DNA of 64,000 nt, from NCBI GenBank assembly GCA_964619725.1, contig CAZUFC010000009.1, positions 32,001-96,000 of the forward strand. Reading direction: 5' to 3'. Shown piece after piece: positions 1 through 64,000 of the stretch (position 1 is its first letter; the number at the start of each line of letters is the position of its first letter). The DNA comes from an uncultured bacterium (GTDB lineage: Bacteria; CSSED10-310; CAZUFC01). Made by a program: the position numbers and the translations under genes. The notes under the pieces were generated by a model that saw only the letters and a list, made by a program, of their open reading frames with translations, was not told the DNA's origin and did no database searches.

Positions 1-1
1 A

Positions 2-3000
2 GACCATGTAATCGCGCCAGGTTTCGCCGGAACCTCCGCTGTCGTCCCTCAAACCGCCGTAACGGAATATGCAATGTTCGAGCTGATTGTTCTCCCCGGA
101 CAACCTGACATAACCCCAGTCTCCGTCGCGAGGATGCGTCAGTCCGCCGTCCCCGTTGGTATCCCCTATCGCTTCATCATCCCTGATCGAAGTGAAGTAG
201 ATGGGGTCCGCTTCAGTTCCTCTCGCATCCAGGTTGCCGTGAGCGATCATTCTTAATGTATATTGGTAACCGCCGGAATACGTTCCGTGATCGTAATCGA
301 GTTTCACAACCGTTCCGGGCTCCATCGTCAACGTCGCATCCGATCCTACCGTCAAGGTCGATATCACTGCATAAGCGACTTCATCCAATCCATACCAATG
401 AGCATCATGATCGATAGTCCCTCTGACCGCTATCGCCTGCAACGTATTACCCGTAATCGTGTTGTTTTCATATACCGGAGATGAATCGTCATACTGCCTT
501 ACGGGATAATTCGAATGACCGGTTATTACATTGTCGAAGAAACGGCAACGGCAATCGCTGAAATATATCCCCGTTTCTCCGTTCGTTATCTCGTTGCCCG
601 TTACGTAACTCTTGCCGCTGTCGTATATCTCAATTCCCGTTTCCGCTCCGTTTATCACATTATCCGTTATGTCCGGCGTTCCGTAAGGTTCGCCAGGCAA
701 CGAAGGCTCAACATAAATGCCGTTCCCGCAATCATCGATATCGTTGGCGCTTATCATGCCCAACTGTGATACTGGATTGCAGTTTATCGCCCATTCCGAT
801 AAATTCCTGAATACGTTGCCGGAAAGATTTATTTCCAGAGGCGGCCAGTAAACGTCACCTTCATTGTAATGGAATCCGTATCCTCCGTTTTCCACGTGAT
901 TATCCGTAAATTCGACATCCGCTGATACCGTGTCGTAATAAACGGATATGAAATCGCCTCCCCCGAAAATGACGTTTGAGTCCATCACGCTCGAATGCCT
1001 TATAACCGGCGAGCTTTCATAACACCAGACGGAATAGCATCGCCAGGTTTCGTCATCGCCGCTGTCGTCATCCCGCAGTCCCCCATAGCGGACTTCGCAG
1101 TAATCCATTACGCTTTCAGACTTTTCCAGCCTGATGTAACCCCAATCGCCCTCTTCAGGAGTCGTCAACGGACCGTCACCGTTCGTATCGCCGCCGGCGG
1201 AATCGTCGCGGATAGAAGTAAAATATATGCGTTCCGCAGCAGTCCCCTGAGCGAGCAACGTTCCGTGAACCGTCAAACATACTGTCTCTTCGTAACCGCC
1301 GCTGTGTTCCGTATGATCATATTCGAATTTTACGACTACCCCCGGCTCCACCGTCAAAGTCGCGGTCTCGCATATCGTCGTGTCGTCGTCCAGAACATAA
1401 GGACTTTCTGCTGTCGTCCATGTCGTATCCTCGCATATTTCACCAGAAACATGAGTTCCCGGAACCGGCGTATCAATAGGCGTTTCCGTCGGGATGACCG
1501 TGGCCGTCTCCAATACCGTCGGCGTCGAAGTTACGGTCTCCGGCGTAACCGTCGACGTCGGAACGTCCGTCGGCAACGGCGTCATCGTGATCGTCGGCTC
1601 TTCCGTCGGCGCAGCGGTCGGAACCGGCGTGAACGGGTCCTCGCCCAACCACGGCACGTAATCAATATAATCCGTGATATTGTCGCCGGCATCATTGTCG
1701 TTGTGAGACCCGCACGGTTCCTGTATGTCGGAATCATCATCCGGGCCGCCGGCGTCCCCCCACCAGTTGTCTTCCGCCGTTATGCACGTGTTGGTCGAAT
1801 TATACAATGACCAGTTTATGTTGCCTGAAAATTCATTCTCCGTAATATCCATATCCGTTATCGCTGACGGCGACAGATAAATGCCCGTTATGTTTTCATA
1901 AAACTTATTATACTGAAAAAGACTCTCCAACGGAGGCCATTGCGATGAACTCTCGCGGTAATATACGCCGATCAGGTTGTTCTTTACCAGGTTCCCGGTA
2001 AATGTTACCGGTTCGGAAACATTATTAAAATAAATCCCGTAACGGTCAGAACCGCCGTAATCCATATTGGAATCGGTTATCTCACAATAATTGATTTTCG
2101 CCGGTATCTCCTGACACCATACCATCCAGTTGCGCCAGGTCTCGCCGCTGCCTCCATCGTCGTCCCTCAATCCTCCGTAACGGATCACGCAATGCCTCAA
2201 CTCGCTCTCTTCACGGTACAATCGAATATATCCCCAGTCGCCGCCGTCAGGCTGAGTCGAACTTCCATCGGCATTAGTATCGCCGCCGATTTCGTCGTCC
2301 CGTATAGATGTGATGTAAATCGGATCAGATTCCGTTCCCACTGCCGTCAATATTCCGTTCGCCCTTATGCACCTCGTGTACTGATATCCGCCGTAATACG
2401 TCCCGTGATCATACTCCAGCTTGACTATTGCTCCCGGCTCTATCGTCAATGTCGCATCCTCATCAATCGTCAGCATGTCCGTTACAAAATATGGAATATT
2501 CTGCACGTTCGCCCAGTTCACATCGTCGATTATTTCGCCGCCGGCTATTATGCCGCGGTTCAAGTTGCCGCGGATGATGTTCGATGAATAAACGGGATAA
2601 CTGTTCCCATACTGCATCAATGCATAACCGTCATTGTCGATGATGCTGTTGGCCGTCACTTCGCACGCGCTTTCCGTCATATGTATGCCGTAACCGCAAT
2701 CCTCCACGATATTCTGCGCTATCTGAGTCATACCGCCGTTGTATATCCTCATTCCCGTTCCGCATCCGTCCAGATGATTGCCGGTTAACTCCGGAACGCC
2801 GTATTCCGGATCAGAGGAAACGCCCTTCACGTAAATGCCGCCGCCTTGATTGACTATCACGTTTTCGCTTACCTGCCCGGAATGAGAAATCAAATTGCAG
2901 TAAATGCCCCAATCCGTCCCGCCGGATATTTGATTGCCGCTTATGTCCGTCGTTAAACTCAACCACTCGTCCGACGGCTCCGTGTAATATATTCCATACC

Positions 3001-4687
3001 CGCCGCCCGTGATCGTATTACCGGAAAAAATCACGTTTTCCTCAACATTGTGGTAAAAAATCGTATAATACGGCTCGCTTCCGTAACTCGTATTCGAAGT
3101 CGTGAAAACGGAATTCGTCACAGAAGGCGACGATTGAAAGCACCAGACCATATAATTCCGCCAGGTTTCGCCGCTGCCTGAATCATCGTCGCGAAGACCG
3201 CCGTATTTGAATTCACAGTAATCCATAACGCTGGCTGAATCCGACAGCTTGATATACGCCCAGTCCCCCTCTTCAGGCTGCGTCGCGGTTCCGTCCGCAT
3301 TCGTGTCTCCTCTGATGGAATCGTCCCTGATCGATGTAAAAATTATGGGAGCGTCTTCAACCCCCTGCGCATCCAGGATGCCTTCCACCGTCATGCCGAC
3401 CGTATTCTGATATCCTCCTGAATATTCTTCATGATCATATTCGAATTTGATCGCCGCTCCCGGTTCGATCTGAAGAGTCGAACCCGCCGGAACTTCGTAA
3501 CTTGATAACACGACATAAGCCAGTTCATCGAAACCCTGCCATACGCCATGACTTATCGTCATATCACCTTCGACGGCAATCCCCAGTATATCATTGCCTG
3601 TAAAAGAATTGACCAGATAATATGGAAACGAATCGCCCACTTGATGCAACGGATAATCCGTATTTCCCGTGACGACATTCCCGATGACGCGGCAATTGCT
3701 GTCGTCGAAATACATGCCCTTCTCGCCGTTCATTACGTCATTGTAATAGACCAGCGCCGTTCCCCCGTCATGAACCTCTATCCCGGTATCTGCCCCGGAT
3801 ATCGAATTTTCGCTGATGTCAGGGACCCCATATGAATCCCCCGGTATCGATCCGTCAACGTATATTCCGCCCGCGCAGTCCGTGATCGTATTCCCGCTGA
3901 TCCCTCCATACATTGAAACAGGATCGCACTTGATTCCCCACCCTTCGCCGTTCTCAAACGCATTGTCGCTTATCGACGTTACCAGCGGCGGCCAGTAAAT
4001 GTCTCCCTCTGAATAACAGATACCGTCGCCGCCTTCCTGTATCTCATTTCCCGTAAAAGTTACAGACTCAGACACCCCGTCATAAAATACAGATATGAAA
4101 GGACTCTCGCCGTATGTCCTGTTGGACTGCTTCACGCTCGTATTCGTTATTACGGGTGAACTCTGACGACACCATATCGTATAATTGCTCCAGCTTTCTG
4201 ATGAATCCGCGTCGTCGTCACGCAATCCTCCATAACGAAATTCACAATAATTCAACACGCTCGCTGAATCGTTCAACTTCACATAAGCCCAGTCACCGTC
4301 CGCAGGCAGAGTCGCGCCGCCGTCTCCGTTCGTATCTCCCCCAACAGAATCATCACGGATCGACGTGAAATATATAATGTCCGCATCCGTTCCCTGAGCC
4401 TCCAAAATGCCGTTCACAACCATTCCAACAGTCGCTTCATAACCGTCGCTCGAAACCGTGTGATCGTATTCAAATTTTACGATTACTCCAGGCTCAATCG
4501 TTAATGCGGCACCAGAATCGACCGTTACAGTCGAATCTACAACATACGGAGAACCCCCCGTCGCCCATGTCGCATCAGAACCGATCGTACCCGATACATG
4601 CGTCTCCGCATTCGCTGCCGGCGCACTCAAAACGCCGAAAATTACGATTAAAAAAATCACCGAATTTACTCTCATCGAAAAACTCAT
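2..4687 (-). CDS. Large secreted repeat protein (right-handed beta-helix-like modules, Pro/Thr linker); 3' end outside window
   Basis: Manual translation from ATG at 4687 after a GGAGGAG RBS gives MSFSMRVNSVIFLIVIFGVLSAPAANA-ETHVSGTI (signal peptide). Frame spot-checked at 4687, about 3600 and 60, and it is the same. Repeated motifs PYV..TL.IEPG..VKF.YDH, FTSIRDD..GD...DG...P..GDW and YGGLRDD...ETW. Absent from the ORF track, consistent with having no stop codon in the window. Confidence 0.88.
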   Translation of the reverse strand, partial: MSFSMRVNSVIFLIVIFGVLSAPAANAETHVSGTIGSDATWATGGSPYVVDSTVTVDSGAALTIEPGVIVKFEYDHTVSSDGYEATVGMVVNGILEAQGTDADIIYFTSIRDDSVGGDTNGDGGATLPADGDWAYVKLNDSASVLNYCEFRYGGLRDDDADSSESWSNYTIWCRQSSPVITNTSVKQSNRTYGESPFISVFYDGVSESVTFTGNEIQEGGDGICYSEGDIYWPPLVTSISDNAFENGEGWGIKCDPVSMYGGISGNTITDCAGGIYVDGSIPGDSYGVPDISENSISGADTGIEVHDGGTALVYYNDVMNGEKGMYFDDSNCRVIGNVVTGNTDYPLHQVGDSFPYYLVNSFTGNDILGIAVEGDMTISHGVWQGFDELAYVVLSSYEVPAGSTLQIEPGAAIKFEYDHEEYSGGYQNTVGMTVEGILDAQGVEDAPIIFTSIRDDSIRGDTNADGTATQPEEGDWAYIKLSDSASVMDYCEFKYGGLRDDDSGSGETWRNYMVWCFQSSPSVTNSVFTTSNTSYGSEPYYTIFYHNVEENVIFSGNTITGGGYGIYYTEPSDEWLSLTTDISGNQISGGTDWGIYCNLISHSGQVSENVIVNQGGGIYVKGVSSDPEYGVPELTGNHLDGCGTGMRIYNGGMTQIAQNIVEDCGYGIHMTESACEVTANSIIDNDGYALMQYGNSYPVYSSNIIRGNLNRGIIAGGEIIDDVNWANVQNIPYFVTDMLTIDEDATLTIEPGAIVKLEYDHGTYYGGYQYTRCIRANGILTAVGTESDPIYITSIRDDEIGGDTNADGSSTQPDGGDWGYIRLYREESELRHCVIRYGGLRDDDGGSGETWRNWMVWCQEIPAKINYCEITDSNMDYGGSDRYGIYFNNVSEPVTFTGNLVKNNLIGVYYRESSSQWPPLESLFQYNKFYENITGIYLSPSAITDMDITENEFSGNINWSLYNSTNTCITAEDNWWGDAGGPDDDSDIQEPCGSHNDNDAGDNITDYIDYVPWLGEDPFTPVPTAAPTEEPTITMTPLPTDVPTSTVTPETVTSTPTVLETATVIPTETPIDTPVPGTHVSGEICEDTTWTTAESPYVLDDDTTICETATLTVEPGVVVKFEYDHTEHSGGYEETVCLTVHGTLLAQGTAAERIYFTSIRDDSAGGDTNGDGPLTTPEEGDWGYIRLEKSESVMDYCEVRYGGLRDDDSGDDETWRCYSVWCYESSPVIRHSSVMDSNVIFGGGDFISVYYDTVSADVEFTDNHVENGGYGFHYNEGDVYWPPLEINLSGNVFRNLSEWAINCNPVSQLGMISANDIDDCGNGIYVEPSLPGEPYGTPDITDNVINGAETGIEIYDSGKSYVTGNEITNGETGIYFSDCRCRFFDNVITGHSNYPVRQYDDSSPVYENNTITGNTLQAIAVRGTIDHDAHWYGLDEVAYAVISTLTVGSDATLTMEPGTVVKLDYDHGTYSGGYQYTLRMIAHGNLDARGTEADPIYFTSIRDDEAIGDTNGDGGLTHPRDGDWGYVRLSGENNQLEHCIFRYGGLRDDSGGSGETWRDYMV

Positions 4688-4791
4688 GAACTCCTCCCCC
4701 ATGAATTGTCTTCATCTCCCAAACGATGGAAAAACTATTTTTTGATCTACCAGAATCATTTTTCAATAAAATGAAAGGATTACCAATTATG

Positions 4792-4820
4792 ATAATAGGA
4801 ATAAATGTTCCTCATGTCAA
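4792..4820 (-). promoter_or_regulatory. Sigma70-like promoter for the large repeat protein
   Basis: TTGACA-17 bp-TATTAT on the minus strand, about 105 nt upstream of the ATG. Confidence 0.5.
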
Positions 4821-5030
4821 CAGCATGACCGAAAAATACCTTTTCTTTCTGCAAATGAACGCGAAACGCCCCATGCATGAACCGTTTCCGCATGGAATCT
4901 TTTCCACTCCCTTCATCTGAAATCGCTCTCATTTCTCAGAATAAGCGCAATGAGAGCCTTCAGATGCCGGCAGATTCATGACTTGGATTCGAGCAGGCAA
5001 TGCCGGCTCTTTCGATATGATATGCTCTTT

Positions 5031-6671
5031 TCAATCCGTCAGGTCGGTCTCCGGCACACCAGGCGCTTTTTCCTGAAGCCTGAACTGTTCAGAACGCTCC
5101 TTGATAACCCTCCGCAGCCAGTCCTGCGGATATCCTGAATCCTCAATCCCGCCATCCTCACTCTTGACATAACCGTCATTATATTTTGTTATCAACAATT
5201 TACAGAGCTCCCTCCACTCGTCAGCAACTATTTCCGCATGCGAAACCGAATAATCCGTCAGATATTGCACCATTAATTGAGGATTCGTCTCAAACAACTG
5301 CACAGCCGTTTTTTCCACTGCCGGTTGCAGTTCGATAAATTTTCCTTCCAATCTATGTTGAACCGCCTGGATTTCTTTGATCATAATGGAATATTTCAAA
5401 TTGGCGTAATTGGCCGCCAGGTTGAATATCCACCATGCGGAATCGGTTGAAAACTCGCTCAGATTCCCCGCAGCGAAGGAGGAAGGTATCTCATTATTGC
5501 AACAATAAAAAGGAATATAACAGGTGACGTAGGTGTCATCCAGACCGTACCAATATACGCCGCCGATGGGATCGGGAAGGCTGCTCCGGGATTGCGAGAC
5601 GAATGAGAAGGCTGTCTGCTGAGTCGAAACAGGCCGTTCCCAGGCGTATTCGACGTCGTTTGCAGTCCAGTGCATGGGGCGCCACCGGTAAGGTAATCCG
5701 TATGGCCCTGCATCAATTCCTTTCCTCATATCATAATCAGTTCCCTCAAAATGGTCCCGCATGAGATCGAAAACCTTCTTCAAGTCCAGCTTTTCATCCG
5801 GCCTGATCCAAAAGGGATAAGGCTCCGCATCTTCCTCGCCCCGGTAATAGGCCGGCGATAAATTCAACGAAGGAGCCGCCCGTCTGAAGATGCTCCACAC
5901 CCTGCCGTCCGTATAGCGACGGTTTTTCGGCGTCGCCGGGCAATACGCTTCGCAAAAACGAAACGTCCCATCCGTCTCAGGATCATAATAACCCTTTTCC
6001 ACAGCAAAAGAAATCACGTTTTCCGAGTAAAGACAGTTGTCAGGATCATCCATCGGAAAAGCGCCGATCCGCGCCTTGTTGGCATGACACGATATGAAAC
6101 CGTCAGGGACCTTCACCGCGACCCATACCGCTCCGGCGCCTCCCGGTCCGGGACCGATCATCTCCAGTATCCAGGCTTCATGCTTATCTCCAATGGAAAA
6201 AGTCTCACCCGTCGACCGGTAACCATGCTCCTCAACCAGACCAGTCATTACCTCAACCGCTTCCCGCGCCGTAGCCGCACGCTGCAGCGCCAACGACATC
6301 AAATCCCAGTAATGCAGCAGCCCGTCAGGATTCTGCAGCTCCTTCCGACCGTCGAAAGTAGTCTCCCCAATAACCACCTGATGCTCATTCATCAAACCCA
6401 TCACCGCATAAGTGTGACGAACCTGGTCAATCTCGCCCCGAACCTCGCCGGACCAGTCCTTTATCTCGAGCTTCTCCCCCTCTTCATAATCCGCAGCCGG
6501 CGTATAATGCAACCGAGGATGAAACTCGCCGTCGCAGGTATAAGTTATCATCACAGAACCGTCATCCGTTGCCCCGCTCGTCGCCAGTAAATTCGTGCAC
6601 CCCCAACCCTTGGGAATAAACAAAAGAAAACAAAAAATGACTGCCGGCGCCGATATTACCTCCTTTTTCAT
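5031..6671 (-). CDS. C69-family dipeptidase (Ntn hydrolase), secreted
   Basis: Likely start MKKEVIS at 6671 after AGGAGG. Signal peptide then CTNLL (N-terminal Cys nucleophile); NEHQVVIGETTF and LALQRAATAREAV motifs typical of peptidase C69. Confidence 0.85.
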   Translation of the reverse strand: MKKEVISAPAVIFCFLLFIPKGWGCTNLLATSGATDDGSVMITYTCDGEFHPRLHYTPAADYEEGEKLEIKDWSGEVRGEIDQVRHTYAVMGLMNEHQVVIGETTFDGRKELQNPDGLLHYWDLMSLALQRAATAREAVEVMTGLVEEHGYRSTGETFSIGDKHEAWILEMIGPGPGGAGAVWVAVKVPDGFISCHANKARIGAFPMDDPDNCLYSENVISFAVEKGYYDPETDGTFRFCEAYCPATPKNRRYTDGRVWSIFRRAAPSLNLSPAYYRGEEDAEPYPFWIRPDEKLDLKKVFDLMRDHFEGTDYDMRKGIDAGPYGLPYRWRPMHWTANDVEYAWERPVSTQQTAFSFVSQSRSSLPDPIGGVYWYGLDDTYVTCYIPFYCCNNEIPSSFAAGNLSEFSTDSAWWIFNLAANYANLKYSIMIKEIQAVQHRLEGKFIELQPAVEKTAVQLFETNPQLMVQYLTDYSVSHAEIVADEWRELCKLLITKYNDGYVKSEDGGIEDSGYPQDWLRRVIKERSEQFRLQEKAPGVPETDLTD

Positions 6672-6781
6672 GCACTTCCTCCTGTTGGATAAAAAAACGA
6701 TGCCCTGGTAAAATATATTAATTGAAGTCCGTCGATCAATACAATTATGGATAAAAAATTTCAGAACTCCCGCAGGCATGA

Positions 6782-6969
6782 TATCTCCAGTTTCTGTCCT
6801 CAACGGTCAATTTCCCTCAAGCTGCGTCAGGCTGCGGATTTGTTCAGTCAACGTATAACCAATAATCCGCTTACGCCAAGGCTTCAGCGCGACAGGCGCA
6901 CAGCCTTCGCAAATCCTTGCCTTAAAAAAAATCGGACCGTAAACTTTACGGACGCACCTGGAATGATAC
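6782..6969. repeat. Dispersed palindromic intergenic element, copy A
   Basis: Shares the core GCTGCGTCAGGCTGCGGATTTGTTCAGTCAACGTATAA and GCAAATCCTTGCCTTAA with 36421-36555; imperfect inverted ends. Confidence 0.6.
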
Positions 6970-7150
6970 CCAGCCCGTCATCTTTGGTACATCGGTCAGC
7001 TCTTACGTATAAAATTATTATCCTGGAATTGATCGAAGCAACAGGTTCAATCTCTGCAATTTTCCGCTGCAGAAAAATTTTATTTGAAATTCAAGCGGAT
7101 TTTTCTGATAATAATATTGGTTTTCACTTGGAAACTCGGGGAAATTTGTG

Positions 7151-8353
7151 ATGATTGACTTTCAGGAATCGATTAGAAAATTGCGGGAGGAAATTTCCGG
7201 CAGGATTGTGTCGTCGGAAAGAATTTCATTGTATGATTCTCTGGGAAGGATCGCAGCAGAGGAGGCGTTGTCGAGATTGCACATACCTCCCTTCAATAGA
7301 TCAGCTATGGATGGATTTGCCGTTCGGCAGAACGACGAGAGGGAAGAATACCGGATCGTTGAAACAATAAAAGCCGGCTCAGTCGGACGATCGGAACTTT
7401 TACCCGGAACATGCGTGAAAATTATGACGGGAGCGCCGGTTCCCGAACAAGCGGGGCGCGTTATCAAGGTGGAGGACACGGAAGATAACGGGAAATTTAT
7501 GAGGGTCATTCGTTTCTCTGGAGATCATAATATTGCCCATCGGGGAGAAGATATCCGGGAAGGCGAACGCATATTGAAACATGGTGAATTGATTGACATA
7601 GCTTCATTGCCGGTGTTGATATCCTGCGGTATAGAAGAAATTACAGTTCGCCGGCGCGTGAAGGTTTCCGTCCTATGCACAGGCAACGAGCTGGTAAAAA
7701 GAATGTCGGATTACCGTCCCGGAAAGATATTCGATTCCAACGGTCCGTTGCTGACCAATCTGTTTCGGATTTTCGGCGCAGATGTCGTAGTCAGCGACTG
7801 GATACCTGACGATTTGAACGAATCGATAAAAAAAATAAAACATGCCATATCCTGTTCCGATGTAATATGTCTATCGGGAGGAGTATCCGCCGGTGATTTT
7901 GATTTTGTACCGGAGGCTATGAAAGCATCCGGATTGACTATTCATTTTTCCAGAGTCAGGATCAAACCCGGTAAACCCATGACCTTCGCATCGGGAAACA
8001 GCGTCATAGCGCTGGGCTTTCCCGGTAATCCTGTATCCACATTTGTCATGTTTCACTTGTACGGGATGATGACTTTAATGGGGTTGCAGGGTCGCGAGAT
8101 TGCAGCCCGGCTGTTGTCTTTGCCTCTGGCTCTTGACTTCAGAAGGAAAAAAGCTGAGCGGACGGAGTTTATCCCTTCGCGTCTGGATGATCGCGGTAGA
8201 ATCAAACCTATGAGATATCACGGTTCCGGTCATCATGCTTCTTTGAGGAACATAGACGGTTTTCTGGTTATGGCGCCCGGTGCGAATTTCGCCGCTCAAA
8301 ATTCCCCGGCGCAATTTTGGCCCTTGAATGTATCGCCTTATGAGAAGGTCTAA
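7151..8353 (+). CDS. moeA: Molybdopterin molybdotransferase MoeA
   Basis: PPFNRSAMDGFA, IMTGAPVP, TGNEL, DSNG, SGGVSAGDFDFV, KPGKP and PGNPVS motifs. Confidence 0.95.
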   Translation: MIDFQESIRKLREEISGRIVSSERISLYDSLGRIAAEEALSRLHIPPFNRSAMDGFAVRQNDEREEYRIVETIKAGSVGRSELLPGTCVKIMTGAPVPEQAGRVIKVEDTEDNGKFMRVIRFSGDHNIAHRGEDIREGERILKHGELIDIASLPVLISCGIEEITVRRRVKVSVLCTGNELVKRMSDYRPGKIFDSNGPLLTNLFRIFGADVVVSDWIPDDLNESIKKIKHAISCSDVICLSGGVSAGDFDFVPEAMKASGLTIHFSRVRIKPGKPMTFASGNSVIALGFPGNPVSTFVMFHLYGMMTLMGLQGREIAARLLSLPLALDFRRKKAERTEFIPSRLDDRGRIKPMRYHGSGHHASLRNIDGFLVMAPGANFAAQNSPAQFWPLNVSPYEKV

Positions 8354-8355
8354 GA

Positions 8356-9156
8356 ATGATTGATCCGTTCGGTAGAAAAATTGAATTGCTCAGGGTTTCG
8401 GTTACAGATAAATGCAACTATCGGTGCCTTTATTGTATGCCGCCGGATGGCGTTGAGTTCATTCCGCACGAAGAGATACTGCGTTTTGAGGAGATTCGGG
8501 ATATTGTTTCCGTTGGCGTTAAATTCGGGATAAACAAAATCAGACTGACGGGAGGCGAGCCTCTGGTAAGAAAGGGCATTACGGAACTTGTTCGTATGCT
8601 GGCATCGATTGCAGGATTGAAAGAACTCGCTATGACGACGAACGGATCACTCCTGGCTCCTTTAGCCTCTGACCTGGCGCAATCCGGACTGCAGAGGGTC
8701 AACATCAGTCTGGACACCCTTGATCCGATTAAATTTAATAGATTGACCCGCGGGGGAAACCTGAACGATGTGCTGCTGGGAATTGATGCAGCGGTTAAGG
8801 CAGGATTGACGCCGATAAAACTTAATATCGTCGTTGATCCCGATGAAGGCGATACCGATGCCCGAATGGTGGAAAAATACGGACAGGACAACGGATTCAT
8901 CACAAGACGCATTCGAAAAATGGACATTCGCAAAGGCATATTCAGCGTAGTCGAAAACAGCGACAGGGGAAATTGTAAATGTTGCAATAGATTGCGCCTG
9001 ACTTCAAACGGTTACATTCGCTGCTGTCTTCTCTCAGACATTATGTTCGATGTAAGGAAGCTGGGGACTGATGAGGCGATTCGTCGCGGGATTGTTATGA
9101 AACCGAAAAAGGGAATAGGCACGAGAAATTCATCAATGAGCAGCATAGGGGGATAA
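8356..9156 (+). CDS. moaA: GTP 3',8-cyclase MoaA (short form)
   Basis: LRVSVTDKCNYRCLYCMP (radical SAM CX3CX2C), LTGGEPL, C-terminal CKCCNRLRLT..C cluster, ends in IGG. Confidence 0.93.
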   Translation: MIDPFGRKIELLRVSVTDKCNYRCLYCMPPDGVEFIPHEEILRFEEIRDIVSVGVKFGINKIRLTGGEPLVRKGITELVRMLASIAGLKELAMTTNGSLLAPLASDLAQSGLQRVNISLDTLDPIKFNRLTRGGNLNDVLLGIDAAVKAGLTPIKLNIVVDPDEGDTDARMVEKYGQDNGFITRRIRKMDIRKGIFSVVENSDRGNCKCCNRLRLTSNGYIRCCLLSDIMFDVRKLGTDEAIRRGIVMKPKKGIGTRNSSMSSIGG

Positions 9157-9160
9157 TGAC

Positions 9161-9610
9161 TTGAAAAAATTGACGCATGTCGATGGTGAGGGAGAAGTCG
9201 CCATGGTTGACGTAGCAGAAAAACGCGTGCAATTAAGAACCGCGGTCGCAACGGGTGAAATTATCTTGTCTAAGACAGCGAGGCTTTTGATCGATAAGGC
9301 ATTGATCAAAAAAGGGGATGTTCTCACGACTGCTGAAATCGCTGGTATTCAAGCCGCTAAAAGGACTTCAGAATTGATCCCTCTTTGTCATCCGCTTATA
9401 ACTGATCACATCAGCGTAAAAGCGACTTCCAACAAAACCGGAATTAACGCGACCGCCAGGGTCCGCTGTCACGGCCGTACGGGCGCTGAGATGGAAGCAT
9501 TAACGGCAGTGAGCGTCGCATTGTTGACGGTTTATGATATGTGCAAAGCCGTAGATAAATCTATGATAATTAAAGATGTCCATCTGGTTGGAAAGGAGAA
9601 AACAGATTGA
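9161..9610 (+). CDS. moaC: Cyclic pyranopterin monophosphate synthase MoaC
   Basis: LTHVD...MVDV, LIPLCHP, GAEMEALT and YDMCKAVD motifs. Confidence 0.95.
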   Translation: MKKLTHVDGEGEVAMVDVAEKRVQLRTAVATGEIILSKTARLLIDKALIKKGDVLTTAEIAGIQAAKRTSELIPLCHPLITDHISVKATSNKTGINATARVRCHGRTGAEMEALTAVSVALLTVYDMCKAVDKSMIIKDVHLVGKEKTD

Positions 9611-10539
9611 AAACCGTCTTCTCCATAGAATCCGTGAATATATCCAAAGAAAAAGGGATAATAAAAATCCCTGTAGAGAAGGCAACGGCAGTTGAGAGGC
9701 ATGGTCTTCAAGGGGATGCTCATGCCGGTCCCTGGCATCGCCAGATCAGTTTGCTGGCCATGGAACAAATTGAAGCTTTCGATTATAAGGATCGAAAGTT
9801 GAATCCCGGTGAATTCGCAGAAAATTTGACGACTCGCGGCATAGATTTGAAAAAGGTAGCTGTATTGGACAGGGTCATTATTGGCGACGTACAACTGGAA
9901 ATTACGCAGATCGGAAAAAAATGTCATTTCGGCTGCGCTATCTACAAGGAAATCGGAGACTGCGTTATGCCCAGGGAGGGTTTGTTTTCCAGGACGCTCT
10001 CCGGCGGATTGCTCAAACCGGGAATGCAGGCCGTCCATATCCCCCGAAGTCTCAAAGTTATGGTTATAACTCTCAGCGATCGTGCCTACAAAGGGCAGTA
10101 TGAAGACAGAAGCGGTCCTGAAGCGGAAAAACTGGTAACCAGTCACTACAAGGAGAAACGGGACCGCTTGATGATAAAAAGGATAATTCTGCCCGATGAT
10201 GCTGTGAGGCTGGAGAATCAACTCAAAAAGGCTCTGAAACAAGAACAGGATTTCGTCATAACGACAGGAAGTACAGGGATCGGACGACGTGATATCGCTC
10301 CTGAAGCGACGTCGCATTTCTGCGACAAACTGATACCGGGAATCATGGAGCATGCAAGAGTTAAATTCGGGGCACGCAAGTCCGGGGCGTTACTTAGTCG
10401 GGGTGTCGCAGCGGTTCGAGACGATATGGTCGTAATTAATCTCCCCGGTTCCGTCAAAGCGGTCAAGGAGTATCTTTCGGAAATATTGCCGCTTTGGGAC
10501 CACATGCGTCGAATGATACATGGAATCGATGCTCACTGA
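9607..10539 (+). CDS. MOSC domain fused to MogA/MoaB-like molybdopterin adenylyltransferase
   Basis: N-half: GDAHAGPWHRQISLL, GEFAEN, TQIGKKCHFGC (MOSC). C-half: TLSDR...EDRSGP, TTGSTGIGRRDIAPEA, LSRG, NLPGS (MogA). Confidence 0.9.
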   Translation: MKTVFSIESVNISKEKGIIKIPVEKATAVERHGLQGDAHAGPWHRQISLLAMEQIEAFDYKDRKLNPGEFAENLTTRGIDLKKVAVLDRVIIGDVQLEITQIGKKCHFGCAIYKEIGDCVMPREGLFSRTLSGGLLKPGMQAVHIPRSLKVMVITLSDRAYKGQYEDRSGPEAEKLVTSHYKEKRDRLMIKRIILPDDAVRLENQLKKALKQEQDFVITTGSTGIGRRDIAPEATSHFCDKLIPGIMEHARVKFGARKSGALLSRGVAAVRDDMVVINLPGSVKAVKEYLSEILPLWDHMRRMIHGIDAH

Positions 10540-10664
10540 AGCATGACGAACCGCTGATTGAATCGTAAAAGCTGCGATAGGGCTGAAATACGGAAAGGTC
10601 ATACGGAAGTGACGATTTACAGATATTTCAACCTGTAATACAAGAATCTTTTGAGAGGTTATCA

Positions 10665-11486
10665 ATGAAAATCATTTCTTTTATCCTGCTGATTTACCTG
10701 GCATTAACTTCATCTGCAAGCTCAGAAGAGAGTGAATTCATAACTTTAGCGACGACTACCAGTACTGAAAACTCAGGCATATTGACGGCTCTGAACGAAC
10801 AATTCACCAAAGATACGGGAATCAACGTTCATGTCGTGGCGAAAGGAACAGGAGCTTCATTGAAGCTCGCAGAAAAAGGCGATGCGGATATTGTTATGGT
10901 TCATTGCCCGGACCTGGAAGAAAAATTCGTGTCCGACGGGTACGGAACAAGGCGATATCCCTTCATGTATAACGATTTCATTTTAATCGGTCCGAAAAAC
11001 GATCCAGCCGGAGCTGAAGGATCGGAAATTCGGGAGGCTATGAAGACGATCGCCCGTAAAAAAGAGACGTTCATTTCTCGTTGTGATCGCTCAGGCACAC
11101 ATATGAAGGAAATGTCTTTATGGAAGCTAATTAATGTTTCCCCTGAAGGAGACTGGCGACTTTGCGTAGGACAGGGAATGGGGAAAACAATCATGATTAC
11201 TTTTGAAAAAGCAGGATATACGTTGAGCGATCGAGGAACTTACCTCGCCTTCAGGAAAAAAAACGACCTGATTATCATCAGCGAGGACTCTGAGCTTCTC
11301 CATAATCCTTACAGTATTATACCCGTGAACCCGAAAAAACATGAACATGTAAAATATGAAAACGCGAAGCGTTATGCTGAATGGATAGTTTCCGATAAGG
11401 CTCAGAGGATCATTGCTGATTTCAGAGTTAAAGGAGAGCCGTTGTTTTTCCCTGATGCGCGAAGTCATTGTTCCGAGAAAAGATAA
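10665..11486 (+). CDS. tupA: Tungstate ABC transporter substrate-binding protein
   Basis: Signal peptide; LATTTSTENSG (TTTS tungstate motif), GTGASL, MYNDF, SGTH, YTLSDRGTY. Confidence 0.9.
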   Translation: MKIISFILLIYLALTSSASSEESEFITLATTTSTENSGILTALNEQFTKDTGINVHVVAKGTGASLKLAEKGDADIVMVHCPDLEEKFVSDGYGTRRYPFMYNDFILIGPKNDPAGAEGSEIREAMKTIARKKETFISRCDRSGTHMKEMSLWKLINVSPEGDWRLCVGQGMGKTIMITFEKAGYTLSDRGTYLAFRKKNDLIIISEDSELLHNPYSIIPVNPKKHEHVKYENAKRYAEWIVSDKAQRIIADFRVKGEPLFFPDARSHCSEKR

Positions 11487-11623
11487 AGTAAAAGCGAATG
11501 CCGGGATTAGAATGTTATGAGTTGTTCAATGCTGATAAATCGCCGGCGTGCAGAATCGCAAGGAGAACAGCAGGCAGGGGACCGAGCGATTCTGTTTAAC
11601 AATTCGAAACAGGATACAGCGAA

Positions 11624-12307
11624 GTGAACGTTATCGCATTTTTCAATTCCATATCGCACTCGGTCGTATCGGAAGCCGTTAAAGTCTCCTTGCAGACATC
11701 CTTGTGTTCAACTGCAGCCGCAGCCGTACCGGGAGTAATATGTGGATTATTGTTGGGGTTGCATCAATTCAAAGGTAGAAACATACTGATTACGGTTCTG
11801 TATACTATGCTGGCTTTTCCCACGGTGGTGATCGGATTGTTCGTATATTTGCTGCTCAGCCGTTCGGGACCTTTCGGCGAACTCGGCTTGCTTTATACTA
11901 AGTCTGCTATCGTTATCGGGCAGACGATACTGATAGCGCCGATTATTGCAACTTTTACCCTCAGTTCGGTCAAAAAGCTTGATCCGATGTTCCTGTTGAC
12001 GGCCCGATCATTGGGAGCACGATCTTTCATACTGTATTCCACGGTGTTGCGGGAAGCTCGCTTCGGCATACTGGCTTCGGTAATAGCCGCATTCGGGAGG
12101 GCGGTATCGGAAGTGGGCGTATCCATGATTCTGGGCGGCAACATCGCAGGCATTACCAGGACGATGACCACAGCCATCTCTCTCGACCTGGATAAAGGAG
12201 AATTCAACCAGGTATTGATCCTCGGCGTATTGCTTTTGACTATTTCGCTGGGGATAAATATTATTTTTCATTGGTTTCAAAGGGATATTGAGGATAATCA
12301 TGCTTGA
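11624..12307 (+). CDS. tupB: Tungstate ABC transporter permease
   Basis: PTVVIGL, SRSGPFG, FGRAVSEVG, GGNI and TRTMTTAI motifs; multiple TM segments. Confidence 0.9.
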   Translation: MNVIAFFNSISHSVVSEAVKVSLQTSLCSTAAAAVPGVICGLLLGLHQFKGRNILITVLYTMLAFPTVVIGLFVYLLLSRSGPFGELGLLYTKSAIVIGQTILIAPIIATFTLSSVKKLDPMFLLTARSLGARSFILYSTVLREARFGILASVIAAFGRAVSEVGVSMILGGNIAGITRTMTTAISLDLDKGEFNQVLILGVLLLTISLGINIIFHWFQRDIEDNHA

Positions 12308-13292
12308 GGCGCGCGATCTGCAAGTCAGATACGGAGATCAAGTCGTTTTAAATCTGGATGGAATAAAATTTTCACACGGTAATACGTACGCTGTCATAGG
12401 AGCGAACGGCGCCGGCAAGTCTACTCTCCTTCTTTGCCTGGCTGGATTGATCAAACCGACCCACGGCAAAATTTTATTGAACAAGAAGGATATCACAGGC
12501 ACGGCGATGCCCTCAATCGGCGTTTTATTGCAGAAAACGTTTCTGTTCTCAGGCTCAGTTCTTAGAAATGTTGAATATGGACTTCGATGTCAGGGCATCA
12601 GTAAATCGGAGAGAAGACATAGAGCGCTGGCTGCCCTGGCGAAAGTCGATATGAAAAGCATGGCGCATAAAACGAGACGAACTCTATCAGGCGGCGAGAT
12701 GCAGAGAGTCGTCCTGGCCAGGATACTGGCTCTGGAACCGGAAATACTTCTTCTGGACGAACCATTCGCACACCTGGATCAGGAATGTTCCGCCACCCTT
12801 CTCCATATTCTGCGTGGAATGAATGAACACAAACGATCAACAACCGTTATAGCCACGCATGACTTCGCCAGGGGCTATGCTCTGGCTGATATTGTCATCG
12901 CTCTGGAATCAGGGAAAAGAGTAAAACCCAGAACGATGAATATACTTCGAGGCATCAGTAGAAGAATCGAGGGACAAAGTATTCTGGAAACAGGAGACGG
13001 ATTGCGCATTCAACATATGGAACCGGTTTTGGGAGAATCTGCTTTCCATGTTGATCCTTCCGCCATCACACTGGCTCGACGGCGCTATATCTCCACCGCT
13101 CGCAACCAGTTGAAAGGAAAAATTACTGCTCTGATCCAGGAAGGAACAGGAATACGCGCTGAAGTCGCGGTTTCCGGCTATGAGTTTTCGATCATGCTTA
13201 CGCAGCAATCCTGTCGCGACCTGATCTTACAGGTAGGCGAAGAAATCTGGCTGGTTTTCAAGGCTTCCGCTGTGAAAAACATTGAATTGTAA
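12300..13292 (+). CDS. tupC: Tungstate ABC transporter ATPase with C-terminal TOBE domain
   Basis: GANGAGKS, LSGGE, LLLDEP; C-terminal STARNQLKG...FKASAV TOBE-like domain; overlaps the tupB stop. Confidence 0.85.
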   Translation: MLEARDLQVRYGDQVVLNLDGIKFSHGNTYAVIGANGAGKSTLLLCLAGLIKPTHGKILLNKKDITGTAMPSIGVLLQKTFLFSGSVLRNVEYGLRCQGISKSERRHRALAALAKVDMKSMAHKTRRTLSGGEMQRVVLARILALEPEILLLDEPFAHLDQECSATLLHILRGMNEHKRSTTVIATHDFARGYALADIVIALESGKRVKPRTMNILRGISRRIEGQSILETGDGLRIQHMEPVLGESAFHVDPSAITLARRRYISTARNQLKGKITALIQEGTGIRAEVAVSGYEFSIMLTQQSCRDLILQVGEEIWLVFKASAVKNIEL

Positions 13293-13363
13293 GAGAGAAG
13301 AATTGAGGAAGATAAACCTGAATTCTGTAAATTCGAGCGTTCTTCTGAAAAAAATGCGCCGCT

Positions 13364-14209
13364 CTACAGACTCCGGCATTTTATTCCGGAAATTCTCTCA
13401 GGCCAGGAATACAGATTGAAACGATTCCCTCTGGCGAATCCTATCAATGTTATGCCGTATTGTTCAGCAAGACGGACCGCAGAATAAGTCGGCGCAGATC
13501 GCGAAACCAGGATGGGAATACAGGCTCTGAGTGTTTTCAGCGTTATTTCACTGGAAATTCTTCCCGAGCTGAAAGTCATAACGGCTTTTTCAGCAGCCGG
13601 CCGGTTCAACATTGACCAGCCTGTCAACTTGTCCAGGCAATTATGTCGTCCGACATCCTCCGAAATATGCAGAAATCGTTTACCGTCGGAAATGCCTGCG
13701 ACATGAACGCAGCCCGTCCTTTTGAAAAGCGTGGAACTCTGTGATAATTCCCGTGCAAGATTACTGATGCTTTCTGCGTCTGTGATATTGCCCTCGACGG
13801 AAAGTTTTTTGAAAAGATTAGATTTCGAAGGATTAATGTACGTTAATCCCTTACCGCAGCCAGGAGTAATCGTAAGCAATTTTTCTCCGCCGGGCCGGCC
13901 GGCATTCTCTTTCACTAGCACTTCAGCCAGGTAATGAACCGGATGAATTTCAATTGAATGTATGTCAGAGTAACTATTCACGATTCCTTCGGAAAACAGT
14001 ACGCCCAGCGTTAATTCTTTCATCTCATGCTGTATGGTTAAAATCGAAACTAAATCCTGATTATTGACACGGATCCGCAGCGAAATTTCATTCAGGATAT
14101 CATCATCAACGCACTCTGTTTGGTTTCGCCTGAAGCGGAATACTTCAACCGTTTCGATTAAACTTTTCATTCCAGCGTTTTCGTTCGTCATCATGGACGA
14201 CTCCCTCAT
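13364..14209 (-). CDS. fdhD: Formate dehydrogenase accessory sulfurtransferase FdhD
   Basis: PGCG, LFKRTGCVH, EDVGRHNCLDK, SGRISSE, SRSAPT and LIGFAR motifs. Confidence 0.93.
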   Translation of the reverse strand: MRESSMMTNENAGMKSLIETVEVFRFRRNQTECVDDDILNEISLRIRVNNQDLVSILTIQHEMKELTLGVLFSEGIVNSYSDIHSIEIHPVHYLAEVLVKENAGRPGGEKLLTITPGCGKGLTYINPSKSNLFKKLSVEGNITDAESISNLARELSQSSTLFKRTGCVHVAGISDGKRFLHISEDVGRHNCLDKLTGWSMLNRPAAEKAVMTFSSGRISSEITLKTLRACIPILVSRSAPTYSAVRLAEQYGITLIGFARGNRFNLYSWPERISGIKCRSL

Positions 14210-14368
14210 TTAAACAGAATGTGCAACGGACAGTCTCGGGCAACCTTTCGATCCCCGCAGGATTGTTCAGCTTAACAAAAAAAATACGGGAAGGGAAACT
14301 GACTTGACCGAACCGGTTTTAAAATGTAAAAAGAAAAGCGGGAATGACCCTGAAAAGGATTGTTTTTA

Positions 14369-14956
14369 ATGAAAGCTCTCATTCTTGCAGGAGGGAAAAA
14401 CAGGCGCTTCGGGTCGCCTAAAGGCTTGATCGATTGGAACGGCAGACCGTTGATTCAGCATATCATGAATTGTCTGACGATGTTTTTTAATGATATCCTC
14501 ATAATCTCAGACATGAACCATTATGATTTTATGAATCTTCCTGTTGTGCCTGATCGAGTTCCAGGACTGGGACCTCTGGGGGGTATTTATACTGGCCTGA
14601 AAGAATTACCGGATGAAGCGGTATTTGCAGCGCCCGTCGATATGCCTTTTCTATCTGAATCCTTAATCGAAGGGCTGATTAATGAACGTAAATCAGAAGA
14701 TGTTACAGTTTATACGCACAAGAATCTGATTGAACCTCTTCCCGGAATTTACGGGCCCGGATGCATTGAAACGATTGATTCCATGGTTGAGAGAAACCGG
14801 CTCGGACTTCATGATCTGTTCAGGAGAGTGAACGCGAAATTCGTACCGTTTTCAGGAGATTCCGGTTTTTTTCAGAATATCAATTCACTTCAAGACTTGA
14901 TCAGGGCCGATAGTTTCCAGCGTGAAATCGATCCCGGGACGTCAGTTTTTTCCTGA
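14369..14956 (+). CDS. mobA: Molybdenum cofactor guanylyltransferase MobA
   Basis: LILAGGKNRRFGSPK, GPLGGI, DMPF, EPL and NINS motifs. Confidence 0.9.
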   Translation: MKALILAGGKNRRFGSPKGLIDWNGRPLIQHIMNCLTMFFNDILIISDMNHYDFMNLPVVPDRVPGLGPLGGIYTGLKELPDEAVFAAPVDMPFLSESLIEGLINERKSEDVTVYTHKNLIEPLPGIYGPGCIETIDSMVERNRLGLHDLFRRVNAKFVPFSGDSGFFQNINSLQDLIRADSFQREIDPGTSVFS

Positions 14957-15002
14957 AATCAAGGAAATAGAGAAGGCCTAACGGTTGGTGAATCCGGTAT
15001 GG

Positions 15003-15043
15003 TGAAAACAAGGGACGGGACAAATTCCCGTCCCTTGTTTTCA
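15003..15043. terminator. Bidirectional intrinsic terminator between convergent mobA and porin genes
   Basis: Perfect 18-bp stem TGAAAACAAGGGACGGGA / TCCCGTCCCTTGTTTTCA with a 5-nt loop. Confidence 0.8.
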
Positions 15044-15055
15044 AATAAAGCTGGA

Positions 15056-16186
15056 TTAGAATCGGTAAATGCCGGAAAGGTACAATTGAGAAGCTGTTGA
15101 ACTGTCGCTGTCATAAGTTTCCATTGAATCCAAAAAGTCACCGGTGAACTGTGTGAATTCTAATCCGACTGAAGCGCCGGCTCCTATTTTAAACTCTATG
15201 CCGGCAAAAAATGCGCTGGTATCCTGGAGCCCAGGATCCGCAATCTGTTCATCATCCGTCAGACTTTCCATGCCGTATCCGCCCCAAGCCATTATTTTAT
15301 CATTGCTGTAGACTAATTCGATCCACGAAGCTGTTACTTCCTGTCCTTCAAAATCGTCTACATCTTCTGAATAAACATCGGCTCGACTTCCAAAAGCATT
15401 CAGGTTCTCACCCGTAGCAAATTCTCCCTTGATGCAGAATCCGCCTCCGAAAGTCAGGTTCAAATCTACTCCTAATCCCATGATGCCCGCATCATCATCG
15501 CCGAAATCCTCGCTGCCGGATACTCCGGAAAAACCGAATTTATAAGCGGCCCCTTCACCGAGTTTGAAACCTACCCGCCCCTGAAATACGGGCAGATTAC
15601 TTTGCATGCCGCCGACGCTCCCCGGGTCTCCCATCATGAGGGCGAATTCTACGGGACTCCCCATATATGTATAGCGGAGTTGACCGCGCCGGAGACCCAT
15701 ATTGCCTACATTCCAGAAATTGCCGTTCGTGTTCAGGGTCGTCGGATTGAGTGGCGAGAAAAGATCCCATTGCTGACCCATTAGAATCGAACTCCCTAAA
15801 TTTTTCCATTCCAGATACGCCAGTCGAGTTCTGAAGCGCATAGAACTGTTGTTGCTGCCGTCGAAAAGATCCCACTCGAGCCTTCCGTTGATGTTAAAAT
15901 TTGAAAACATCCGGGGACCTTTCCAGCGAAAACCGAAGCGGGAATTCTGGGCCGTCAGCGTCGTGTAACTGTTGTCGTACTCTTCCATGTCAGGCTGGGG
16001 CCACCGACCCGCATAAAGATTGTTCATTTCCCAACTCTGATAGATCAGGTCTGCCTTCAGAAAACCATAAAAATTAAATTCATGATTCTCTGTTTCCAGA
16101 AGCGTTATGTTTGCGTTTGCTGCAGGCAGCAGCATACACGTCGTCAGAATGCTCACCAACAATACTGCTTTTACCGTTCGGAACAT
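15056..16186 (-). CDS. Outer-membrane beta-barrel porin-like protein (DcaP-like)
   Basis: Signal peptide; FYGFLKAD, AQNSRFG, RLAY, GQQWDLFSPL; alternating beta-strand pattern and C-terminal aromatic YRF. Confidence 0.7.
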   Translation of the reverse strand: MFRTVKAVLLVSILTTCMLLPAANANITLLETENHEFNFYGFLKADLIYQSWEMNNLYAGRWPQPDMEEYDNSYTTLTAQNSRFGFRWKGPRMFSNFNINGRLEWDLFDGSNNSSMRFRTRLAYLEWKNLGSSILMGQQWDLFSPLNPTTLNTNGNFWNVGNMGLRRGQLRYTYMGSPVEFALMMGDPGSVGGMQSNLPVFQGRVGFKLGEGAAYKFGFSGVSGSEDFGDDDAGIMGLGVDLNLTFGGGFCIKGEFATGENLNAFGSRADVYSEDVDDFEGQEVTASWIELVYSNDKIMAWGGYGMESLTDDEQIADPGLQDTSAFFAGIEFKIGAGASVGLEFTQFTGDFLDSMETYDSDSSTASQLYLSGIYRF

Positions 16187-16339
16187 AGTTTCCTCCTTGT
16201 TTTATTTTCGTTGATGCCAAATGCCCCGAAAAAAGTTCGATTCAAATCTTCTTCTTAGCTGCAGGAAATCGATAAAATTGCGCGTATCCGTCTTCATACT
16301 CCGTTTATCAGACTAAGAAGCCCTCCCAAGTAGCCACTG

Positions 16340-16368
16340 AAACTAGCATTATCTCAAACTCATGTCAA
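16340..16368 (-). promoter_or_regulatory. Sigma70-like promoter for the porin gene
   Basis: TTGACA-17 bp-TAGTTT with a TG extended -10. Confidence 0.45.
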
Positions 16369-16598
16369 TAACAGAATTCCCCTGAATCATTTTTTTTTGA
16401 CTAAAATGACTTTTTAAGCCCTGGTTTTGCTCTCTGAATTGAATTCTTATACCCTTTTCAGTCATACTCTAAGAATTTATTCCATTGTTTTTAAATATTT
16501 TTAAAGCGTCCTCGCGATATTGTTCGCGCCCGGCGATATCCTGATATCCCGTTTAATGAGATTGAAATTATGACATGACCTTACCCGAAGAAAACTGA

Positions 16599-16634
16599 AT
16601 TGACTTTATTATAAGACATTGTTATAAAGTTAAT
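16599..16634 (+). promoter_or_regulatory. fdh operon promoter overlapped by an inverted repeat
   Basis: TTGACT (16600)-17 bp-TATAAA (16623) with TG extension; arms ATTGACTTTAT / ATAAAGTTAAT pair at 10 of 11 positions. Confidence 0.55.
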
Positions 16635-16796
16635 CAGAACCATTGAGTCCGACGAATGAAGTATGATGGAGGGCTCATTGCATTAGGGAGGGGGGCGATT
16701 TAAATTTCAGATATTATTTTGATCGTCGCAGTAGAGAACGGTAGAGGTTTCGATTTTTACCGGTAACGACATTCAAACTGTGAGAGGAGTATTTGA

Positions 16797-16976
16797 ATGG
16801 AAAAAAAAGAAGTATCGCGTCGGAAATTTCTTAAGCAGGCAGCGATTATTTCAGCTGTGGGAGTAGTAGCAGTAACGTCGCGAGGAAAAGCGGGATCGAA
16901 AAACCGGGTTGACCGGCAGATTCTGTATCGTGAAACCAGGGACTGGAAAGCGTATTACAAAACCATCAAGAATTAA
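16797..16976 (+). CDS. Small twin-arginine-signal FDH accessory peptide (59 aa)
   Basis: Manual translation MEKKEVSRRKFLKQAAIISAVGVVAVTSRGKAGSKNRVDRQILYRETRDWKAYYKTIKN; GAGGAG RBS; SRRKFLK Tat motif; ILYRETxxWxxYY tail as in small genes preceding fdhA; below the ORF-track cutoff. Confidence 0.85.
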   Translation: MEKKEVSRRKFLKQAAIISAVGVVAVTSRGKAGSKNRVDRQILYRETRDWKAYYKTIKN

Positions 16977-16988
16977 GGAGTGTAATTT

Positions 16989-19754
16989 ATGAGCGAGCGC
17001 AAGGGAATGAATCGAAGAAGCGCTTTAAAGTTACTGGCCGGCATAGCCGGTTTGGGCGCAATGGCGACGGGGTCGCGCGGAGTCGTAACCAAGGTTCGGG
17101 CTGCACAAAGCAGACCGTATCCTGGTTCGAAGAAGATTCGCACGATCTGTAACAATTGTTCGGTAGGCTGCGGCATAGAAGCTGAGGTGCAAAATGGTGT
17201 TTGGGTAAGGCAGGGAGCAGTGACCGATCATCCGATTTCACAGGGAGCGCATTGTTGTAAGGGCGCTAGCGCAATCGATACGGTCAAGAGCGAGAGACGT
17301 CTAAAATTCCCCATGATGAAAAAGCGGGGAAAATGGAAGCGAATAAGCTGGGACAAGGCCATGGAAGACATCTCGAAAAAGCTCTTGAAAATCCGGAAAA
17401 AGTACGGTCCGGATGCCGTGATGTGGATGGGTTCGGCGAAGGTATCGACAGAGATGGCCTATTTGCAGCGTAAATTCGCAGCTTTTTGGGGTACCAACAA
17501 TATCGATCACCAGGCCCGCATATGCCATTCGACCACCGTCGCCGGCGTGGCCAATACATGGGGCTACGGCGCCATGACGAACAATATGAACGATATCCGG
17601 AACTCCAAGCTGGTATTTTTCATCGGGTCGAATGCCGCAGAAGCGCATCCCGTGTCGATGCAGCACATACTCACAGGCAAGGAGCGCGGCGCTAAATTGA
17701 TCTGCGTGGACCCGCGTTTCACGCGAACAGCGGCCAAAAGCGACGAGTATGTTCGCATCAGGTCAGGCACGGATATCGCTTTTGTTTTAGGTCTGGTGAA
17801 CATGATTTTCCGGAAGGGATGGGAGGATAAGGAATTCATTAAGCAGCGAACTTATGGTCTGGACGAAGTTCGCGAAGAAGTAAAGAAATACACGCCGGAA
17901 GTTGTCCAGGATATCACAGGAGTTTCCCCGGAACAACTTGAGCGCGTCGCCCGCATGATGGCGACCAACAAGCCCGGTACGGTAATCTGGTGCATGGGCG
18001 GGACTCAGCATCACATAGGAAGCAGCAACACGCGCGCCTATTGCATTTTACAACTTGTTTTAGGAAACATGGGTAAATCGGGCGGCGGCTGCAACATATT
18101 CCGCGGACATGATAACGTTCAGGGCGCGACGGATATGTGTGTCTTGTCTCACAGCCTGCCGGCATATTACGGATTAAGCGAGGGTTCCTGGAAGCACTGG
18201 TGCCGGGTGTGGAATGTGGATTTCGACTGGTTGAAAAATCGTTTTCATTCTCCGGAAATGATGGGTGAGAATGGCTTTACGGTTGCCCGGTGGTATGACG
18301 GAGTTCTGTTCGATGAATCGGAAATCAATCAACCCTCCAAGTTGCATGCCGTAGTAATCTGGGGGCATTCAGGCAACTCGCTGTCCCAGTTCCACCGGGT
18401 AAAAAAGGCTCTCGACGAAATCGACCTGGTAGTCGTTATCGACTGTTTTCCGACAGCCGTAGCTTCCTCAACCGATCGGAAGGATGGAGTCTACTTGTTG
18501 CCGGCTGCCAGTCAGTTTGAAACTTCCGGCAGCATTACCGCCAGCAACCGTTCAATACAATGGCGTTTCAAGGTCGTAGACCCTGTTTATGAAGCGCGTC
18601 CGGATTATGATATTTGTTTCGATCTGGCAAAGCACTTGGGCTTCTACGAAGAGTTTGCGAAGAATTTCAAGCAAATACCGGAAGACGTCACGCGAGAGAT
18701 CAATAGGGGAACATGGACGATCGGATATACAGGTCAGACTCCTGAACGTATTAAGGCTCATACGGAGGGATGGGGCGATTTCGATGTTGAGGATCTGAAA
18801 GCTCAGAAAGGCAGTAGGTTCAAAGGCGAATACTACGGTATGCCCTGGCCGTGCTGGACGGAAAAGCATCCTGGCACTCCGATCCTTTACGACATCTCCA
18901 AACCTGTGGCCGAGGGCGGCTTACCGTTCCGCAACCGTTTCGGACTCGAACACAACGGAGTCTCTCAGTTGGCCGGCGAAGGATCCGCTAATCCGGGTTC
19001 TAAAGTTATGCGCGGTTATCCGGAGATGAGCGGAAAGGTATTAGAGGAACTTGGAATCGAATTGACCGATGAGGAGAAAAAACTGATCGAGGGTCGCAAC
19101 TGGAAAACGGATTTGAGCGGAACTATCGTTAAAAAAGCTATCGAAAACGGACTGGCGCCATTCGGAAATGCTCGCGCCAGGGCCATAGTATGGACATGGC
19201 CGGATCCGATTCCACTGCATAGAGAACCCCTCCATACGCCGCGTCCTGATCTCATCAAAAGCTGGCCCACATACGACGACATAACCAATCATTATCGCCT
19301 GCCGACGCGATTCAAGAGCGAACAGAAACCGGGCTGGGTCAAGGATTACCCCATCGTTATCACTACAGGCCGAATGGTCGAATATATGGGCGGAGGCTCA
19401 CGTACTCGCTCGAACAAGTATTTAGCCGAATTGCAGCCCGATATGTACGCGGAAATTAATATCCTGACAGCAGAAGAATACGGTATAAAGGACGGCGATC
19501 TGATATGGATCGAAAGCCCCAACGGCGGTAAATGTCGCGTGAAAACAAAAATCACGGACAGAGTCAACAAGGGACTCATCTTTTTACCCTATCACTTCGG
19601 CGGCGAATTGGAAGGTCAAACAAGGGCTTATCCCGAGGGAACCGCTCCTTATGTTGTCGGAGCCCCGGCTAATGTGGTCACTAACTATGGATACGACATC
19701 ATTACTCAGATGCAGGAAACCAAAACCGGTCTCTGCCGCATCCGGAAGGCATAG
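16989..19754 (+). CDS. fdhA: Formate dehydrogenase alpha subunit (Mo/W-bisPGD, Cys ligand, Tat-exported)
   Basis: NRRSALK Tat signal; CNNCSVGC...HCCKG 4Fe-4S motif; DHQARICHS active site; RGHDNVQGATD; QETKTGLCRI end. Confidence 0.95.
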   Translation: MSERKGMNRRSALKLLAGIAGLGAMATGSRGVVTKVRAAQSRPYPGSKKIRTICNNCSVGCGIEAEVQNGVWVRQGAVTDHPISQGAHCCKGASAIDTVKSERRLKFPMMKKRGKWKRISWDKAMEDISKKLLKIRKKYGPDAVMWMGSAKVSTEMAYLQRKFAAFWGTNNIDHQARICHSTTVAGVANTWGYGAMTNNMNDIRNSKLVFFIGSNAAEAHPVSMQHILTGKERGAKLICVDPRFTRTAAKSDEYVRIRSGTDIAFVLGLVNMIFRKGWEDKEFIKQRTYGLDEVREEVKKYTPEVVQDITGVSPEQLERVARMMATNKPGTVIWCMGGTQHHIGSSNTRAYCILQLVLGNMGKSGGGCNIFRGHDNVQGATDMCVLSHSLPAYYGLSEGSWKHWCRVWNVDFDWLKNRFHSPEMMGENGFTVARWYDGVLFDESEINQPSKLHAVVIWGHSGNSLSQFHRVKKALDEIDLVVVIDCFPTAVASSTDRKDGVYLLPAASQFETSGSITASNRSIQWRFKVVDPVYEARPDYDICFDLAKHLGFYEEFAKNFKQIPEDVTREINRGTWTIGYTGQTPERIKAHTEGWGDFDVEDLKAQKGSRFKGEYYGMPWPCWTEKHPGTPILYDISKPVAEGGLPFRNRFGLEHNGVSQLAGEGSANPGSKVMRGYPEMSGKVLEELGIELTDEEKKLIEGRNWKTDLSGTIVKKAIENGLAPFGNARARAIVWTWPDPIPLHREPLHTPRPDLIKSWPTYDDITNHYRLPTRFKSEQKPGWVKDYPIVITTGRMVEYMGGGSRTRSNKYLAELQPDMYAEINILTAEEYGIKDGDLIWIESPNGGKCRVKTKITDRVNKGLIFLPYHFGGELEGQTRAYPEGTAPYVVGAPANVVTNYGYDIITQMQETKTGLCRIRKA

Positions 19755-19765
19755 GGAGGTAAATT

Positions 19766-20314
19766 ATGACTCAGATGATTCATATTTGCGATAAAGAAAG
19801 ATGCATAGCCTGTTCCAGTTGCATCGTCGCGTGTAAGGTCGGGCACGACATCCCAGTCGGTGTTTCTCGCCGGAAAGTATACACGATCAATGAAGGCACG
19901 TCGGAAGAAATAAGCGTATCAGTCGCATGTCGACACTGCGCCGAGCCTTACTGCATGGAAGTATGCCCCGTGGACGCCATCAGCAAGCGTCCTGACGGCA
20001 TCGTTCAAACCGACAAGAAAAAGTGTATTTCCTGTAAAGCCTGTCTGGACGCCTGTCCGTTTGGTATACCAGCTTTTCTGGAAGTAGATGGACAACTCAG
20101 CCCGCAAGAAAAGTGTACCTATTGCGCCGGAGGACCCGACGTGGAAACCTTTTCGGAGGAAGAATACCAACTTTACGGACAAAACAGGATCGCTGAAGGT
20201 AAACCGCCGTTATGTGCGGCCATGTGTTCTACAAAAGCCCTGATGGCTGGAGAAAACACGGTTCTGAAGGACATATGGGATCGTCGCAGAGCGAAAAGAT
20301 TTAAAATGCCGTAA
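19766..20314 (+). CDS. fdhB: Formate dehydrogenase iron-sulfur subunit
   Basis: Four Cys clusters (CIACSSC, CRHCAEPYC, CISCKAC..CP, KCTYCAGG); YGQNRIAEGKPPLCA..CSTKAL. Confidence 0.92.
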   Translation: MTQMIHICDKERCIACSSCIVACKVGHDIPVGVSRRKVYTINEGTSEEISVSVACRHCAEPYCMEVCPVDAISKRPDGIVQTDKKKCISCKACLDACPFGIPAFLEVDGQLSPQEKCTYCAGGPDVETFSEEEYQLYGQNRIAEGKPPLCAAMCSTKALMAGENTVLKDIWDRRRAKRFKMP

Positions 20315-20346
20315 CAGCTTTTCTTTCTGGAAATTTTACGGTTATT

Positions 20347-20384
20347 CCCCGCTTTGCCGACTCGGCAAAGCGGGGCGCTTTTTC
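20347..20384 (+). terminator. Stem-loop or terminator after fdhB
   Basis: CCCCGCTTTGCCGA-C-TCGGCAAAGCGGGG perfect inverted repeat followed by CGCTTTTTC. Confidence 0.7.
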
Positions 20385-20408
20385 AATTCATAAAAGGAGA
20401 GGCGCCGG

Positions 20409-21536
20409 ATGCAATCAAAGAATTGGGCGCAGAAAATCCTCGCGTACGACCACACGAATTGTCAGTTCTTCGGTCGACGGAGAGAAGCATGCGCCAAGTG
20501 CGTAGAATTCTGTCCTCACGATGCGCTGCATAAAGGCGATGCTGTTATTGAAATAGAACCCGACCTCTGCAAAGAATGTGGAGACTGCATCAGCATATGT
20601 CCTACAGGAGCTATGAGCGAACGCGTTTTCAATCGATCAAGTCCGCCGGCGTTAACGGTTCGCGCTGAAGGATGCAAGATATTGTTGATCGATCAGCAAA
20701 ATATAAATATGGAAGATTATTCTTTAACCTCAGAAAACATCGTTTCTGTCCCAAACCTGGGCGCATGGTCTGAGGTGGAATTTTCTGAAGTCTTGATGAT
20801 AACCGGCGCCGATATCGGCGTACTCTATTCATCCAATGAAGCGAAATCAGACTATATCAGACCTTGGCGCAGCGCTGCAGGTTTGATAGGGAAACTTTAT
20901 AAGGCGCTTTTCGGTCGCAACCCCATTCATCTTTTCCATGATGTCGAACGAGCCCTTGAATTCCTCGACGCTCCGAGTAAAATTTCCGGCGGCGGACCGC
21001 CTGCTTGTACCATAACGCACAGAAGCCTGAAAAGAGAGACGTTGCGAGACATCATGGAAATATGGTTCGATGCTGCAGAAAATTTTGAGATGGATGAAGT
21101 CATAGAGAATCCCGATTACGCACGTATCATTTGCGACAGAGAAAAATGTCTGGTCTGCAGCGCATGCGTGAATCAATGTAAAGCGAAAGCCTTAATTCTT
21201 GAAGATCAAAAACGAAAACTCTTGCACAGCCCGATAAAGTGCATGAATTGCGGCGTTTGTGAGAAGATTTGCCCTGAAAAAGCGCTTTCCGCAGAACCTG
21301 GACTTCATCTTAATCCGGGATTCCTTTCAATGACGCTCCTGGCTGAAACTGAAGGAATACCATGCCCGGAATGCGGGAAACTTTTTACTTCCTCCCGAAG
21401 AGCGATACGTGTGGCAGAAAAACTGGATAGAGCGCGCGGCAAGGATCCTGTTCGTAATGAGCTTCTCAGTCTCTGCCCTGATTGCCGTACCAAAAAAGCA
21501 TTCCACTATTACAGCGACTGGACGAGGGAACAATAA
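20409..21536 (+). CDS. Multi-4Fe-4S (polyferredoxin-like) protein associated with FDH
   Basis: Four ferredoxin-like CxxC...CP motifs plus C-terminal CPEC and CPDC. Confidence 0.85.
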   Translation: MQSKNWAQKILAYDHTNCQFFGRRREACAKCVEFCPHDALHKGDAVIEIEPDLCKECGDCISICPTGAMSERVFNRSSPPALTVRAEGCKILLIDQQNINMEDYSLTSENIVSVPNLGAWSEVEFSEVLMITGADIGVLYSSNEAKSDYIRPWRSAAGLIGKLYKALFGRNPIHLFHDVERALEFLDAPSKISGGGPPACTITHRSLKRETLRDIMEIWFDAAENFEMDEVIENPDYARIICDREKCLVCSACVNQCKAKALILEDQKRKLLHSPIKCMNCGVCEKICPEKALSAEPGLHLNPGFLSMTLLAETEGIPCPECGKLFTSSRRAIRVAEKLDRARGKDPVRNELLSLCPDCRTKKAFHYYSDWTREQ

Positions 21537-21539
21537 TAA

Positions 21540-22160
21540 ATGAATCTGGAAACGCGTTATTACTTTTATGATCTTTTCTTTTCTATGTTCGTCCGTGAAC
21601 CGGAGGATAATATAATTTCAGCATGGAGCACGGGTCTTTCGATTGTACGATCAGCATTGCCCGATAGTGAAATTGGACGAGCAGCCGACAACATGATTCA
21701 GTATTTAGATAAAAAAAACGCAACGGAAGCCATACGCGATGAATTCGTCAGACTCTTCTGGTCACCCGTTGGAAATAGGACCCCCCTGACGGCTTCTTAT
21801 TACATGCATGGAAAACTTTTCGGGGAATATCTTGTCCGATTTAGGGAATTCCTTAAAAAAAGTCCATATAAAAGGAAACTCGATTATTGTGAGCCGGAGG
21901 ATACGCTGCCTTTCCATCTTGACCTCATGCGCTCCTTTATAAAAGAAGAGATGAATAGCGTCTGTCCTCTGGAAAAATCGAAATGGCATGCTCTGCAGAA
22001 GGAGCTTGTGATCGATTTTCTCATGGAATGGGTCGAATACGCTTTGAATGCTGTGGCGCAGCACGAGGCCGCGATTTTCTACATTCAGGCGGCGCTTATG
22101 GCGCGATCGTTCTTTGAACTGGAAAAGGACTGTTTATTGGGGGATTATCGAGAATCCTGA
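21540..22160 (+). CDS. TorD/DmsD-family molybdoenzyme chaperone
   Basis: EFVRLF...PLTASYY and EPED motifs; position in the fdh operon. Confidence 0.8.
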   Translation: MNLETRYYFYDLFFSMFVREPEDNIISAWSTGLSIVRSALPDSEIGRAADNMIQYLDKKNATEAIRDEFVRLFWSPVGNRTPLTASYYMHGKLFGEYLVRFREFLKKSPYKRKLDYCEPEDTLPFHLDLMRSFIKEEMNSVCPLEKSKWHALQKELVIDFLMEWVEYALNAVAQHEAAIFYIQAALMARSFFELEKDCLLGDYRES

Positions 22161-22190
22161 CCGGGATAAGTCGTTATCTGTAAACAGAAC

Positions 22191-22718
22191 TTAACCTAAG
22201 TTGAATTTTGCTGAAATACCCAGGTTAATGCCTTCGGTCGGTTTCCTCGTTATCAGATTAACCACCCCGCCCATATTGTTGACGCCGTATAACGCCGATG
22301 CTGCTCCCTTCTCCACAACAAGACGTGAAAGATTCTTTATGGGAAGTTCTGAAAGATCCAAATCTCCGTAATATGGTGAATATATCGGGATCCCGTCCAA
22401 CATGAATACCACTTTTTCCTAATCAAAACCCCGGATCAATACCCGGGCCTCATTTTTCGTCCCTGTCGTTACTACCAGTCCTTTCATGTTCGACAAAGCC
22501 TCAGCAACATTGTCTGCAGTCTCTGAAGTAAATTGGTCCAAATCTTTCGCATCCGTCGTTCGCGCGCTCTTCGATTCCTCTTCTTCAGATATGACTACGA
22601 TTTCTCCCAGATCAAAAACGAGCTTCTCTCCGGTTTCGGCAGCCACTGGACAGATACCCGCTAACACCAAAAAAATCGCTGCAGCGGAAACAACCAAGAA
22701 AAATCTTCCCTTCATCAA
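22191..22718 (-). pseudogene. TonB-dependent receptor remnant (signal peptide and plug only; internal amber stop; barrel missing)
   Basis: Two track ORFs share one frame across TAG at 22421-22419: IRGFD*EKVVFMLDGIP...VEKGAASALYGVNNMGGVVNLITRK (plug motif), then a stop at 22191. Confidence 0.85.
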
Positions 22719-22873
22719 TCAAATCCTCCTTAGGTCAATAAAATAAAACGATCAGAAACAATTTGCACGACTCCATATTACAATCAGCGCACGAAGATCA
22801 TTTTCGATTTCTCCATGCCGGTCGACCGGCAAAACCAATTACCGTCAAACAAAAACGCAGCATCAGCTTATAC

Positions 22874-22897
22874 CGTTATGTTTGCGGGATCATAACG
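22874..22897. promoter_or_regulatory. ModE-type operator upstream of the TonB receptor pseudogene
   Basis: CGTTATG-N10-CATAACG perfect palindrome just downstream of a minus-strand TTGACA (22936)-17-TATTTT promoter. Confidence 0.75.
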
Positions 22898-22983
22898 ATC
22901 GCCGCCTAAAATAATGGATTCTATCTTCTCTGTCAACTCCTTTTTCATGTAAAATTTAATCCGGATTTTGGGATTTGATTAAA

Positions 22984-23418
22984 TCATCCGGTCAGACTTT
23001 GAATGAGGGGAGTTGAATCATCTAAGAAATCTTTTAAACGATCCTGCAACTCCCGGAATACTCTGAGGGTTTTTTCACCGTGTTCCGTCAACCGGGCGCC
23101 GCCTCCGCCTTTACCGCCGGTTCTCGCATTAATGAGAGGTTCATAAGACAACCGGTTCATTGAATCCACAAGTTTCCAGGCATGACGATAGGAAATACCC
23201 ATGGACTGCGCAGCTCCGGTGATGGATCCGTATTCCTCAATACGTTCCAAAAGCGTTATCCTGGCAAAAGAAAGATATGTCTCGTTTTGACGTTCAATCC
23301 ATAATCTTGCTTTGATGGAAGTTTTCTTCTTATCTAAATTCACATCCGGAGGAGCGGGATACTTATCGCGCGGTTTGAAATGGGGTGTTGATTTATGTTT
23401 TTTTTCATGTGATTTCAT
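22984..23418 (-). CDS. ModE-family winged-helix regulator (no Mop/TOBE sensor domain)
   Basis: LLERIEEYGSITGAAQSMGISYRHAWKLVDSMN and TGGKGGGGARLT, the ModE N-terminal signature. Confidence 0.9.
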   Translation of the reverse strand: MKSHEKKHKSTPHFKPRDKYPAPPDVNLDKKKTSIKARLWIERQNETYLSFARITLLERIEEYGSITGAAQSMGISYRHAWKLVDSMNRLSYEPLINARTGGKGGGGARLTEHGEKTLRVFRELQDRLKDFLDDSTPLIQSLTG

Positions 23419-23558
23419 GTCTTCAGCAATATACGATTTGAATTATTTTCGGTCAAGTTGAATCCCAAAAAGGAGGAAAGGATGTGGGAGCCGTATGCAG
23501 GACGGAAAAGTTGAACGAAGGAAATTGGTTGACAAAGGACGGAGGGCATTGTAATCAT

Positions 23559-23590
23559 CTTTCGTTATATTCACTGGGATATAACGAAAG
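23559..23590. promoter_or_regulatory. ModE box upstream of the diheme protein gene
   Basis: CTTTCGTTATAT-N8-ATATAACGAAAG perfect 12-bp palindrome matching the ModE consensus CGTTATAT...ATATAACG; TTGACA at 23529. Confidence 0.85.
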
Positions 23591-23622
23591 TTTTTATTTC
23601 AATGTCATAAGAGGAAGGTCAG

Positions 23623-24765
23623 ATGAAAGTAGAATCAAGTAAAATATTGCAAACAGCAATTTCAGCCGTGGTAATCGCATCTTCACTGTGCTTTGCAGCC
23701 TACGTGGGTCACGAAAACGACCGTGACATGAACGCTTTTTTGAAGGTTTATCCTGCCCTGAAAGGAACGGTCCTGGATGATTGCAGTGTATGCCACAAAG
23801 GCGGCAAAGTTAAGTCAGACGAAGAGAAAGTTCTCGCCGTCAACTCATGTGACTATTGTCATACAGTTTTTAAGGATGAGGGTAAAGGGATAGAATTAAC
23901 TCTTAACGCCTATGGATTGGATTACCATTCAGCGGGTCGAAACGAGGCGGCATTATCTTCGATAGCTGATAAGGATTCGGATGGTGACGGTTATGCTAAT
24001 TCGATTGAGATAAAGGAAAGAACATTACCGGGGGCGTCGTGGAGTTCGCAGGAGAAATCTACCGCGGAGCATGTGATTTTTTCGCTTGAGGAAATGAAAA
24101 AGCTGATGCCGGTGGTGAAATACACTATTTTCGTGAACGTTCATAAATCTGCGGACGGCGATACCTACAACACTTACGAGGGCTTCAGAATGGTAGACAT
24201 TCTGGAGACGGCCGGCATTTCAGATAAGGCTGAATCTATAGACGTTTTTGCTGCGGACGGTTACCGAAAGACGTTCCTTTTGAAGCAGTTAAGGCAAGTA
24301 TATAAACAAGGTTCTCCGGTTTTCGGACTTGGAAGAGAGGATTTGGGTGAATGCGGATGGGTCGGTTACGGGGGAGAGAATTTAAAAGAGGGTGAATCCC
24401 TGCCAGCTGCGCAATTCATTCTGGCTTTCAAGAAAAACGGAAAAAAACTGACCCATGCAGTATTTAATCCGAAAACGGGAAAAATTAACGGTGAAGGACC
24501 GTTTAGATGTATTTTGCCTCAATCGAAATTTTCTCCGCCAGATATTTCTGAATACGCAACGCAAGAGTGCGTGGAAAAGGTGGATCCGAGATACCGGTAT
24601 AACGAGAAATATGAAAAAAATGCGGATTTTGCCGTAAAAGCCGTTACAGCCATAAGAATAAATCCTCTGCCGGACGGAAGGCAGGATTTTCCCTGGCAGG
24701 AAGAAGCGCTGAGATATTTATCAGAAGAAAAAATATTGATTTATGGTGCGACGGCAGGCGACTAG
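23623..24765 (+). CDS. Exported diheme c-type cytochrome with GEGP motif
   Basis: Signal peptide; two CxxCH motifs (CSVCH, CDYCH); DSDGDG; NGEGPFR motif in the C-half. Confidence 0.75.
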   Translation: MKVESSKILQTAISAVVIASSLCFAAYVGHENDRDMNAFLKVYPALKGTVLDDCSVCHKGGKVKSDEEKVLAVNSCDYCHTVFKDEGKGIELTLNAYGLDYHSAGRNEAALSSIADKDSDGDGYANSIEIKERTLPGASWSSQEKSTAEHVIFSLEEMKKLMPVVKYTIFVNVHKSADGDTYNTYEGFRMVDILETAGISDKAESIDVFAADGYRKTFLLKQLRQVYKQGSPVFGLGREDLGECGWVGYGGENLKEGESLPAAQFILAFKKNGKKLTHAVFNPKTGKINGEGPFRCILPQSKFSPPDISEYATQECVEKVDPRYRYNEKYEKNADFAVKAVTAIRINPLPDGRQDFPWQEEALRYLSEEKILIYGATAGD

Positions 24766-24774
24766 CGAGCGCCC

Positions 24775-24833
24775 GTCCACAAACGGCCAATTTTACTCAA
24801 TGCTCCACAAGGCAGCAGATTTGCTCAGTCATC
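24775..24833. repeat. Dispersed palindromic intergenic element, partial copy B
   Basis: GTCCACAAACGGCCAATTTTACTCAATGCT...AGATTTGCTCAGTCA resembles the left half of 36421-36555. Confidence 0.5.
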
Positions 24834-24995
24834 ATCCGGACATCACTATGCTCCTGACATAAAAACGGATTTTTGATTTCCTAAACGTTTTTCAGTAATA
24901 AAACATGTAAGGCTTACAGAAAATGCAATGTGCATTTTTAAAGCCGGAATTTTCATTGTTCATCAACGGCAAACATCATTTTGCGGCTTTAGAAG

Positions 24996-26114
24996 GTGAG
25001 TAAAATGAATCGTTTATCCTTTTTGATTCTCATGTGCGTCGTATTATCGGCAGTATCGGTTGAGGCTCAGACAGTTTATGAAGCCGGTTGGGCGATTGAG
25101 GTTTTCTCTGAAGTGGAAGCGCCATCGGTCGGCATTGATTTCGATCCTTTGGACAATGTTTATGTCGCCAACTGCGGAAGTCATTACGTCACCATCCCGG
25201 TCTGGAAAATAAATCCTCAGGGCACGCCGGCGCCTTTCGGCGATTCCATTGTCTGCGGCGATTCTCTCGCTATGGATTCCAATTATCTCCTTCACGCCGG
25301 CAGCGGCCAGGGTCAGGTGTTCAAAATTTACTCCGACGGCACGACGGAACTTTTCGTGCAAGGCGGCGGATTGAACAACGTCAATGGCCTGGATTTCGAC
25401 TCCAACAACATCCTATACGCCGCAAATTCAAGTACCGGCGTCATTTCCAAAATTCTCACCGACGGTTCAATATCCACCTTCGTCACAGGTATCACCGGAG
25501 CCTGCGGCCTGGCTGTCGACAATTTCGATTACATCTACACAGCCGCTTCATCCAGCGGGACAGTTTTCAGAATATCGCCTTCAGGCATATCCGAAACTTA
25601 CATAACATTGCCTTCCAGCGGCGTATGCGGCCTGGCTTTCGATCACGAAAATAACTTATACGCATCGAGCAACAATGCCGGCACAGTTTATAAAATCACT
25701 CCCGACCGGACCATAACGCTGTTCGCAGACGGCTTCGATAATCCTTTGGGTTTAGGCATTGACCCATACAATCGTATTTACCTGGCCGACAACGATGACT
25801 ACATCGTTTACCGCTTCGTACCCTTAACTCCCACACCCAGTTCCACTCCTTCCCCCACCCTTTCGCCCACTTCACCCCCTACGCATACTCCTACTTTATC
25901 GCCTACAGATTCTCCAACCTTCTCACCCACCGTTTCACCCACTCTTACAGCCTCCCTGACTCCTTCCGCTTCTCCATCTCCAACCATCACCCTCACGCCT
26001 ACCATTACCGCCGAACCGTCACCCCAACCCATTCCAACTTTCGGCAAAACCGGCATTATCCTCCTGATTCTCTTCTTCGGCGTTTCCCTCATATTTTATA
26101 GATCGCAACCCTGA
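24996..26114 (+). CDS. Secreted NHL/SMP-30-like beta-propeller with Pro/Thr linker and IPTL-CTERM-like anchor
   Basis: Signal peptide; six GxxxDxxxxxYxA repeats; [10 protein letters not shown] linker; tail [24 protein letters not shown]. Confidence 0.8.
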
Positions 26115-26363
26115 AGCCGGCCGGCCGGAGCTTCCCTTCGAATACAGTTCTGGGCCGGAATGACCTGACTGCACTGATCCTATATTGGGCGGACCTATAA
26201 AAAAGTTAAGAAATTGCAAAAAATCGGCCTGCAATGAACACTCGCAACAGGTTTTGTATAAGAAATACGGGCTAATTTTTCGTGTGATAGACAATTAGCC
26301 TCTTCGGCGCCGATCAAACCGGGGTTACACTTTTTCGAAACTTTTGACAATTTGTTTCACTAG

Positions 26364-26411
26364 TCGGGGTCGGTATCGGGGTCAGGGTCGATATCGCAAT
26401 CGCAATCGAAA
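26364..26411. repeat. 6-bp periodic tandem microrepeat (TCGNNN)x8
   Basis: tcgggg tcggta tcgggg tcaggg tcgata tcgcaa tcgcaa tcgaaa. Confidence 0.7.
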
Positions 26412-26474
26412 CACGATGGATGATTCTGTCAGATTGTAACCTCAAAGGACGCATTTTTGATCAATGCCCCCTCT

Positions 26475-27740
26475 TCACTTACCGAACAACCGCGACAACA
26501 GATACCGGCCTTTCTTATGTTTCAAAATATAACGCATAAAAAGCGCGTAATAGATCAATTTTTCTCTTTCAGGCGGAATCACCGGCATGGTCTTGTCTGC
26601 ACAAGCTTCCAAACAGCTTTTTATCACATCTTCCATTTTCTCCCCGTGACGTTGCCATGAAAAGCGCCCTGAATTTTTCACAGCCTCTCTGCCAAGATTC
26701 TCTCTTTTTCCTCTGTCGCGGCTCAAATCTTTCACCGCCTGAATGAATGAATCAAAATCGTCCGCCAGAATTCCGCCGCTTCGAATCACTTCCCTATGCA
26801 CGGCGGTTCCGTAAGCGATGATGGGAGTTCCCTGATGCTGAGCCTCCAGAAGCGGCAGGTTAAAACCTTCCCAACGGCTTGGAGAGATGAACACGTCTGC
26901 GGCTTTGTATAAAACCGGCATGACTTCCTTTTCTACATTCGCCAGCGGAAGGATGTTTTTTCTCCTTAAATGCTCCATTTTCGTCTCATCCCCTCTTCCC
27001 GCCGCAATAAGCTCAATATCCGGCATTGAAGACAGGGCCGGCGCTATTTCATCCGTCAGTTGCCTCAAGCCTTTGTAAGGTTGAGGGTCCGGGTCCCATT
27101 CAAGACGTCCGACGAACAGAACGGCAGTCCTGTCTTCAGCTATCCCCAATTTCTTTCTTAAATCCCGGGCTTCCTCCTCACTCACCCTTTTATAATGATC
27201 CGCGCCGTTGTGAACGACCTCGGTTTCGCCTTGCACTTTTTCCGGAAAACTCTGCCTGATGAAGTCGGAAATAGCGACTGTCCGGTCGTATTCTCCGCTT
27301 TTTCCGTAAACATGAGCCGTCCGGTAATAAGTCAGCCAGTCCAGCTCGAAACCCGGCCGTTCGTCGAACCATTTTCCGGGCGGCGTTCCATGTTCCCAGA
27401 ATATCACCGGTTTGCTCAACGCTCTTCGCCACATATTAAAGGGAGGACTGTGCGCTATCCAGACGTCTCTGTTCTGCCGCTCCAGCCATTGTGTCGCCTC
27501 TTTTCTGAACGGCATGCCGAATGGACGCTCAGCAGATTTTATTTCACCTCTCAAATCGATGACCCTGTAAGGCACGGCATCATACAAAGAATCCTTGCGG
27601 CATGTGTAAACGCCCACATCATATCGCTTTTTCGCCAGATGCTGCGCCTGCATGTCCGCAACCAGATCGACGCCGTATCCCAGGAGCATTCTTTCCGTTA
27701 GTATTCCTATTTTATGCATGTGATGTTTGGAGTCCTTCAA
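26475..27740 (-). CDS. Glycosyltransferase family 4 (GT-B)
   Basis: VLFVGRL, YKG, ADVFISPSRWEGFNLPLLEAQHQGTP, FSW. Confidence 0.9.
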   Translation of the reverse strand: MKDSKHHMHKIGILTERMLLGYGVDLVADMQAQHLAKKRYDVGVYTCRKDSLYDAVPYRVIDLRGEIKSAERPFGMPFRKEATQWLERQNRDVWIAHSPPFNMWRRALSKPVIFWEHGTPPGKWFDERPGFELDWLTYYRTAHVYGKSGEYDRTVAISDFIRQSFPEKVQGETEVVHNGADHYKRVSEEEARDLRKKLGIAEDRTAVLFVGRLEWDPDPQPYKGLRQLTDEIAPALSSMPDIELIAAGRGDETKMEHLRRKNILPLANVEKEVMPVLYKAADVFISPSRWEGFNLPLLEAQHQGTPIIAYGTAVHREVIRSGGILADDFDSFIQAVKDLSRDRGKRENLGREAVKNSGRFSWQRHGEKMEDVIKSCLEACADKTMPVIPPEREKLIYYALFMRYILKHKKGRYLLSRLFGK

Positions 27741-28027
27741 CTCTGGTCTGAATGGTCTTTCAGCAGGATCAATTCCGTTCTGCAGAGCAGTTCCGGTATT
27801 TCTTCAGCTTCCTGCGGGTCAGCTCCCCACTTGTTCTGCAGTTGTTCCTTTAAATCGGCATCTCCGTAATGTTGTAGGGCATAGAGAAAAGGGGGGTCCA
27901 GCCAGAACTGGGAACCGTTGTTTTTTATGACTAGTGTGTGCACCGCGCCGGAAAATTCCGCCTGGTCCTGTTCAATCCGGCAATTCAGCACATATTGTTT
28001 CTTTGTTTCCCTATTATTTCGACACAT
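27737..28027 (-). CDS. Small hypothetical protein (possibly PqqD/wHTH-like)
   Basis: Likely start MCRNN at 28027; overlaps both neighbouring genes, suggesting translational coupling; fold guess is weak. Confidence 0.5.
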   Translation of the reverse strand: MCRNNRETKKQYVLNCRIEQDQAEFSGAVHTLVIKNNGSQFWLDPPFLYALQHYGDADLKEQLQNKWGADPQEAEEIPELLCRTELILLKDHSDQS

Positions 28028-29234
28028 ATTTCCAGCGAACGGGAATGGATACGCAACCGTATTTTTCTTTGGTGCCGCCTTCCAGGATGGTGAAGGGATA
28101 GAGACGTTCATGATGATCGTAGGGATGTTCGCAGGAATGGTCGTAAACCACGGTTGAAAAGTAATATGTTCCAGGCATTAGCGGCACGGAGTCTATAATG
28201 TGAAGGACTGAGCCTTCTCCTTCGATGGAGTCTATGACGCAGTCGTTTATTTTTGTATTGGGACCGTTGATGTGAACGCCGTCGTTTCGATGAATGGCGC
28301 ATCCGAAGACGGGTTTTTTAATTTTCTTTTTGGCGGAATAGTCGATTTTCACCTGTATGACGTCGCCCGTCTTGAACTGGTATTTTTCACGCATCTTATG
28401 ATCGTAAAAACGAACGCCGGTAATTTCCACCTCCCTCGATCCCCATCGCTCCTCCATTTCCTGCAGTATTTCCTTGTGAGTCACTTCCAGTTCTTCCGCT
28501 TTTTCCTGCGTTACCATCTGTTTATAAAAATCAATGACCCGTTCCGTGGTCCCTTCAGCCGCCAGTTTTCCTTTGTGCAGCCATACGGCCCTGTCGCACA
28601 GAGTTTTAACGGCTTCCAGATCATGCGAAACCAGGATGATGGTTTTTCCGGCCCTTCTGAATTCCTGTATCTTTTCTATGCATTTGTTGTGGAAAGCCTG
28701 ATCGCCCACAGCCAACACCTCGTCAATGACCAGGATATCCGGGTCCTGGTGCACTGCGATAGCGAATCCCAGTCGCATGTACATTCCGGAACTGTAATGT
28801 TTCACCGGGGTTTCCAGGAACTGCTCCAGTTCTGAAAAGGATACGATTTTCTTATAGTTGCGGTCTATGTCGGAACGGGATAATCCCATGATGGAACCGT
28901 TCAGATAGATGTTCTCGCGCCCGGTCAATTCGGGCTGGAATCCCGCGCCGAGTTCCAGCAGGGCCGAAACGCGTCCCCGGGTGATCACTTCCCCGCGGTC
29001 AGGTTTCAATATGCCGGTTATGACCTTCAACAAAGTCGATTTTCCTGAGCCGTTTTCTCCTATGATACCCAGCATTTCGCCGGGTTTAACTTTAAAACTG
29101 ATGTCCTGCAGCGCCCAGAACATCTTTGAACGACGCTTTCCCTTTAAATAATCTATCAGCGCCCAGCGCAGAAAACGGTCCTTCTCCCGGTACATACGAA
29201 ATTTAACGCCAACATCTCGACACTCGAATATCAT
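28014..29234 (-). CDS. wzt: Polysaccharide ABC exporter ATPase with C-terminal carbohydrate-binding domain
   Basis: GENGSGKST, LELGAGFQPELTGRENI, YSSGMYMRLGFA, DEVLAVGD; C-terminal WGS...Wzt_C-like domain. Confidence 0.92.
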   Translation of the reverse strand: MIFECRDVGVKFRMYREKDRFLRWALIDYLKGKRRSKMFWALQDISFKVKPGEMLGIIGENGSGKSTLLKVITGILKPDRGEVITRGRVSALLELGAGFQPELTGRENIYLNGSIMGLSRSDIDRNYKKIVSFSELEQFLETPVKHYSSGMYMRLGFAIAVHQDPDILVIDEVLAVGDQAFHNKCIEKIQEFRRAGKTIILVSHDLEAVKTLCDRAVWLHKGKLAAEGTTERVIDFYKQMVTQEKAEELEVTHKEILQEMEERWGSREVEITGVRFYDHKMREKYQFKTGDVIQVKIDYSAKKKIKKPVFGCAIHRNDGVHINGPNTKINDCVIDSIEGEGSVLHIIDSVPLMPGTYYFSTVVYDHSCEHPYDHHERLYPFTILEGGTKEKYGCVSIPVRWKYVSK

Positions 29235-29235
29235 T

Positions 29236-30027
29236 TTATATCTCTTTTATGAATTTAGGCTCAAGCCGGCAGAAAATCATGTAACCCAATACGAAAACAA
29301 GAAATGATATGCCTCCAGCGAAAACAAAGGATTTCCAGGGCGGAAAAATGCCGTACAGCAAGGCATGCCTGTAAAGCTCCGTGATATCCACCAGGGGGTT
29401 CAAACGATAAAAGGTCAAATAATATTCCGACAGAAAACGTTCGACGTAAGAGAGCGGATAAATGATGGGAACGGCATAAAACCACATGGTCAGTATTATT
29501 TCCAGTATGTGAATGATGTCTTTGAAAAACACGGTCAGCGCAGAAACGATAAACGCTACGCCCCACGAAAACAGCAGGTGAAACAGTATCACCAGCGGCA
29601 GGATATAAAAAACTCTCGAAACAGGTTGACGGTAAAACAGAAACAGCAATCCCAGCACGATCAGAGACAGCAGCAGGTTGATCAGATTCGATATCGTCGT
29701 CGATATGGGTATTATTTCACGGGGAAAATAGACCTTCTTCAGCAGGTTCGCATTCTCTATTATGCCGTTGGCCGACATGGAGACGGAATTGGCAAAAAAC
29801 AGCCAGGGCAACAATCCGCACAGCAGAAACAAGGCGAAAGGATAGTCAACTTTTATCCTTATTATGAAGGAGAAAACGAATGTGTAAACGACCATCATCA
29901 TTAACGGCGTCAGCAAAGACCACAGAAATCCCAGGAAAGAACTCTTGTATTTCAGTTTCAAATTGCGGATCACGAAGCCGGCGATGAGTTCGCGATATCG
30001 CCACAGCAGCAGAAATCGACGGATCAT
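29236..30027 (-). CDS. wzm: Polysaccharide ABC exporter permease
   Basis: LKLKYKSSFLGFLWSLLTPL, LLKKVYFPRE, FYAVPIIYP and LNP motifs. Confidence 0.92.
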   Translation of the reverse strand: MIRRFLLLWRYRELIAGFVIRNLKLKYKSSFLGFLWSLLTPLMMMVVYTFVFSFIIRIKVDYPFALFLLCGLLPWLFFANSVSMSANGIIENANLLKKVYFPREIIPISTTISNLINLLLSLIVLGLLFLFYRQPVSRVFYILPLVILFHLLFSWGVAFIVSALTVFFKDIIHILEIILTMWFYAVPIIYPLSYVERFLSEYYLTFYRLNPLVDITELYRHALLYGIFPPWKSFVFAGGISFLVFVLGYMIFCRLEPKFIKEI

Positions 30028-33000
30028 TGATTGACCTTCTCCATTATTTCTTCGCCGAATGGCGAGAATTTCTGTATTCGGGCGTTCAGACTGTCCGTCA
30101 CGTAAAGGTTGCCTTCTGCGTCAAAGTCTATTCCTATCGGCCAGTTGAATTGTCCGCTTGCCGCTCCTGCGCTCTCCCATACCGCCAGCAGGTTGCCTTC
30201 AAGATTGTATATCTGCAGACGATTATTCCGGCTGTCGGTCGCAACAAGCAAACCGTCAGGACTCATGGCCAGGAAAGGCTCCGAATAAAACTCTTCCCAT
30301 CCCAGAACATACCAGTCCGCCTGATGCTTTCCATCTTCGTTAAAAACGGAAATCCTCTGGTTGGCCGTATCCGCCACATAAACCTTTCCGTCATTTCCCA
30401 GCTCTATGCCGACCGGCTCGAATAACTTGCCCGGTTCATCCCCTTTTTCGCCCCAGAACCTGCTGTTCTTTAAATCAGACTCTACCTTGTGCACCCTCTG
30501 CAATCCCGTGTCGACTATGTACATTACACCCTTTTCGCTCACCGCTACGTCTTTCGGCGCCCACATGTTGTGAGGACTGCGCCATTCCGTTTTAAATTTG
30601 CCTTCTGAATCGAATATCTGTATGCGATGATTCCACGTGTCGGCGACATAAACATCGCCATTCCCGGCGATTCCCAGTCCTACCGGTGTATGAAATTCTC
30701 CCGGTCCTTCGCCTCTCTTTCCCCATTCCGTTATAAACTGACCGTTTAAATCAAATTTCTGGATACGGTGATTCTGACTGTCCGCTACGTATACATGTCC
30801 GTCAGGCGATACGGCAATATCTTTCGGGTCCTTGAATTCTCCCGCTCCTGAACCGCTCCTTCCCCATATCTTTAAAGCCTTCTTGTCCTCCAGCGTCGTC
30901 ATACCCTTCTCGTTGACGACTACGCGTCCCTTTTCCTTCGGTATGATAAGGCTGGGATCACGACGATAGGGCGCGACCTGGTTCTTTTCCATTTCCTGAT
31001 TTATCTCGAATATGTTCACCTCATTCCTGTCATAAACCAGTTCACCCAGATTCTTGAATTTCTCCCGTCCGTTCTGATCGTACGAATAAAATTCCTTGTT
31101 CTCCAAAGAACCGATAAAAACATACCTTACGTCATATTTCCTCAACAAATCATATACTTCCTTCGTGTCCAGACTCTTATACATAGTCCTTACATCATTT
31201 GTCCGGTCACCCGATTTCTTCCAGCTCCAATCACGCCACAATGCTTCATGATTTCCCCATCCGATCACCGTCGGAAAACCGGTCATAGTCGATACCCGGC
31301 CGTGATAACTGTAAGGCGCTCCAGTCGCCTCCAGCACTACCGGCTCATCCTCCAGGTTCTCCATCATCCACTGAATCGCCTTGTAATCCTGAGGAAAACG
31401 TTCCCTTATGTATGCGAAACCGTTCAATGTAGGACGACCCATCTTCTTCTCAAAATAATCCGTCTTTACTCCTATCGCCTGGATGGGATAAATCATGGAC
31501 GCAGCGAATAAAAAAACCGTCCCGAACCGGAATATGTTGGCCCATACCTTCTTGTCGCGCTCTGCAAAGGCGCTGAATACATAATAAAATGAAGCTGCAC
31601 CCGACAGACTGAGAAATATCCAGGCTACATAATAAAACTTGAACACCGTATTCATCCGGGCCGCACTGACTCCATAAAAGTCCTTGATGTATACGAATTC
31701 GCAACCCAGCAGGACGGAAAAAGCCACCAGAATTAACGACATGTTCAGTTTCTCGTGACGCTCTCCTTTATGAAAAAAGAGAAGATATGCCGCCGCCAGA
31801 AGCAGAAATGACAATAAACTTATCGTGAAATTCTGGAAAATAACGCATGTGCTCAACATCGCCAATACGGAAACGATCAAACCGATGAGCTTGCCCTTCT
31901 TTACTAAAGACGACCGGTATATCCAGATTACCGCCATGAAAAAAGCCGCCAGAAAAATCAGGAAAAAATGTATGGTTAGAAACTGACCCACCATGGAACG
32001 ATGATGAGGTTCCAGAAACTTAAGCTTCGCTGCAGGCGGCGAATAGTGCATGAAAAACGGTAAAAAAAGCACGAAACGTATCAATACGAAAATGATTCCA
32101 AGACTCAGAACCCAACTGACTGCCGTTTTCACCCTATCAGGTGCCTTCCATGTGGCGTGAACAGGATCATAGTGAAACAGAACCCAACTGACTGCCGTTT
32201 TCACCCTTTCAGGAGACAAAATGCCGACGACGATGAACATCACTCCGGCTAAAAGGAAGTAAGTCGGAAGGTCCCAATAATTGCCGCAGATAAGACTGCC
32301 TAAGGAAATCGTGAAAAACAGAAGCGCAAGTCCGTTCGTTTTTTCCTTTTTTACCCATTCCCACACCGGTTCGCGGACGTTTTTAAAAAACATGAAAAGA
32401 AAATGCAAAACCAGCAGCGAAAGAGGAACGGCCAGCAGATGAGCATGAAGGTCCCCCAGAATGTAACTGAATATAGGCGTTTCATTTATTGTCGCATCCA
32501 CTTCCTTGGAACCCGGCGTTCCCGGCGGAATCGTCAACGTCAGTATGTCGGATGCCGGACGGTCCTTGATTAATCCCTCACCTCCGAACAACTTCTTGAA
32601 AAATTCCACGAAATACTTGTAAATGTGAGTCTCGCCGTCTACCGTTATCTGATGCTTCGTTATGACGCGAGAACCCTTCCATAACTCCAGCGGACCGAAT
32701 TTCTTCCCGGACAACAGGTACAAAAATCCGTAAAGATTGCCCATGACGTTCAAAAACAAAGCCGCCGCTACGCCGATCAGCCTCTTTCCCGTTAAATTGT
32801 AGAGCAGAGAAAATGCCGCCGTGATCGCCGAAGCGAATATCATGCATAACGCAAGATTGTAAGCCTTCCAAGGCATAATCGCCGCCAGCTTCAACGGCAC
32901 AGCCTGCACAAAATATCCGTAATAATAATAATTTATATAATTTTCAGGCCCGGAAAACCATACGTCAGGAGGAGGCAGACTGTCCGTACGCAATATGGCA

Positions 33001-33422
33001 TGAAAAAACGCCATGTCTGGAAATTTCTCCGCCGCATATAAATTCACGTCATAAGATATCTCGGGATTATAAGAACGGATGAACGCAAACAGCAGAAAAG
33101 AAACGATGAAAAGTCCCTCAATCAGATAAATCAGGTTCCGCTTTTCACTGAATAATCCCTTAATGTCCTCGCTGTTCTTCCGGTATATTAAAAATGAAAG
33201 ACACCCTAAAAGCGCCAGGATGAGTCCGATGGTCCAACGAGTAAAAGGAAGAATACCAAGAATGGGCAATATCCACACCAAAAAAGAAAGAATTACGGGG
33301 CCCAGAATCTTACCGATCCCATATCCTTCATCCCGCTCCCGGCGAAATATCAACCACGTTATCGGCAACGTCAAAAAATGAATGATCTCAACGACTATTA
33401 AAAAAGTAAGCGTTTCTTTCAT
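30024..33422 (-). CDS. DUF2298 / Chlor_Arch_YYY-like polytopic membrane protein fused to C-terminal NHL beta-propeller
   Basis: EKFPDMAF, PPPDVWFSG..INYYYYG, GDLHAH, NYWDLP, RMNTVFKFYY, TVIGWGNHE motifs; NHL repeats (YVADTWNHRIQ); likely start MKETL at 33422. Confidence 0.82.
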   Translation of the reverse strand: MKETLTFLIVVEIIHFLTLPITWLIFRRERDEGYGIGKILGPVILSFLVWILPILGILPFTRWTIGLILALLGCLSFLIYRKNSEDIKGLFSEKRNLIYLIEGLFIVSFLLFAFIRSYNPEISYDVNLYAAEKFPDMAFFHAILRTDSLPPPDVWFSGPENYINYYYYGYFVQAVPLKLAAIMPWKAYNLALCMIFASAITAAFSLLYNLTGKRLIGVAAALFLNVMGNLYGFLYLLSGKKFGPLELWKGSRVITKHQITVDGETHIYKYFVEFFKKLFGGEGLIKDRPASDILTLTIPPGTPGSKEVDATINETPIFSYILGDLHAHLLAVPLSLLVLHFLFMFFKNVREPVWEWVKKEKTNGLALLFFTISLGSLICGNYWDLPTYFLLAGVMFIVVGILSPERVKTAVSWVLFHYDPVHATWKAPDRVKTAVSWVLSLGIIFVLIRFVLFLPFFMHYSPPAAKLKFLEPHHRSMVGQFLTIHFFLIFLAAFFMAVIWIYRSSLVKKGKLIGLIVSVLAMLSTCVIFQNFTISLLSFLLLAAAYLLFFHKGERHEKLNMSLILVAFSVLLGCEFVYIKDFYGVSAARMNTVFKFYYVAWIFLSLSGAASFYYVFSAFAERDKKVWANIFRFGTVFLFAASMIYPIQAIGVKTDYFEKKMGRPTLNGFAYIRERFPQDYKAIQWMMENLEDEPVVLEATGAPYSYHGRVSTMTGFPTVIGWGNHEALWRDWSWKKSGDRTNDVRTMYKSLDTKEVYDLLRKYDVRYVFIGSLENKEFYSYDQNGREKFKNLGELVYDRNEVNIFEINQEMEKNQVAPYRRDPSLIIPKEKGRVVVNEKGMTTLEDKKALKIWGRSGSGAGEFKDPKDIAVSPDGHVYVADSQNHRIQKFDLNGQFITEWGKRGEGPGEFHTPVGLGIAGNGDVYVADTWNHRIQIFDSEGKFKTEWRSPHNMWAPKDVAVSEKGVMYIVDTGLQRVHKVESDLKNSRFWGEKGDEPGKLFEPVGIELGNDGKVYVADTANQRISVFNEDGKHQADWYVLGWEEFYSEPFLAMSPDGLLVATDSRNNRLQIYNLEGNLLAVWESAGAASGQFNWPIGIDFDAEGNLYVTDSLNARIQKFSPFGEEIMEKVNQ
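32106..32207. repeat. In-frame 30-bp perfect direct repeat, 72-nt period
   Basis: CAGAACCCAACTGACTGCCGTTTTCACCCT at 32106 and 32178; encodes RVKTAVSWVL twice. Confidence 0.9.
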
Positions 33423-33820
33423 AGTATTCCCCCTCTTGAAAAACCGCACGGTTTTTCGCCGAAATACTTCTGCGCAGCGGAGTATAACACTATGTCAAGT
33501 TCTGTGCAATGACAGAATTGTCCTTGACATAACCACTGATCGACATGACCGGATCGGCTTTTCATTTCCTCTTCACATCCCACCCTTTTCTCATTTTTCT
33601 CCGTCCACGAGCACCGATTTTTATCGAATGACAAGGCAATACAACGACAGGACCGAGTCCGGAAGGGACGCCGATTCAAAATTTTTGAATGGACGACCAG
33701 GCAAAAAAATATTTGATTTCCAATCAACGGTAATCCTATAATGCATTGATTAAAAAGGGTTAACCAGTGGTCAAGCCAGGCATCAAATTCAGATTTGCCG
33801 ATCATTTCAAATTACCAAAT

Positions 33821-33853
33821 TCAAAAAATTTGAAAAAAATTCAAATTTTTTGA
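33821..33853. repeat. AT-rich perfect inverted repeat
   Basis: TCAAAAAATTTGAA-AAAAA-TTCAAATTTTTTGA (14-bp arms). Confidence 0.75.
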
Positions 33854-33887
33854 CCCCCGGAATCAAAAATTTGAACTTGAGTGCTCC

Positions 33888-34125
33888 TAACCCATTCTAA
33901 AATCATTCGCAGATTTTTAGGCACGAAAAATGCTCCTCTTCTCAGAGTCGGCTTCGGCCCGAATGCAGACAAACTTACGTCCGATGGAAGGCAGGGGGCA
34001 GGCTCTGAAAGCCCATGCTTCAGCAGCAGGATTCTGCCCGATGAAGTAAAAGTCCGAGCCGAAACCGGACGTGGGGGAGGGCCCGAAAAAAGAGGCGGGA
34101 TTTATCCTTGTTTTACAATAAGTTA
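33888..34125. repeat. About 240-bp nested palindromic non-coding element (MITE-like or structured RNA)
   Basis: Ends TAACCCATTCTAAAA / TTTTACAATAAGTTA pair at 12 of 15; inner arms GTCGGCTTCGGCCCGAA / GTCCGAGCCGAAACCGGAC; central hairpin CTGAAAGC-CCAT-GCTTCAG. Confidence 0.5.
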
Positions 34126-34261
34126 AGCCACCCCAGGCGTTCCGTGCTCCCCTTACGGCTCCATTCCTCTCTGGAATCTCAGTTTTCGGCACTTTCCGGC
34201 CGTTCAGCGTCGACTGTACGGCTCACTCGCTGATACCTCGCAGCATTCGGATAAACTCTGG

Positions 34262-34867
34262 CTACGGCAATATACTTTTAACGAAATGAAACACGCGCCT
34301 CACTGCCGGATTCTTAACGTACCATCCCTTGTTGGCGTGAGGAAAAGGCATGTCCGGAATATCTCTGCCGAGAAAACGGCATAGCTTGCTCCAACCGTCA
34401 CCTTCTTCCCAATTGTGGATCAGCAAATCTTCAGGGCGGTCGGAAAAATAACTGATCACTTTCTGGTTGTGCCTTTCATATCTTTGGATGAGTTGTTTTT
34501 CATCGACATGGGGAAAGGGCAACCCGTAAAGAATACGCCGCATTTCGTTCAATTCATCGGAAACTTTAATTTCGTTGTCCAGCATATTTTTATAACTGCG
34601 AAACCACTTTTCAGGGGTTCTTTTCGTCAGGATAAATCGACTGTGCGGAAAAGCCTGGTCGAGTTCCCTGTATAAGATTATCCACGGCCAGTCTTCAAAC
34701 GAGTCTTTTTTCTCCGCCAACGCCATGATACGGGATAAATCTTTTTTCGCTACATCTTTTATTAAATGCAGCGCTTTGCTTTGATGATCGTATCCCAGAA
34801 TTTTGAGACACTCTCCCAGCGTCGTCGTGCCTGTCCTGGCCCAGCCAATGCCGAAGACCTTTTTCAT
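34262..34867 (-). CDS. Sulfotransferase-family protein
   Basis: KVFGIGWARTGTTTL (PAPS-binding loop), DWPW, SRFILTKR, GDGWSKLCRFLG..PFPHAN. Confidence 0.8.
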   Translation of the reverse strand: MKKVFGIGWARTGTTTLGECLKILGYDHQSKALHLIKDVAKKDLSRIMALAEKKDSFEDWPWIILYRELDQAFPHSRFILTKRTPEKWFRSYKNMLDNEIKVSDELNEMRRILYGLPFPHVDEKQLIQRYERHNQKVISYFSDRPEDLLIHNWEEGDGWSKLCRFLGRDIPDMPFPHANKGWYVKNPAVRRVFHFVKSILP

Positions 34868-35170
34868 AATGTCCTCTCCCGGTTTCCGTCACATTTTTTT
34901 ATCTGTTCATTAACCTGCAATGCTGATTTCTGCGAAGGCCGCTTAACCGAATAATATCGGCGCTTCCAGCATTAACTTTAATCTTCCTTCGTTTTTTGTC
35001 AATGAACAGGACTAGAATTTCCAGGCGGAGATTCGACACCCTGAGATAAGGACTTTCCATCAAAGTCCACCCTTTTTTCAATCGTGAATTTCTTAAAATT
35101 CCGTGAATGTGGTAAACTCTTCTCGGCTAAAGGATGAATGATTCATTCATCGGGGAGTTGATGGAAAGCC

Positions 35171-36097
35171 ATGTCGAAAGATCACGAAGGACATAGTCAC
35201 AGCCTGGTCGATACGAAGAGTTTAGGCGTTGCGTTTTTGCTCAACTTCGTGTTCACCGTTATAGAGATCATTGGAGCGCTATGGTCGAACAGTACGGCTA
35301 TCCTTGCGGATGCCGTTCATGATCTCGGCGATTCTCTGGCGCTGGGATCAGCCTGGTACCTGGAACGCTTTTCCGCTCACAAGGGCGATGACCGTTTTTC
35401 TTTCGGATACCGCCGGTTTTCGTTACTGGGAGTCGTATTAAACACAGCAGTCTTATCTGCCGGCGCCGTTATTGTTCTCACCAGAGCTGTTCCCCGTCTG
35501 TTCGATCCAGAACCGGCCAATGCCCCTGTCATGCTGGGTTTCGCCGTCCTGGGCATTATCATCAATGGAGCGGCTGTCCTTCGGTTACGCAACCGCAAAG
35601 GTCTTAACGCCAGAGTCGTTTTCTGGCATCTCCTGGAAGACGTCCTGGGCTGGGCCGCCATCCTCCTGGTCGGCATAGTCCTCATGTTCCGGGACTTTTA
35701 TATTCTCGATCCGCTTCTCTCCATACTCATTACCGCCTATGTCCTCATTAAAATAATGGGCAATTTCAAATCCACATTGAAAATATTTCTTCAAGCCGTC
35801 CCGGAAGGCATCAATCTCACCTCAATCGAAAATGCCCTTCAAAAAGTCCCCGGCGTATGCAAAGTTCATCATGCGCACATCTGGTCTCTCGACGGCCTGA
35901 ATCACATTTTCTCCGCTCGCATACTCCTGGAAAAAAACGAGCAAAAAGATGAAATGATCGCCATAAAAAATGAAATAAGATCAATCCTGAACCGGCTCGG
36001 TATTAAACACAACACTATTGAGCTGGAATATCCCGGGGAAGAATGCGATATGGATAGCGATATGTGCCGACCGAACGGCGAATGTTTCGATCAATGA
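35171..36097 (+). CDS. Cation diffusion facilitator (CzcD/ZitB-like Zn/Co/Cd exporter)
   Basis: His-rich N-terminus; ILADAVHDLGD, FSFGYRR, HLLEDVLG, HIWSLDG. Confidence 0.92.
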   Translation: MSKDHEGHSHSLVDTKSLGVAFLLNFVFTVIEIIGALWSNSTAILADAVHDLGDSLALGSAWYLERFSAHKGDDRFSFGYRRFSLLGVVLNTAVLSAGAVIVLTRAVPRLFDPEPANAPVMLGFAVLGIIINGAAVLRLRNRKGLNARVVFWHLLEDVLGWAAILLVGIVLMFRDFYILDPLLSILITAYVLIKIMGNFKSTLKIFLQAVPEGINLTSIENALQKVPGVCKVHHAHIWSLDGLNHIFSARILLEKNEQKDEMIAIKNEIRSILNRLGIKHNTIELEYPGEECDMDSDMCRPNGECFDQ

Positions 36098-36420
36098 GCC
36101 TTCATCAGACATAAAATCCCAAATTCAATCGGCTCTTCTGTGATAATCTGCTCCTCTCTGCATTTTACCAACAGACTCATCCGGCAAGTGGTTTTCAACA
36201 GTTTTTAGTCTCTCCCACTTCAACACTAAAAATCACCGCGATAGATGAGATATCGGGGCTAAATTACGCAAATTCTGTATTGGCCCTTCATGCTCATGGT
36301 GAGTCTCCCCATCTTCGCGAAAATCCACTTCGGTAAATCGGAAACTCCAACTAAGAAGATTCTTACATCTCAATCGTCATTAAATTAGCCCGGTTCATTT
36401 CATTCCCTCATTACCAGCTT

Positions 36421-36555
36421 GTTTTTGTCCGTAAACGGCGAATTTCCCCCAATGCTTCGTCAGGCTGTGAACTTGCTCAGTCAACATATAAGCAAATACC
36501 CCTACCGTGCAAATCATTGCCTTAAGAAAAATTCGCTCGTTTATGGATCAAAAAC
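36421..36555. repeat. Dispersed palindromic intergenic element, copy C (135 bp, about 25-bp imperfect terminal inverted repeats)
   Basis: Left GTTTTTGTCCGTAAACGGCGAATTT versus reverse complement of the right end GTTTTTGATCCATAAACGAGCGAATTT. Confidence 0.7.
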
Positions 36556-36848
36556 CCAAGTGGCTGTCCAGCATTAAATTTTGAATCGAGAATCGAGTTT
36601 GTGCACAGACACTAGCTTGTTGTATCTTGAATACGGACTCCAACCCGTGATGTCGATCAATTGTTAAACGGTTTCTAACCCATAGAATACCAGTCATTTT
36701 CTATTGTTGACTCTCTAATTTTTTTTTGTTATTTTCATTTGAGTTATACTTTTCTGAGTGAATTTGGAGGCACATTATTTATTTTACCTTCAAAAATCTA
36801 ACATTTAAGGAGACAGGACGTGAGCTTAAATTCTGATAAAACAAATAG

Positions 36849-39161
36849 ATGGCTCCCAACTGCCTGAAATTTAACATGAAAGAGCTCAAAGAATTCCTGC
36901 AATTAAAAAGGAATATTCAGAATTCAGAATACCTGGCAGATGCTTTCAAAATGGCGGCACGGTTTTTGATGGATGTAATTGGTTTCGAAGAGTTAGGTTT
37001 AGTTGTCAAAAAGGAACAGAAAGGAATTGATTACAGCTTTTACAATTATGATAAGTCGGGTTTTAAGCAATCTTCAACCTTACCCAAATCTATTCAACCA
37101 TGGAATCAAGCGCCGGAACTTTTGAAGAAAGCAAACGAACCGGTTACCCTTCTAAGGATTAAAAAAAATTCAAAATCGGAACCAATATGGTTATGCTGTT
37201 GTAATGGTGAAACTTCATTACAGGCTGCTGGAATGCTTGCAGGAAAAATATCGGAAAAAAAACCTGAATTGGAAATCATAAAAGAAATAATGGTTGAGAC
37301 TTCAACTCTTCTGTATTCTCTGTTTCCCGAACCGAGAAGGAGCGATCCAGATAAAGTGATACCTTTCGGAAAGAACGGAGAAGCCGATCCCAGGACTCCT
37401 TTTATTGAGAGAACGATTAACATGATTACCGAAAAACTTAACCCTAACGCAACAGCAGTGGGAATACTTGATAATACTGAGGAAATGCTGATAGTGCGCC
37501 AGAAATGGTCTCGGGGATTGGAGGGATTCCCTGACGAACTAAAGTTTGTTCCCAGTAAAGGTATAACAGGGAGAGTATTGAGTGAATTAAAGACTGTTAT
37601 AATTGAAGACATTTCAAAAATACGCAAGGAGGACCCGCAAGCTTATATTTTAGCTCCTTTTACGGGGGTGCTGTCTTCCATTGCAGCGCCTGTAAAACGA
37701 GGAAGAAGATTGTATGGTGTATTGGTAGTTGATTCCGCCCGTCGTTCCGCATTCGATGAAAAATCCAGAGAGTACATTACTGAAGCGGCAGAAGAATTGG
37801 GAATGCATCTTGCCCGGATAGAAAATCAGGAACGACAAAGAAGGACGGAAGAGCAAAGAAAAAGTTTCGATCATCTCCATGAAATAATGAGCAGCGTGGC
37901 TTTACAGTTAAGTGAGCTTGCTTCGACTCAAGGTATTTTTGATGAGATTTCAGGAAAGCTTGCAAACGTAATTCCGTGTGACGGTTGCGGAGCTTTTTCT
38001 CTTTCTAATGACGGATCAACTGTTGAAATAGTCGCCCATCACAACCTTCCAATCCAAAGTTTTCACAGATTCAGAAATCGACTTGCACGAAGCCCGATCG
38101 GTGATGTAATCAGAGAAGGAAAAACATATCTGGAAGCCAATGCTCAGGGTCCAAGAAGCATGCCCGTATTTACGAACCTGTTGAACTGGCTTGAATTCAA
38201 GTCATGCATTATCGTTCCCATTCTACGTGCTGAAAATATGCCTTTAGCTTTGATGGCCATACATGAACAGCCGAATAAATATTCAGATATTCATTTAGGA
38301 GAATTGTTGCAGGTGGCTGGACTCCTGACGGTTATGGAACCCTTACGAAGGTTTGAAGATACAGTTCGACGGATAGCGCCCAGCTTGAATTATGCTTTAC
38401 TTTCAGCCGGGGCTCATCATGAAGTGAAAAACGCGTTGCATGTAATGAATCCGGCTTTGTTCGGCTTCAATGAATTACTGGAAAAATCGCCCGAGGAAAT
38501 CATAAATATTCTAAAGATCGAAGATCAATTTCAAAAATATAAAAACTGGGCTGCAGATGCATTGAATCAGGAAGAGCAAATAAATCGCTGGATAAGCAAT
38601 TTAGTCGGTTATTTAAAGGTATGCGGCGAACAGCGTGTGGAACTTCGGCTTTTCGAGTTAATAGAGCAAGCGATGTCTGCAGTAAGATTCCAGGCGGAAA
38701 ACAGAAGAGTAAACTTAGATATCGATGGTGATGACTCCATAACAATAGTGACTGAACCTGTCAGGTTGAGGCAAGTACTCGTAAATTTGTTATTAAACGC
38801 CATATATGCAGCCTCTATAGGACCTAATAAAGATAATGCAAAAGTGAAATGTCTGTTTTTTCTTTTGGAAAATGATGTTGACGAAGAAATAATTATTGAA
38901 ATCAACGATAATGGTCCAGGAATTTCTAAAGGACTAAAAACGAAAATATTTCGTCCTGGTTTTACTACACGAAAAGAGGGGGGGACAGGTCTCGGTCTCT
39001 GGATATGTCGCTTGTTCGTTGATGAGTTGAGAGGGCATCTCGATTTTGAATCAATCATAAATAAAGAAACAACGTTCATAATTAAATTACCGTTAAATTT
39101 GGATGACGATTTCTCATTGTCATCAGGTAGAGGCGGAGGACATATTGATGAATATGGGTAA
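36849..39161 (+). CDS. Cytoplasmic GAF-GAF sensor histidine kinase
   Basis: GAF signatures (KGITGRV, SSIAAPV..LYGVLVVDS..AF); H-box HHEVKN, N-box VNLLLNA, DNGPGI, FTT and GTGLGL; no TM segments seen. Start may be 36877. Confidence 0.9.
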   Translation: MAPNCLKFNMKELKEFLQLKRNIQNSEYLADAFKMAARFLMDVIGFEELGLVVKKEQKGIDYSFYNYDKSGFKQSSTLPKSIQPWNQAPELLKKANEPVTLLRIKKNSKSEPIWLCCCNGETSLQAAGMLAGKISEKKPELEIIKEIMVETSTLLYSLFPEPRRSDPDKVIPFGKNGEADPRTPFIERTINMITEKLNPNATAVGILDNTEEMLIVRQKWSRGLEGFPDELKFVPSKGITGRVLSELKTVIIEDISKIRKEDPQAYILAPFTGVLSSIAAPVKRGRRLYGVLVVDSARRSAFDEKSREYITEAAEELGMHLARIENQERQRRTEEQRKSFDHLHEIMSSVALQLSELASTQGIFDEISGKLANVIPCDGCGAFSLSNDGSTVEIVAHHNLPIQSFHRFRNRLARSPIGDVIREGKTYLEANAQGPRSMPVFTNLLNWLEFKSCIIVPILRAENMPLALMAIHEQPNKYSDIHLGELLQVAGLLTVMEPLRRFEDTVRRIAPSLNYALLSAGAHHEVKNALHVMNPALFGFNELLEKSPEEIINILKIEDQFQKYKNWAADALNQEEQINRWISNLVGYLKVCGEQRVELRLFELIEQAMSAVRFQAENRRVNLDIDGDDSITIVTEPVRLRQVLVNLLLNAIYAASIGPNKDNAKVKCLFFLLENDVDEEIIIEINDNGPGISKGLKTKIFRPGFTTRKEGGTGLGLWICRLFVDELRGHLDFESIINKETTFIIKLPLNLDDDFSLSSGRGGGHIDEYG

Positions 39162-42100
39162 CGGCATTGGATTTTCTGCAAGAAATGAAGAAAAAATCCT
39201 TTTGATTGATGACGAAGAAAAGGTTCTAAAAACGTGGATTCCCCTAATTCAGGATTGGGGTTATAAAGTTTCTGGCGCCGGAACTTTGGATCAGGCAAGA
39301 CGTTTGTTGAACAACGACCATTTTGATGCAATTGTCCTGGACCTGAGATTAAAGGAAGGGGACAGGGCCGGGCTTGATTTTCTTAAAGAAATCCGCAGAG
39401 AATGGCCCAAGATTGCTGTCCTTGTTCTGACCGGATATGGCAAAGAACTGCTAACTATCAGAGATGCTATGCATCTGGGAGCCGATGAATATTGCGAAAA
39501 AGGAGAAGTGCCTGCCACTATAAGGACTCATCTGAATCGCGCCATAAAACATCAAAACATGAAAAACGAGCTGGAAAGCATCCATAGAGTCCGGGAGGAC
39601 CAACTTAAAGCATTGAGCAAACTGACTGAGCAGGTCAGTCGACCAATGGCCGGTGGAGAATTAACGAAAACGTTCGTTGAGTTAGCAATAAAGCACACGG
39701 GTTGTAAATACGGAACTGCACATCTTGTGGACAAAGACAGGGTTACTATTGAGTATTACTCGCATGGTTTGACTCCGTGCAAACCTGAAGATGTTTTCAT
39801 CGTCGGAAGAAAATGCCCGGCGCTGTCAAACAGACGAATGGACAAAAATGAAGAAATCGACAATTCGAAAAGTTCCAAAAAACATGTCTACTGGATTCAT
39901 TACAAAGAAAAACCACGTTCGCTGTTAGCAATCCCCATGCTCTACAAAAACAATATTATGGGCGTTCTAAGCATTGGCGATGATAAACCTCGCATTTTTA
40001 AGCAGGATGAAATACGTTTTCTTGAGATTCTTGCTTATCAAGCTGCGATAATTGCCCAAAGCAATTTGGATATCTGGGAAGCAAAAGCGTTAAATGACCT
40101 TGACGATAAACTCAAGTTTTCCTATGATCATCAGGAATATTTAACGAAGACGGCAAACTTCATCATGAAATTTTTTGAAGCAGAAAATTTACTTATATAT
40201 ATTCCTCCTGATAATTTCATCTGTTTGCCTGATGAAAAGAAACGGTCCGATTCGCTTCAAAATATGGCAAAGCGAATAGCTTCTGATTCGGGAAGTTCTG
40301 AAATATATTCCTGTCACCATCTACCGCTTCAAGACGGCTTCAAGACAATGCTGGGAGTCCCGTTAAATTTCGGAGATGAGAGATTGGGTTCTTTAGTGCT
40401 TGCAGATCGAAAACAATCGGCAAACTGGGAATGTCGATTTTCCCGATATGATGAAGCGCTTCTTTTAGAAATGAGTGAATGCCTGGCTGCAGCTATTTCC
40501 AGGGAAAGACTTCGCAATATTGTTGAGCAAAGAAACAGGGAGCTCAAAACGCTGAACAGCATAAACGATGAACTGAATAAAACAAACAATTCTGATCAGG
40601 TCATTCGTTTAATAGCAAAACAGACTAAAGACCTGCTTCGAGCACGTGAGTGCAGCGTTTTTGCTCTTGCTGACCACGAGGACCTCTATAACCTGGCGAG
40701 GCAGAAAATTTTTCCTCTGGAAAAAATTAAAGAACCTACTTTCCTTCTCCGAGCGACTACTGATGAATCATTAAGCGCTCTGGAAGGCAAAGTTTTTTAT
40801 CAATTCGGCGAATCATTGACAGGACGTCTTGCGTTATTACCGGGCTCATATTGTAATAATCATTTGTCGGAAACAGAACATGTTCATCCCAGATATGCTC
40901 CGCGCCTGAATTACCACCATTTTATGGGTATTTCTCTCCGTTCGACCAGAGGCGATGTTATCGGCGCCATTAAAGTTATGGACAAGCATGACGAGAACGG
41001 TGAATTGACGGCAGACGGTTTCGAACCTCAGGATGAAGCCCTTCTCCAGGATATTGCATCACAGGCTGCTATTGCCCTGGAAAAAGCCCTCCTTATGGAA
41101 AAAATTCAATTAACTGAAGAGCGCTGGCGGACCCTGCTCAACTTTACGGACACCCTTCAGCATTCGCTTCGTGAGGAAGAAATATTATATATGTTTCTCA
41201 CGGGTCTGACGATTAAGGAAGGTCTTGGCTTCAACAGGGCGATTTTACTGATGCCGGATGAAACGGAAGAAAATCTTCAGGGCAACATGGCAATTGGACC
41301 CGCTGATGAAAGTGACGCAGAACGTATCTGGAACGAACTGAATGAAATTAATTTCAGTTTTGAAATGGCGAAAAGGACCTATTATGAGCAGGGTTACAAT
41401 CGGAACAGCCCGATTCAACAGTTGGCGAATAATATTTCAGTGCCGTTGGATATTAAAGACGACATTTTTCCGCGCGCGACGTATTATCATGGAAAATCCA
41501 TAAGGATAGACATGGAAGTAACCCCTGCAAAAGTCTTCCAGGATTACCTTGAAAAAATTAATACAGGAGCTTTCGCCCTGGCGCCTCTTATTGCAGGCGG
41601 TAAAATACTGGGCGCTATCCATGTCGATAATCGTTTTAATTCGCGTCCGATCACAGATGAAGACATGGATGCTTTAGAAATTTTCACGGCAAAAGCCGCC
41701 GGCGCTTTGAATAACGCCCGGTCTCTTGAAGAAGCAAGCAAAGCAAGCTATATTGATTTTACTCAAACCGCGCATTCATATGCCGACAACGTTTCTGCAA
41801 TAAGGAATGTTCTGTCATCCGCTATGGATTTTGCCGTAAAATCACATCCGACTGACGGAAAACTGATGAAATACCTGGAACGAATTTCGAGCGATATGAA
41901 TAAATTAGCCCGGGTATCAAAGAATATTACATTGCTGAGCAGAAGCTCTAAACTTTCACCAAAGCCCATCGATATTAACGAAATTTTGGAAAAGTGGAGT
42001 GAATCCAAAACCGAAAGTATCAGGAAAAGGATAAAGTTATCTATTGATTGCAAAGAGAAGGTCCTCGCCGATTCAAAAAAATTAAAAGGCGTGTTGGATG

Positions 42101-42447
42101 AATTACTGAATAACGCTTTACGATATTCGCCTGACGACACTAATATTTCGGTCAAAGCTGTAAAAACAGGGAAAGAAATTTTCCAGCAGTTAACATATCC
42201 GATTTCAAGACATGAAAATTGGATTCATCTTTCTGTTGCGGATTCAGGACCTGGTATAAATAATGAAGAAAAAAGAAAGATTTTTTTGCCGCTCGTATCA
42301 GATCAGAAAGAACTCGGAAGAGGCATGGGACTGCCGATAGCAAGAAAAGATATGGAAGATCAGGGCGGATTTTTATTTGAGGAGGGCGTTCCCGGCAAGG
42401 GTGCGCGTTTTGTCATTTTACTTCCGTTATATCTGAAAGGATGTTAA
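39148..42447 (+). CDS. Hybrid kinase: N-terminal receiver, multiple GAF domains, histidine kinase
   Basis: GGAGGA RBS before ATG 39148; LLIDDE..VLDLRL..LTGY..K receiver; several GAF repeats; TAHS H-box, ELLNNA, DSGPGI, GRGMGL. Confidence 0.88.
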   Translation: MNMGNGIGFSARNEEKILLIDDEEKVLKTWIPLIQDWGYKVSGAGTLDQARRLLNNDHFDAIVLDLRLKEGDRAGLDFLKEIRREWPKIAVLVLTGYGKELLTIRDAMHLGADEYCEKGEVPATIRTHLNRAIKHQNMKNELESIHRVREDQLKALSKLTEQVSRPMAGGELTKTFVELAIKHTGCKYGTAHLVDKDRVTIEYYSHGLTPCKPEDVFIVGRKCPALSNRRMDKNEEIDNSKSSKKHVYWIHYKEKPRSLLAIPMLYKNNIMGVLSIGDDKPRIFKQDEIRFLEILAYQAAIIAQSNLDIWEAKALNDLDDKLKFSYDHQEYLTKTANFIMKFFEAENLLIYIPPDNFICLPDEKKRSDSLQNMAKRIASDSGSSEIYSCHHLPLQDGFKTMLGVPLNFGDERLGSLVLADRKQSANWECRFSRYDEALLLEMSECLAAAISRERLRNIVEQRNRELKTLNSINDELNKTNNSDQVIRLIAKQTKDLLRARECSVFALADHEDLYNLARQKIFPLEKIKEPTFLLRATTDESLSALEGKVFYQFGESLTGRLALLPGSYCNNHLSETEHVHPRYAPRLNYHHFMGISLRSTRGDVIGAIKVMDKHDENGELTADGFEPQDEALLQDIASQAAIALEKALLMEKIQLTEERWRTLLNFTDTLQHSLREEEILYMFLTGLTIKEGLGFNRAILLMPDETEENLQGNMAIGPADESDAERIWNELNEINFSFEMAKRTYYEQGYNRNSPIQQLANNISVPLDIKDDIFPRATYYHGKSIRIDMEVTPAKVFQDYLEKINTGAFALAPLIAGGKILGAIHVDNRFNSRPITDEDMDALEIFTAKAAGALNNARSLEEASKASYIDFTQTAHSYADNVSAIRNVLSSAMDFAVKSHPTDGKLMKYLERISSDMNKLARVSKNITLLSRSSKLSPKPIDINEILEKWSESKTESIRKRIKLSIDCKEKVLADSKKLKGVLDELLNNALRYSPDDTNISVKAVKTGKEIFQQLTYPISRHENWIHLSVADSGPGINNEEKRKIFLPLVSDQKELGRGMGLPIARKDMEDQGGFLFEEGVPGKGARFVILLPLYLKGC

Positions 42448-42454
42448 AAGGTCT

Positions 42455-43291
42455 ATGTGCAATAAACTGAGTCTCCTTATCGTAGATGATGATCCCCGTC
42501 AACGCGTAACCCTTCATGAAGGAATCGAGGAAATGGGTATCTTTGATGAAATAACGGCCGTCGATTCTGAGAAGAAAGCTATTGATATTATTGAAAACCA
42601 GAAGCTGGCATTCAATCTAGTCCTTCTTGACCTGCGGATGCAGAGAAAAGATTCAGGATTAAGATTTCTGAAAAAGTTGAAGAATAATCCGGATTATAAA
42701 GATACGGAGGTCATCGTTCTTACTGTCGTTGAAGATGTTCCCGTACGAAATGAGGTGATGAGCTCCGGAGCTGATTATTATATAGAAAAGTGCCAGAGTT
42801 ATGCCCCATTGGATATTATCAGGGAACGCGTGCGAGGTTTATCAGATAAAATAAAATTAAAACGATTGCGGCAGACAATAGAGTCAAATTCAACGGAACT
42901 GAATCAAAATAAGGCATTTGTCGCATTTCCTTACCAGCCATGTTTCGATGATGTTTTTCATTTGATTAAAACTGTTTCATATCAGGCACAAGTACAAACA
43001 GTCAGGGCAGACAATATATCAAAATCCGTCCCTTTGACTGCTTCAATGTTTAAAGCAATCGAAGAATGTTTGTATTTCATTTGCGACATAACACATTCAA
43101 ATCCGAATGTTATGCTGGAGTTGGGATACGCTATGGCGCTTCACCCGGAAAGAGAAATATTGATCTTATGCGATAAAGCCTCTGAACTCCCTGTTGATAT
43201 TCGCGGATACGTAATTCAGAAATATGATCGTATCAGTTTACAGGGAACTCTGAAAGGAATCCTTGAGAATTTTTTTTCGATTCAAAAATAA
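42455..43291 (+). CDS. Response regulator receiver fused to nucleoside-deoxyribosyltransferase/TIR-like domain
   Basis: LIVDDD..LLDLRM..LT..K receiver; C-terminal AFVAFPY..RAD..AIEEC..FICDITHSNPNVMLELGYAMA. Confidence 0.8.
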   Translation: MCNKLSLLIVDDDPRQRVTLHEGIEEMGIFDEITAVDSEKKAIDIIENQKLAFNLVLLDLRMQRKDSGLRFLKKLKNNPDYKDTEVIVLTVVEDVPVRNEVMSSGADYYIEKCQSYAPLDIIRERVRGLSDKIKLKRLRQTIESNSTELNQNKAFVAFPYQPCFDDVFHLIKTVSYQAQVQTVRADNISKSVPLTASMFKAIEECLYFICDITHSNPNVMLELGYAMALHPEREILILCDKASELPVDIRGYVIQKYDRISLQGTLKGILENFFSIQK

Positions 43292-43497
43292 TGTTAAGTC
43301 CGAATTGAAAATCAGCCTGCAAATAACTATAAAAGAAAATTGACTATTTCCTGAAAAGCAGGTAATAAAAATAAAAGGGTGGGGCCAGTCGAGTCATCAC
43401 GTCGACCGATTTTTAATTTTACTTAGAAATCTTAAAATGACCCCGGGTTGATAAAAACAAAAAATTCTTTTTTCTAATTTTTCTATGCCAGTCAAGA

Positions 43498-45045
43498 ATG
43501 GGATTGGGTAGGTGCATGATGTGCAGTAATTCAGAATTATTTTGCAGCTTCTATTCGTTCAGAAGCAGCATCGAAAGATCAACCGCATTGCTTAATACAG
43601 CTTTAATATTAGCTAAACGAGCTTTCAGAGTAATCGTCATCGATTTCGATCTGGAAGCTCCGGGATTAAGTTTCATCGGCGAGCTTTATCCTGAGGGTGA
43701 AATCAAAAAGCAAGCGGGTGTTCTCGAATATCTTCATTCGTCCCTGGTGGAAAGCAGTGCGCTTGAGATTAAGCAATGTGTCGTTAAACCCGCGGCTTTC
43801 CCTGATGGTTGTTATTTCATGCCCGCCGGACGTTGGGATAATCAATATGTTAAAAGGTTGAACGAATTGGACCTGGGAAAAAGGCTTGAAACTGATACAA
43901 AAACCGTTACCCAATTGTTGGAATTATTTCGACAGGAAATTATCGAATACTGCAAGCCTGATATCGTTTTGATAGATTCCAGGACAGGACTTTCCGATGA
44001 GGGAGGTCTTTGCGTCCTTCAAATTACCCAGTATGTGTTCCTTATCGGAGCATTGAGCGTTCAGAATATCGAAGGATTATCTCTGGTCAAGCAACTGATA
44101 GAATCATTCAAATTTAGTAACCGACATTACCTGAAAACCTTTTTGGTCGCTTCACAGGCGCCGGAAGGAGAAGATGTGATTCGGGAAGAGATGTTTCAAG
44201 TTATGCACGAGAAGTTGGGGAAATATCCTGATGTAGTCGTTCCGTATAATCCTCGTTTGGCATTCAAAGAAGAAATCGGCTTTATTCAACGGCCGCATTC
44301 GTTATTGGCAAAAGCTTATGCTTCCATTGCCGATAAGATATGCAGCGTAAGACGAAATGAAAAAGCCGGTATTTTAAAATCAAAGGCTGAAGAAAAAATG
44401 GACAGGGGAGATTATGAACAAGCCTTGAAAAACATTGATAGGGCGCTTGAATTAATTCCGAATGATCCGGACTCTTTATTCATCAGAATCAAGGCGCTTG
44501 AAAGGCTTGGTCATATTAAAGCAGCGGATCAGATGAGAAGAAAAATCTTAAAAGAAAAGGCGATGCCGCCCGAAAAAATAAAGGACCTGGTAAGTGAGAT
44601 AGCTTCGCTCGACCGTTGGTATGATGAACTGTCTGAGATACTGAATGAAAATGTAAAGATATACGGAGATACACCGGAAGAACCGATGTTCCGGTTGTTG
44701 CGAGCGAAAACAGGCGCAAGGATCGGCGTTCTTCACTTCAGAGCTCTTGAAGACCTGGATTGGCTGATAGAACGGGGCTTTGAACTCGAAAGCGATCTTA
44801 TTATAACCAGGGTCAGACTCCTTAGAAGCTACAATAGAACGGATGAAGCGCTGGAATATCTTGCCGAGTCAGTAAAACGTTATCCGGAGGATCATAAATT
44901 GTTAAAAACTCTCGCTTTATTGCTTGCAGACCTCGATTTGAATGAAGAATCATTGAGAGTTATAAAACATGCTTTAATAGCGATGCCGGATGATGAAGAT
45001 TTGATAAAAGCCCTGCAGAGAATGGAACACGAATTTAAAGAATAG
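43498..45045 (+). CDS. ParA/MinD-like ATPase domain (degenerate Walker A) with C-terminal TPR repeats
   Basis: FYSFRSSIERST replaces FYSxKGGVGRT; VIDFDLEAPGL, MPAG and VLIDSRTGLSD conserved; TPR-like GDYEQALKNIDRALELIPND. Start may be 43516. Confidence 0.8.
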   Translation: MGLGRCMMCSNSELFCSFYSFRSSIERSTALLNTALILAKRAFRVIVIDFDLEAPGLSFIGELYPEGEIKKQAGVLEYLHSSLVESSALEIKQCVVKPAAFPDGCYFMPAGRWDNQYVKRLNELDLGKRLETDTKTVTQLLELFRQEIIEYCKPDIVLIDSRTGLSDEGGLCVLQITQYVFLIGALSVQNIEGLSLVKQLIESFKFSNRHYLKTFLVASQAPEGEDVIREEMFQVMHEKLGKYPDVVVPYNPRLAFKEEIGFIQRPHSLLAKAYASIADKICSVRRNEKAGILKSKAEEKMDRGDYEQALKNIDRALELIPNDPDSLFIRIKALERLGHIKAADQMRRKILKEKAMPPEKIKDLVSEIASLDRWYDELSEILNENVKIYGDTPEEPMFRLLRAKTGARIGVLHFRALEDLDWLIERGFELESDLIITRVRLLRSYNRTDEALEYLAESVKRYPEDHKLLKTLALLLADLDLNEESLRVIKHALIAMPDDEDLIKALQRMEHEFKE

Positions 45046-45164
45046 ATTTTTCCGGCATTGATCAAAAAAGCTTCTTATAAAATTATAAAACGGCGCTTTT
45101 CATTTCGGATCGTTTCATTATTTCCTGAGCGCTCACATCAGGTTGCATCCCGCCCTCCCCAGGA

Positions 45165-45192
45165 TTGACAAGCAGCCGGCAAAGGTTATAAT
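45165..45192 (+). promoter_or_regulatory. Consensus sigma70 promoter upstream of the BREX-like operon
   Basis: TTGACA-16 bp-TATAAT. Confidence 0.65.
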
Positions 45193-45480
45193 GAAATACC
45201 GTTTTCCGATGGGAATCGTAAAAGAAAAGCGGCATCCTGATCGCGACAAAAAATAATAGAATTTTCGAGCGTGATGACAGACTGTGTTGAAGGGATTGGA
45301 TTAAAAAATATGGATGCAAGAATGAACGAGGTCTTATCAGATGCGGTTTTATGAAGTCCTGGGGATTTCAGACTTGCCGTAGTTGCCGCCTGACAAAGCG
45401 CCTCTAAATGTATGAAGTTATGAAAATAAATCGTCATGATTTCTGAAGATATGGATGAGAAAAAGACTCACGGGATATAG

Positions 45481-46638
45481 ATGAAGGACAGCGACAAAAA
45501 AGGTTATCGACAAAAGTTAAGAGACAATTTCGTCCGAGGGGATGCAGCTTCACGGACGGATTCGGCGCTTCTTAAACTTTTGTTGACTTATGCCTTTCCG
45601 CGAAAAGAGATCGAATCGACGACAGAAAGTCTGCTTTCGGAATTCGGAAGTCTTTCTTCATTACTGGAGAGCCCGCTTGAAAGGCTCCTTGAACATAATG
45701 AAATAAGTAAAAGAAATGCCGTGCTTATCAAGCTTGTAGATTGGATTCGAATTCATTATGGTCCGAAAATACGGGAAAAAAGAAGGTATAAAGCGCCGCC
45801 CCAGGCCTCACTGTTTGATGAAGATTCTATTAAAGGCGTTGACCGATCATCTTCAGAAGTTATTAAATCTGATGCCAAAAAGGCAAGACCCAGGAGCGGG
45901 ACATCTATGTTCGGAAAGGCCATGCTGAGAGAAGCAATAGAAATCCTGCCCGATCTCCCCGACACCGAATCACTGGAAGAGGTTCATGCTTTTCTTCGTG
46001 ATAACCTGCATTTCAGTGCGGAACAGACCCGTCGACGCAACGCCTATTACATAACACGCAGGATGTTTCCAGCCGGTTATGCCGATAAGCCTTTACTTTA
46101 TTTCGCCAGGGCGTTTCCTGACAGCAGGGAACTGCGTGATGTTTGTTTTTATCGTTTTCTCAAGGCTGAACCGCTTGAAGTGGAAATAATCGAAAAGCTT
46201 ATTCTTCCCAGTATGGGAGCTGGACGTTTAAACCGTGAAAACATCCGGCTGCTGATTACCGAAAAATATCCTGATGCGCGAAGTACAAAAGATTGCGCCC
46301 TGGCAGTCGTCGATGCGTTAACTGCTGCAGAAATAGTCAGGTCTGATCGCCGAAAGATTACTTTCTCCTACCGGGACATACCCGTAAAGTCGTTTGCTTT
46401 TATTCTGCATAGCGAGTTTCCTGAACCGGGCATGTATGACATCCGAAAAATCGAAGAAAACCGTTTGGTACGGGCGATGCTCTGGAACCCGGAACGAATT
46501 CTCCACGCATTGTACGAACTGCGAAATCGCCGACTCATCAGTAAAGTATCGGAAATCGACAACATACGTCAGTTTTCGACGAAGCATAAACTTGCAGATA
46601 TCGTCGAATTGATATTGTCACGAGGTAAGCCATCATGA
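45481..46638 (+). CDS. RadC N-terminal (HhH-like) domain fused to a BrxA-like domain
   Basis: Residues about 7-85 GYRQKLRDNF..D..LLKLLLTYAFPRK..LLSEFGSL..LL..NAVLIKLV match the RadC N-terminus; no JAB motif seen. C-terminal assignment as BrxA-like rests on operon position and helical character. Confidence 0.6.
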   Translation: MKDSDKKGYRQKLRDNFVRGDAASRTDSALLKLLLTYAFPRKEIESTTESLLSEFGSLSSLLESPLERLLEHNEISKRNAVLIKLVDWIRIHYGPKIREKRRYKAPPQASLFDEDSIKGVDRSSSEVIKSDAKKARPRSGTSMFGKAMLREAIEILPDLPDTESLEEVHAFLRDNLHFSAEQTRRRNAYYITRRMFPAGYADKPLLYFARAFPDSRELRDVCFYRFLKAEPLEVEIIEKLILPSMGAGRLNRENIRLLITEKYPDARSTKDCALAVVDALTAAEIVRSDRRKITFSYRDIPVKSFAFILHSEFPEPGMYDIRKIEENRLVRAMLWNPERILHALYELRNRRLISKVSEIDNIRQFSTKHKLADIVELILSRGKPS

Positions 46639-47159
46639 AGGCGACCGACATCATCGAGGCCGTTCGTCAAAAGCTGACCGTGCCGACGGGACGTCACTTG
46701 TACGGCGTTCTGGGCTCATACAGGCAGCTTGATTCGTTTGCCGGAAAACTCCGTCAGGCCAGGACTATGGAAGGCATCCCTTTTCCCGGACCCGTAAACG
46801 TCAACCGGGGCATTCTTAACGCCATTCCGGACAGCGAATTCAAAAAACTTGCGGAAAACGAAGCCATACGCCCGGAACCTACGGCCGCTCATGTCGCCAG
46901 GGCATTCGAAAAATTCCTGAAGGAAAACCTCACCGGCAAAGGACTCCTGGTTCTCGCGAAGCTGGAGATGCTTTTCGCCTACAACATCGAACTGGGACTT
47001 CTGCGAACCATGGCTGCGGATGAAAACAGGGCGCTGCTTCTCCTGCCGGGACGACGGTCTCGCGGCCGGGTCATCATGTTTCATGAAATGGAGCAAGGCG
47101 ATTATACGCTGCCCAAAAACCTGATCGCTGAAAATCATCTGTGGGAAATTCGAGAATGA
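46635..47159 (+). CDS. BrxB/BrxF-like small BREX accessory protein (degenerate P-loop fold)
   Basis: VNVNRGIL, LLVLAKLEMLFAY and LLLLPG pattern; ATGA overlap with the upstream gene; size and position. Confidence 0.55.
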   Translation: MKATDIIEAVRQKLTVPTGRHLYGVLGSYRQLDSFAGKLRQARTMEGIPFPGPVNVNRGILNAIPDSEFKKLAENEAIRPEPTAAHVARAFEKFLKENLTGKGLLVLAKLEMLFAYNIELGLLRTMAADENRALLLLPGRRSRGRVIMFHEMEQGDYTLPKNLIAENHLWEIRE

Positions 47160-47452
47160 AAAACGCCGTCAGAAAAAGACGAACGCAATGGTTTAATTCA
47201 CGCGATATCCTTATTGCTAAAAAAACTGATTCAGAAGAGTTTAAATCCATTATAGCGAAAGAACGATTAAAAGCGGAAACCGATAAAACGCCTGATAAAT
47301 TTATCGAAAATCTTCCTGAGATCATGAAAAAATTTGACAAGCACGGAAGCGATTATCCCGAGCATGACAAGCGCGATTTCATTAATCAAACCAGCGGCTG
47401 TATGAAGGATAGTCCGATCAGCCCCGGTGAACAGGGAAATATAGTCGCATGA
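47156..47452 (+). CDS. Small hypothetical protein
   Basis: ATG overlaps the TGA of the previous gene (ATGA); 98 aa; no recognisable motif. Confidence 0.5.
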   Translation: MKNAVRKRRTQWFNSRDILIAKKTDSEEFKSIIAKERLKAETDKTPDKFIENLPEIMKKFDKHGSDYPEHDKRDFINQTSGCMKDSPISPGEQGNIVA

Positions 47453-47495
47453 GGAGCCTGAAACGACTCGAACTGAAAGATTGGGAACTAGTAAA

Positions 47496-50033
47496 ATGAA
47501 CAGAAAAAAAAACGAACCAGAATTACCTTTCCCGAAAAAAATCCCAAAGATGCCGGAAGGGTACTATTCCGGCGATAAACCGAATCCAAACCTCCGGGCT
47601 TTCGTGGAACGGCATATCGAGGAGCGACCTTATGACCCGGAAACCGACGACTATGACGTGCCGGCCTTCGACAAGCCTATCGAAACCACAAAAGCAACGG
47701 CTATCTACAACATGCACACTTATTGGTCAAAGAAGCCGCATGATGCCATACGCCAATATATAAGACATTACACCAAACCAGGCGATTTGGTTCTCGATCC
47801 CTTCTGCGGAGCAGGAGGTACAGCAATAGCTTCAATAATGGAGGGAAGAAAAACTGTAGTTTCTGATTTGTCTCCATCTGCAACTTTTATAACATCCAAT
47901 TCACTTCGAATAATTGATTGTAATGATTTCAAAAAGGCAGTCATAAAACTTGAGAAAAAAATTGGTTCATCACTTGTGGGGCTTTTCAATTCGCCATGGT
48001 GTGACGGTATTGTAAAATCCGTTATTTATTCAGAACGGTTTAGGTGTTCGAGATGCTTTAAACCATATGCATTTATAGAAGCTAACAAAGGAGAAATTCG
48101 TAGATTTCGTGGGCGTAAGAAGGCAAAAGCAGTATGTCCTAATTGTGGTGAAACACTAAAAACTAATATTGATGAAAGATTAGGTTTCGTGCCGGCAGAG
48201 CTTCACATTGCAAAATCCATTAAATCAAACAGAACAAAGAAAATTAATGTTATAGGTAATAATTCTGTTGCAAATCGCTTCGCAGTTGTTCCTAGCAATT
48301 TACCAGATCGTTTATTAGTTAAAATTGATGGAAATATACAGCCACGTCTTTCCAGGAATCTTAAAAAATCAGGTGTGGAAGTTGTGGGTCACTTATTTAG
48401 TAAAATTAATATTGATGCTCTTTTAAAAATTGAAGAAGGTATTACATTATTACATGAAGTCTCAGAAAGTTCAAAAAGTTTACTTATGTTAGCTTTGCAC
48501 TCAATTCTTTATAACTGTACAAGAATGTATCGTTATCGATTGTATACAACGGGCGGTGGAGGATTTAGCGGTACTTATTATATCCCACATCTTTCCAAGT
48601 GTATAAACCCATGGTCAGCGTTTATTAAAAAATGTTCAGTTCTTGAAAATGCCATTAATGAAATTAATACATCAGATAAGGGTGATTTTGCCAATAGTAA
48701 GCTTCCGGTAGTCGTTTCTTGTGAATGTGCTACAAAAATTTCAGATAAAATACCAGCTGATAGCGTAGATTATGTTTTTACGGATCCTCCATATGGTGGT
48801 ACATATCATTATGGAGCACTTAATTTAATCTGGGAAACTTGGCGAGGCTGCAATCTTAATTGGAGGACCCGAGAAATTGTTATTTCTGAAGACGGTTTGC
48901 ATGATTACCAAGAATGGTTGAACAGAATGAGTAAAGCTATGGGTGAAATTTATAAGGTTCTTAAGCCCGGTAGGTGCGTAACACTATGTTTTCATGGAGA
49001 AGTTGCTCTGTGGCAAGCAGTAAATGACATCATGGCAGAAATTGGCTTTTTATCAGATAAAAGAGAGGAATCGTTATTTATTGATACAAAGCAGAAGTCC
49101 TATAACCAGTTAACAGGTTCTACCTCAAAAAAGCGAGATTTAGTTATAAACTTCAGAAAACCAAAACCCAATGAGTTGATTGGAGTTTTCGATTTCGCTT
49201 ATGCAGAACATAATAAAACCTTCAACGAAAAAGTACGAAAAATTATCTACGATTATCTATGTACAAATCCCGGCAGCACAAAAGACCGCATATACGACCA
49301 CGTAGTAAGCCGCATGGTCCGCAAGGGTGAAATGGAGGCGCACGATTTCGATGCAATCCTTAAAACCGTAGCGGAAGAAGTGACGACTCCGGTGATGAAA
49401 AGCCTTTTCGAGAAGAGGGAACCTGACCTGTTCGGCACACATGAGATAAAAAGGTGGTATCTCAAGGAAAGCGAACTGGCGGAGGTTGATGAAGCCGAGA
49501 CAGCGAGTGAGGATTCTGCGGCTGAAAAATTACGGGAATTTATAGCGAAGAGAAACAGCGAGCATCCGGAAGATGAGGGCGTGCATTACAGCGATCTTTT
49601 CGAGCATTACATTTACGCAGTCAAAGATACGCCGAGGCGGCGTCTTATCGAGTTTCTTCCGGATTATTTTTATAAAACGGAACAGGGAACCTGGCGATTG
49701 CCTGCTTCAGAAGAAGAGGAGTGCGCTAAGCTTGAAGCCAGGGCAAAAGGATTAGGTCGTCGCATCAAGCGTTACATTGCACAACTCCGACAGGGGGTCC
49801 TCATTCCGGAGAAGGAGCAACCCGGTGATGCAACGCTGGCGGAGTGGATACGCTATTGCAAGCGTTCGGGGATGTATGAGCAGGGAAGATTTTTGTATGA
49901 GAAGGGCGGCATTAATCCCGAAAACCTGCCGGAGGCGGCAATGGCGGATGTTGAGGAAGATTACCAGGTATGTGTGCGTATGCTGAAGCGCGGAACGGAC
50001 AGGCCGGGACGCAGCAGGCGCCGGGAGAGTTAA
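47496..50033 (+). CDS. Amino-DNA methyltransferase (N6A/N4C; PglXI-like) of the BREX-like system
   Basis: YNMHTYWSKKPH, VLDPFCGAGGT (motif I), Zn-ribbon CSRC/CPNC, DYVFTDPPY (motif IV), VLKPG; long C-terminal extension. Confidence 0.85.
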   Translation: MNRKKNEPELPFPKKIPKMPEGYYSGDKPNPNLRAFVERHIEERPYDPETDDYDVPAFDKPIETTKATAIYNMHTYWSKKPHDAIRQYIRHYTKPGDLVLDPFCGAGGTAIASIMEGRKTVVSDLSPSATFITSNSLRIIDCNDFKKAVIKLEKKIGSSLVGLFNSPWCDGIVKSVIYSERFRCSRCFKPYAFIEANKGEIRRFRGRKKAKAVCPNCGETLKTNIDERLGFVPAELHIAKSIKSNRTKKINVIGNNSVANRFAVVPSNLPDRLLVKIDGNIQPRLSRNLKKSGVEVVGHLFSKINIDALLKIEEGITLLHEVSESSKSLLMLALHSILYNCTRMYRYRLYTTGGGGFSGTYYIPHLSKCINPWSAFIKKCSVLENAINEINTSDKGDFANSKLPVVVSCECATKISDKIPADSVDYVFTDPPYGGTYHYGALNLIWETWRGCNLNWRTREIVISEDGLHDYQEWLNRMSKAMGEIYKVLKPGRCVTLCFHGEVALWQAVNDIMAEIGFLSDKREESLFIDTKQKSYNQLTGSTSKKRDLVINFRKPKPNELIGVFDFAYAEHNKTFNEKVRKIIYDYLCTNPGSTKDRIYDHVVSRMVRKGEMEAHDFDAILKTVAEEVTTPVMKSLFEKREPDLFGTHEIKRWYLKESELAEVDEAETASEDSAAEKLREFIAKRNSEHPEDEGVHYSDLFEHYIYAVKDTPRRRLIEFLPDYFYKTEQGTWRLPASEEEECAKLEARAKGLGRRIKRYIAQLRQGVLIPEKEQPGDATLAEWIRYCKRSGMYEQGRFLYEKGGINPENLPEAAMADVEEDYQVCVRMLKRGTDRPGRSRRRES

Positions 50034-50047
50034 CGGGGTATTTGACG

Positions 50048-51229
50048 ATGAATGAACAACATCGATTGTCTTCAATAAGAATCAAAGGATACCGGCCTTT
50101 TGACGATATAGAGGTGCGTTTGGAGCCTTTACAGGTTATAGCGGGCGCTAACGGATCGGGTAAAACGAGTCTTTTCGAGTTTTTGAGTTTCATTCGTGAC
50201 GCCTGTTATCATGAGATTCCCCCGGAAATTATAATGGGAACAACAGGCCGGCAGATTTTTCATAAACCGGGACCGGATAAATTCTGGTGGAGCGCTGAAA
50301 TAGAAAATGATCAAAAAACGCCTCTCTGCTATGAGGGTGAATTATTGGGTCCTGTCGGGTCGGCAAAAATAGCGTACGAACGAGTTGCATCGAGGGAACG
50401 ACCAGCGGAGAGGAATAGCAGCGAACATATCTATTTAGACTTTAAAAACGGCGAAGGTTGCGTTCGGTATCCCGGGAAGGGCAAAGATAAAAGGAAGAAG
50501 TGGGATTTAAGAAAACCTAATCAGTTGGGACTTGGTGCGATCACGGATTCAAGCCTGGTTACTCTTTTTAATTTAAGGGAATATATCCGGAATTGGCGAT
50601 TTTACGATTCCTTTCATATCAACGATGAAAAAATCAGAAAATCGGTCCCGACAAGTCAGGAACCTATGCTCCAGGAGGATGCCGGCAATTTAAGCGCAGT
50701 GTTGTTCAACCTGATGACCGAGCATCCGGAATCTTTCGAAGAGTTAAAATTTGCGATCAGTTCTGCAGTTCCCGGATTCAACGGACTTAATGTAAAAGCG
50801 AGAGGAGGTCCCGGCGAAGTCATTGCGTTTTGGCGTGAGAAGGCCTGCGACACTGAGCTGAGTCTTGCTGATTTGTCTGACGGAACGTTGCGATTTATTG
50901 CCTGGGCGACCTTGTGCGTGATGCCCTCGCCGCCGTCTTTGATTTGTATTGACGATCCTGACCTGGGCGTTCATCCCAGGACTCTTCCTGTTCTCGCCTC
51001 CCTGTTTCAAGAGGCATCGCTGCGTACCCAGATTATTCTTGCGACCCATGCCTCTTATTTTCTTAGCCGTTTTGATTTAAAAAACATTGCGGTAATGAGA
51101 AAGATTTCAGGAAAAAGCTTATTTCTTAAAGCCGGGGATTCTCAAACCTTGCTGGATAACCTTAAGGATTTCGGCGACGATGAGCTTGAAAAGATGCATA
51201 GGACGGATGAACTGGAGGCGCTGGCGTGA
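50048..51229 (+). CDS. ABC/AAA_21-type ATPase
   Basis: GANGSGKTS, LSDGTLRF signature, ICIDDPDLGVHP Walker B, TQIILATHA. Confidence 0.88.
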   Translation: MNEQHRLSSIRIKGYRPFDDIEVRLEPLQVIAGANGSGKTSLFEFLSFIRDACYHEIPPEIIMGTTGRQIFHKPGPDKFWWSAEIENDQKTPLCYEGELLGPVGSAKIAYERVASRERPAERNSSEHIYLDFKNGEGCVRYPGKGKDKRKKWDLRKPNQLGLGAITDSSLVTLFNLREYIRNWRFYDSFHINDEKIRKSVPTSQEPMLQEDAGNLSAVLFNLMTEHPESFEELKFAISSAVPGFNGLNVKARGGPGEVIAFWREKACDTELSLADLSDGTLRFIAWATLCVMPSPPSLICIDDPDLGVHPRTLPVLASLFQEASLRTQIILATHASYFLSRFDLKNIAVMRKISGKSLFLKAGDSQTLLDNLKDFGDDELEKMHRTDELEALA

Positions 51230-51873
51230 GTGAAGTATTTATTTATGTTGAAGGTCCCAGCGATCAGCGCAGTATGAGGGAACTGTTTGATGAAGTGATG
51301 AGAGAATGCGAAAAAATGGGAACCGTAGTTGATTTTTTCCCGCTGAACGGGAAGGAGCCGCTTTTAAATAAAGGTCCTACAAAGGCATTGAATATTTTGA
51401 GGAACCGACCGAATTCGTATGTATTCCTCGTCCCTGACCTTTATCCGCCCAACAAGCCGTTCCCGCATGCTGATTTCCAGGAATTGAGAAAAGAATTGAA
51501 GGCAAGATTCAACCGTGAAATTGAAAGAAAAGCCTGCGATGAGAGGCTTGCAGACCGCTTTTTCGTGCATTGTTTTAAACATGATCTTGAAGCGCTGGTT
51601 CTCGCCTCGGAAACCGCTTTCCTCTCCAGGCTGGATAAGCCCAAGTTCTCTCGATCCTGGACCAGACCCGTTGAAAACCAGGACAGTAATAATCCGCCGA
51701 AACGCATTGTTGAAGCGCTGTTCAGAGATGCAGGCATGATATACAGGGACGTTGCGGATGCGCCCTGGATTCTGAAACGTTCCAGCCTGAATGAATTATG
51801 CGATAAATGCCCTCAGAATTTTAAACCCTTTGCGGTGGATATATTCCGTTTAATTGGAAGGAAGATATCATGA
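51226..51873 (+). CDS. DUF4276-like TOPRIM-fold putative nuclease, partner of the ATPase
   Basis: IYVEGPSD, DLY, HDLEALVLA, C-terminal CPQNFK; GTGA overlap with the ATPase gene. Confidence 0.75.
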   Translation: MSEVFIYVEGPSDQRSMRELFDEVMRECEKMGTVVDFFPLNGKEPLLNKGPTKALNILRNRPNSYVFLVPDLYPPNKPFPHADFQELRKELKARFNREIERKACDERLADRFFVHCFKHDLEALVLASETAFLSRLDKPKFSRSWTRPVENQDSNNPPKRIVEALFRDAGMIYRDVADAPWILKRSSLNELCDKCPQNFKPFAVDIFRLIGRKIS

Positions 51874-54800
51874 GCCAGGCAGACAGTTTGACATTCAGAA
51901 ACAATTTAAACGAAATATGCGATGTTCCCGACAGGATTATTTCTGTTTATTCGCTGGAAAAGCATGTATGGGCTGATTCGAATTCCGAGGCAAGCCGAAA
52001 AGCGCGTCGTCCGGAGCTTCGCACAATCGAGGAATTCCAGTTCGCTCCTGTTCGTTCTTTTATGACTGACGTATTCCGCAACATGGCCGCTCCATGGAAA
52101 AGGGAGCGCAGGGAGAACCCAATCGGACAGGGATATTGGGTTCAGGCGGAGTTCGGTTCCGGCAAATCGCATCTGCTTTGCTGTCTGTCAGGGCTGGCCC
52201 TGGGACGTGAAGAAGCCTGGGACATTCTGAACAAAAAGGAGAAGGATTCAGGTCGAGGCAAGCGGGAATCACTTTACCGGTTCTGGGAGGAAGGTATCAG
52301 CTCTAAAAGCCGGAAATCAAAGGGAATATTTGTCGTGGTCAGCACATTGGTAGGCTCCGGCGGCGGAGCGATTGGATTGTCTGATAAAGGACGTCGTCTT
52401 TCCGATTATATCCTGGAAGCTGTGAAGAATCAGATAAATATCGAGCTGGGGAAGAACGTTTCGCTGTATCCGGCGGAGTTGCTGGCAGACCGTTTCGTTA
52501 GTGAGGACCTGGAGCGCTACCGGAAGGACCTGGCAACTTTTTTTCGTGATCCGAGATATTTTGAGGAGGATGAATCAGAGGAAGTGGACGAATTTATCCG
52601 CACGATACAGCAAGATGATACGCCGGAATATAAGCGAAGCTGCGGCAACAAATTATGGCGTTTTTATACGGAGTATCTGAAGGTTCAGCCGCAGATTGCC
52701 GCCGAGACGGAAGATATTCTGAAGCATATGGCGGAGACGATATTGGCCGAAGGGTACAGCGGCATTTTGCTGGTTTTGGACGAGGTGTCCTTGTTCATGA
52801 AGGACCGTGACGACGGGCAGCGGGCCGATGATGAAAAGACCCTTGTAGTTTTATCGAATCGCCTGGCCAAAATTCACAATCTTCCTGTCTGGACGGTCTG
52901 TTCTGCGCAGCAGGCGATCGAAAGCAAAATGGGAGTAAAGAACATAATCGCAGATGACCGTTTAAAGCTTGTCAAGCTGCTTGAGGAGGACCGGGATTAT
53001 TATGACATTGTACTTTCGCGAGTACGAGAAATAAAAAACGAAAAGGCTATCGGCAGCTATTACCTTCACTATAAACGAGGATTCACCTGGCCCGGCAGTA
53101 TAGGCGAGTCGGAATTCCGTCATTTTTTTCCTTTCCACAAACCTGCTATTGAGATATTGAAAGCCATTACCTATGAGCTGACTACGGCGCGTTCCGCCAT
53201 TCATTTCATGCATCAGACCCTTAAACATCAGATAAAAAATAAGGGGAATGAAATAATAAGGCTGTGGGAGCTTTTCGATGAAACGGTGCGATATGAGGAG
53301 GACCCGAGCGGCGTTCATGCTGGACTGGTCGCGATCAAGACGAAACGTGAGTCGGATTACCGGGTTTATGAGGTATGCAAGCGACAGATCGACAATTTGA
53401 CCAGGGGATACCTGAAAGTTCACCGAGACAAAGCCGTCAAAGTTCTTCAAACGCTGTTTCTTTACCATATAGCCAGAATGGACCAGCCAGGCGTCACGCC
53501 TGAAGATATCGCGAATTCTGTGCTTATCGAAAGGGATGCTGATGCTGATCCGACTGAGAATATACAGCATTACGAAAGCATAACGGAAAATTTGAAAAGG
53601 GAACTGCGGCAGATCGTTCAATCTTTTGATGAGGAGAACAGGCCGAGATACCGGTTTGATCCTGTTTTTACCGTTGTTGATCCGAGGGATGAATTCCGCA
53701 AGGCCAGGGATGAAGCTGAATCGAATGAATTAATGCAGAAGGAGGCGTGGGAGCATCTTCTGGCGCTTGACGAGTGGCCGGTGCGGACCCGTCAGATGAC
53801 GATCGACCTTTCCAGCGGCGTAAGGTCGATTTTCCGGGATATAGCGCCGTTCCTGGCGCCCTGGGAAGACCGGAATTCAGCCCGCTCAGGGGACCAGAAC
53901 CTGGACGTTGTATGGCAGGGGCGGCAGATTTCCGGGAAAGCAGGGATGCGCGATTTCGGAAGAATGTTTTCCGAGAATCTTCCCTTGCCGGGGATTGAAA
54001 GCGATCAGACTGACATGGATTTCGCCGTCTACGCAGGAATGCGTCATGTCAGCAGCAACATCGTATTAAAGCTCATTGAAAGGCGTAAAGACCCGCGTAT
54101 CCTTCTTTGGACCCCTGATGAGCTGACACAGAACGAACGTGACAGACTCATCGACTTCGCTGCTTATCGCAAGCTTATTTCCGATTGGCAGGGAAAGGAA
54201 ACCGAGGATGCAGTCGCCGTCATCAATTGGGTATCGCACTCACTTCAGTCCGATCTGGCCAATATAATTAAAATCGTCGACAACTCTTATGCCCGCGGCC
54301 GAATTGATGCTTTGAACAATACCCAAATGGAATTTCGGGTTGCCGGAGAACTCGTAAACATCATAACGCCGCTGGTGGATAAAGCGCTGACGGCAGCTTA
54401 TGTTTCCCGTGACGTCAAGTTCGATCCCCCTTTCATCTTCCGCAAGGAAGAAGGAGTAAAAGTTATAAACGGTATAGTTAAAACCGGCCGCATTCTCAGG
54501 GGCGCCAAACCGAACAAGGATATAAGCGCTGCCCAAAATTTCGGCTTCAGTCTGAATATCATGAAAAAAAGCGCGGAGAAGGAGCTTGATTTTTCAGAAA
54601 ATCCTTACGTTAATGATATATGGACATTCATTGACGAAAAACTGACGGATGCCGGTCAAACCATGAAGCTGGAAACTCTGTATAAAAATTTCATGGGTAT
54701 CGGCGGTCCAAAGGACTATGGACTTACCAGGCGCATGGTTCAGATTTACCTTCTCTGCCTGGTACGCGAAGGTCGCGTTCGGGTCGCCCTAGGGCATAAG

Positions 54801-56207
54801 GCAGGTCTTGCTGATCCCTTAATTGATTATGCGAATATTGCCGGGATTGATTTCTCAGCTAAAACGCTTGATGCTTTTAATGAGATTCAGAAAGTAGCCA
54901 AACCGGAAAACTGGGAAGTATTAAAACCGTATGCAGAGAAACTGCTCGGTATCGTAATACCTGTCATTCATGATGATGCGGAAATTTCTGAATACAGGGC
55001 AAGACTGAGGCAGTTGTTCTCTCAGGAAAAAGAGAGGGGCGCAAGACTGGCGGGACGTGTGCAAAGTCTGTTTGAAACACTCAAGACCGCTAATCCCTAT
55101 GAACAGGAATTTAAGCAGGTCGTTGACTTGTTCTCCGCCGAGATCGAGCAAGGAGACGACATAGACCTTATTTTATATGCTTTAAAAGATGCCATGGGTT
55201 ACCAGGCTTTTGATACGAACAGGCCAGATACTGAAGAAGCGGACGACCTTGCCGGTCGATTAAAGAATTACCATGATATTCGTAATTTTCTCGCATTTGA
55301 GAATGAGATTCGGACTGCCCATGCCTATTGTTCCATCGACCTGACGGAAACGCGGGAATTAGCCGGCGCTGCAGCGGCTATCGATTCGGTTCGCTTTAAA
55401 CTGGATAAAATAAAGGAATTCATTGATTCTGACGTAAAACTGAGGACCGAATTAGTAGGCGCTTTCCCGCCGGTAAAAGGTGAGAAAGGCACAATTTCGG
55501 CTATGATACGCGAATACTCGTCCGTATATTTGCCTACGCATGAATCCGTCATCAGTCATATCGAAAACAGCCGCAAGCGTGTTGAAAATGTTATTGCGGG
55601 AAACGATTTCAAAGTTTTAGGAATTTTGGACGGAATTACCGCTCTGAAGTCTTCGAGCGCAGATAATCTGGAAAGACTTCTTATACAACTTTACGAGGAA
55701 ATTTTTGATTGTCCGTCGCCTTCCCGCAATTCTGTTGAGGAACAATTGCGCAACGATCCGCTGCATGAATGCGGACTATCTTTTGTTAATGCATCGAACT
55801 TTGTTCAAAAAGCTGAACGTGCAGTATCGGATACCCTTGGATTGCTGGATGATGCTTACCGCAAAAGGATGGAAGTTTTCATGAATCCTGCGGTGCGCAA
55901 ACGTTTGAACCAGGGAAGTGATGAACCGTTAATCGCTGGTTTACTGGCCTGTGATTCCGTTGAGGAACTTCGAGCTTATTTCGTGAAAACAGCGCCGGTC
56001 AATCCTGAAATCGTGGATATGATTAACAAGTATTTGAAAAAAATCGTTATAAAACGAGTGAAAATGAGTGATTTTAAGCCTGAAACGGGTACGATCGAGA
56101 AAGAACAGGTATTGCAGGTGTCTGAGGAGTTCCGGACCTTTTTAGAAAATAAATTCGGCGACCTGCAAGAGGATGATGACGAGCTTCCCATGCTGCAGTT
56201 GGAATAG
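51870..56207 (+). CDS. brxC: BrxC/PglY-like large P-loop ATPase
   Basis: AEFGSGKSH Walker A, LLVLDE Walker B, FPFH, RSAIHF; 1445 aa; directly upstream of pglZ. Confidence 0.75.
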   Translation: MSQADSLTFRNNLNEICDVPDRIISVYSLEKHVWADSNSEASRKARRPELRTIEEFQFAPVRSFMTDVFRNMAAPWKRERRENPIGQGYWVQAEFGSGKSHLLCCLSGLALGREEAWDILNKKEKDSGRGKRESLYRFWEEGISSKSRKSKGIFVVVSTLVGSGGGAIGLSDKGRRLSDYILEAVKNQINIELGKNVSLYPAELLADRFVSEDLERYRKDLATFFRDPRYFEEDESEEVDEFIRTIQQDDTPEYKRSCGNKLWRFYTEYLKVQPQIAAETEDILKHMAETILAEGYSGILLVLDEVSLFMKDRDDGQRADDEKTLVVLSNRLAKIHNLPVWTVCSAQQAIESKMGVKNIIADDRLKLVKLLEEDRDYYDIVLSRVREIKNEKAIGSYYLHYKRGFTWPGSIGESEFRHFFPFHKPAIEILKAITYELTTARSAIHFMHQTLKHQIKNKGNEIIRLWELFDETVRYEEDPSGVHAGLVAIKTKRESDYRVYEVCKRQIDNLTRGYLKVHRDKAVKVLQTLFLYHIARMDQPGVTPEDIANSVLIERDADADPTENIQHYESITENLKRELRQIVQSFDEENRPRYRFDPVFTVVDPRDEFRKARDEAESNELMQKEAWEHLLALDEWPVRTRQMTIDLSSGVRSIFRDIAPFLAPWEDRNSARSGDQNLDVVWQGRQISGKAGMRDFGRMFSENLPLPGIESDQTDMDFAVYAGMRHVSSNIVLKLIERRKDPRILLWTPDELTQNERDRLIDFAAYRKLISDWQGKETEDAVAVINWVSHSLQSDLANIIKIVDNSYARGRIDALNNTQMEFRVAGELVNIITPLVDKALTAAYVSRDVKFDPPFIFRKEEGVKVINGIVKTGRILRGAKPNKDISAAQNFGFSLNIMKKSAEKELDFSENPYVNDIWTFIDEKLTDAGQTMKLETLYKNFMGIGGPKDYGLTRRMVQIYLLCLVREGRVRVALGHKAGLADPLIDYANIAGIDFSAKTLDAFNEIQKVAKPENWEVLKPYAEKLLGIVIPVIHDDAEISEYRARLRQLFSQEKERGARLAGRVQSLFETLKTANPYEQEFKQVVDLFSAEIEQGDDIDLILYALKDAMGYQAFDTNRPDTEEADDLAGRLKNYHDIRNFLAFENEIRTAHAYCSIDLTETRELAGAAAAIDSVRFKLDKIKEFIDSDVKLRTELVGAFPPVKGEKGTISAMIREYSSVYLPTHESVISHIENSRKRVENVIAGNDFKVLGILDGITALKSSSADNLERLLIQLYEEIFDCPSPSRNSVEEQLRNDPLHECGLSFVNASNFVQKAERAVSDTLGLLDDAYRKRMEVFMNPAVRKRLNQGSDEPLIAGLLACDSVEELRAYFVKTAPVNPEIVDMINKYLKKIVIKRVKMSDFKPETGTIEKEQVLQVSEEFRTFLENKFGDLQEDDDELPMLQLE

Positions 56208-56219
56208 GAGGAAGAATCC

Positions 56220-59129
56220 ATGTTCTCGATTTGGACGATTGATAAGCTGGCAGCATTAAAAAATGAAGAGGTTTTGATCGTCAGAGATTCACTTCGACTC
56301 CTGGTTATGGCTGACGGAGCTCTTCACAGGTTTGCAGCGGATAATGGATTCACAGTAATAGCAGCCTCAACCAATCTGGTATTCAGGGAACTCTACGAGA
56401 AAGCAGTAATCTCACAAGATACAAAGAAAATCCTTGTCATTGATAGAGCGCCGGTTCGAAGAAGAACTCGCGCTTCAATGATGAAAGCCCCGCCGCCGTT
56501 TTATCCCGATTTGCTATCCAGAACAGGACATGCGGCCAGGATAGACCTGAATCTGCGTCATTTTTTAACAGAAAAAACGGGGGACCCCGGATGGCCACAT
56601 GAGACCAACGATCCGCAATTCGCCAGGCTTATTTCCGATAACATAAAAGATGTTTTGAAGGCTCATTCAAGACTGCGCACAGTCGATCCCGCCCGTTTTA
56701 CTGATCGTGATTTCAGGACCATAATAGCATTCTCGGCATTAGGCGTACCTGAAGCAGCCTTTAAAAAACCTGAAGCGAAAGACTACTGGCGGATAGGACT
56801 GTTCGGGTATCCGGCGCTTGAGGAGCTTGATGCTCTTATCCCGGAAGTCGCCCAATCAGTTCGCAACGAATTGAGTAAAGCTTCTTCTCCGTTCAAGTGG
56901 TTTGCGGATTCACCTCCTGAATTGGTAATAAAAGCTTTTTATCTTGCTGCAATACTTTCTCAACACTTCGAGCACTGGAAGCTCCTGATACCTACTATTG
57001 ATCCGGCTCTGAAACGTTTCTGCGACATGGACGACAATCTTATCGATTCAGCCGCATGCGAACTTGCATCAATCGATCACAGCCGTGCTGAACACGATAT
57101 AAAGGAGGTCGAAGAATCGTTAACCAAAGAAGACATTAAATTTATTCTGCTGGAACAATTGAATATTTTTGACAAAGGCGGATTCGCTGAGATTATCGAA
57201 AACGAACGTTATTCAATTCTTTTACGCTCGCTGGCGTTGTCTGCAGCGCTTGAAAGCGTGCTTTCCCGTGCCCGTTTGCATGATTTCCACGAAAGAGTAG
57301 CGAATAAACTGTTTTCAGAACCTTCCGAAAATTTGTCATGTTTCGTAGAACAGCGTTCTTCGCAGGTGTGGGAAAATTTGAAGACTGCTTATAACCTGGC
57401 GATATCGATAATAGAATATCTGAAATATTTAGACAAAGCCGTCACCGAGATAAAAGTGAAAAAAAGGACCGACTTGACCTTGGATTGGTTTCGTGAAATA
57501 TGGAACGACAGACGCGTTAATCGTCTGGAATATTATCTGTCAGCTCTGGATAGGTTGGTTTTTAATGCGGACGTTCTTCCCCGTTCAAAAAAAAATCTGC
57601 CGAAAGAATTCTCCGCAGCCTGGGTTCGTATCAGAAATCATGTCGGGCGTATAGGCGATGACGTGAATAAGACGCTTACATTTTTGAATGAGAGATACCA
57701 GGAGATGATTAGGGAAAAATACAAGAGGTGGGTTGAGCAAGATACTTCTGAAGTATGGTTGACGAGTCGTTTTTTGAGTCGATGTCTAAAACCTCACTGG
57801 GACATAAAAAAAGAAAAAGCGGTTGTATTTGTGTTCGACGGCATGCGTTATGATATATGGGACGAACTTGTAAGACCTATATTCGAGGATCGAATGGAGC
57901 TCATAGCGGAATATCCCGCCGTATCTCTTCTCCCATCAGAAACCCTAATCAGCAGGAAATCAATTTTTGCAGGCACATTTCCTGACGAATTCAATACGCG
58001 AGAAGGCGAGGATTCTCTCCTGGCCGAAGCAATGAAAAGAGAATTCGGCTATAACGGGAAAGTCGATACGACATATCCTGAAAGCATGGGAACAGGTGAA
58101 ACCGTAAGGTATAGCGCGGGAAACATAGAATTTTTTATTTTCGATCTATGCGACAAGGAACTTCATAAAATACCGATGAAAAAAAAGAAAGATGGTCGAT
58201 ATGTTCCCGGTCGGCCGCTGGCTTTTATTTATCAGCAACATATCAAGGACATCATAGACAACGAGGTTATGGGAATTATTCGTGATTTAACGCCTGATAC
58301 TAAAGTGTTTATAACTGCCGATCACGGTTTCGGGCTTATCGGACGTGAATCTATCCGTATTAATCTCTCCTGGTTAAATGAGCCTGGCGATTGTCATTAC
58401 CTCAATGCCTGGCTTAGAAACTCGCTTAGAGATGCCGGCGCGCCGGGAAAGCTTCGTGATCGTGTGTTGGAGTTTCCAGTGGGTGATCTCAGGCTGCCTG
58501 ATTCCGGGGAAGGTTTCGATCGATCTCTAAGACGAAACTGGAAAAAGAAATTCGCAACCGTAGTTTTTCCTAAACCAGGTTATGCCCTGGCTCGCCCAAA
58601 AGCTAGATTCAAACCTGACGCATATTCGCACGGGGGTATTTCCATTCAGGAAATGATCGTACCCATGTTGGCCATGCGAGTAAAAGCTCCGGAAGAGAGT
58701 TATCTGATACTTGGTCATATTCAGGGTCCTGAGGAATTGATTGAGGGTGAGGCGGCTGAATTTAAAATGAGTGTTCGTCGCTCCAAATCCCTCAAGAAAA
58801 AAGAAATTAGAATTGAAGCGCAGGCTGCCTATCGGAACAGGGAGGAAATACCGTCACTGAATACTCAAATTCAATATATTTCTGTTGCCGGCGGTAATGT
58901 TGTGTTCCGGTTTATACCTGATGCCGGCGATGCAACCGAAGAAGAGCGAAAAAAGGGCATAATGGCTAGAACACTAAGAATAAGCATACTTTATCACGAG
59001 GAGAAACGCATGATCAGAAAAACACAGTCATTCAGATTCTCTGTATTGCTTAATTCTGAAAAAATAGTCCGTCGAGTGCCCGCACACCTGGGGAAAATAC
59101 TGGGTCTGACGCCCAAAAGCATGAGATAA
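56220..59129 (+). CDS. pglZ: PglZ-domain alkaline-phosphatase-superfamily protein
   Basis: VFDGMRYD, LPSETLISR, ITADHGF, YSHGGISIQEMIVP. Confidence 0.92.
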   Translation: MFSIWTIDKLAALKNEEVLIVRDSLRLLVMADGALHRFAADNGFTVIAASTNLVFRELYEKAVISQDTKKILVIDRAPVRRRTRASMMKAPPPFYPDLLSRTGHAARIDLNLRHFLTEKTGDPGWPHETNDPQFARLISDNIKDVLKAHSRLRTVDPARFTDRDFRTIIAFSALGVPEAAFKKPEAKDYWRIGLFGYPALEELDALIPEVAQSVRNELSKASSPFKWFADSPPELVIKAFYLAAILSQHFEHWKLLIPTIDPALKRFCDMDDNLIDSAACELASIDHSRAEHDIKEVEESLTKEDIKFILLEQLNIFDKGGFAEIIENERYSILLRSLALSAALESVLSRARLHDFHERVANKLFSEPSENLSCFVEQRSSQVWENLKTAYNLAISIIEYLKYLDKAVTEIKVKKRTDLTLDWFREIWNDRRVNRLEYYLSALDRLVFNADVLPRSKKNLPKEFSAAWVRIRNHVGRIGDDVNKTLTFLNERYQEMIREKYKRWVEQDTSEVWLTSRFLSRCLKPHWDIKKEKAVVFVFDGMRYDIWDELVRPIFEDRMELIAEYPAVSLLPSETLISRKSIFAGTFPDEFNTREGEDSLLAEAMKREFGYNGKVDTTYPESMGTGETVRYSAGNIEFFIFDLCDKELHKIPMKKKKDGRYVPGRPLAFIYQQHIKDIIDNEVMGIIRDLTPDTKVFITADHGFGLIGRESIRINLSWLNEPGDCHYLNAWLRNSLRDAGAPGKLRDRVLEFPVGDLRLPDSGEGFDRSLRRNWKKKFATVVFPKPGYALARPKARFKPDAYSHGGISIQEMIVPMLAMRVKAPEESYLILGHIQGPEELIEGEAAEFKMSVRRSKSLKKKEIRIEAQAAYRNREEIPSLNTQIQYISVAGGNVVFRFIPDAGDATEEERKKGIMARTLRISILYHEEKRMIRKTQSFRFSVLLNSEKIVRRVPAHLGKILGLTPKSMR

Positions 59130-59229
59130 TGACGGTCATACTTAAATTCCAATCAAATTTTTCTCTTTTGAAACCGATGCAATCCGACGTTTTTTTGCCC
59201 GGAATCAGCCTGCAGGAGGAGATATCAGG

Positions 59230-61284
59230 ATGAATCATAAACTGAAAGAGGTCTTCAGGGGTAAAGTCGTCAACAAGGCGCATACTATCAACACGGGGGT
59301 TGATGAGTTTCCCCGGTATGTCCTGGAATACCTGATCGACAACTACTGTTCCGAGGATACTTTTCATAAAGATATGGAAAAAGTCGTGAGAAGATTAAAG
59401 GAAACATTTGTGCATGGAGCGGAAGCTGAGAAAATCAGGCATTATATCAGAGAACACCGAAGCCATTCAGTAATAGCAAGTCTGGAAGCACGTCTGGTTG
59501 AAACGGAGGATAAATACTGGGGGTCCATTTCAGCGATAAACGAGAATTTCGTTAATATCCCTGAAAGCATTGTCCGTCAATATCCAATGCTGTTATCTGG
59601 CGGAATGTGGGGTACGATAGACGTTACCTATGATGAGACCGAGATACATAACAAAAAAATCAGACCTTTTAAAGTTGAAGGATTCACTCCTTTTCAGGTC
59701 AGCGTTATAAATGTGGATGAGTTCATTGAGCGACGACGTGAATTTTCAACGAACGAATGGATAGATATTTTAATTAATTCATGTGGTCTTGATCCATCAC
59801 GAATGAACCGAAGACAAAAATTGCTGTATCTTTGTCGATGCATCCCGCTTGTAGAAACAAACGTTAATATGGTGGAACTGGCGCCCCGGGAGACCGGCAA
59901 GACATATCTTTATAGAAATATATCATACTACGCTCACGTGCTTTCCGGCGGTAAAGCTACTCCAGCCCAATTATTCATAAACTTGAACACAGGCAGAATC
60001 GGCGAGGTAGGGGTTCGGGATGCCGTTGTTTTTGACGAAATTGCGAATACCGACTTTACCGATCCGAAGTCTTTCGTGAGTATAATGCAGGGATATATGC
60101 AAGATGCAAAATTCAGCAGAGGCAAAAAAGAGATACTCGCTTTCGCCAGCTTGGTCTTCGTAGGCAATCTTGATGTCCAAGGTGATTTACCTCATGAGAA
60201 GTATTATCATCTCTTCGAACCGCTGCCGGATTTCCTTCAGGTTATTGCATTTCTGGACCGAATACACGGCTACTTACCCGGATGGGAAATCCCGAAGTTA
60301 ACCCCTCAAAGTTATTCGAAAGATTATGGGTTCATAACGGATTACTTCTGCGAGATAATGCATGAACTGCGGCGGTTTGATTTGTTGGGAAACGTACGGT
60401 CAGGATTTGAAATCGTCGACCATGCCGGCAGAACTCAGGGAATTTCAGGACGAGATCAACGGGCTGTATTAAAAACGACTTCTGGTCTATTGAAGCTTCT
60501 TTTTCCCGATGGACATATTACAGATGATGAACTGCAAGAAATCCTCAGTTTATCCTGCGAATTGCGCCAACGAGTGAGAAACCAGCTTCATCTGATCGCT
60601 CCGGGTGAATATGACAACATCTCTCTGGGCGCACTCATGAAACCGGGTGATAAGAAAATTGTGCCGAAACTTCCCGACAGTCATCGCGTTCAGCGGATTA
60701 CGATTCCCGATAAACCTTCCATTGGAGAGGTTATAGGTTTGGCAGTCGAAGGAGATCATGGTTGTATTCTACATTTTGAGATGCAGGCAACACGAGGGAC
60801 CGGACGTATCGTGCCGCTTGGCTCGATACAAAGGGTCATGCGGGAAAGTATTGAAGCGGCGGCTCAGTACATCAGGGCGAAACACGAAGACCTGGGGATA
60901 ACGGCTGAATGGCGAAAGAGTTTTGACGTTGCCGTCCTGGCCACTTTTATGGGTGTTCCAAAAGAGGGACCTTCCGCAGGCATTACAATTGTTGCAGGAA
61001 TTGTGTCAGCATTAAAAAAAGTCCCGATTAGAAACGATCTCGCTATGACCGGAGAGATAACGATAATGGGCAAGGTCCTGCCTGTCGGAGGTATCCAACA
61101 AAAAGTCAGGGCAGCTTTTGATGCGGGAGTCAAAGAAGTTATTCTGCCTGCTGATAGCCTGAAAGAAGCAGAGGGATTGCCTTCCTATCTGCTTGACGAA
61201 TTAAAGCTGACTCCGGTCAATAACATTCAAATGGTATTAGAAAACTCGTTGCTGAATAACAATGTACCAAAAATAAAATCATAA
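59230..61284 (+). CDS. brxL: BrxL: MCM-like AAA+ domain and Lon protease domain
   Basis: [37 protein letters not shown]; Lon PKEGPSAG (Ser), AMTGEI..VGGIQQK (Lys). Confidence 0.92.
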
Positions 61285-61464
61285 AATAATACCCGATCAA
61301 AATGCAATTATAATTGGATAATTTACAACCTTGACGTGGGTGTCTGGCGATATGACGATCAATGTTCCGTTAAATAATCAGCTCATTCCAGCAATAACCC
61401 GCCGCCGCTTCATCAATCGATTTAGAAAATCAAAATCTTCAGGACATTTTCTTTAAAAGTATAT

Positions 61465-63000
61465 TCAATCCGAACAGAGCAACCCTGTTTTATTCTTTAA
61501 AGCCAATAAAACGCTAACAAGAAAAACAAGCAAAATTAAACCCGGGAGATGCACAGCGGGCACTGATGGTTCAGTAGGAACAACAGTGGGCGTCATCGTG
61601 GGTTCGGCGGTAAAGGTATTTGTCGGAACGACCGTGGACGTTTGAGTCGGCGTTTGTGTGTGGGTATTCGTGGGCGCTGTCGTCGGGGAATGTGTCGGCG
61701 TAGGCGAACAGGTAGGGACATACGTCGGGGTAGCTGATACTGGCGGCTGATAATGGAAACCCAGGTCTACCGCAGCGGCATCGCCGGCGCTGTCTGTTCT
61801 GACGGTTAAATCATCCATGCATACCGTTCCGTCCGCTCCCTTGCAGCATACATCCGCGGCAGTCATATCGCCGGCATCGATGCAGGGACTGTCAGTCGGC
61901 TGACCGGCCGCTGTATGACTAAGGTAATAATCTCCGTCAGGCCCCGAAACGAATAAAGGGTCCTCATCAATCATCCCGTCGTTCCAGTTGAGCGTGCATC
62001 CGCCGCACACTCCGACCTCGTTCATACCGCCTTGAACGTTGCTGTAGCTTATGGTCAGCGTTGAATTGACGTCCAGATCGATCTGCTGACCTTCCCATAC
62101 GGCCGTATTGCCCCAGAATATGCTGTTCTTTACCGTTATCGTCGACAAGTCGGTGACCAGGCCTCCGCCGCTGTAATCAGCCGTATTGGCGGCGAATGTG
62201 CAGCAGTTTATGGTCGTGGTCGTATAATCATCGAAATAAATGCCGCCTCCCCTGTAACCGGAATTTCCATAAAAAAGGCAATTGTCGATGACCGGCGATG
62301 AATGATAGACGCAGTAAATCCCGGAACCGTCATAATCGGTCCTGTTGCCTGATATGGAACAACAACTTATTTCAGGGCAGGAAAAGTCATCGCAGCATAT
62401 GCCGCCGCCGTCATATCCTGAATTGGAAGCTATACTGCACCCCGCAATGACGGGCGATGAATAATCGTCGCAATATATTCCGCCGCCGTAATCAAACGCC
62501 GTATTGACCGATATCGTGCAGCTTAGAATCATCGGCGATGAATACTCGGCACAGTATATTCCCCCGCCGTTTTCAGCCGCACTCCACTGGATCACGCAAT
62601 TCCTTATCGTGGGAGATGATTCCCAACAATGTATCGCACCGCCCGCATCATGATACCCATATCGCAGCGTGAATCCCTCCACCACCGCAGTCTCCTCCTC
62701 CGCATCGTCGAACAGAAACGCCCTGTGCCTGTCCGTCGACATCCCTTCACAGTCTATCACGCAATTGCCGGGTCCGTTCTCCGACATTACCGTCAATCCA
62801 ATGCCGTGGAAATCAAGATCACGGTTGCGCATGCCGGCGTAAGTCCCGTCTGAAACCAAAACCGTGTCGCCCGCTCCGGCATTGTCTATACCCGCCTGGA
62901 TCGTCGGCTGATCCCCGGGTACCTGAATCACCGAGCCCGACGCAATTGATGCAAAAAACGGCACAATGAACATCACTGCAATAATTTTATTCCTTGTCAT
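61465..63000 (-). CDS. Secreted right-handed beta-helix protein with Pro/Thr linker and C-terminal anchor
   Basis: Start MTRNK at 63000 after GGAG; IQVPGDQPTIQAGID; repeated N.A..GGGIYC...SSP; SPCIDAG; PT linker; tail VPAVHLPGLILLVFLVSVLLALKNK. Confidence 0.85.
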   Translation of the reverse strand: MTRNKIIAVMFIVPFFASIASGSVIQVPGDQPTIQAGIDNAGAGDTVLVSDGTYAGMRNRDLDFHGIGLTVMSENGPGNCVIDCEGMSTDRHRAFLFDDAEEETAVVEGFTLRYGYHDAGGAIHCWESSPTIRNCVIQWSAAENGGGIYCAEYSSPMILSCTISVNTAFDYGGGIYCDDYSSPVIAGCSIASNSGYDGGGICCDDFSCPEISCCSISGNRTDYDGSGIYCVYHSSPVIDNCLFYGNSGYRGGGIYFDDYTTTTINCCTFAANTADYSGGGLVTDLSTITVKNSIFWGNTAVWEGQQIDLDVNSTLTISYSNVQGGMNEVGVCGGCTLNWNDGMIDEDPLFVSGPDGDYYLSHTAAGQPTDSPCIDAGDMTAADVCCKGADGTVCMDDLTVRTDSAGDAAAVDLGFHYQPPVSATPTYVPTCSPTPTHSPTTAPTNTHTQTPTQTSTVVPTNTFTAEPTMTPTVVPTEPSVPAVHLPGLILLVFLVSVLLALKNKTGLLCSD

Positions 63001-63360
63001 GTCGACTCCCCTTCCTTCCCGACAACCGACAGCCAGGTTATTATACTGAATCTTTCCCTTAAAATATTCATCCCCGTCCTCAATCGTCCCCATGAGCCTC
63101 CAATATCCATTCTCATCATCGTCTCCAGGCAAAAAAAAACGTCTCAACGGGGACTTAATTCAGTGTAAATATTAAGAATGAAAAATCAACTTTAAATTTG
63201 AACAGAAAATTATAACCACTATTGTTGAGCCAAAGGATAGAATGAGGCTGATACTTTCAAAATGGAAAACATTTTTGAGGACGACGAATTGAACGACAGC
63301 ATTAAGCGGGGGATCGCTGATGCAGAAAATAGCCGTTTGACGACAGAAATCATCAGGGTT

Positions 63361-63999
63361 TCATTCCGCAGCCAGGTAATATCCTTTTCTCGCCCTGATC
63401 TTCACTTTTCTCCCCGGTATTTCCACTTTTATTCTGCGGAATTTTTCATCGCTCCTTCCCGGCCTTTCGGGATAATATGCGATGTAATACATACCTTTCA
63501 GGTCTTCTGACGCGCTGCTCATCATACTTCCCAGGTCATTGGAATCTTTTTGGAATGTTCCGCCTGACAGTTCGCTGAAAAAACGCAGGGGAGCCCGACG
63601 GAAGAACTGAAAAAGATTGAATTGGGAAATATCGCCCCACGGAGCGGTCAATCCCGTCACGTCGACCGTATATACGACCAGGCGACTGTGAGCTGCTATT
63701 TTTTCCCATTCTTCAAGCTGACCGGATGAATCGTGATTCATTCTTCCGTCCATATAGGAACCCGAAGAAATCAGAATGACGTTTTTCCGTCGCTCCACAG
63801 TTTGAGTCGCCAGGGCTATTCTTTGCAGACAATTAAGAATAACGGAGGAATGGCTGTGACCATGCAGTCCGTTAACGTTCATTTTCGCTAAAGGAGTTTT
63901 TTCCGGGTCTCCTTGCGTTACGGTTTGAGTATTTTCAGGCAGAAACGCTTTTTGTCCGACATTGAACATCAGGTCGAACGAGGCGATATAATCATCGAA
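63361..63999 (-). CDS. VWA-domain protein (VWFA-related), 5' part outside window
   Basis: RKNVILISSG, VYTVD..GL, LRFFSELSGG, YYIAYYP, FRRIKVE..KIRARKGYY; frame open to the window edge. Confidence 0.75.
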   Translation of the reverse strand, partial: FDDYIASFDLMFNVGQKAFLPENTQTVTQGDPEKTPLAKMNVNGLHGHSHSSVILNCLQRIALATQTVERRKNVILISSGSYMDGRMNHDSSGQLEEWEKIAAHSRLVVYTVDVTGLTAPWGDISQFNLFQFFRRAPLRFFSELSGGTFQKDSNDLGSMMSSASEDLKGMYYIAYYPERPGRSDEKFRRIKVEIPGRKVKIRARKGYYLAAE

Positions 64000-64000
64000 T

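Follow-up and report, generated by a model that had tools for sequence, protein, structure and literature searches.

An apparent cytoplasmic phosphorelay with a TIR/NDT-superfamily output beside BREX-like genes: a possible Detocs-like conflict system

Four genes directly upstream of a set of BREX-like genes, in the 64,000-nucleotide stretch of DNA from an uncultured bacterium analysed here (the window), raise the question of what their products act on, and whether they belong functionally to the defence genes at their side. A preliminary description of the sequence had proposed a phosphorelay-gated defence system. All four are genuine ORFs on the forward strand between positions 36849 and 45045, where that description had placed them (Table 1). 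The ORFs and Pfam searches bore out its reading of the first three products as a GAF-GAF kinase, a REC-multiGAF kinase and a REC protein with an NDT/TIR-like domain. With its database-form start, the HK2 gene overlaps the HK1 stop by 14 nt, and the response regulator gene starts 7 nt past the HK2 stop. As also described before, no transmembrane segment was found in the four proteins (the top Kyte-Doolittle means over 19 residues were 1.61-1.75, and these peaks all fall within GAF or ATPase core strands), and Pfam and NCBIfam searches detected no DNA-binding family in any of them. The best reading of these sequences is a cytoplasmic His-Asp phosphorelay that would end in an enzyme rather than in a transcription factor.

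Table 1. Features of the four-gene locus and of the region preceding the BREX-like genes. Nucleotide positions are those of the window; HK2 residues are numbered in the frame that starts at 39103.
Feature	Nucleotide position	Strand	Protein length or position (aa)	Details
HK1 gene	36849-39161	+	770 aa	Soluble GAF-GAF histidine kinase
HK1 N-terminal region			1-185	Unassigned
HK1 GAF domains			about 187-323; about 361-495	
HK1 H-box	38412-38438		522-530	NtrB-like, AHHEVKNAL
HK1 HATPase_c			637-750	
HK2 gene	39103-42447 (longest ORF)	+	1114 aa	REC-4xGAF histidine kinase; database form from M16 (39148)
HK2 REC			32-144	DD36/37, D80
HK2 GAF domains			about 186-317, 344-465, 498-659, 785-870	
HK2 HATPase_c			990-1109	
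Response regulator gene (gene 3)	42455-43291	+	278 aa	REC and C-terminal TIR/NDT-superfamily domain
Response regulator REC			1-117	D11, D12, D59, T90, K112 all present
Linker helix			118-149	32 residues; full-length structure model, pLDDT 87
TIR/NDT-superfamily domain			150-278	R184, D186, D211, N218, E222, G224, P246, D248, Y257 present
Catalytic-Glu motif	43106-43132			NVMLELGYA, holds E222
Spacer, response regulator to gene 4	43292-43497			206 bp, AT-rich, GC 0.325
Gene 4 (ATPase-TPR)	43498-45045	+	515 aa	Database form from M8 (43519)
Gene 4 ATPase domain			about 14-280	ParA/MinD-like
Gene 4 TPR array			about 290-510	
Destroyed P-loop of gene 4	43558-43584			FRSSIERST; KGGVGRS in relatives
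Sigma-70 consensus	45165-45192	+		TTGACA-16-TATAAT, 12/12 matches, consensus scan only

According to Pfam, HK1 combines two GAF domains with a HATPase_c domain that has N, G1 and G2 boxes. Its C-terminus is AtoS/ZraS-like (NCBIfam), and its kinase matches in the PDB are ZraS, ThkA and KinB. HK2 carries a REC domain (7.7e-18), four GAF domains and a HATPase_c domain. The HATPase_c E-values of the two kinases were 1.3e-20 and 4.8e-16, and both proteins thus have the ATP-binding domain of a classical phosphorelay kinase, with its boxes intact, together with a candidate phosphoacceptor histidine (aa 523/524 in HK1, aa 891 in HK2). Pfam HisKA matched the DHp region of neither kinase, in HK1 even at E<=1, and the phosphoacceptor of HK2 is for this reason inferred, from alignment with CckA-type H-boxes, to lie in a divergent H-box (AHSYADNVSAI, aa 890-900). 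Pfam found no TPRs in either kinase; both carry GAF domains instead. No full-length relatives of HK2 were found: its best non-self matches show 21-26% identity over 14-75% of the query, and its 97 matches are generic PAS/GAF kinases throughout.

These generic matches, the commonness of soluble multi-GAF kinases with receivers among signalling proteins, and the absence of a PADLOC model matching either kinase would all suit an ordinary physiological two-component pathway. In such a pathway the GAF kinases would sense a metabolic or redox cue, the NDT/TIR-like output would tune nucleotide/NAD+ metabolism or make a signalling nucleotide, and the adjacency to BREX would be coincidental. The NDT superfamily does hold housekeeping hydrolases such as DNPH1 and MilB, which speaks for this pathway and against a defensive reading. 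We nevertheless consider the ordinary pathway unlikely, since several properties of the output domain and of the locus stand against it.

In Pfam, the product of gene 3 matched REC (6.4e-19) and, partially, the CAP12/Pycsar TIR family (PF10137; 1e-6, covering 44 residues). The receiver residues are complete and invariant across three orthologues. A search of 1.84 billion cluster representatives at E<=1e-3 brought up 3353 relatives of the effector domain. Of these, 148 were scanned (the first 150 of the listing, from which two very long repeat proteins were left out): 103 matched Nuc_deoxyrib_tr, 19 matched CAP12-PCTIR_TIR and 140 matched the PADLOC model PDLC00733 'Effector TIR'. E222 is almost invariant in these 148 relatives; in Cap12 and DNPH1 the aligned residue is the motif Glu, the catalytic residue of both. 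Against the PDB, the effector profile matched Cap12 (2.2e-5), DNPH1/Rcl (5.6e-5), NDT (1e-3) and PycTIR (3.3e-3). The AF2 model of the domain (pLDDT 93.3) has the flavodoxin-like TIR/NDT fold. Its best Foldseek matches were the TIR of SfSTING, NDT, the TIR of MyD88, SPARTA TIR-APAZ (TMq up to 0.74), MilB and DNPH1, with E-values of 2e-5 to 3e-4 and TMq of 0.54-0.74 for 7un8, 8pqr, 8w8m, SPARTA TIR, MilB and DNPH1. Sequence comparison places the family between TIR and NDT/DNPH1. The intact catalytic Glu agrees with the earlier claim that an enzyme-like domain is the sole output of the locus. The matches of the relatives to a defence TIR-effector model, and the presence of Cap12 and PycTIR among the solved structures that come closest in profile and fold, argue against the ordinary pathway.

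The resemblance to Cap12 (TIR-STING, CBASS) and PycTIR (Pycsar) (PF10137; PDB 7un8, 8jsj) comprises the fold, the catalytic-Glu motif and the fusion of the effector domain to a sensor or regulatory domain that is predicted here to control assembly. The sequence similarity is distant, with a Pfam match of 44 residues only; a phospho-receiver stands in place of the cyclic-nucleotide sensor, and domain and profile searches of the window proteins revealed no cyclase gene near the module. Receivers are rare partners of the effector domain: fusions of the same build account for 2 of the 149 top relatives, REC was detected by HMM in 4 of 149 and by Pfam in 5 of 148 (query counted), and one relative (P0247) is a direct GAF fusion. 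Even an ordinary signalling pathway would here document a rare response-regulator output domain.

The closest functional precedent is Detocs. According to the available part of the preprint (Rousset et al., bioRxiv 10.1101/2023.01.24.525353), defence is lost when the His of the kinase, the Asp of the receiver or the effector is mutated, and effectors can be swapped. Compared with that description, the present locus likewise pairs soluble sensor kinase function with a regulator in which an effector of nucleotide N-glycosidase type (here predicted) takes the place of the DNA-binding domain, and an additional receiver domain and TPRs occur in both systems. The response regulator has the build of DtcC, a REC fused to a predicted effector, here TIR/NDT-like, with no DNA-binding domain. 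Since it ends in a TIR/nucleoside-hydrolase-like enzyme, the system looks like a rare cousin of Detocs, and the use of the same logic for defence by Detocs is a further argument against the ordinary pathway. The two differ, as far as the available description goes, in the effector (TIR/NDT-superfamily here; PNP, endonuclease, TOPRIM or TM effectors in Detocs), in the kinases (two GAF kinases versus one TPR-kinase, DtcA), in the second receiver (fused to HK2 versus stand-alone DtcB) and in the TPRs, which reside here on a separate pseudo-ATPase protein, the product of gene 4, and in Detocs on the kinase. The locus falls short of Detocs proper, as there is no TPR-bearing DtcA-type kinase and no stand-alone DtcB receiver; the ORF list and Pfam gave no stand-alone REC gene within 36-45 kb. 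The response regulator had no Dtc-named match in PADLOC, the database of which (PADLOC-DB 2.0.0) may not hold Detocs models.

We tentatively favour, with a confidence that falls just short of even, the view that the four genes are a Detocs-like, phosphorylation-gated nucleotide/NAD+ N-glycosidase conflict system that resides in a defence island by BREX and is not a regulator of BREX. In a conflict system of this kind, an intracellular cue perceived through the GAF domains would cause kinase autophosphorylation and phosphotransfer to D59. Phosphorylation of D59 would alter the dimer or oligomer state via the linker helix and thereby bring about the association of the TIR-like domains that TIR enzymes require. 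Once active, the domain would split NAD+ or another nucleotide at its N-glycosidic bond, resulting in growth arrest (abortive infection) or in a signal. The receiver of HK2 may be a step of the relay; alternatively it may serve, as DtcB does in Detocs, as a phosphate sink that prevents accidental firing.

Whether gene 4 belongs to this system is a question of its own. Pfam found TPRs and a weak CbiA match in its product, and the N-terminus is a KGGVGR-motif variant AAA ATPase (NCBIfam NF047398; 2.4e-36, 125.8 bits, cut-off 90). The preliminary term 'degenerate ParA-TPR' proved apt: FRSSIERS stands for KGGVGRS, so that RSSIER occupies the place of the KGGVGR P-loop of the relatives and no P-loop is left, and TPRs are present. 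KxGxG[RKS] is kept in 113 of 120 family members and six others are N-terminally truncated, which makes the gene 4 protein the sole motif-less full-length member of 114. It retains the DFDLEAPG and DSRTG motifs. Its ATPase core matches PADLOC PDC-M28B (2.9e-25, profile positions 132-345 of 438), the KGGVGR ATPase of a candidate system that further comprises a small protein (A) and a KAP-like NTPase (C). Identity with PDC-M28 was ruled out, as the B core was matched alone: PADLOC found neither PDC-M28A nor PDC-M28C in the 13 window proteins scanned, and the same models match strongly in three plasmid loci (L017, L018 and L020). Gene 4 also differs from B in having no N-terminal extension, a destroyed P-loop and a TPR tail that replaces the usual C-terminus.

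All seven plasmid loci of the ATPase family that were inspected lie beside toxin-antitoxin (TA), restriction-modification (RM), TIR, BREX-2 or integrase genes, which is weak evidence, since defence and TA genes abound in the accessory regions of plasmids in any case. Four of the seven hold complete PDC-M28 candidates. None of them has a REC or TIR/NDT-like ORF, and the link between genes 4 and 3 therefore rests on fusions in other proteins, namely on TIR domains in 25 of the 119 listed relatives of gene 4, two of which have TIR plus REC. HK1, HK2 and the response regulator might accordingly be the functional unit, and gene 4, placed by chance between them and BREX, might be unrelated to them, a remnant (decaying or repurposed) left by a separate KGGVGR-ATPase defence cassette. 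This possibility concerns the membership of gene 4 alone; it is compatible with the other readings, and its likelihood is not to be added to theirs. It would fit the uniquely degenerate P-loop, the partnership of the plasmid relatives with PDC-M28A and PDC-M28C, and the 206-bp AT-rich spacer which, with a weak promoter-like site at 43263-43292, contrasts with the junctions of genes 1-3 and may make gene 4 a separate transcription unit. Moreover, one KGGVGR cassette, unrelated to this one, sits inside a BREX-2 operon, so such cassettes lodge near BREX independently. We regard the remnant as rather doubtful, because the fused relatives unite the domain kinds of genes 3 and 4, the GC content at third codon positions (GC3) of gene 4 (0.417) resembles that of genes 1-3, and its ORF is intact with the remaining ATPase motifs conserved.

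Inactive MinD/ParA-like domains are, in addition, a described feature of effector-associated modules in the NTP-dependent conflict systems of multicellular bacteria (Kaur, Burroughs, Iyer, Aravind 2020, PMC7159879), which, in the available text of that study, also share TIR/DrHyd nucleotide-processing effectors, TPRs and sporadic receiver domains with the present locus. The cores of those systems are of the vWA-MoxR, iSTAND or GTPase kind, none of which occurs here, and according to the same text they include no histidine kinase. If gene 4 is part of the module, its P-loop-dead KGGVGR-ATPase/TPR product would most likely be a non-catalytic scaffold or sensor adaptor. The defence-candidate status and TIR fusions of its family weigh against the ordinary pathway.

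The surroundings of the four genes bear on the role of BREX. Their GC3 is 0.35-0.42, compared with 0.50-0.59 in the flanking chromosomal genes, and low GC3 is common to them and the BREX island. The four genes, BREX and an embedded AAA_21/DUF4276 pair form a compositionally distinct island, which again argues against ordinary physiology. The co-orientation with BREX noted before was confirmed, as the downstream PglX-like, BrxC-like, PglZ and BrxL genes all run in the direction of the module; these ORFs are not due to chance, because they are long and have strong domain matches. One might therefore think of the relay as an accessory regulator of BREX that gates it, for example, through an NAD+ or nucleotide signal. 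Co-orientation, adjacency and the shared low-GC island are in keeping with this, and two-component control of defence expression is mentioned in the discussion of the Detocs preprint (10.1101/2023.01.24.525353), as far as available. However, the output has no DNA-binding domain, and 435 bp with a perfect sigma-70 consensus site precede the first BREX-like gene (start 45481), which suggests that BREX is transcribed separately. The BREX island is itself a mosaic (GC3 0.37-0.61, with the AAA_21/DUF4276 (HEC-01) pair inserted), and no other BREX loci with such genes were found in a search of low power. Regulation of BREX by the relay is thus very improbable. The consensus promoter of BREX's own also counts in favour of an ordinary pathway.

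All window proteins checked were singletons at 90% identity. A genome scan for homologous neighbourhoods, as the preliminary description had advised, gave 11 loci; all had generic receivers only, the effector domain and the ATPase were absent from every one, and no homologous neighbourhood was recovered. The module thus appears to be essentially a singleton and did not recur beside defence genes in the searches run, as an ordinary pathway would have it. The two REC+TIR-like orthologues of the response regulator, the only ones to emerge from the 1.84 billion cluster representatives, lie on contigs of 1.3 kb and 17.8 kb. Of the defence proposal, the parts that rest on the Detocs precedent, the defence-candidate families and the island are supported; a conserved four-gene unit is not, with two such orthologues for gene 3 and none for HK2.

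The fullest form of the preferred reading would be an undescribed class of defensive two-component system, in which GAF kinases phospho-activate a TIR-superfamily regulator that cleaves NAD+ or nucleotides, and the role of adaptor or phage sensor falls to the catalytically dead KGGVGR ATPase-TPR protein. With all these elements combined it is plausible but unlikely. If true, it would be the first link of His-Asp phosphotransfer to TIR-type immune effectors, and would widen the Detocs principle, two-component signalling as direct immunity, to TIR/NDT effectors and to intracellular sensing by GAF domains. It would also provide a tractable case in which phosphorylation, and neither a nucleotide second messenger nor an Argonaute, controls a TIR-like enzyme, and it would give a pseudo-ATPase from the little-studied KGGVGR family a role.

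The four-gene module immediately upstream of the BREX-like operon comprises two histidine kinases (HK1 and HK2), a regulator that combines a receiver with a TIR/NDT-like effector domain, and a KGGVGR ATPase-TPR protein. Its anatomy as first read was confirmed: the four ORFs lie on the + strand at coordinates identical to those of the preliminary description, and the claims that TM segments and a DNA-binding output domain are absent also held. Specifically, no membrane helices were found among the 19-residue windows of the four proteins, where the maxima of only 1.61-1.75 fell in core strands of the GAF and ATPase domains, and no DNA-binding family was detected with Pfam or NCBIfam. Genes 1-3 are closely packed, with a 14-nt overlap between HK1 and HK2 (at the database start of the latter) and a 7-nt gap to gene 3. 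In HK1, the H-box is NtrB-like (AHHEVKNAL, aa 522-530), and the N, G1 and G2 boxes are all intact. The sole candidate H-box of HK2 is the unusual AHSYADNVSAI (aa 890-900), and the DHp regions of both kinases had no match to the Pfam HisKA families, even at E<=1.

Features of the module and of the adjoining BREX-like operon (window coordinates)
Feature	Position	Strand	Description
Gene 1 (HK1)	36849-39161	+	770 aa; two GAF domains and HATPase_c (Pfam)
Gene 2 (HK2)	39103-42447 (longest ORF); database start M16 at 39148	+	N-terminal receiver, four GAF domains, HATPase_c
Gene 3 (regulator)	42455-43291	+	278 aa; receiver, then C-terminal domain
Gene 4	43498-45045	+	515 aa; KGGVGR-motif variant AAA ATPase (NCBIfam), then TPRs
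Sigma-70 consensus	45165-45192	+	TTGACA-16-TATAAT, 12/12; in the 435-bp gap before the first BREX-like gene
Atypical BREX-like operon	45481-61284	+	type-1 and type-3 features mixed
Unknown gene	46635-47159	+	174 aa; GC 0.54, GC3 0.61, low-GC neighbours
AAA_21 ATPase + DUF4276 pair	49970-51873	+	PADLOC HEC-01A/B match, MADS3-like; between methylase and BrxC-like gene

All five receiver signature residues are present in the regulator (D11, D12, D59, T90 and K112). An exhaustive HMMER search with its residues 140-278 returned 3353 cluster representatives at E<=1e-3, of which the best 150, minus two very long repeat proteins (P0189 and P0201), were scanned for domains. Among these 148 sequences, PADLOC PDLC00733 ('Effector TIR') matched 140, Pfam Nuc_deoxyrib_tr 103 and CAP12-PCTIR_TIR 19. 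When a 71-member profile of the effector family was compared with solved structures, matches were obtained to Cap12/TIR-STING (2.2e-5), DNPH1/Rcl (5.6e-5), NDT (1e-3) and PycTIR (3.3e-3), and the Glu of the family motif NVxYELGYA aligned with the motif Glu of these enzymes. A fold search with the full-length regulator was swamped by receiver matches (PleD, NtrX) and was redone with the effector domain alone. The model of this domain is confident (pLDDT 93.3), and its best fold matches were the SfSTING TIR, a cyanobacterial NDT, the MyD88 TIR, SPARTA TIR-APAZ (TMq up to 0.74), MilB and DNPH1. Moreover, all ten nearly invariant positions of the family, E222 among them, are kept in the gene 3 protein. 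On the basis of these profiles, fold matches and conserved positions, the preliminary description correctly labelled gene 3 'NDT/TIR-like', and its effector domain appears capable of catalysis, with NAD+ or another nucleotide as the predicted substrate. The full-length model (pLDDT 87) shows the receiver connected with the effector domain by one helix of 32 residues (118-149); this would be the type of linker that transmits phosphorylation-dependent dimerisation.

The exact four-gene combination does not appear to be a widespread family. Among the 149 best-listed effector-domain relatives, phmmer identified only two (P0131 and P0143) that share the build of a receiver followed by this effector; a receiver HMM counted 4/149, and Pfam, with the query included, 5/148. 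P0131 is encoded on a 1.3-kb contig, and none of the proteins from the 17,809-bp contig of P0143 was among the matches to gene 4 or HK2. HK2 had no orthologue, its best non-self matches being 21-26% identical, and every window protein checked was a singleton at 90% identity. Scanning a genome collection for homologous loci with two receiver-domain patterns yielded 11 loci with generic receivers only. Likewise, tblastn of the regulator against plasmids gave receiver matches or lone effector-domain genes only; one locus from this search (H1) was set aside as unrelated, with a chemotaxis/Hpt context. A Sphingorhabdus sp. plasmid (L016) carries a tandem pair of ~285-aa genes at 4974-6603, immediately after a type II restriction-modification system; both encode, at the C-terminus, a TIR/NDT-like domain that belongs to the regulator's effector family.

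Gene 4 matched its NCBIfam model with 125.8 bits (cut-off 90). Where its relatives uniformly have FYS[YF]KGGVGR[ST], the P-loop region of gene 4 reads FYSFRSSIERS. The motif KxGxG[RKS] is kept in 113/120 family sequences, six others are N-terminally truncated, and gene 4 is the sole full-length member that lacks it, although the DFDLEAPG and DSRTG motifs are retained. Because of this loss, unique among full-length relatives, the protein is most likely a pseudo-ATPase, which, with the TPRs present, bears out the earlier view of a degenerate ParA-TPR protein. TIR domains occur in 25 of the 119 gene 4 relatives listed, and two of these relatives (P0103 and P0104, 621 aa) carry ATPase, TIR and receiver in one chain; other relatives are fused with FGE-sulfatase, or with NACHT plus Mrr. 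The core of gene 4 matches the PADLOC candidate PDC-M28B (2.9e-25). Members of the family were found in 27 plasmid records, and all seven plasmid loci inspected adjoin toxin-antitoxin, restriction, TIR, integrase or BREX-2 genes, complete PDC-M28 A-B-C cassettes (small protein, KGGVGR ATPase, KAP-like NTPase) being present in four. One such cassette, on Candidatus Thiodictyon syntrophicum plasmid pTs417 (L018, 4126-7395), lies within a BREX-2 operon, flanked by pglX and a 'phage resistance protein' gene. Judged by its fusions, the family has a conflict-system flavour. Gene 4 itself is not a PDC-M28 member, since the A and C genes are absent from the window. No relevant paper was found on KGGVGR ATPases or PDC-M28. 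In the portion of Kaur et al. 2020 (PMC7159879) available to us, inactive MinD/ParA-like domains, TIR/DrHyd effectors and sporadic receivers are noted in conflict systems, and histidine kinases are not.

Gene 4 may or may not be part of the module. A REC or TIR/NDT-like ORF is absent from all seven plasmid loci, so genes 3 and 4 are linked by fusions elsewhere, common composition and adjacency. Complex prediction for the two proteins gave a score of 0.00, which speaks neither for nor against binding.

The module lies in an acquired island, as GC3 is 0.50-0.59 in the flanks but 0.35-0.42 in genes 1-4; across the BREX-like operon, as far as 61.3 kb, it is low or mosaic (0.37-0.61), and the value of the 174-aa gene points to a mosaic origin inside the island. 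Att-like flanking repeats, tRNAs and Rfam families were also looked for, with no useful result. The chromosomal surroundings contain molybdenum-cofactor genes, a formate-dehydrogenase-like oxidoreductase and ABC transporters. Very large NosD/beta-helix proteins and a 1141-aa membrane protein that combines Chlor_Arch_YYY (DUF2298) with NHL repeats are encoded at 2-4702, 30024-33449 and 61465-63147, all on the - strand; these suggest a Chloroflexota-like or similar host. A bacterial host is probable, given the fit of MoaA, the Chlor_Arch_YYY protein and the named kinase relatives, all of which are bacterial. An archaeal host was set aside on the MoaA scores (254.6 bits with the bacterial model versus 205.3) and the same relatives.

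The BREX-like operon begins with a 385-aa protein weakly matching BrxA (E 0.0062) and includes two small unknown genes, a methylase of the PF01555 type with a PADLOC PglXI match, a 1445-aa protein whose BrxC matches are all weak, a PglZ nearest the BREX-3 model and a strongly matching BrxL. The AAA_21/DUF4276 pair looks like an embedded defence cassette. Given the AT-rich gap of 206 bp between genes 3 and 4, the 435-bp gap after gene 4 and the full sigma-70 consensus within it, the sequence does not indicate co-regulation of the module with BREX. Their link is probably one of island co-location.

A role in defence or conflict is the best-supported reading, which we hold tentatively, at slightly less than even confidence. 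Ordinary signalling, in which we place less confidence, is a serious rival. For a defence role, the closest validated system is Detocs, described in the available part of the preprint (bioRxiv 10.1101/2023.01.24.525353) as a TPR-kinase, a stand-alone buffer receiver and a receiver-PNP effector, with defence requiring the kinase His, the receiver Asp and the effector site, and with endonuclease or membrane domains able to replace the effector. On that description, the logic from kinase to receiver to effector is common to both. The module differs in having a predicted TIR/NDT-type N-glycosidase instead of PNP, in presumably sensing through GAF domains with two kinases, one bearing an extra receiver, and in carrying its TPRs on a separate, probable pseudo-ATPase rather than on the kinase. 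Because it departs from two architectural criteria of Detocs, we class it as a system that would work like Detocs and, by architecture, set it apart from membership. No paper was found on receiver-TIR two-component defence; the Detocs supplementary effector table, outside this search, could change that. Among the effector-domain relatives, a lone fusion of GAF with the TIR/NDT-like effector (P0247, 293 aa) would fit GAF-gated control of this effector type. Together with the P0103 and P0104 fusions, it offers Rosetta-stone style hints that these kinds of domain may work together.
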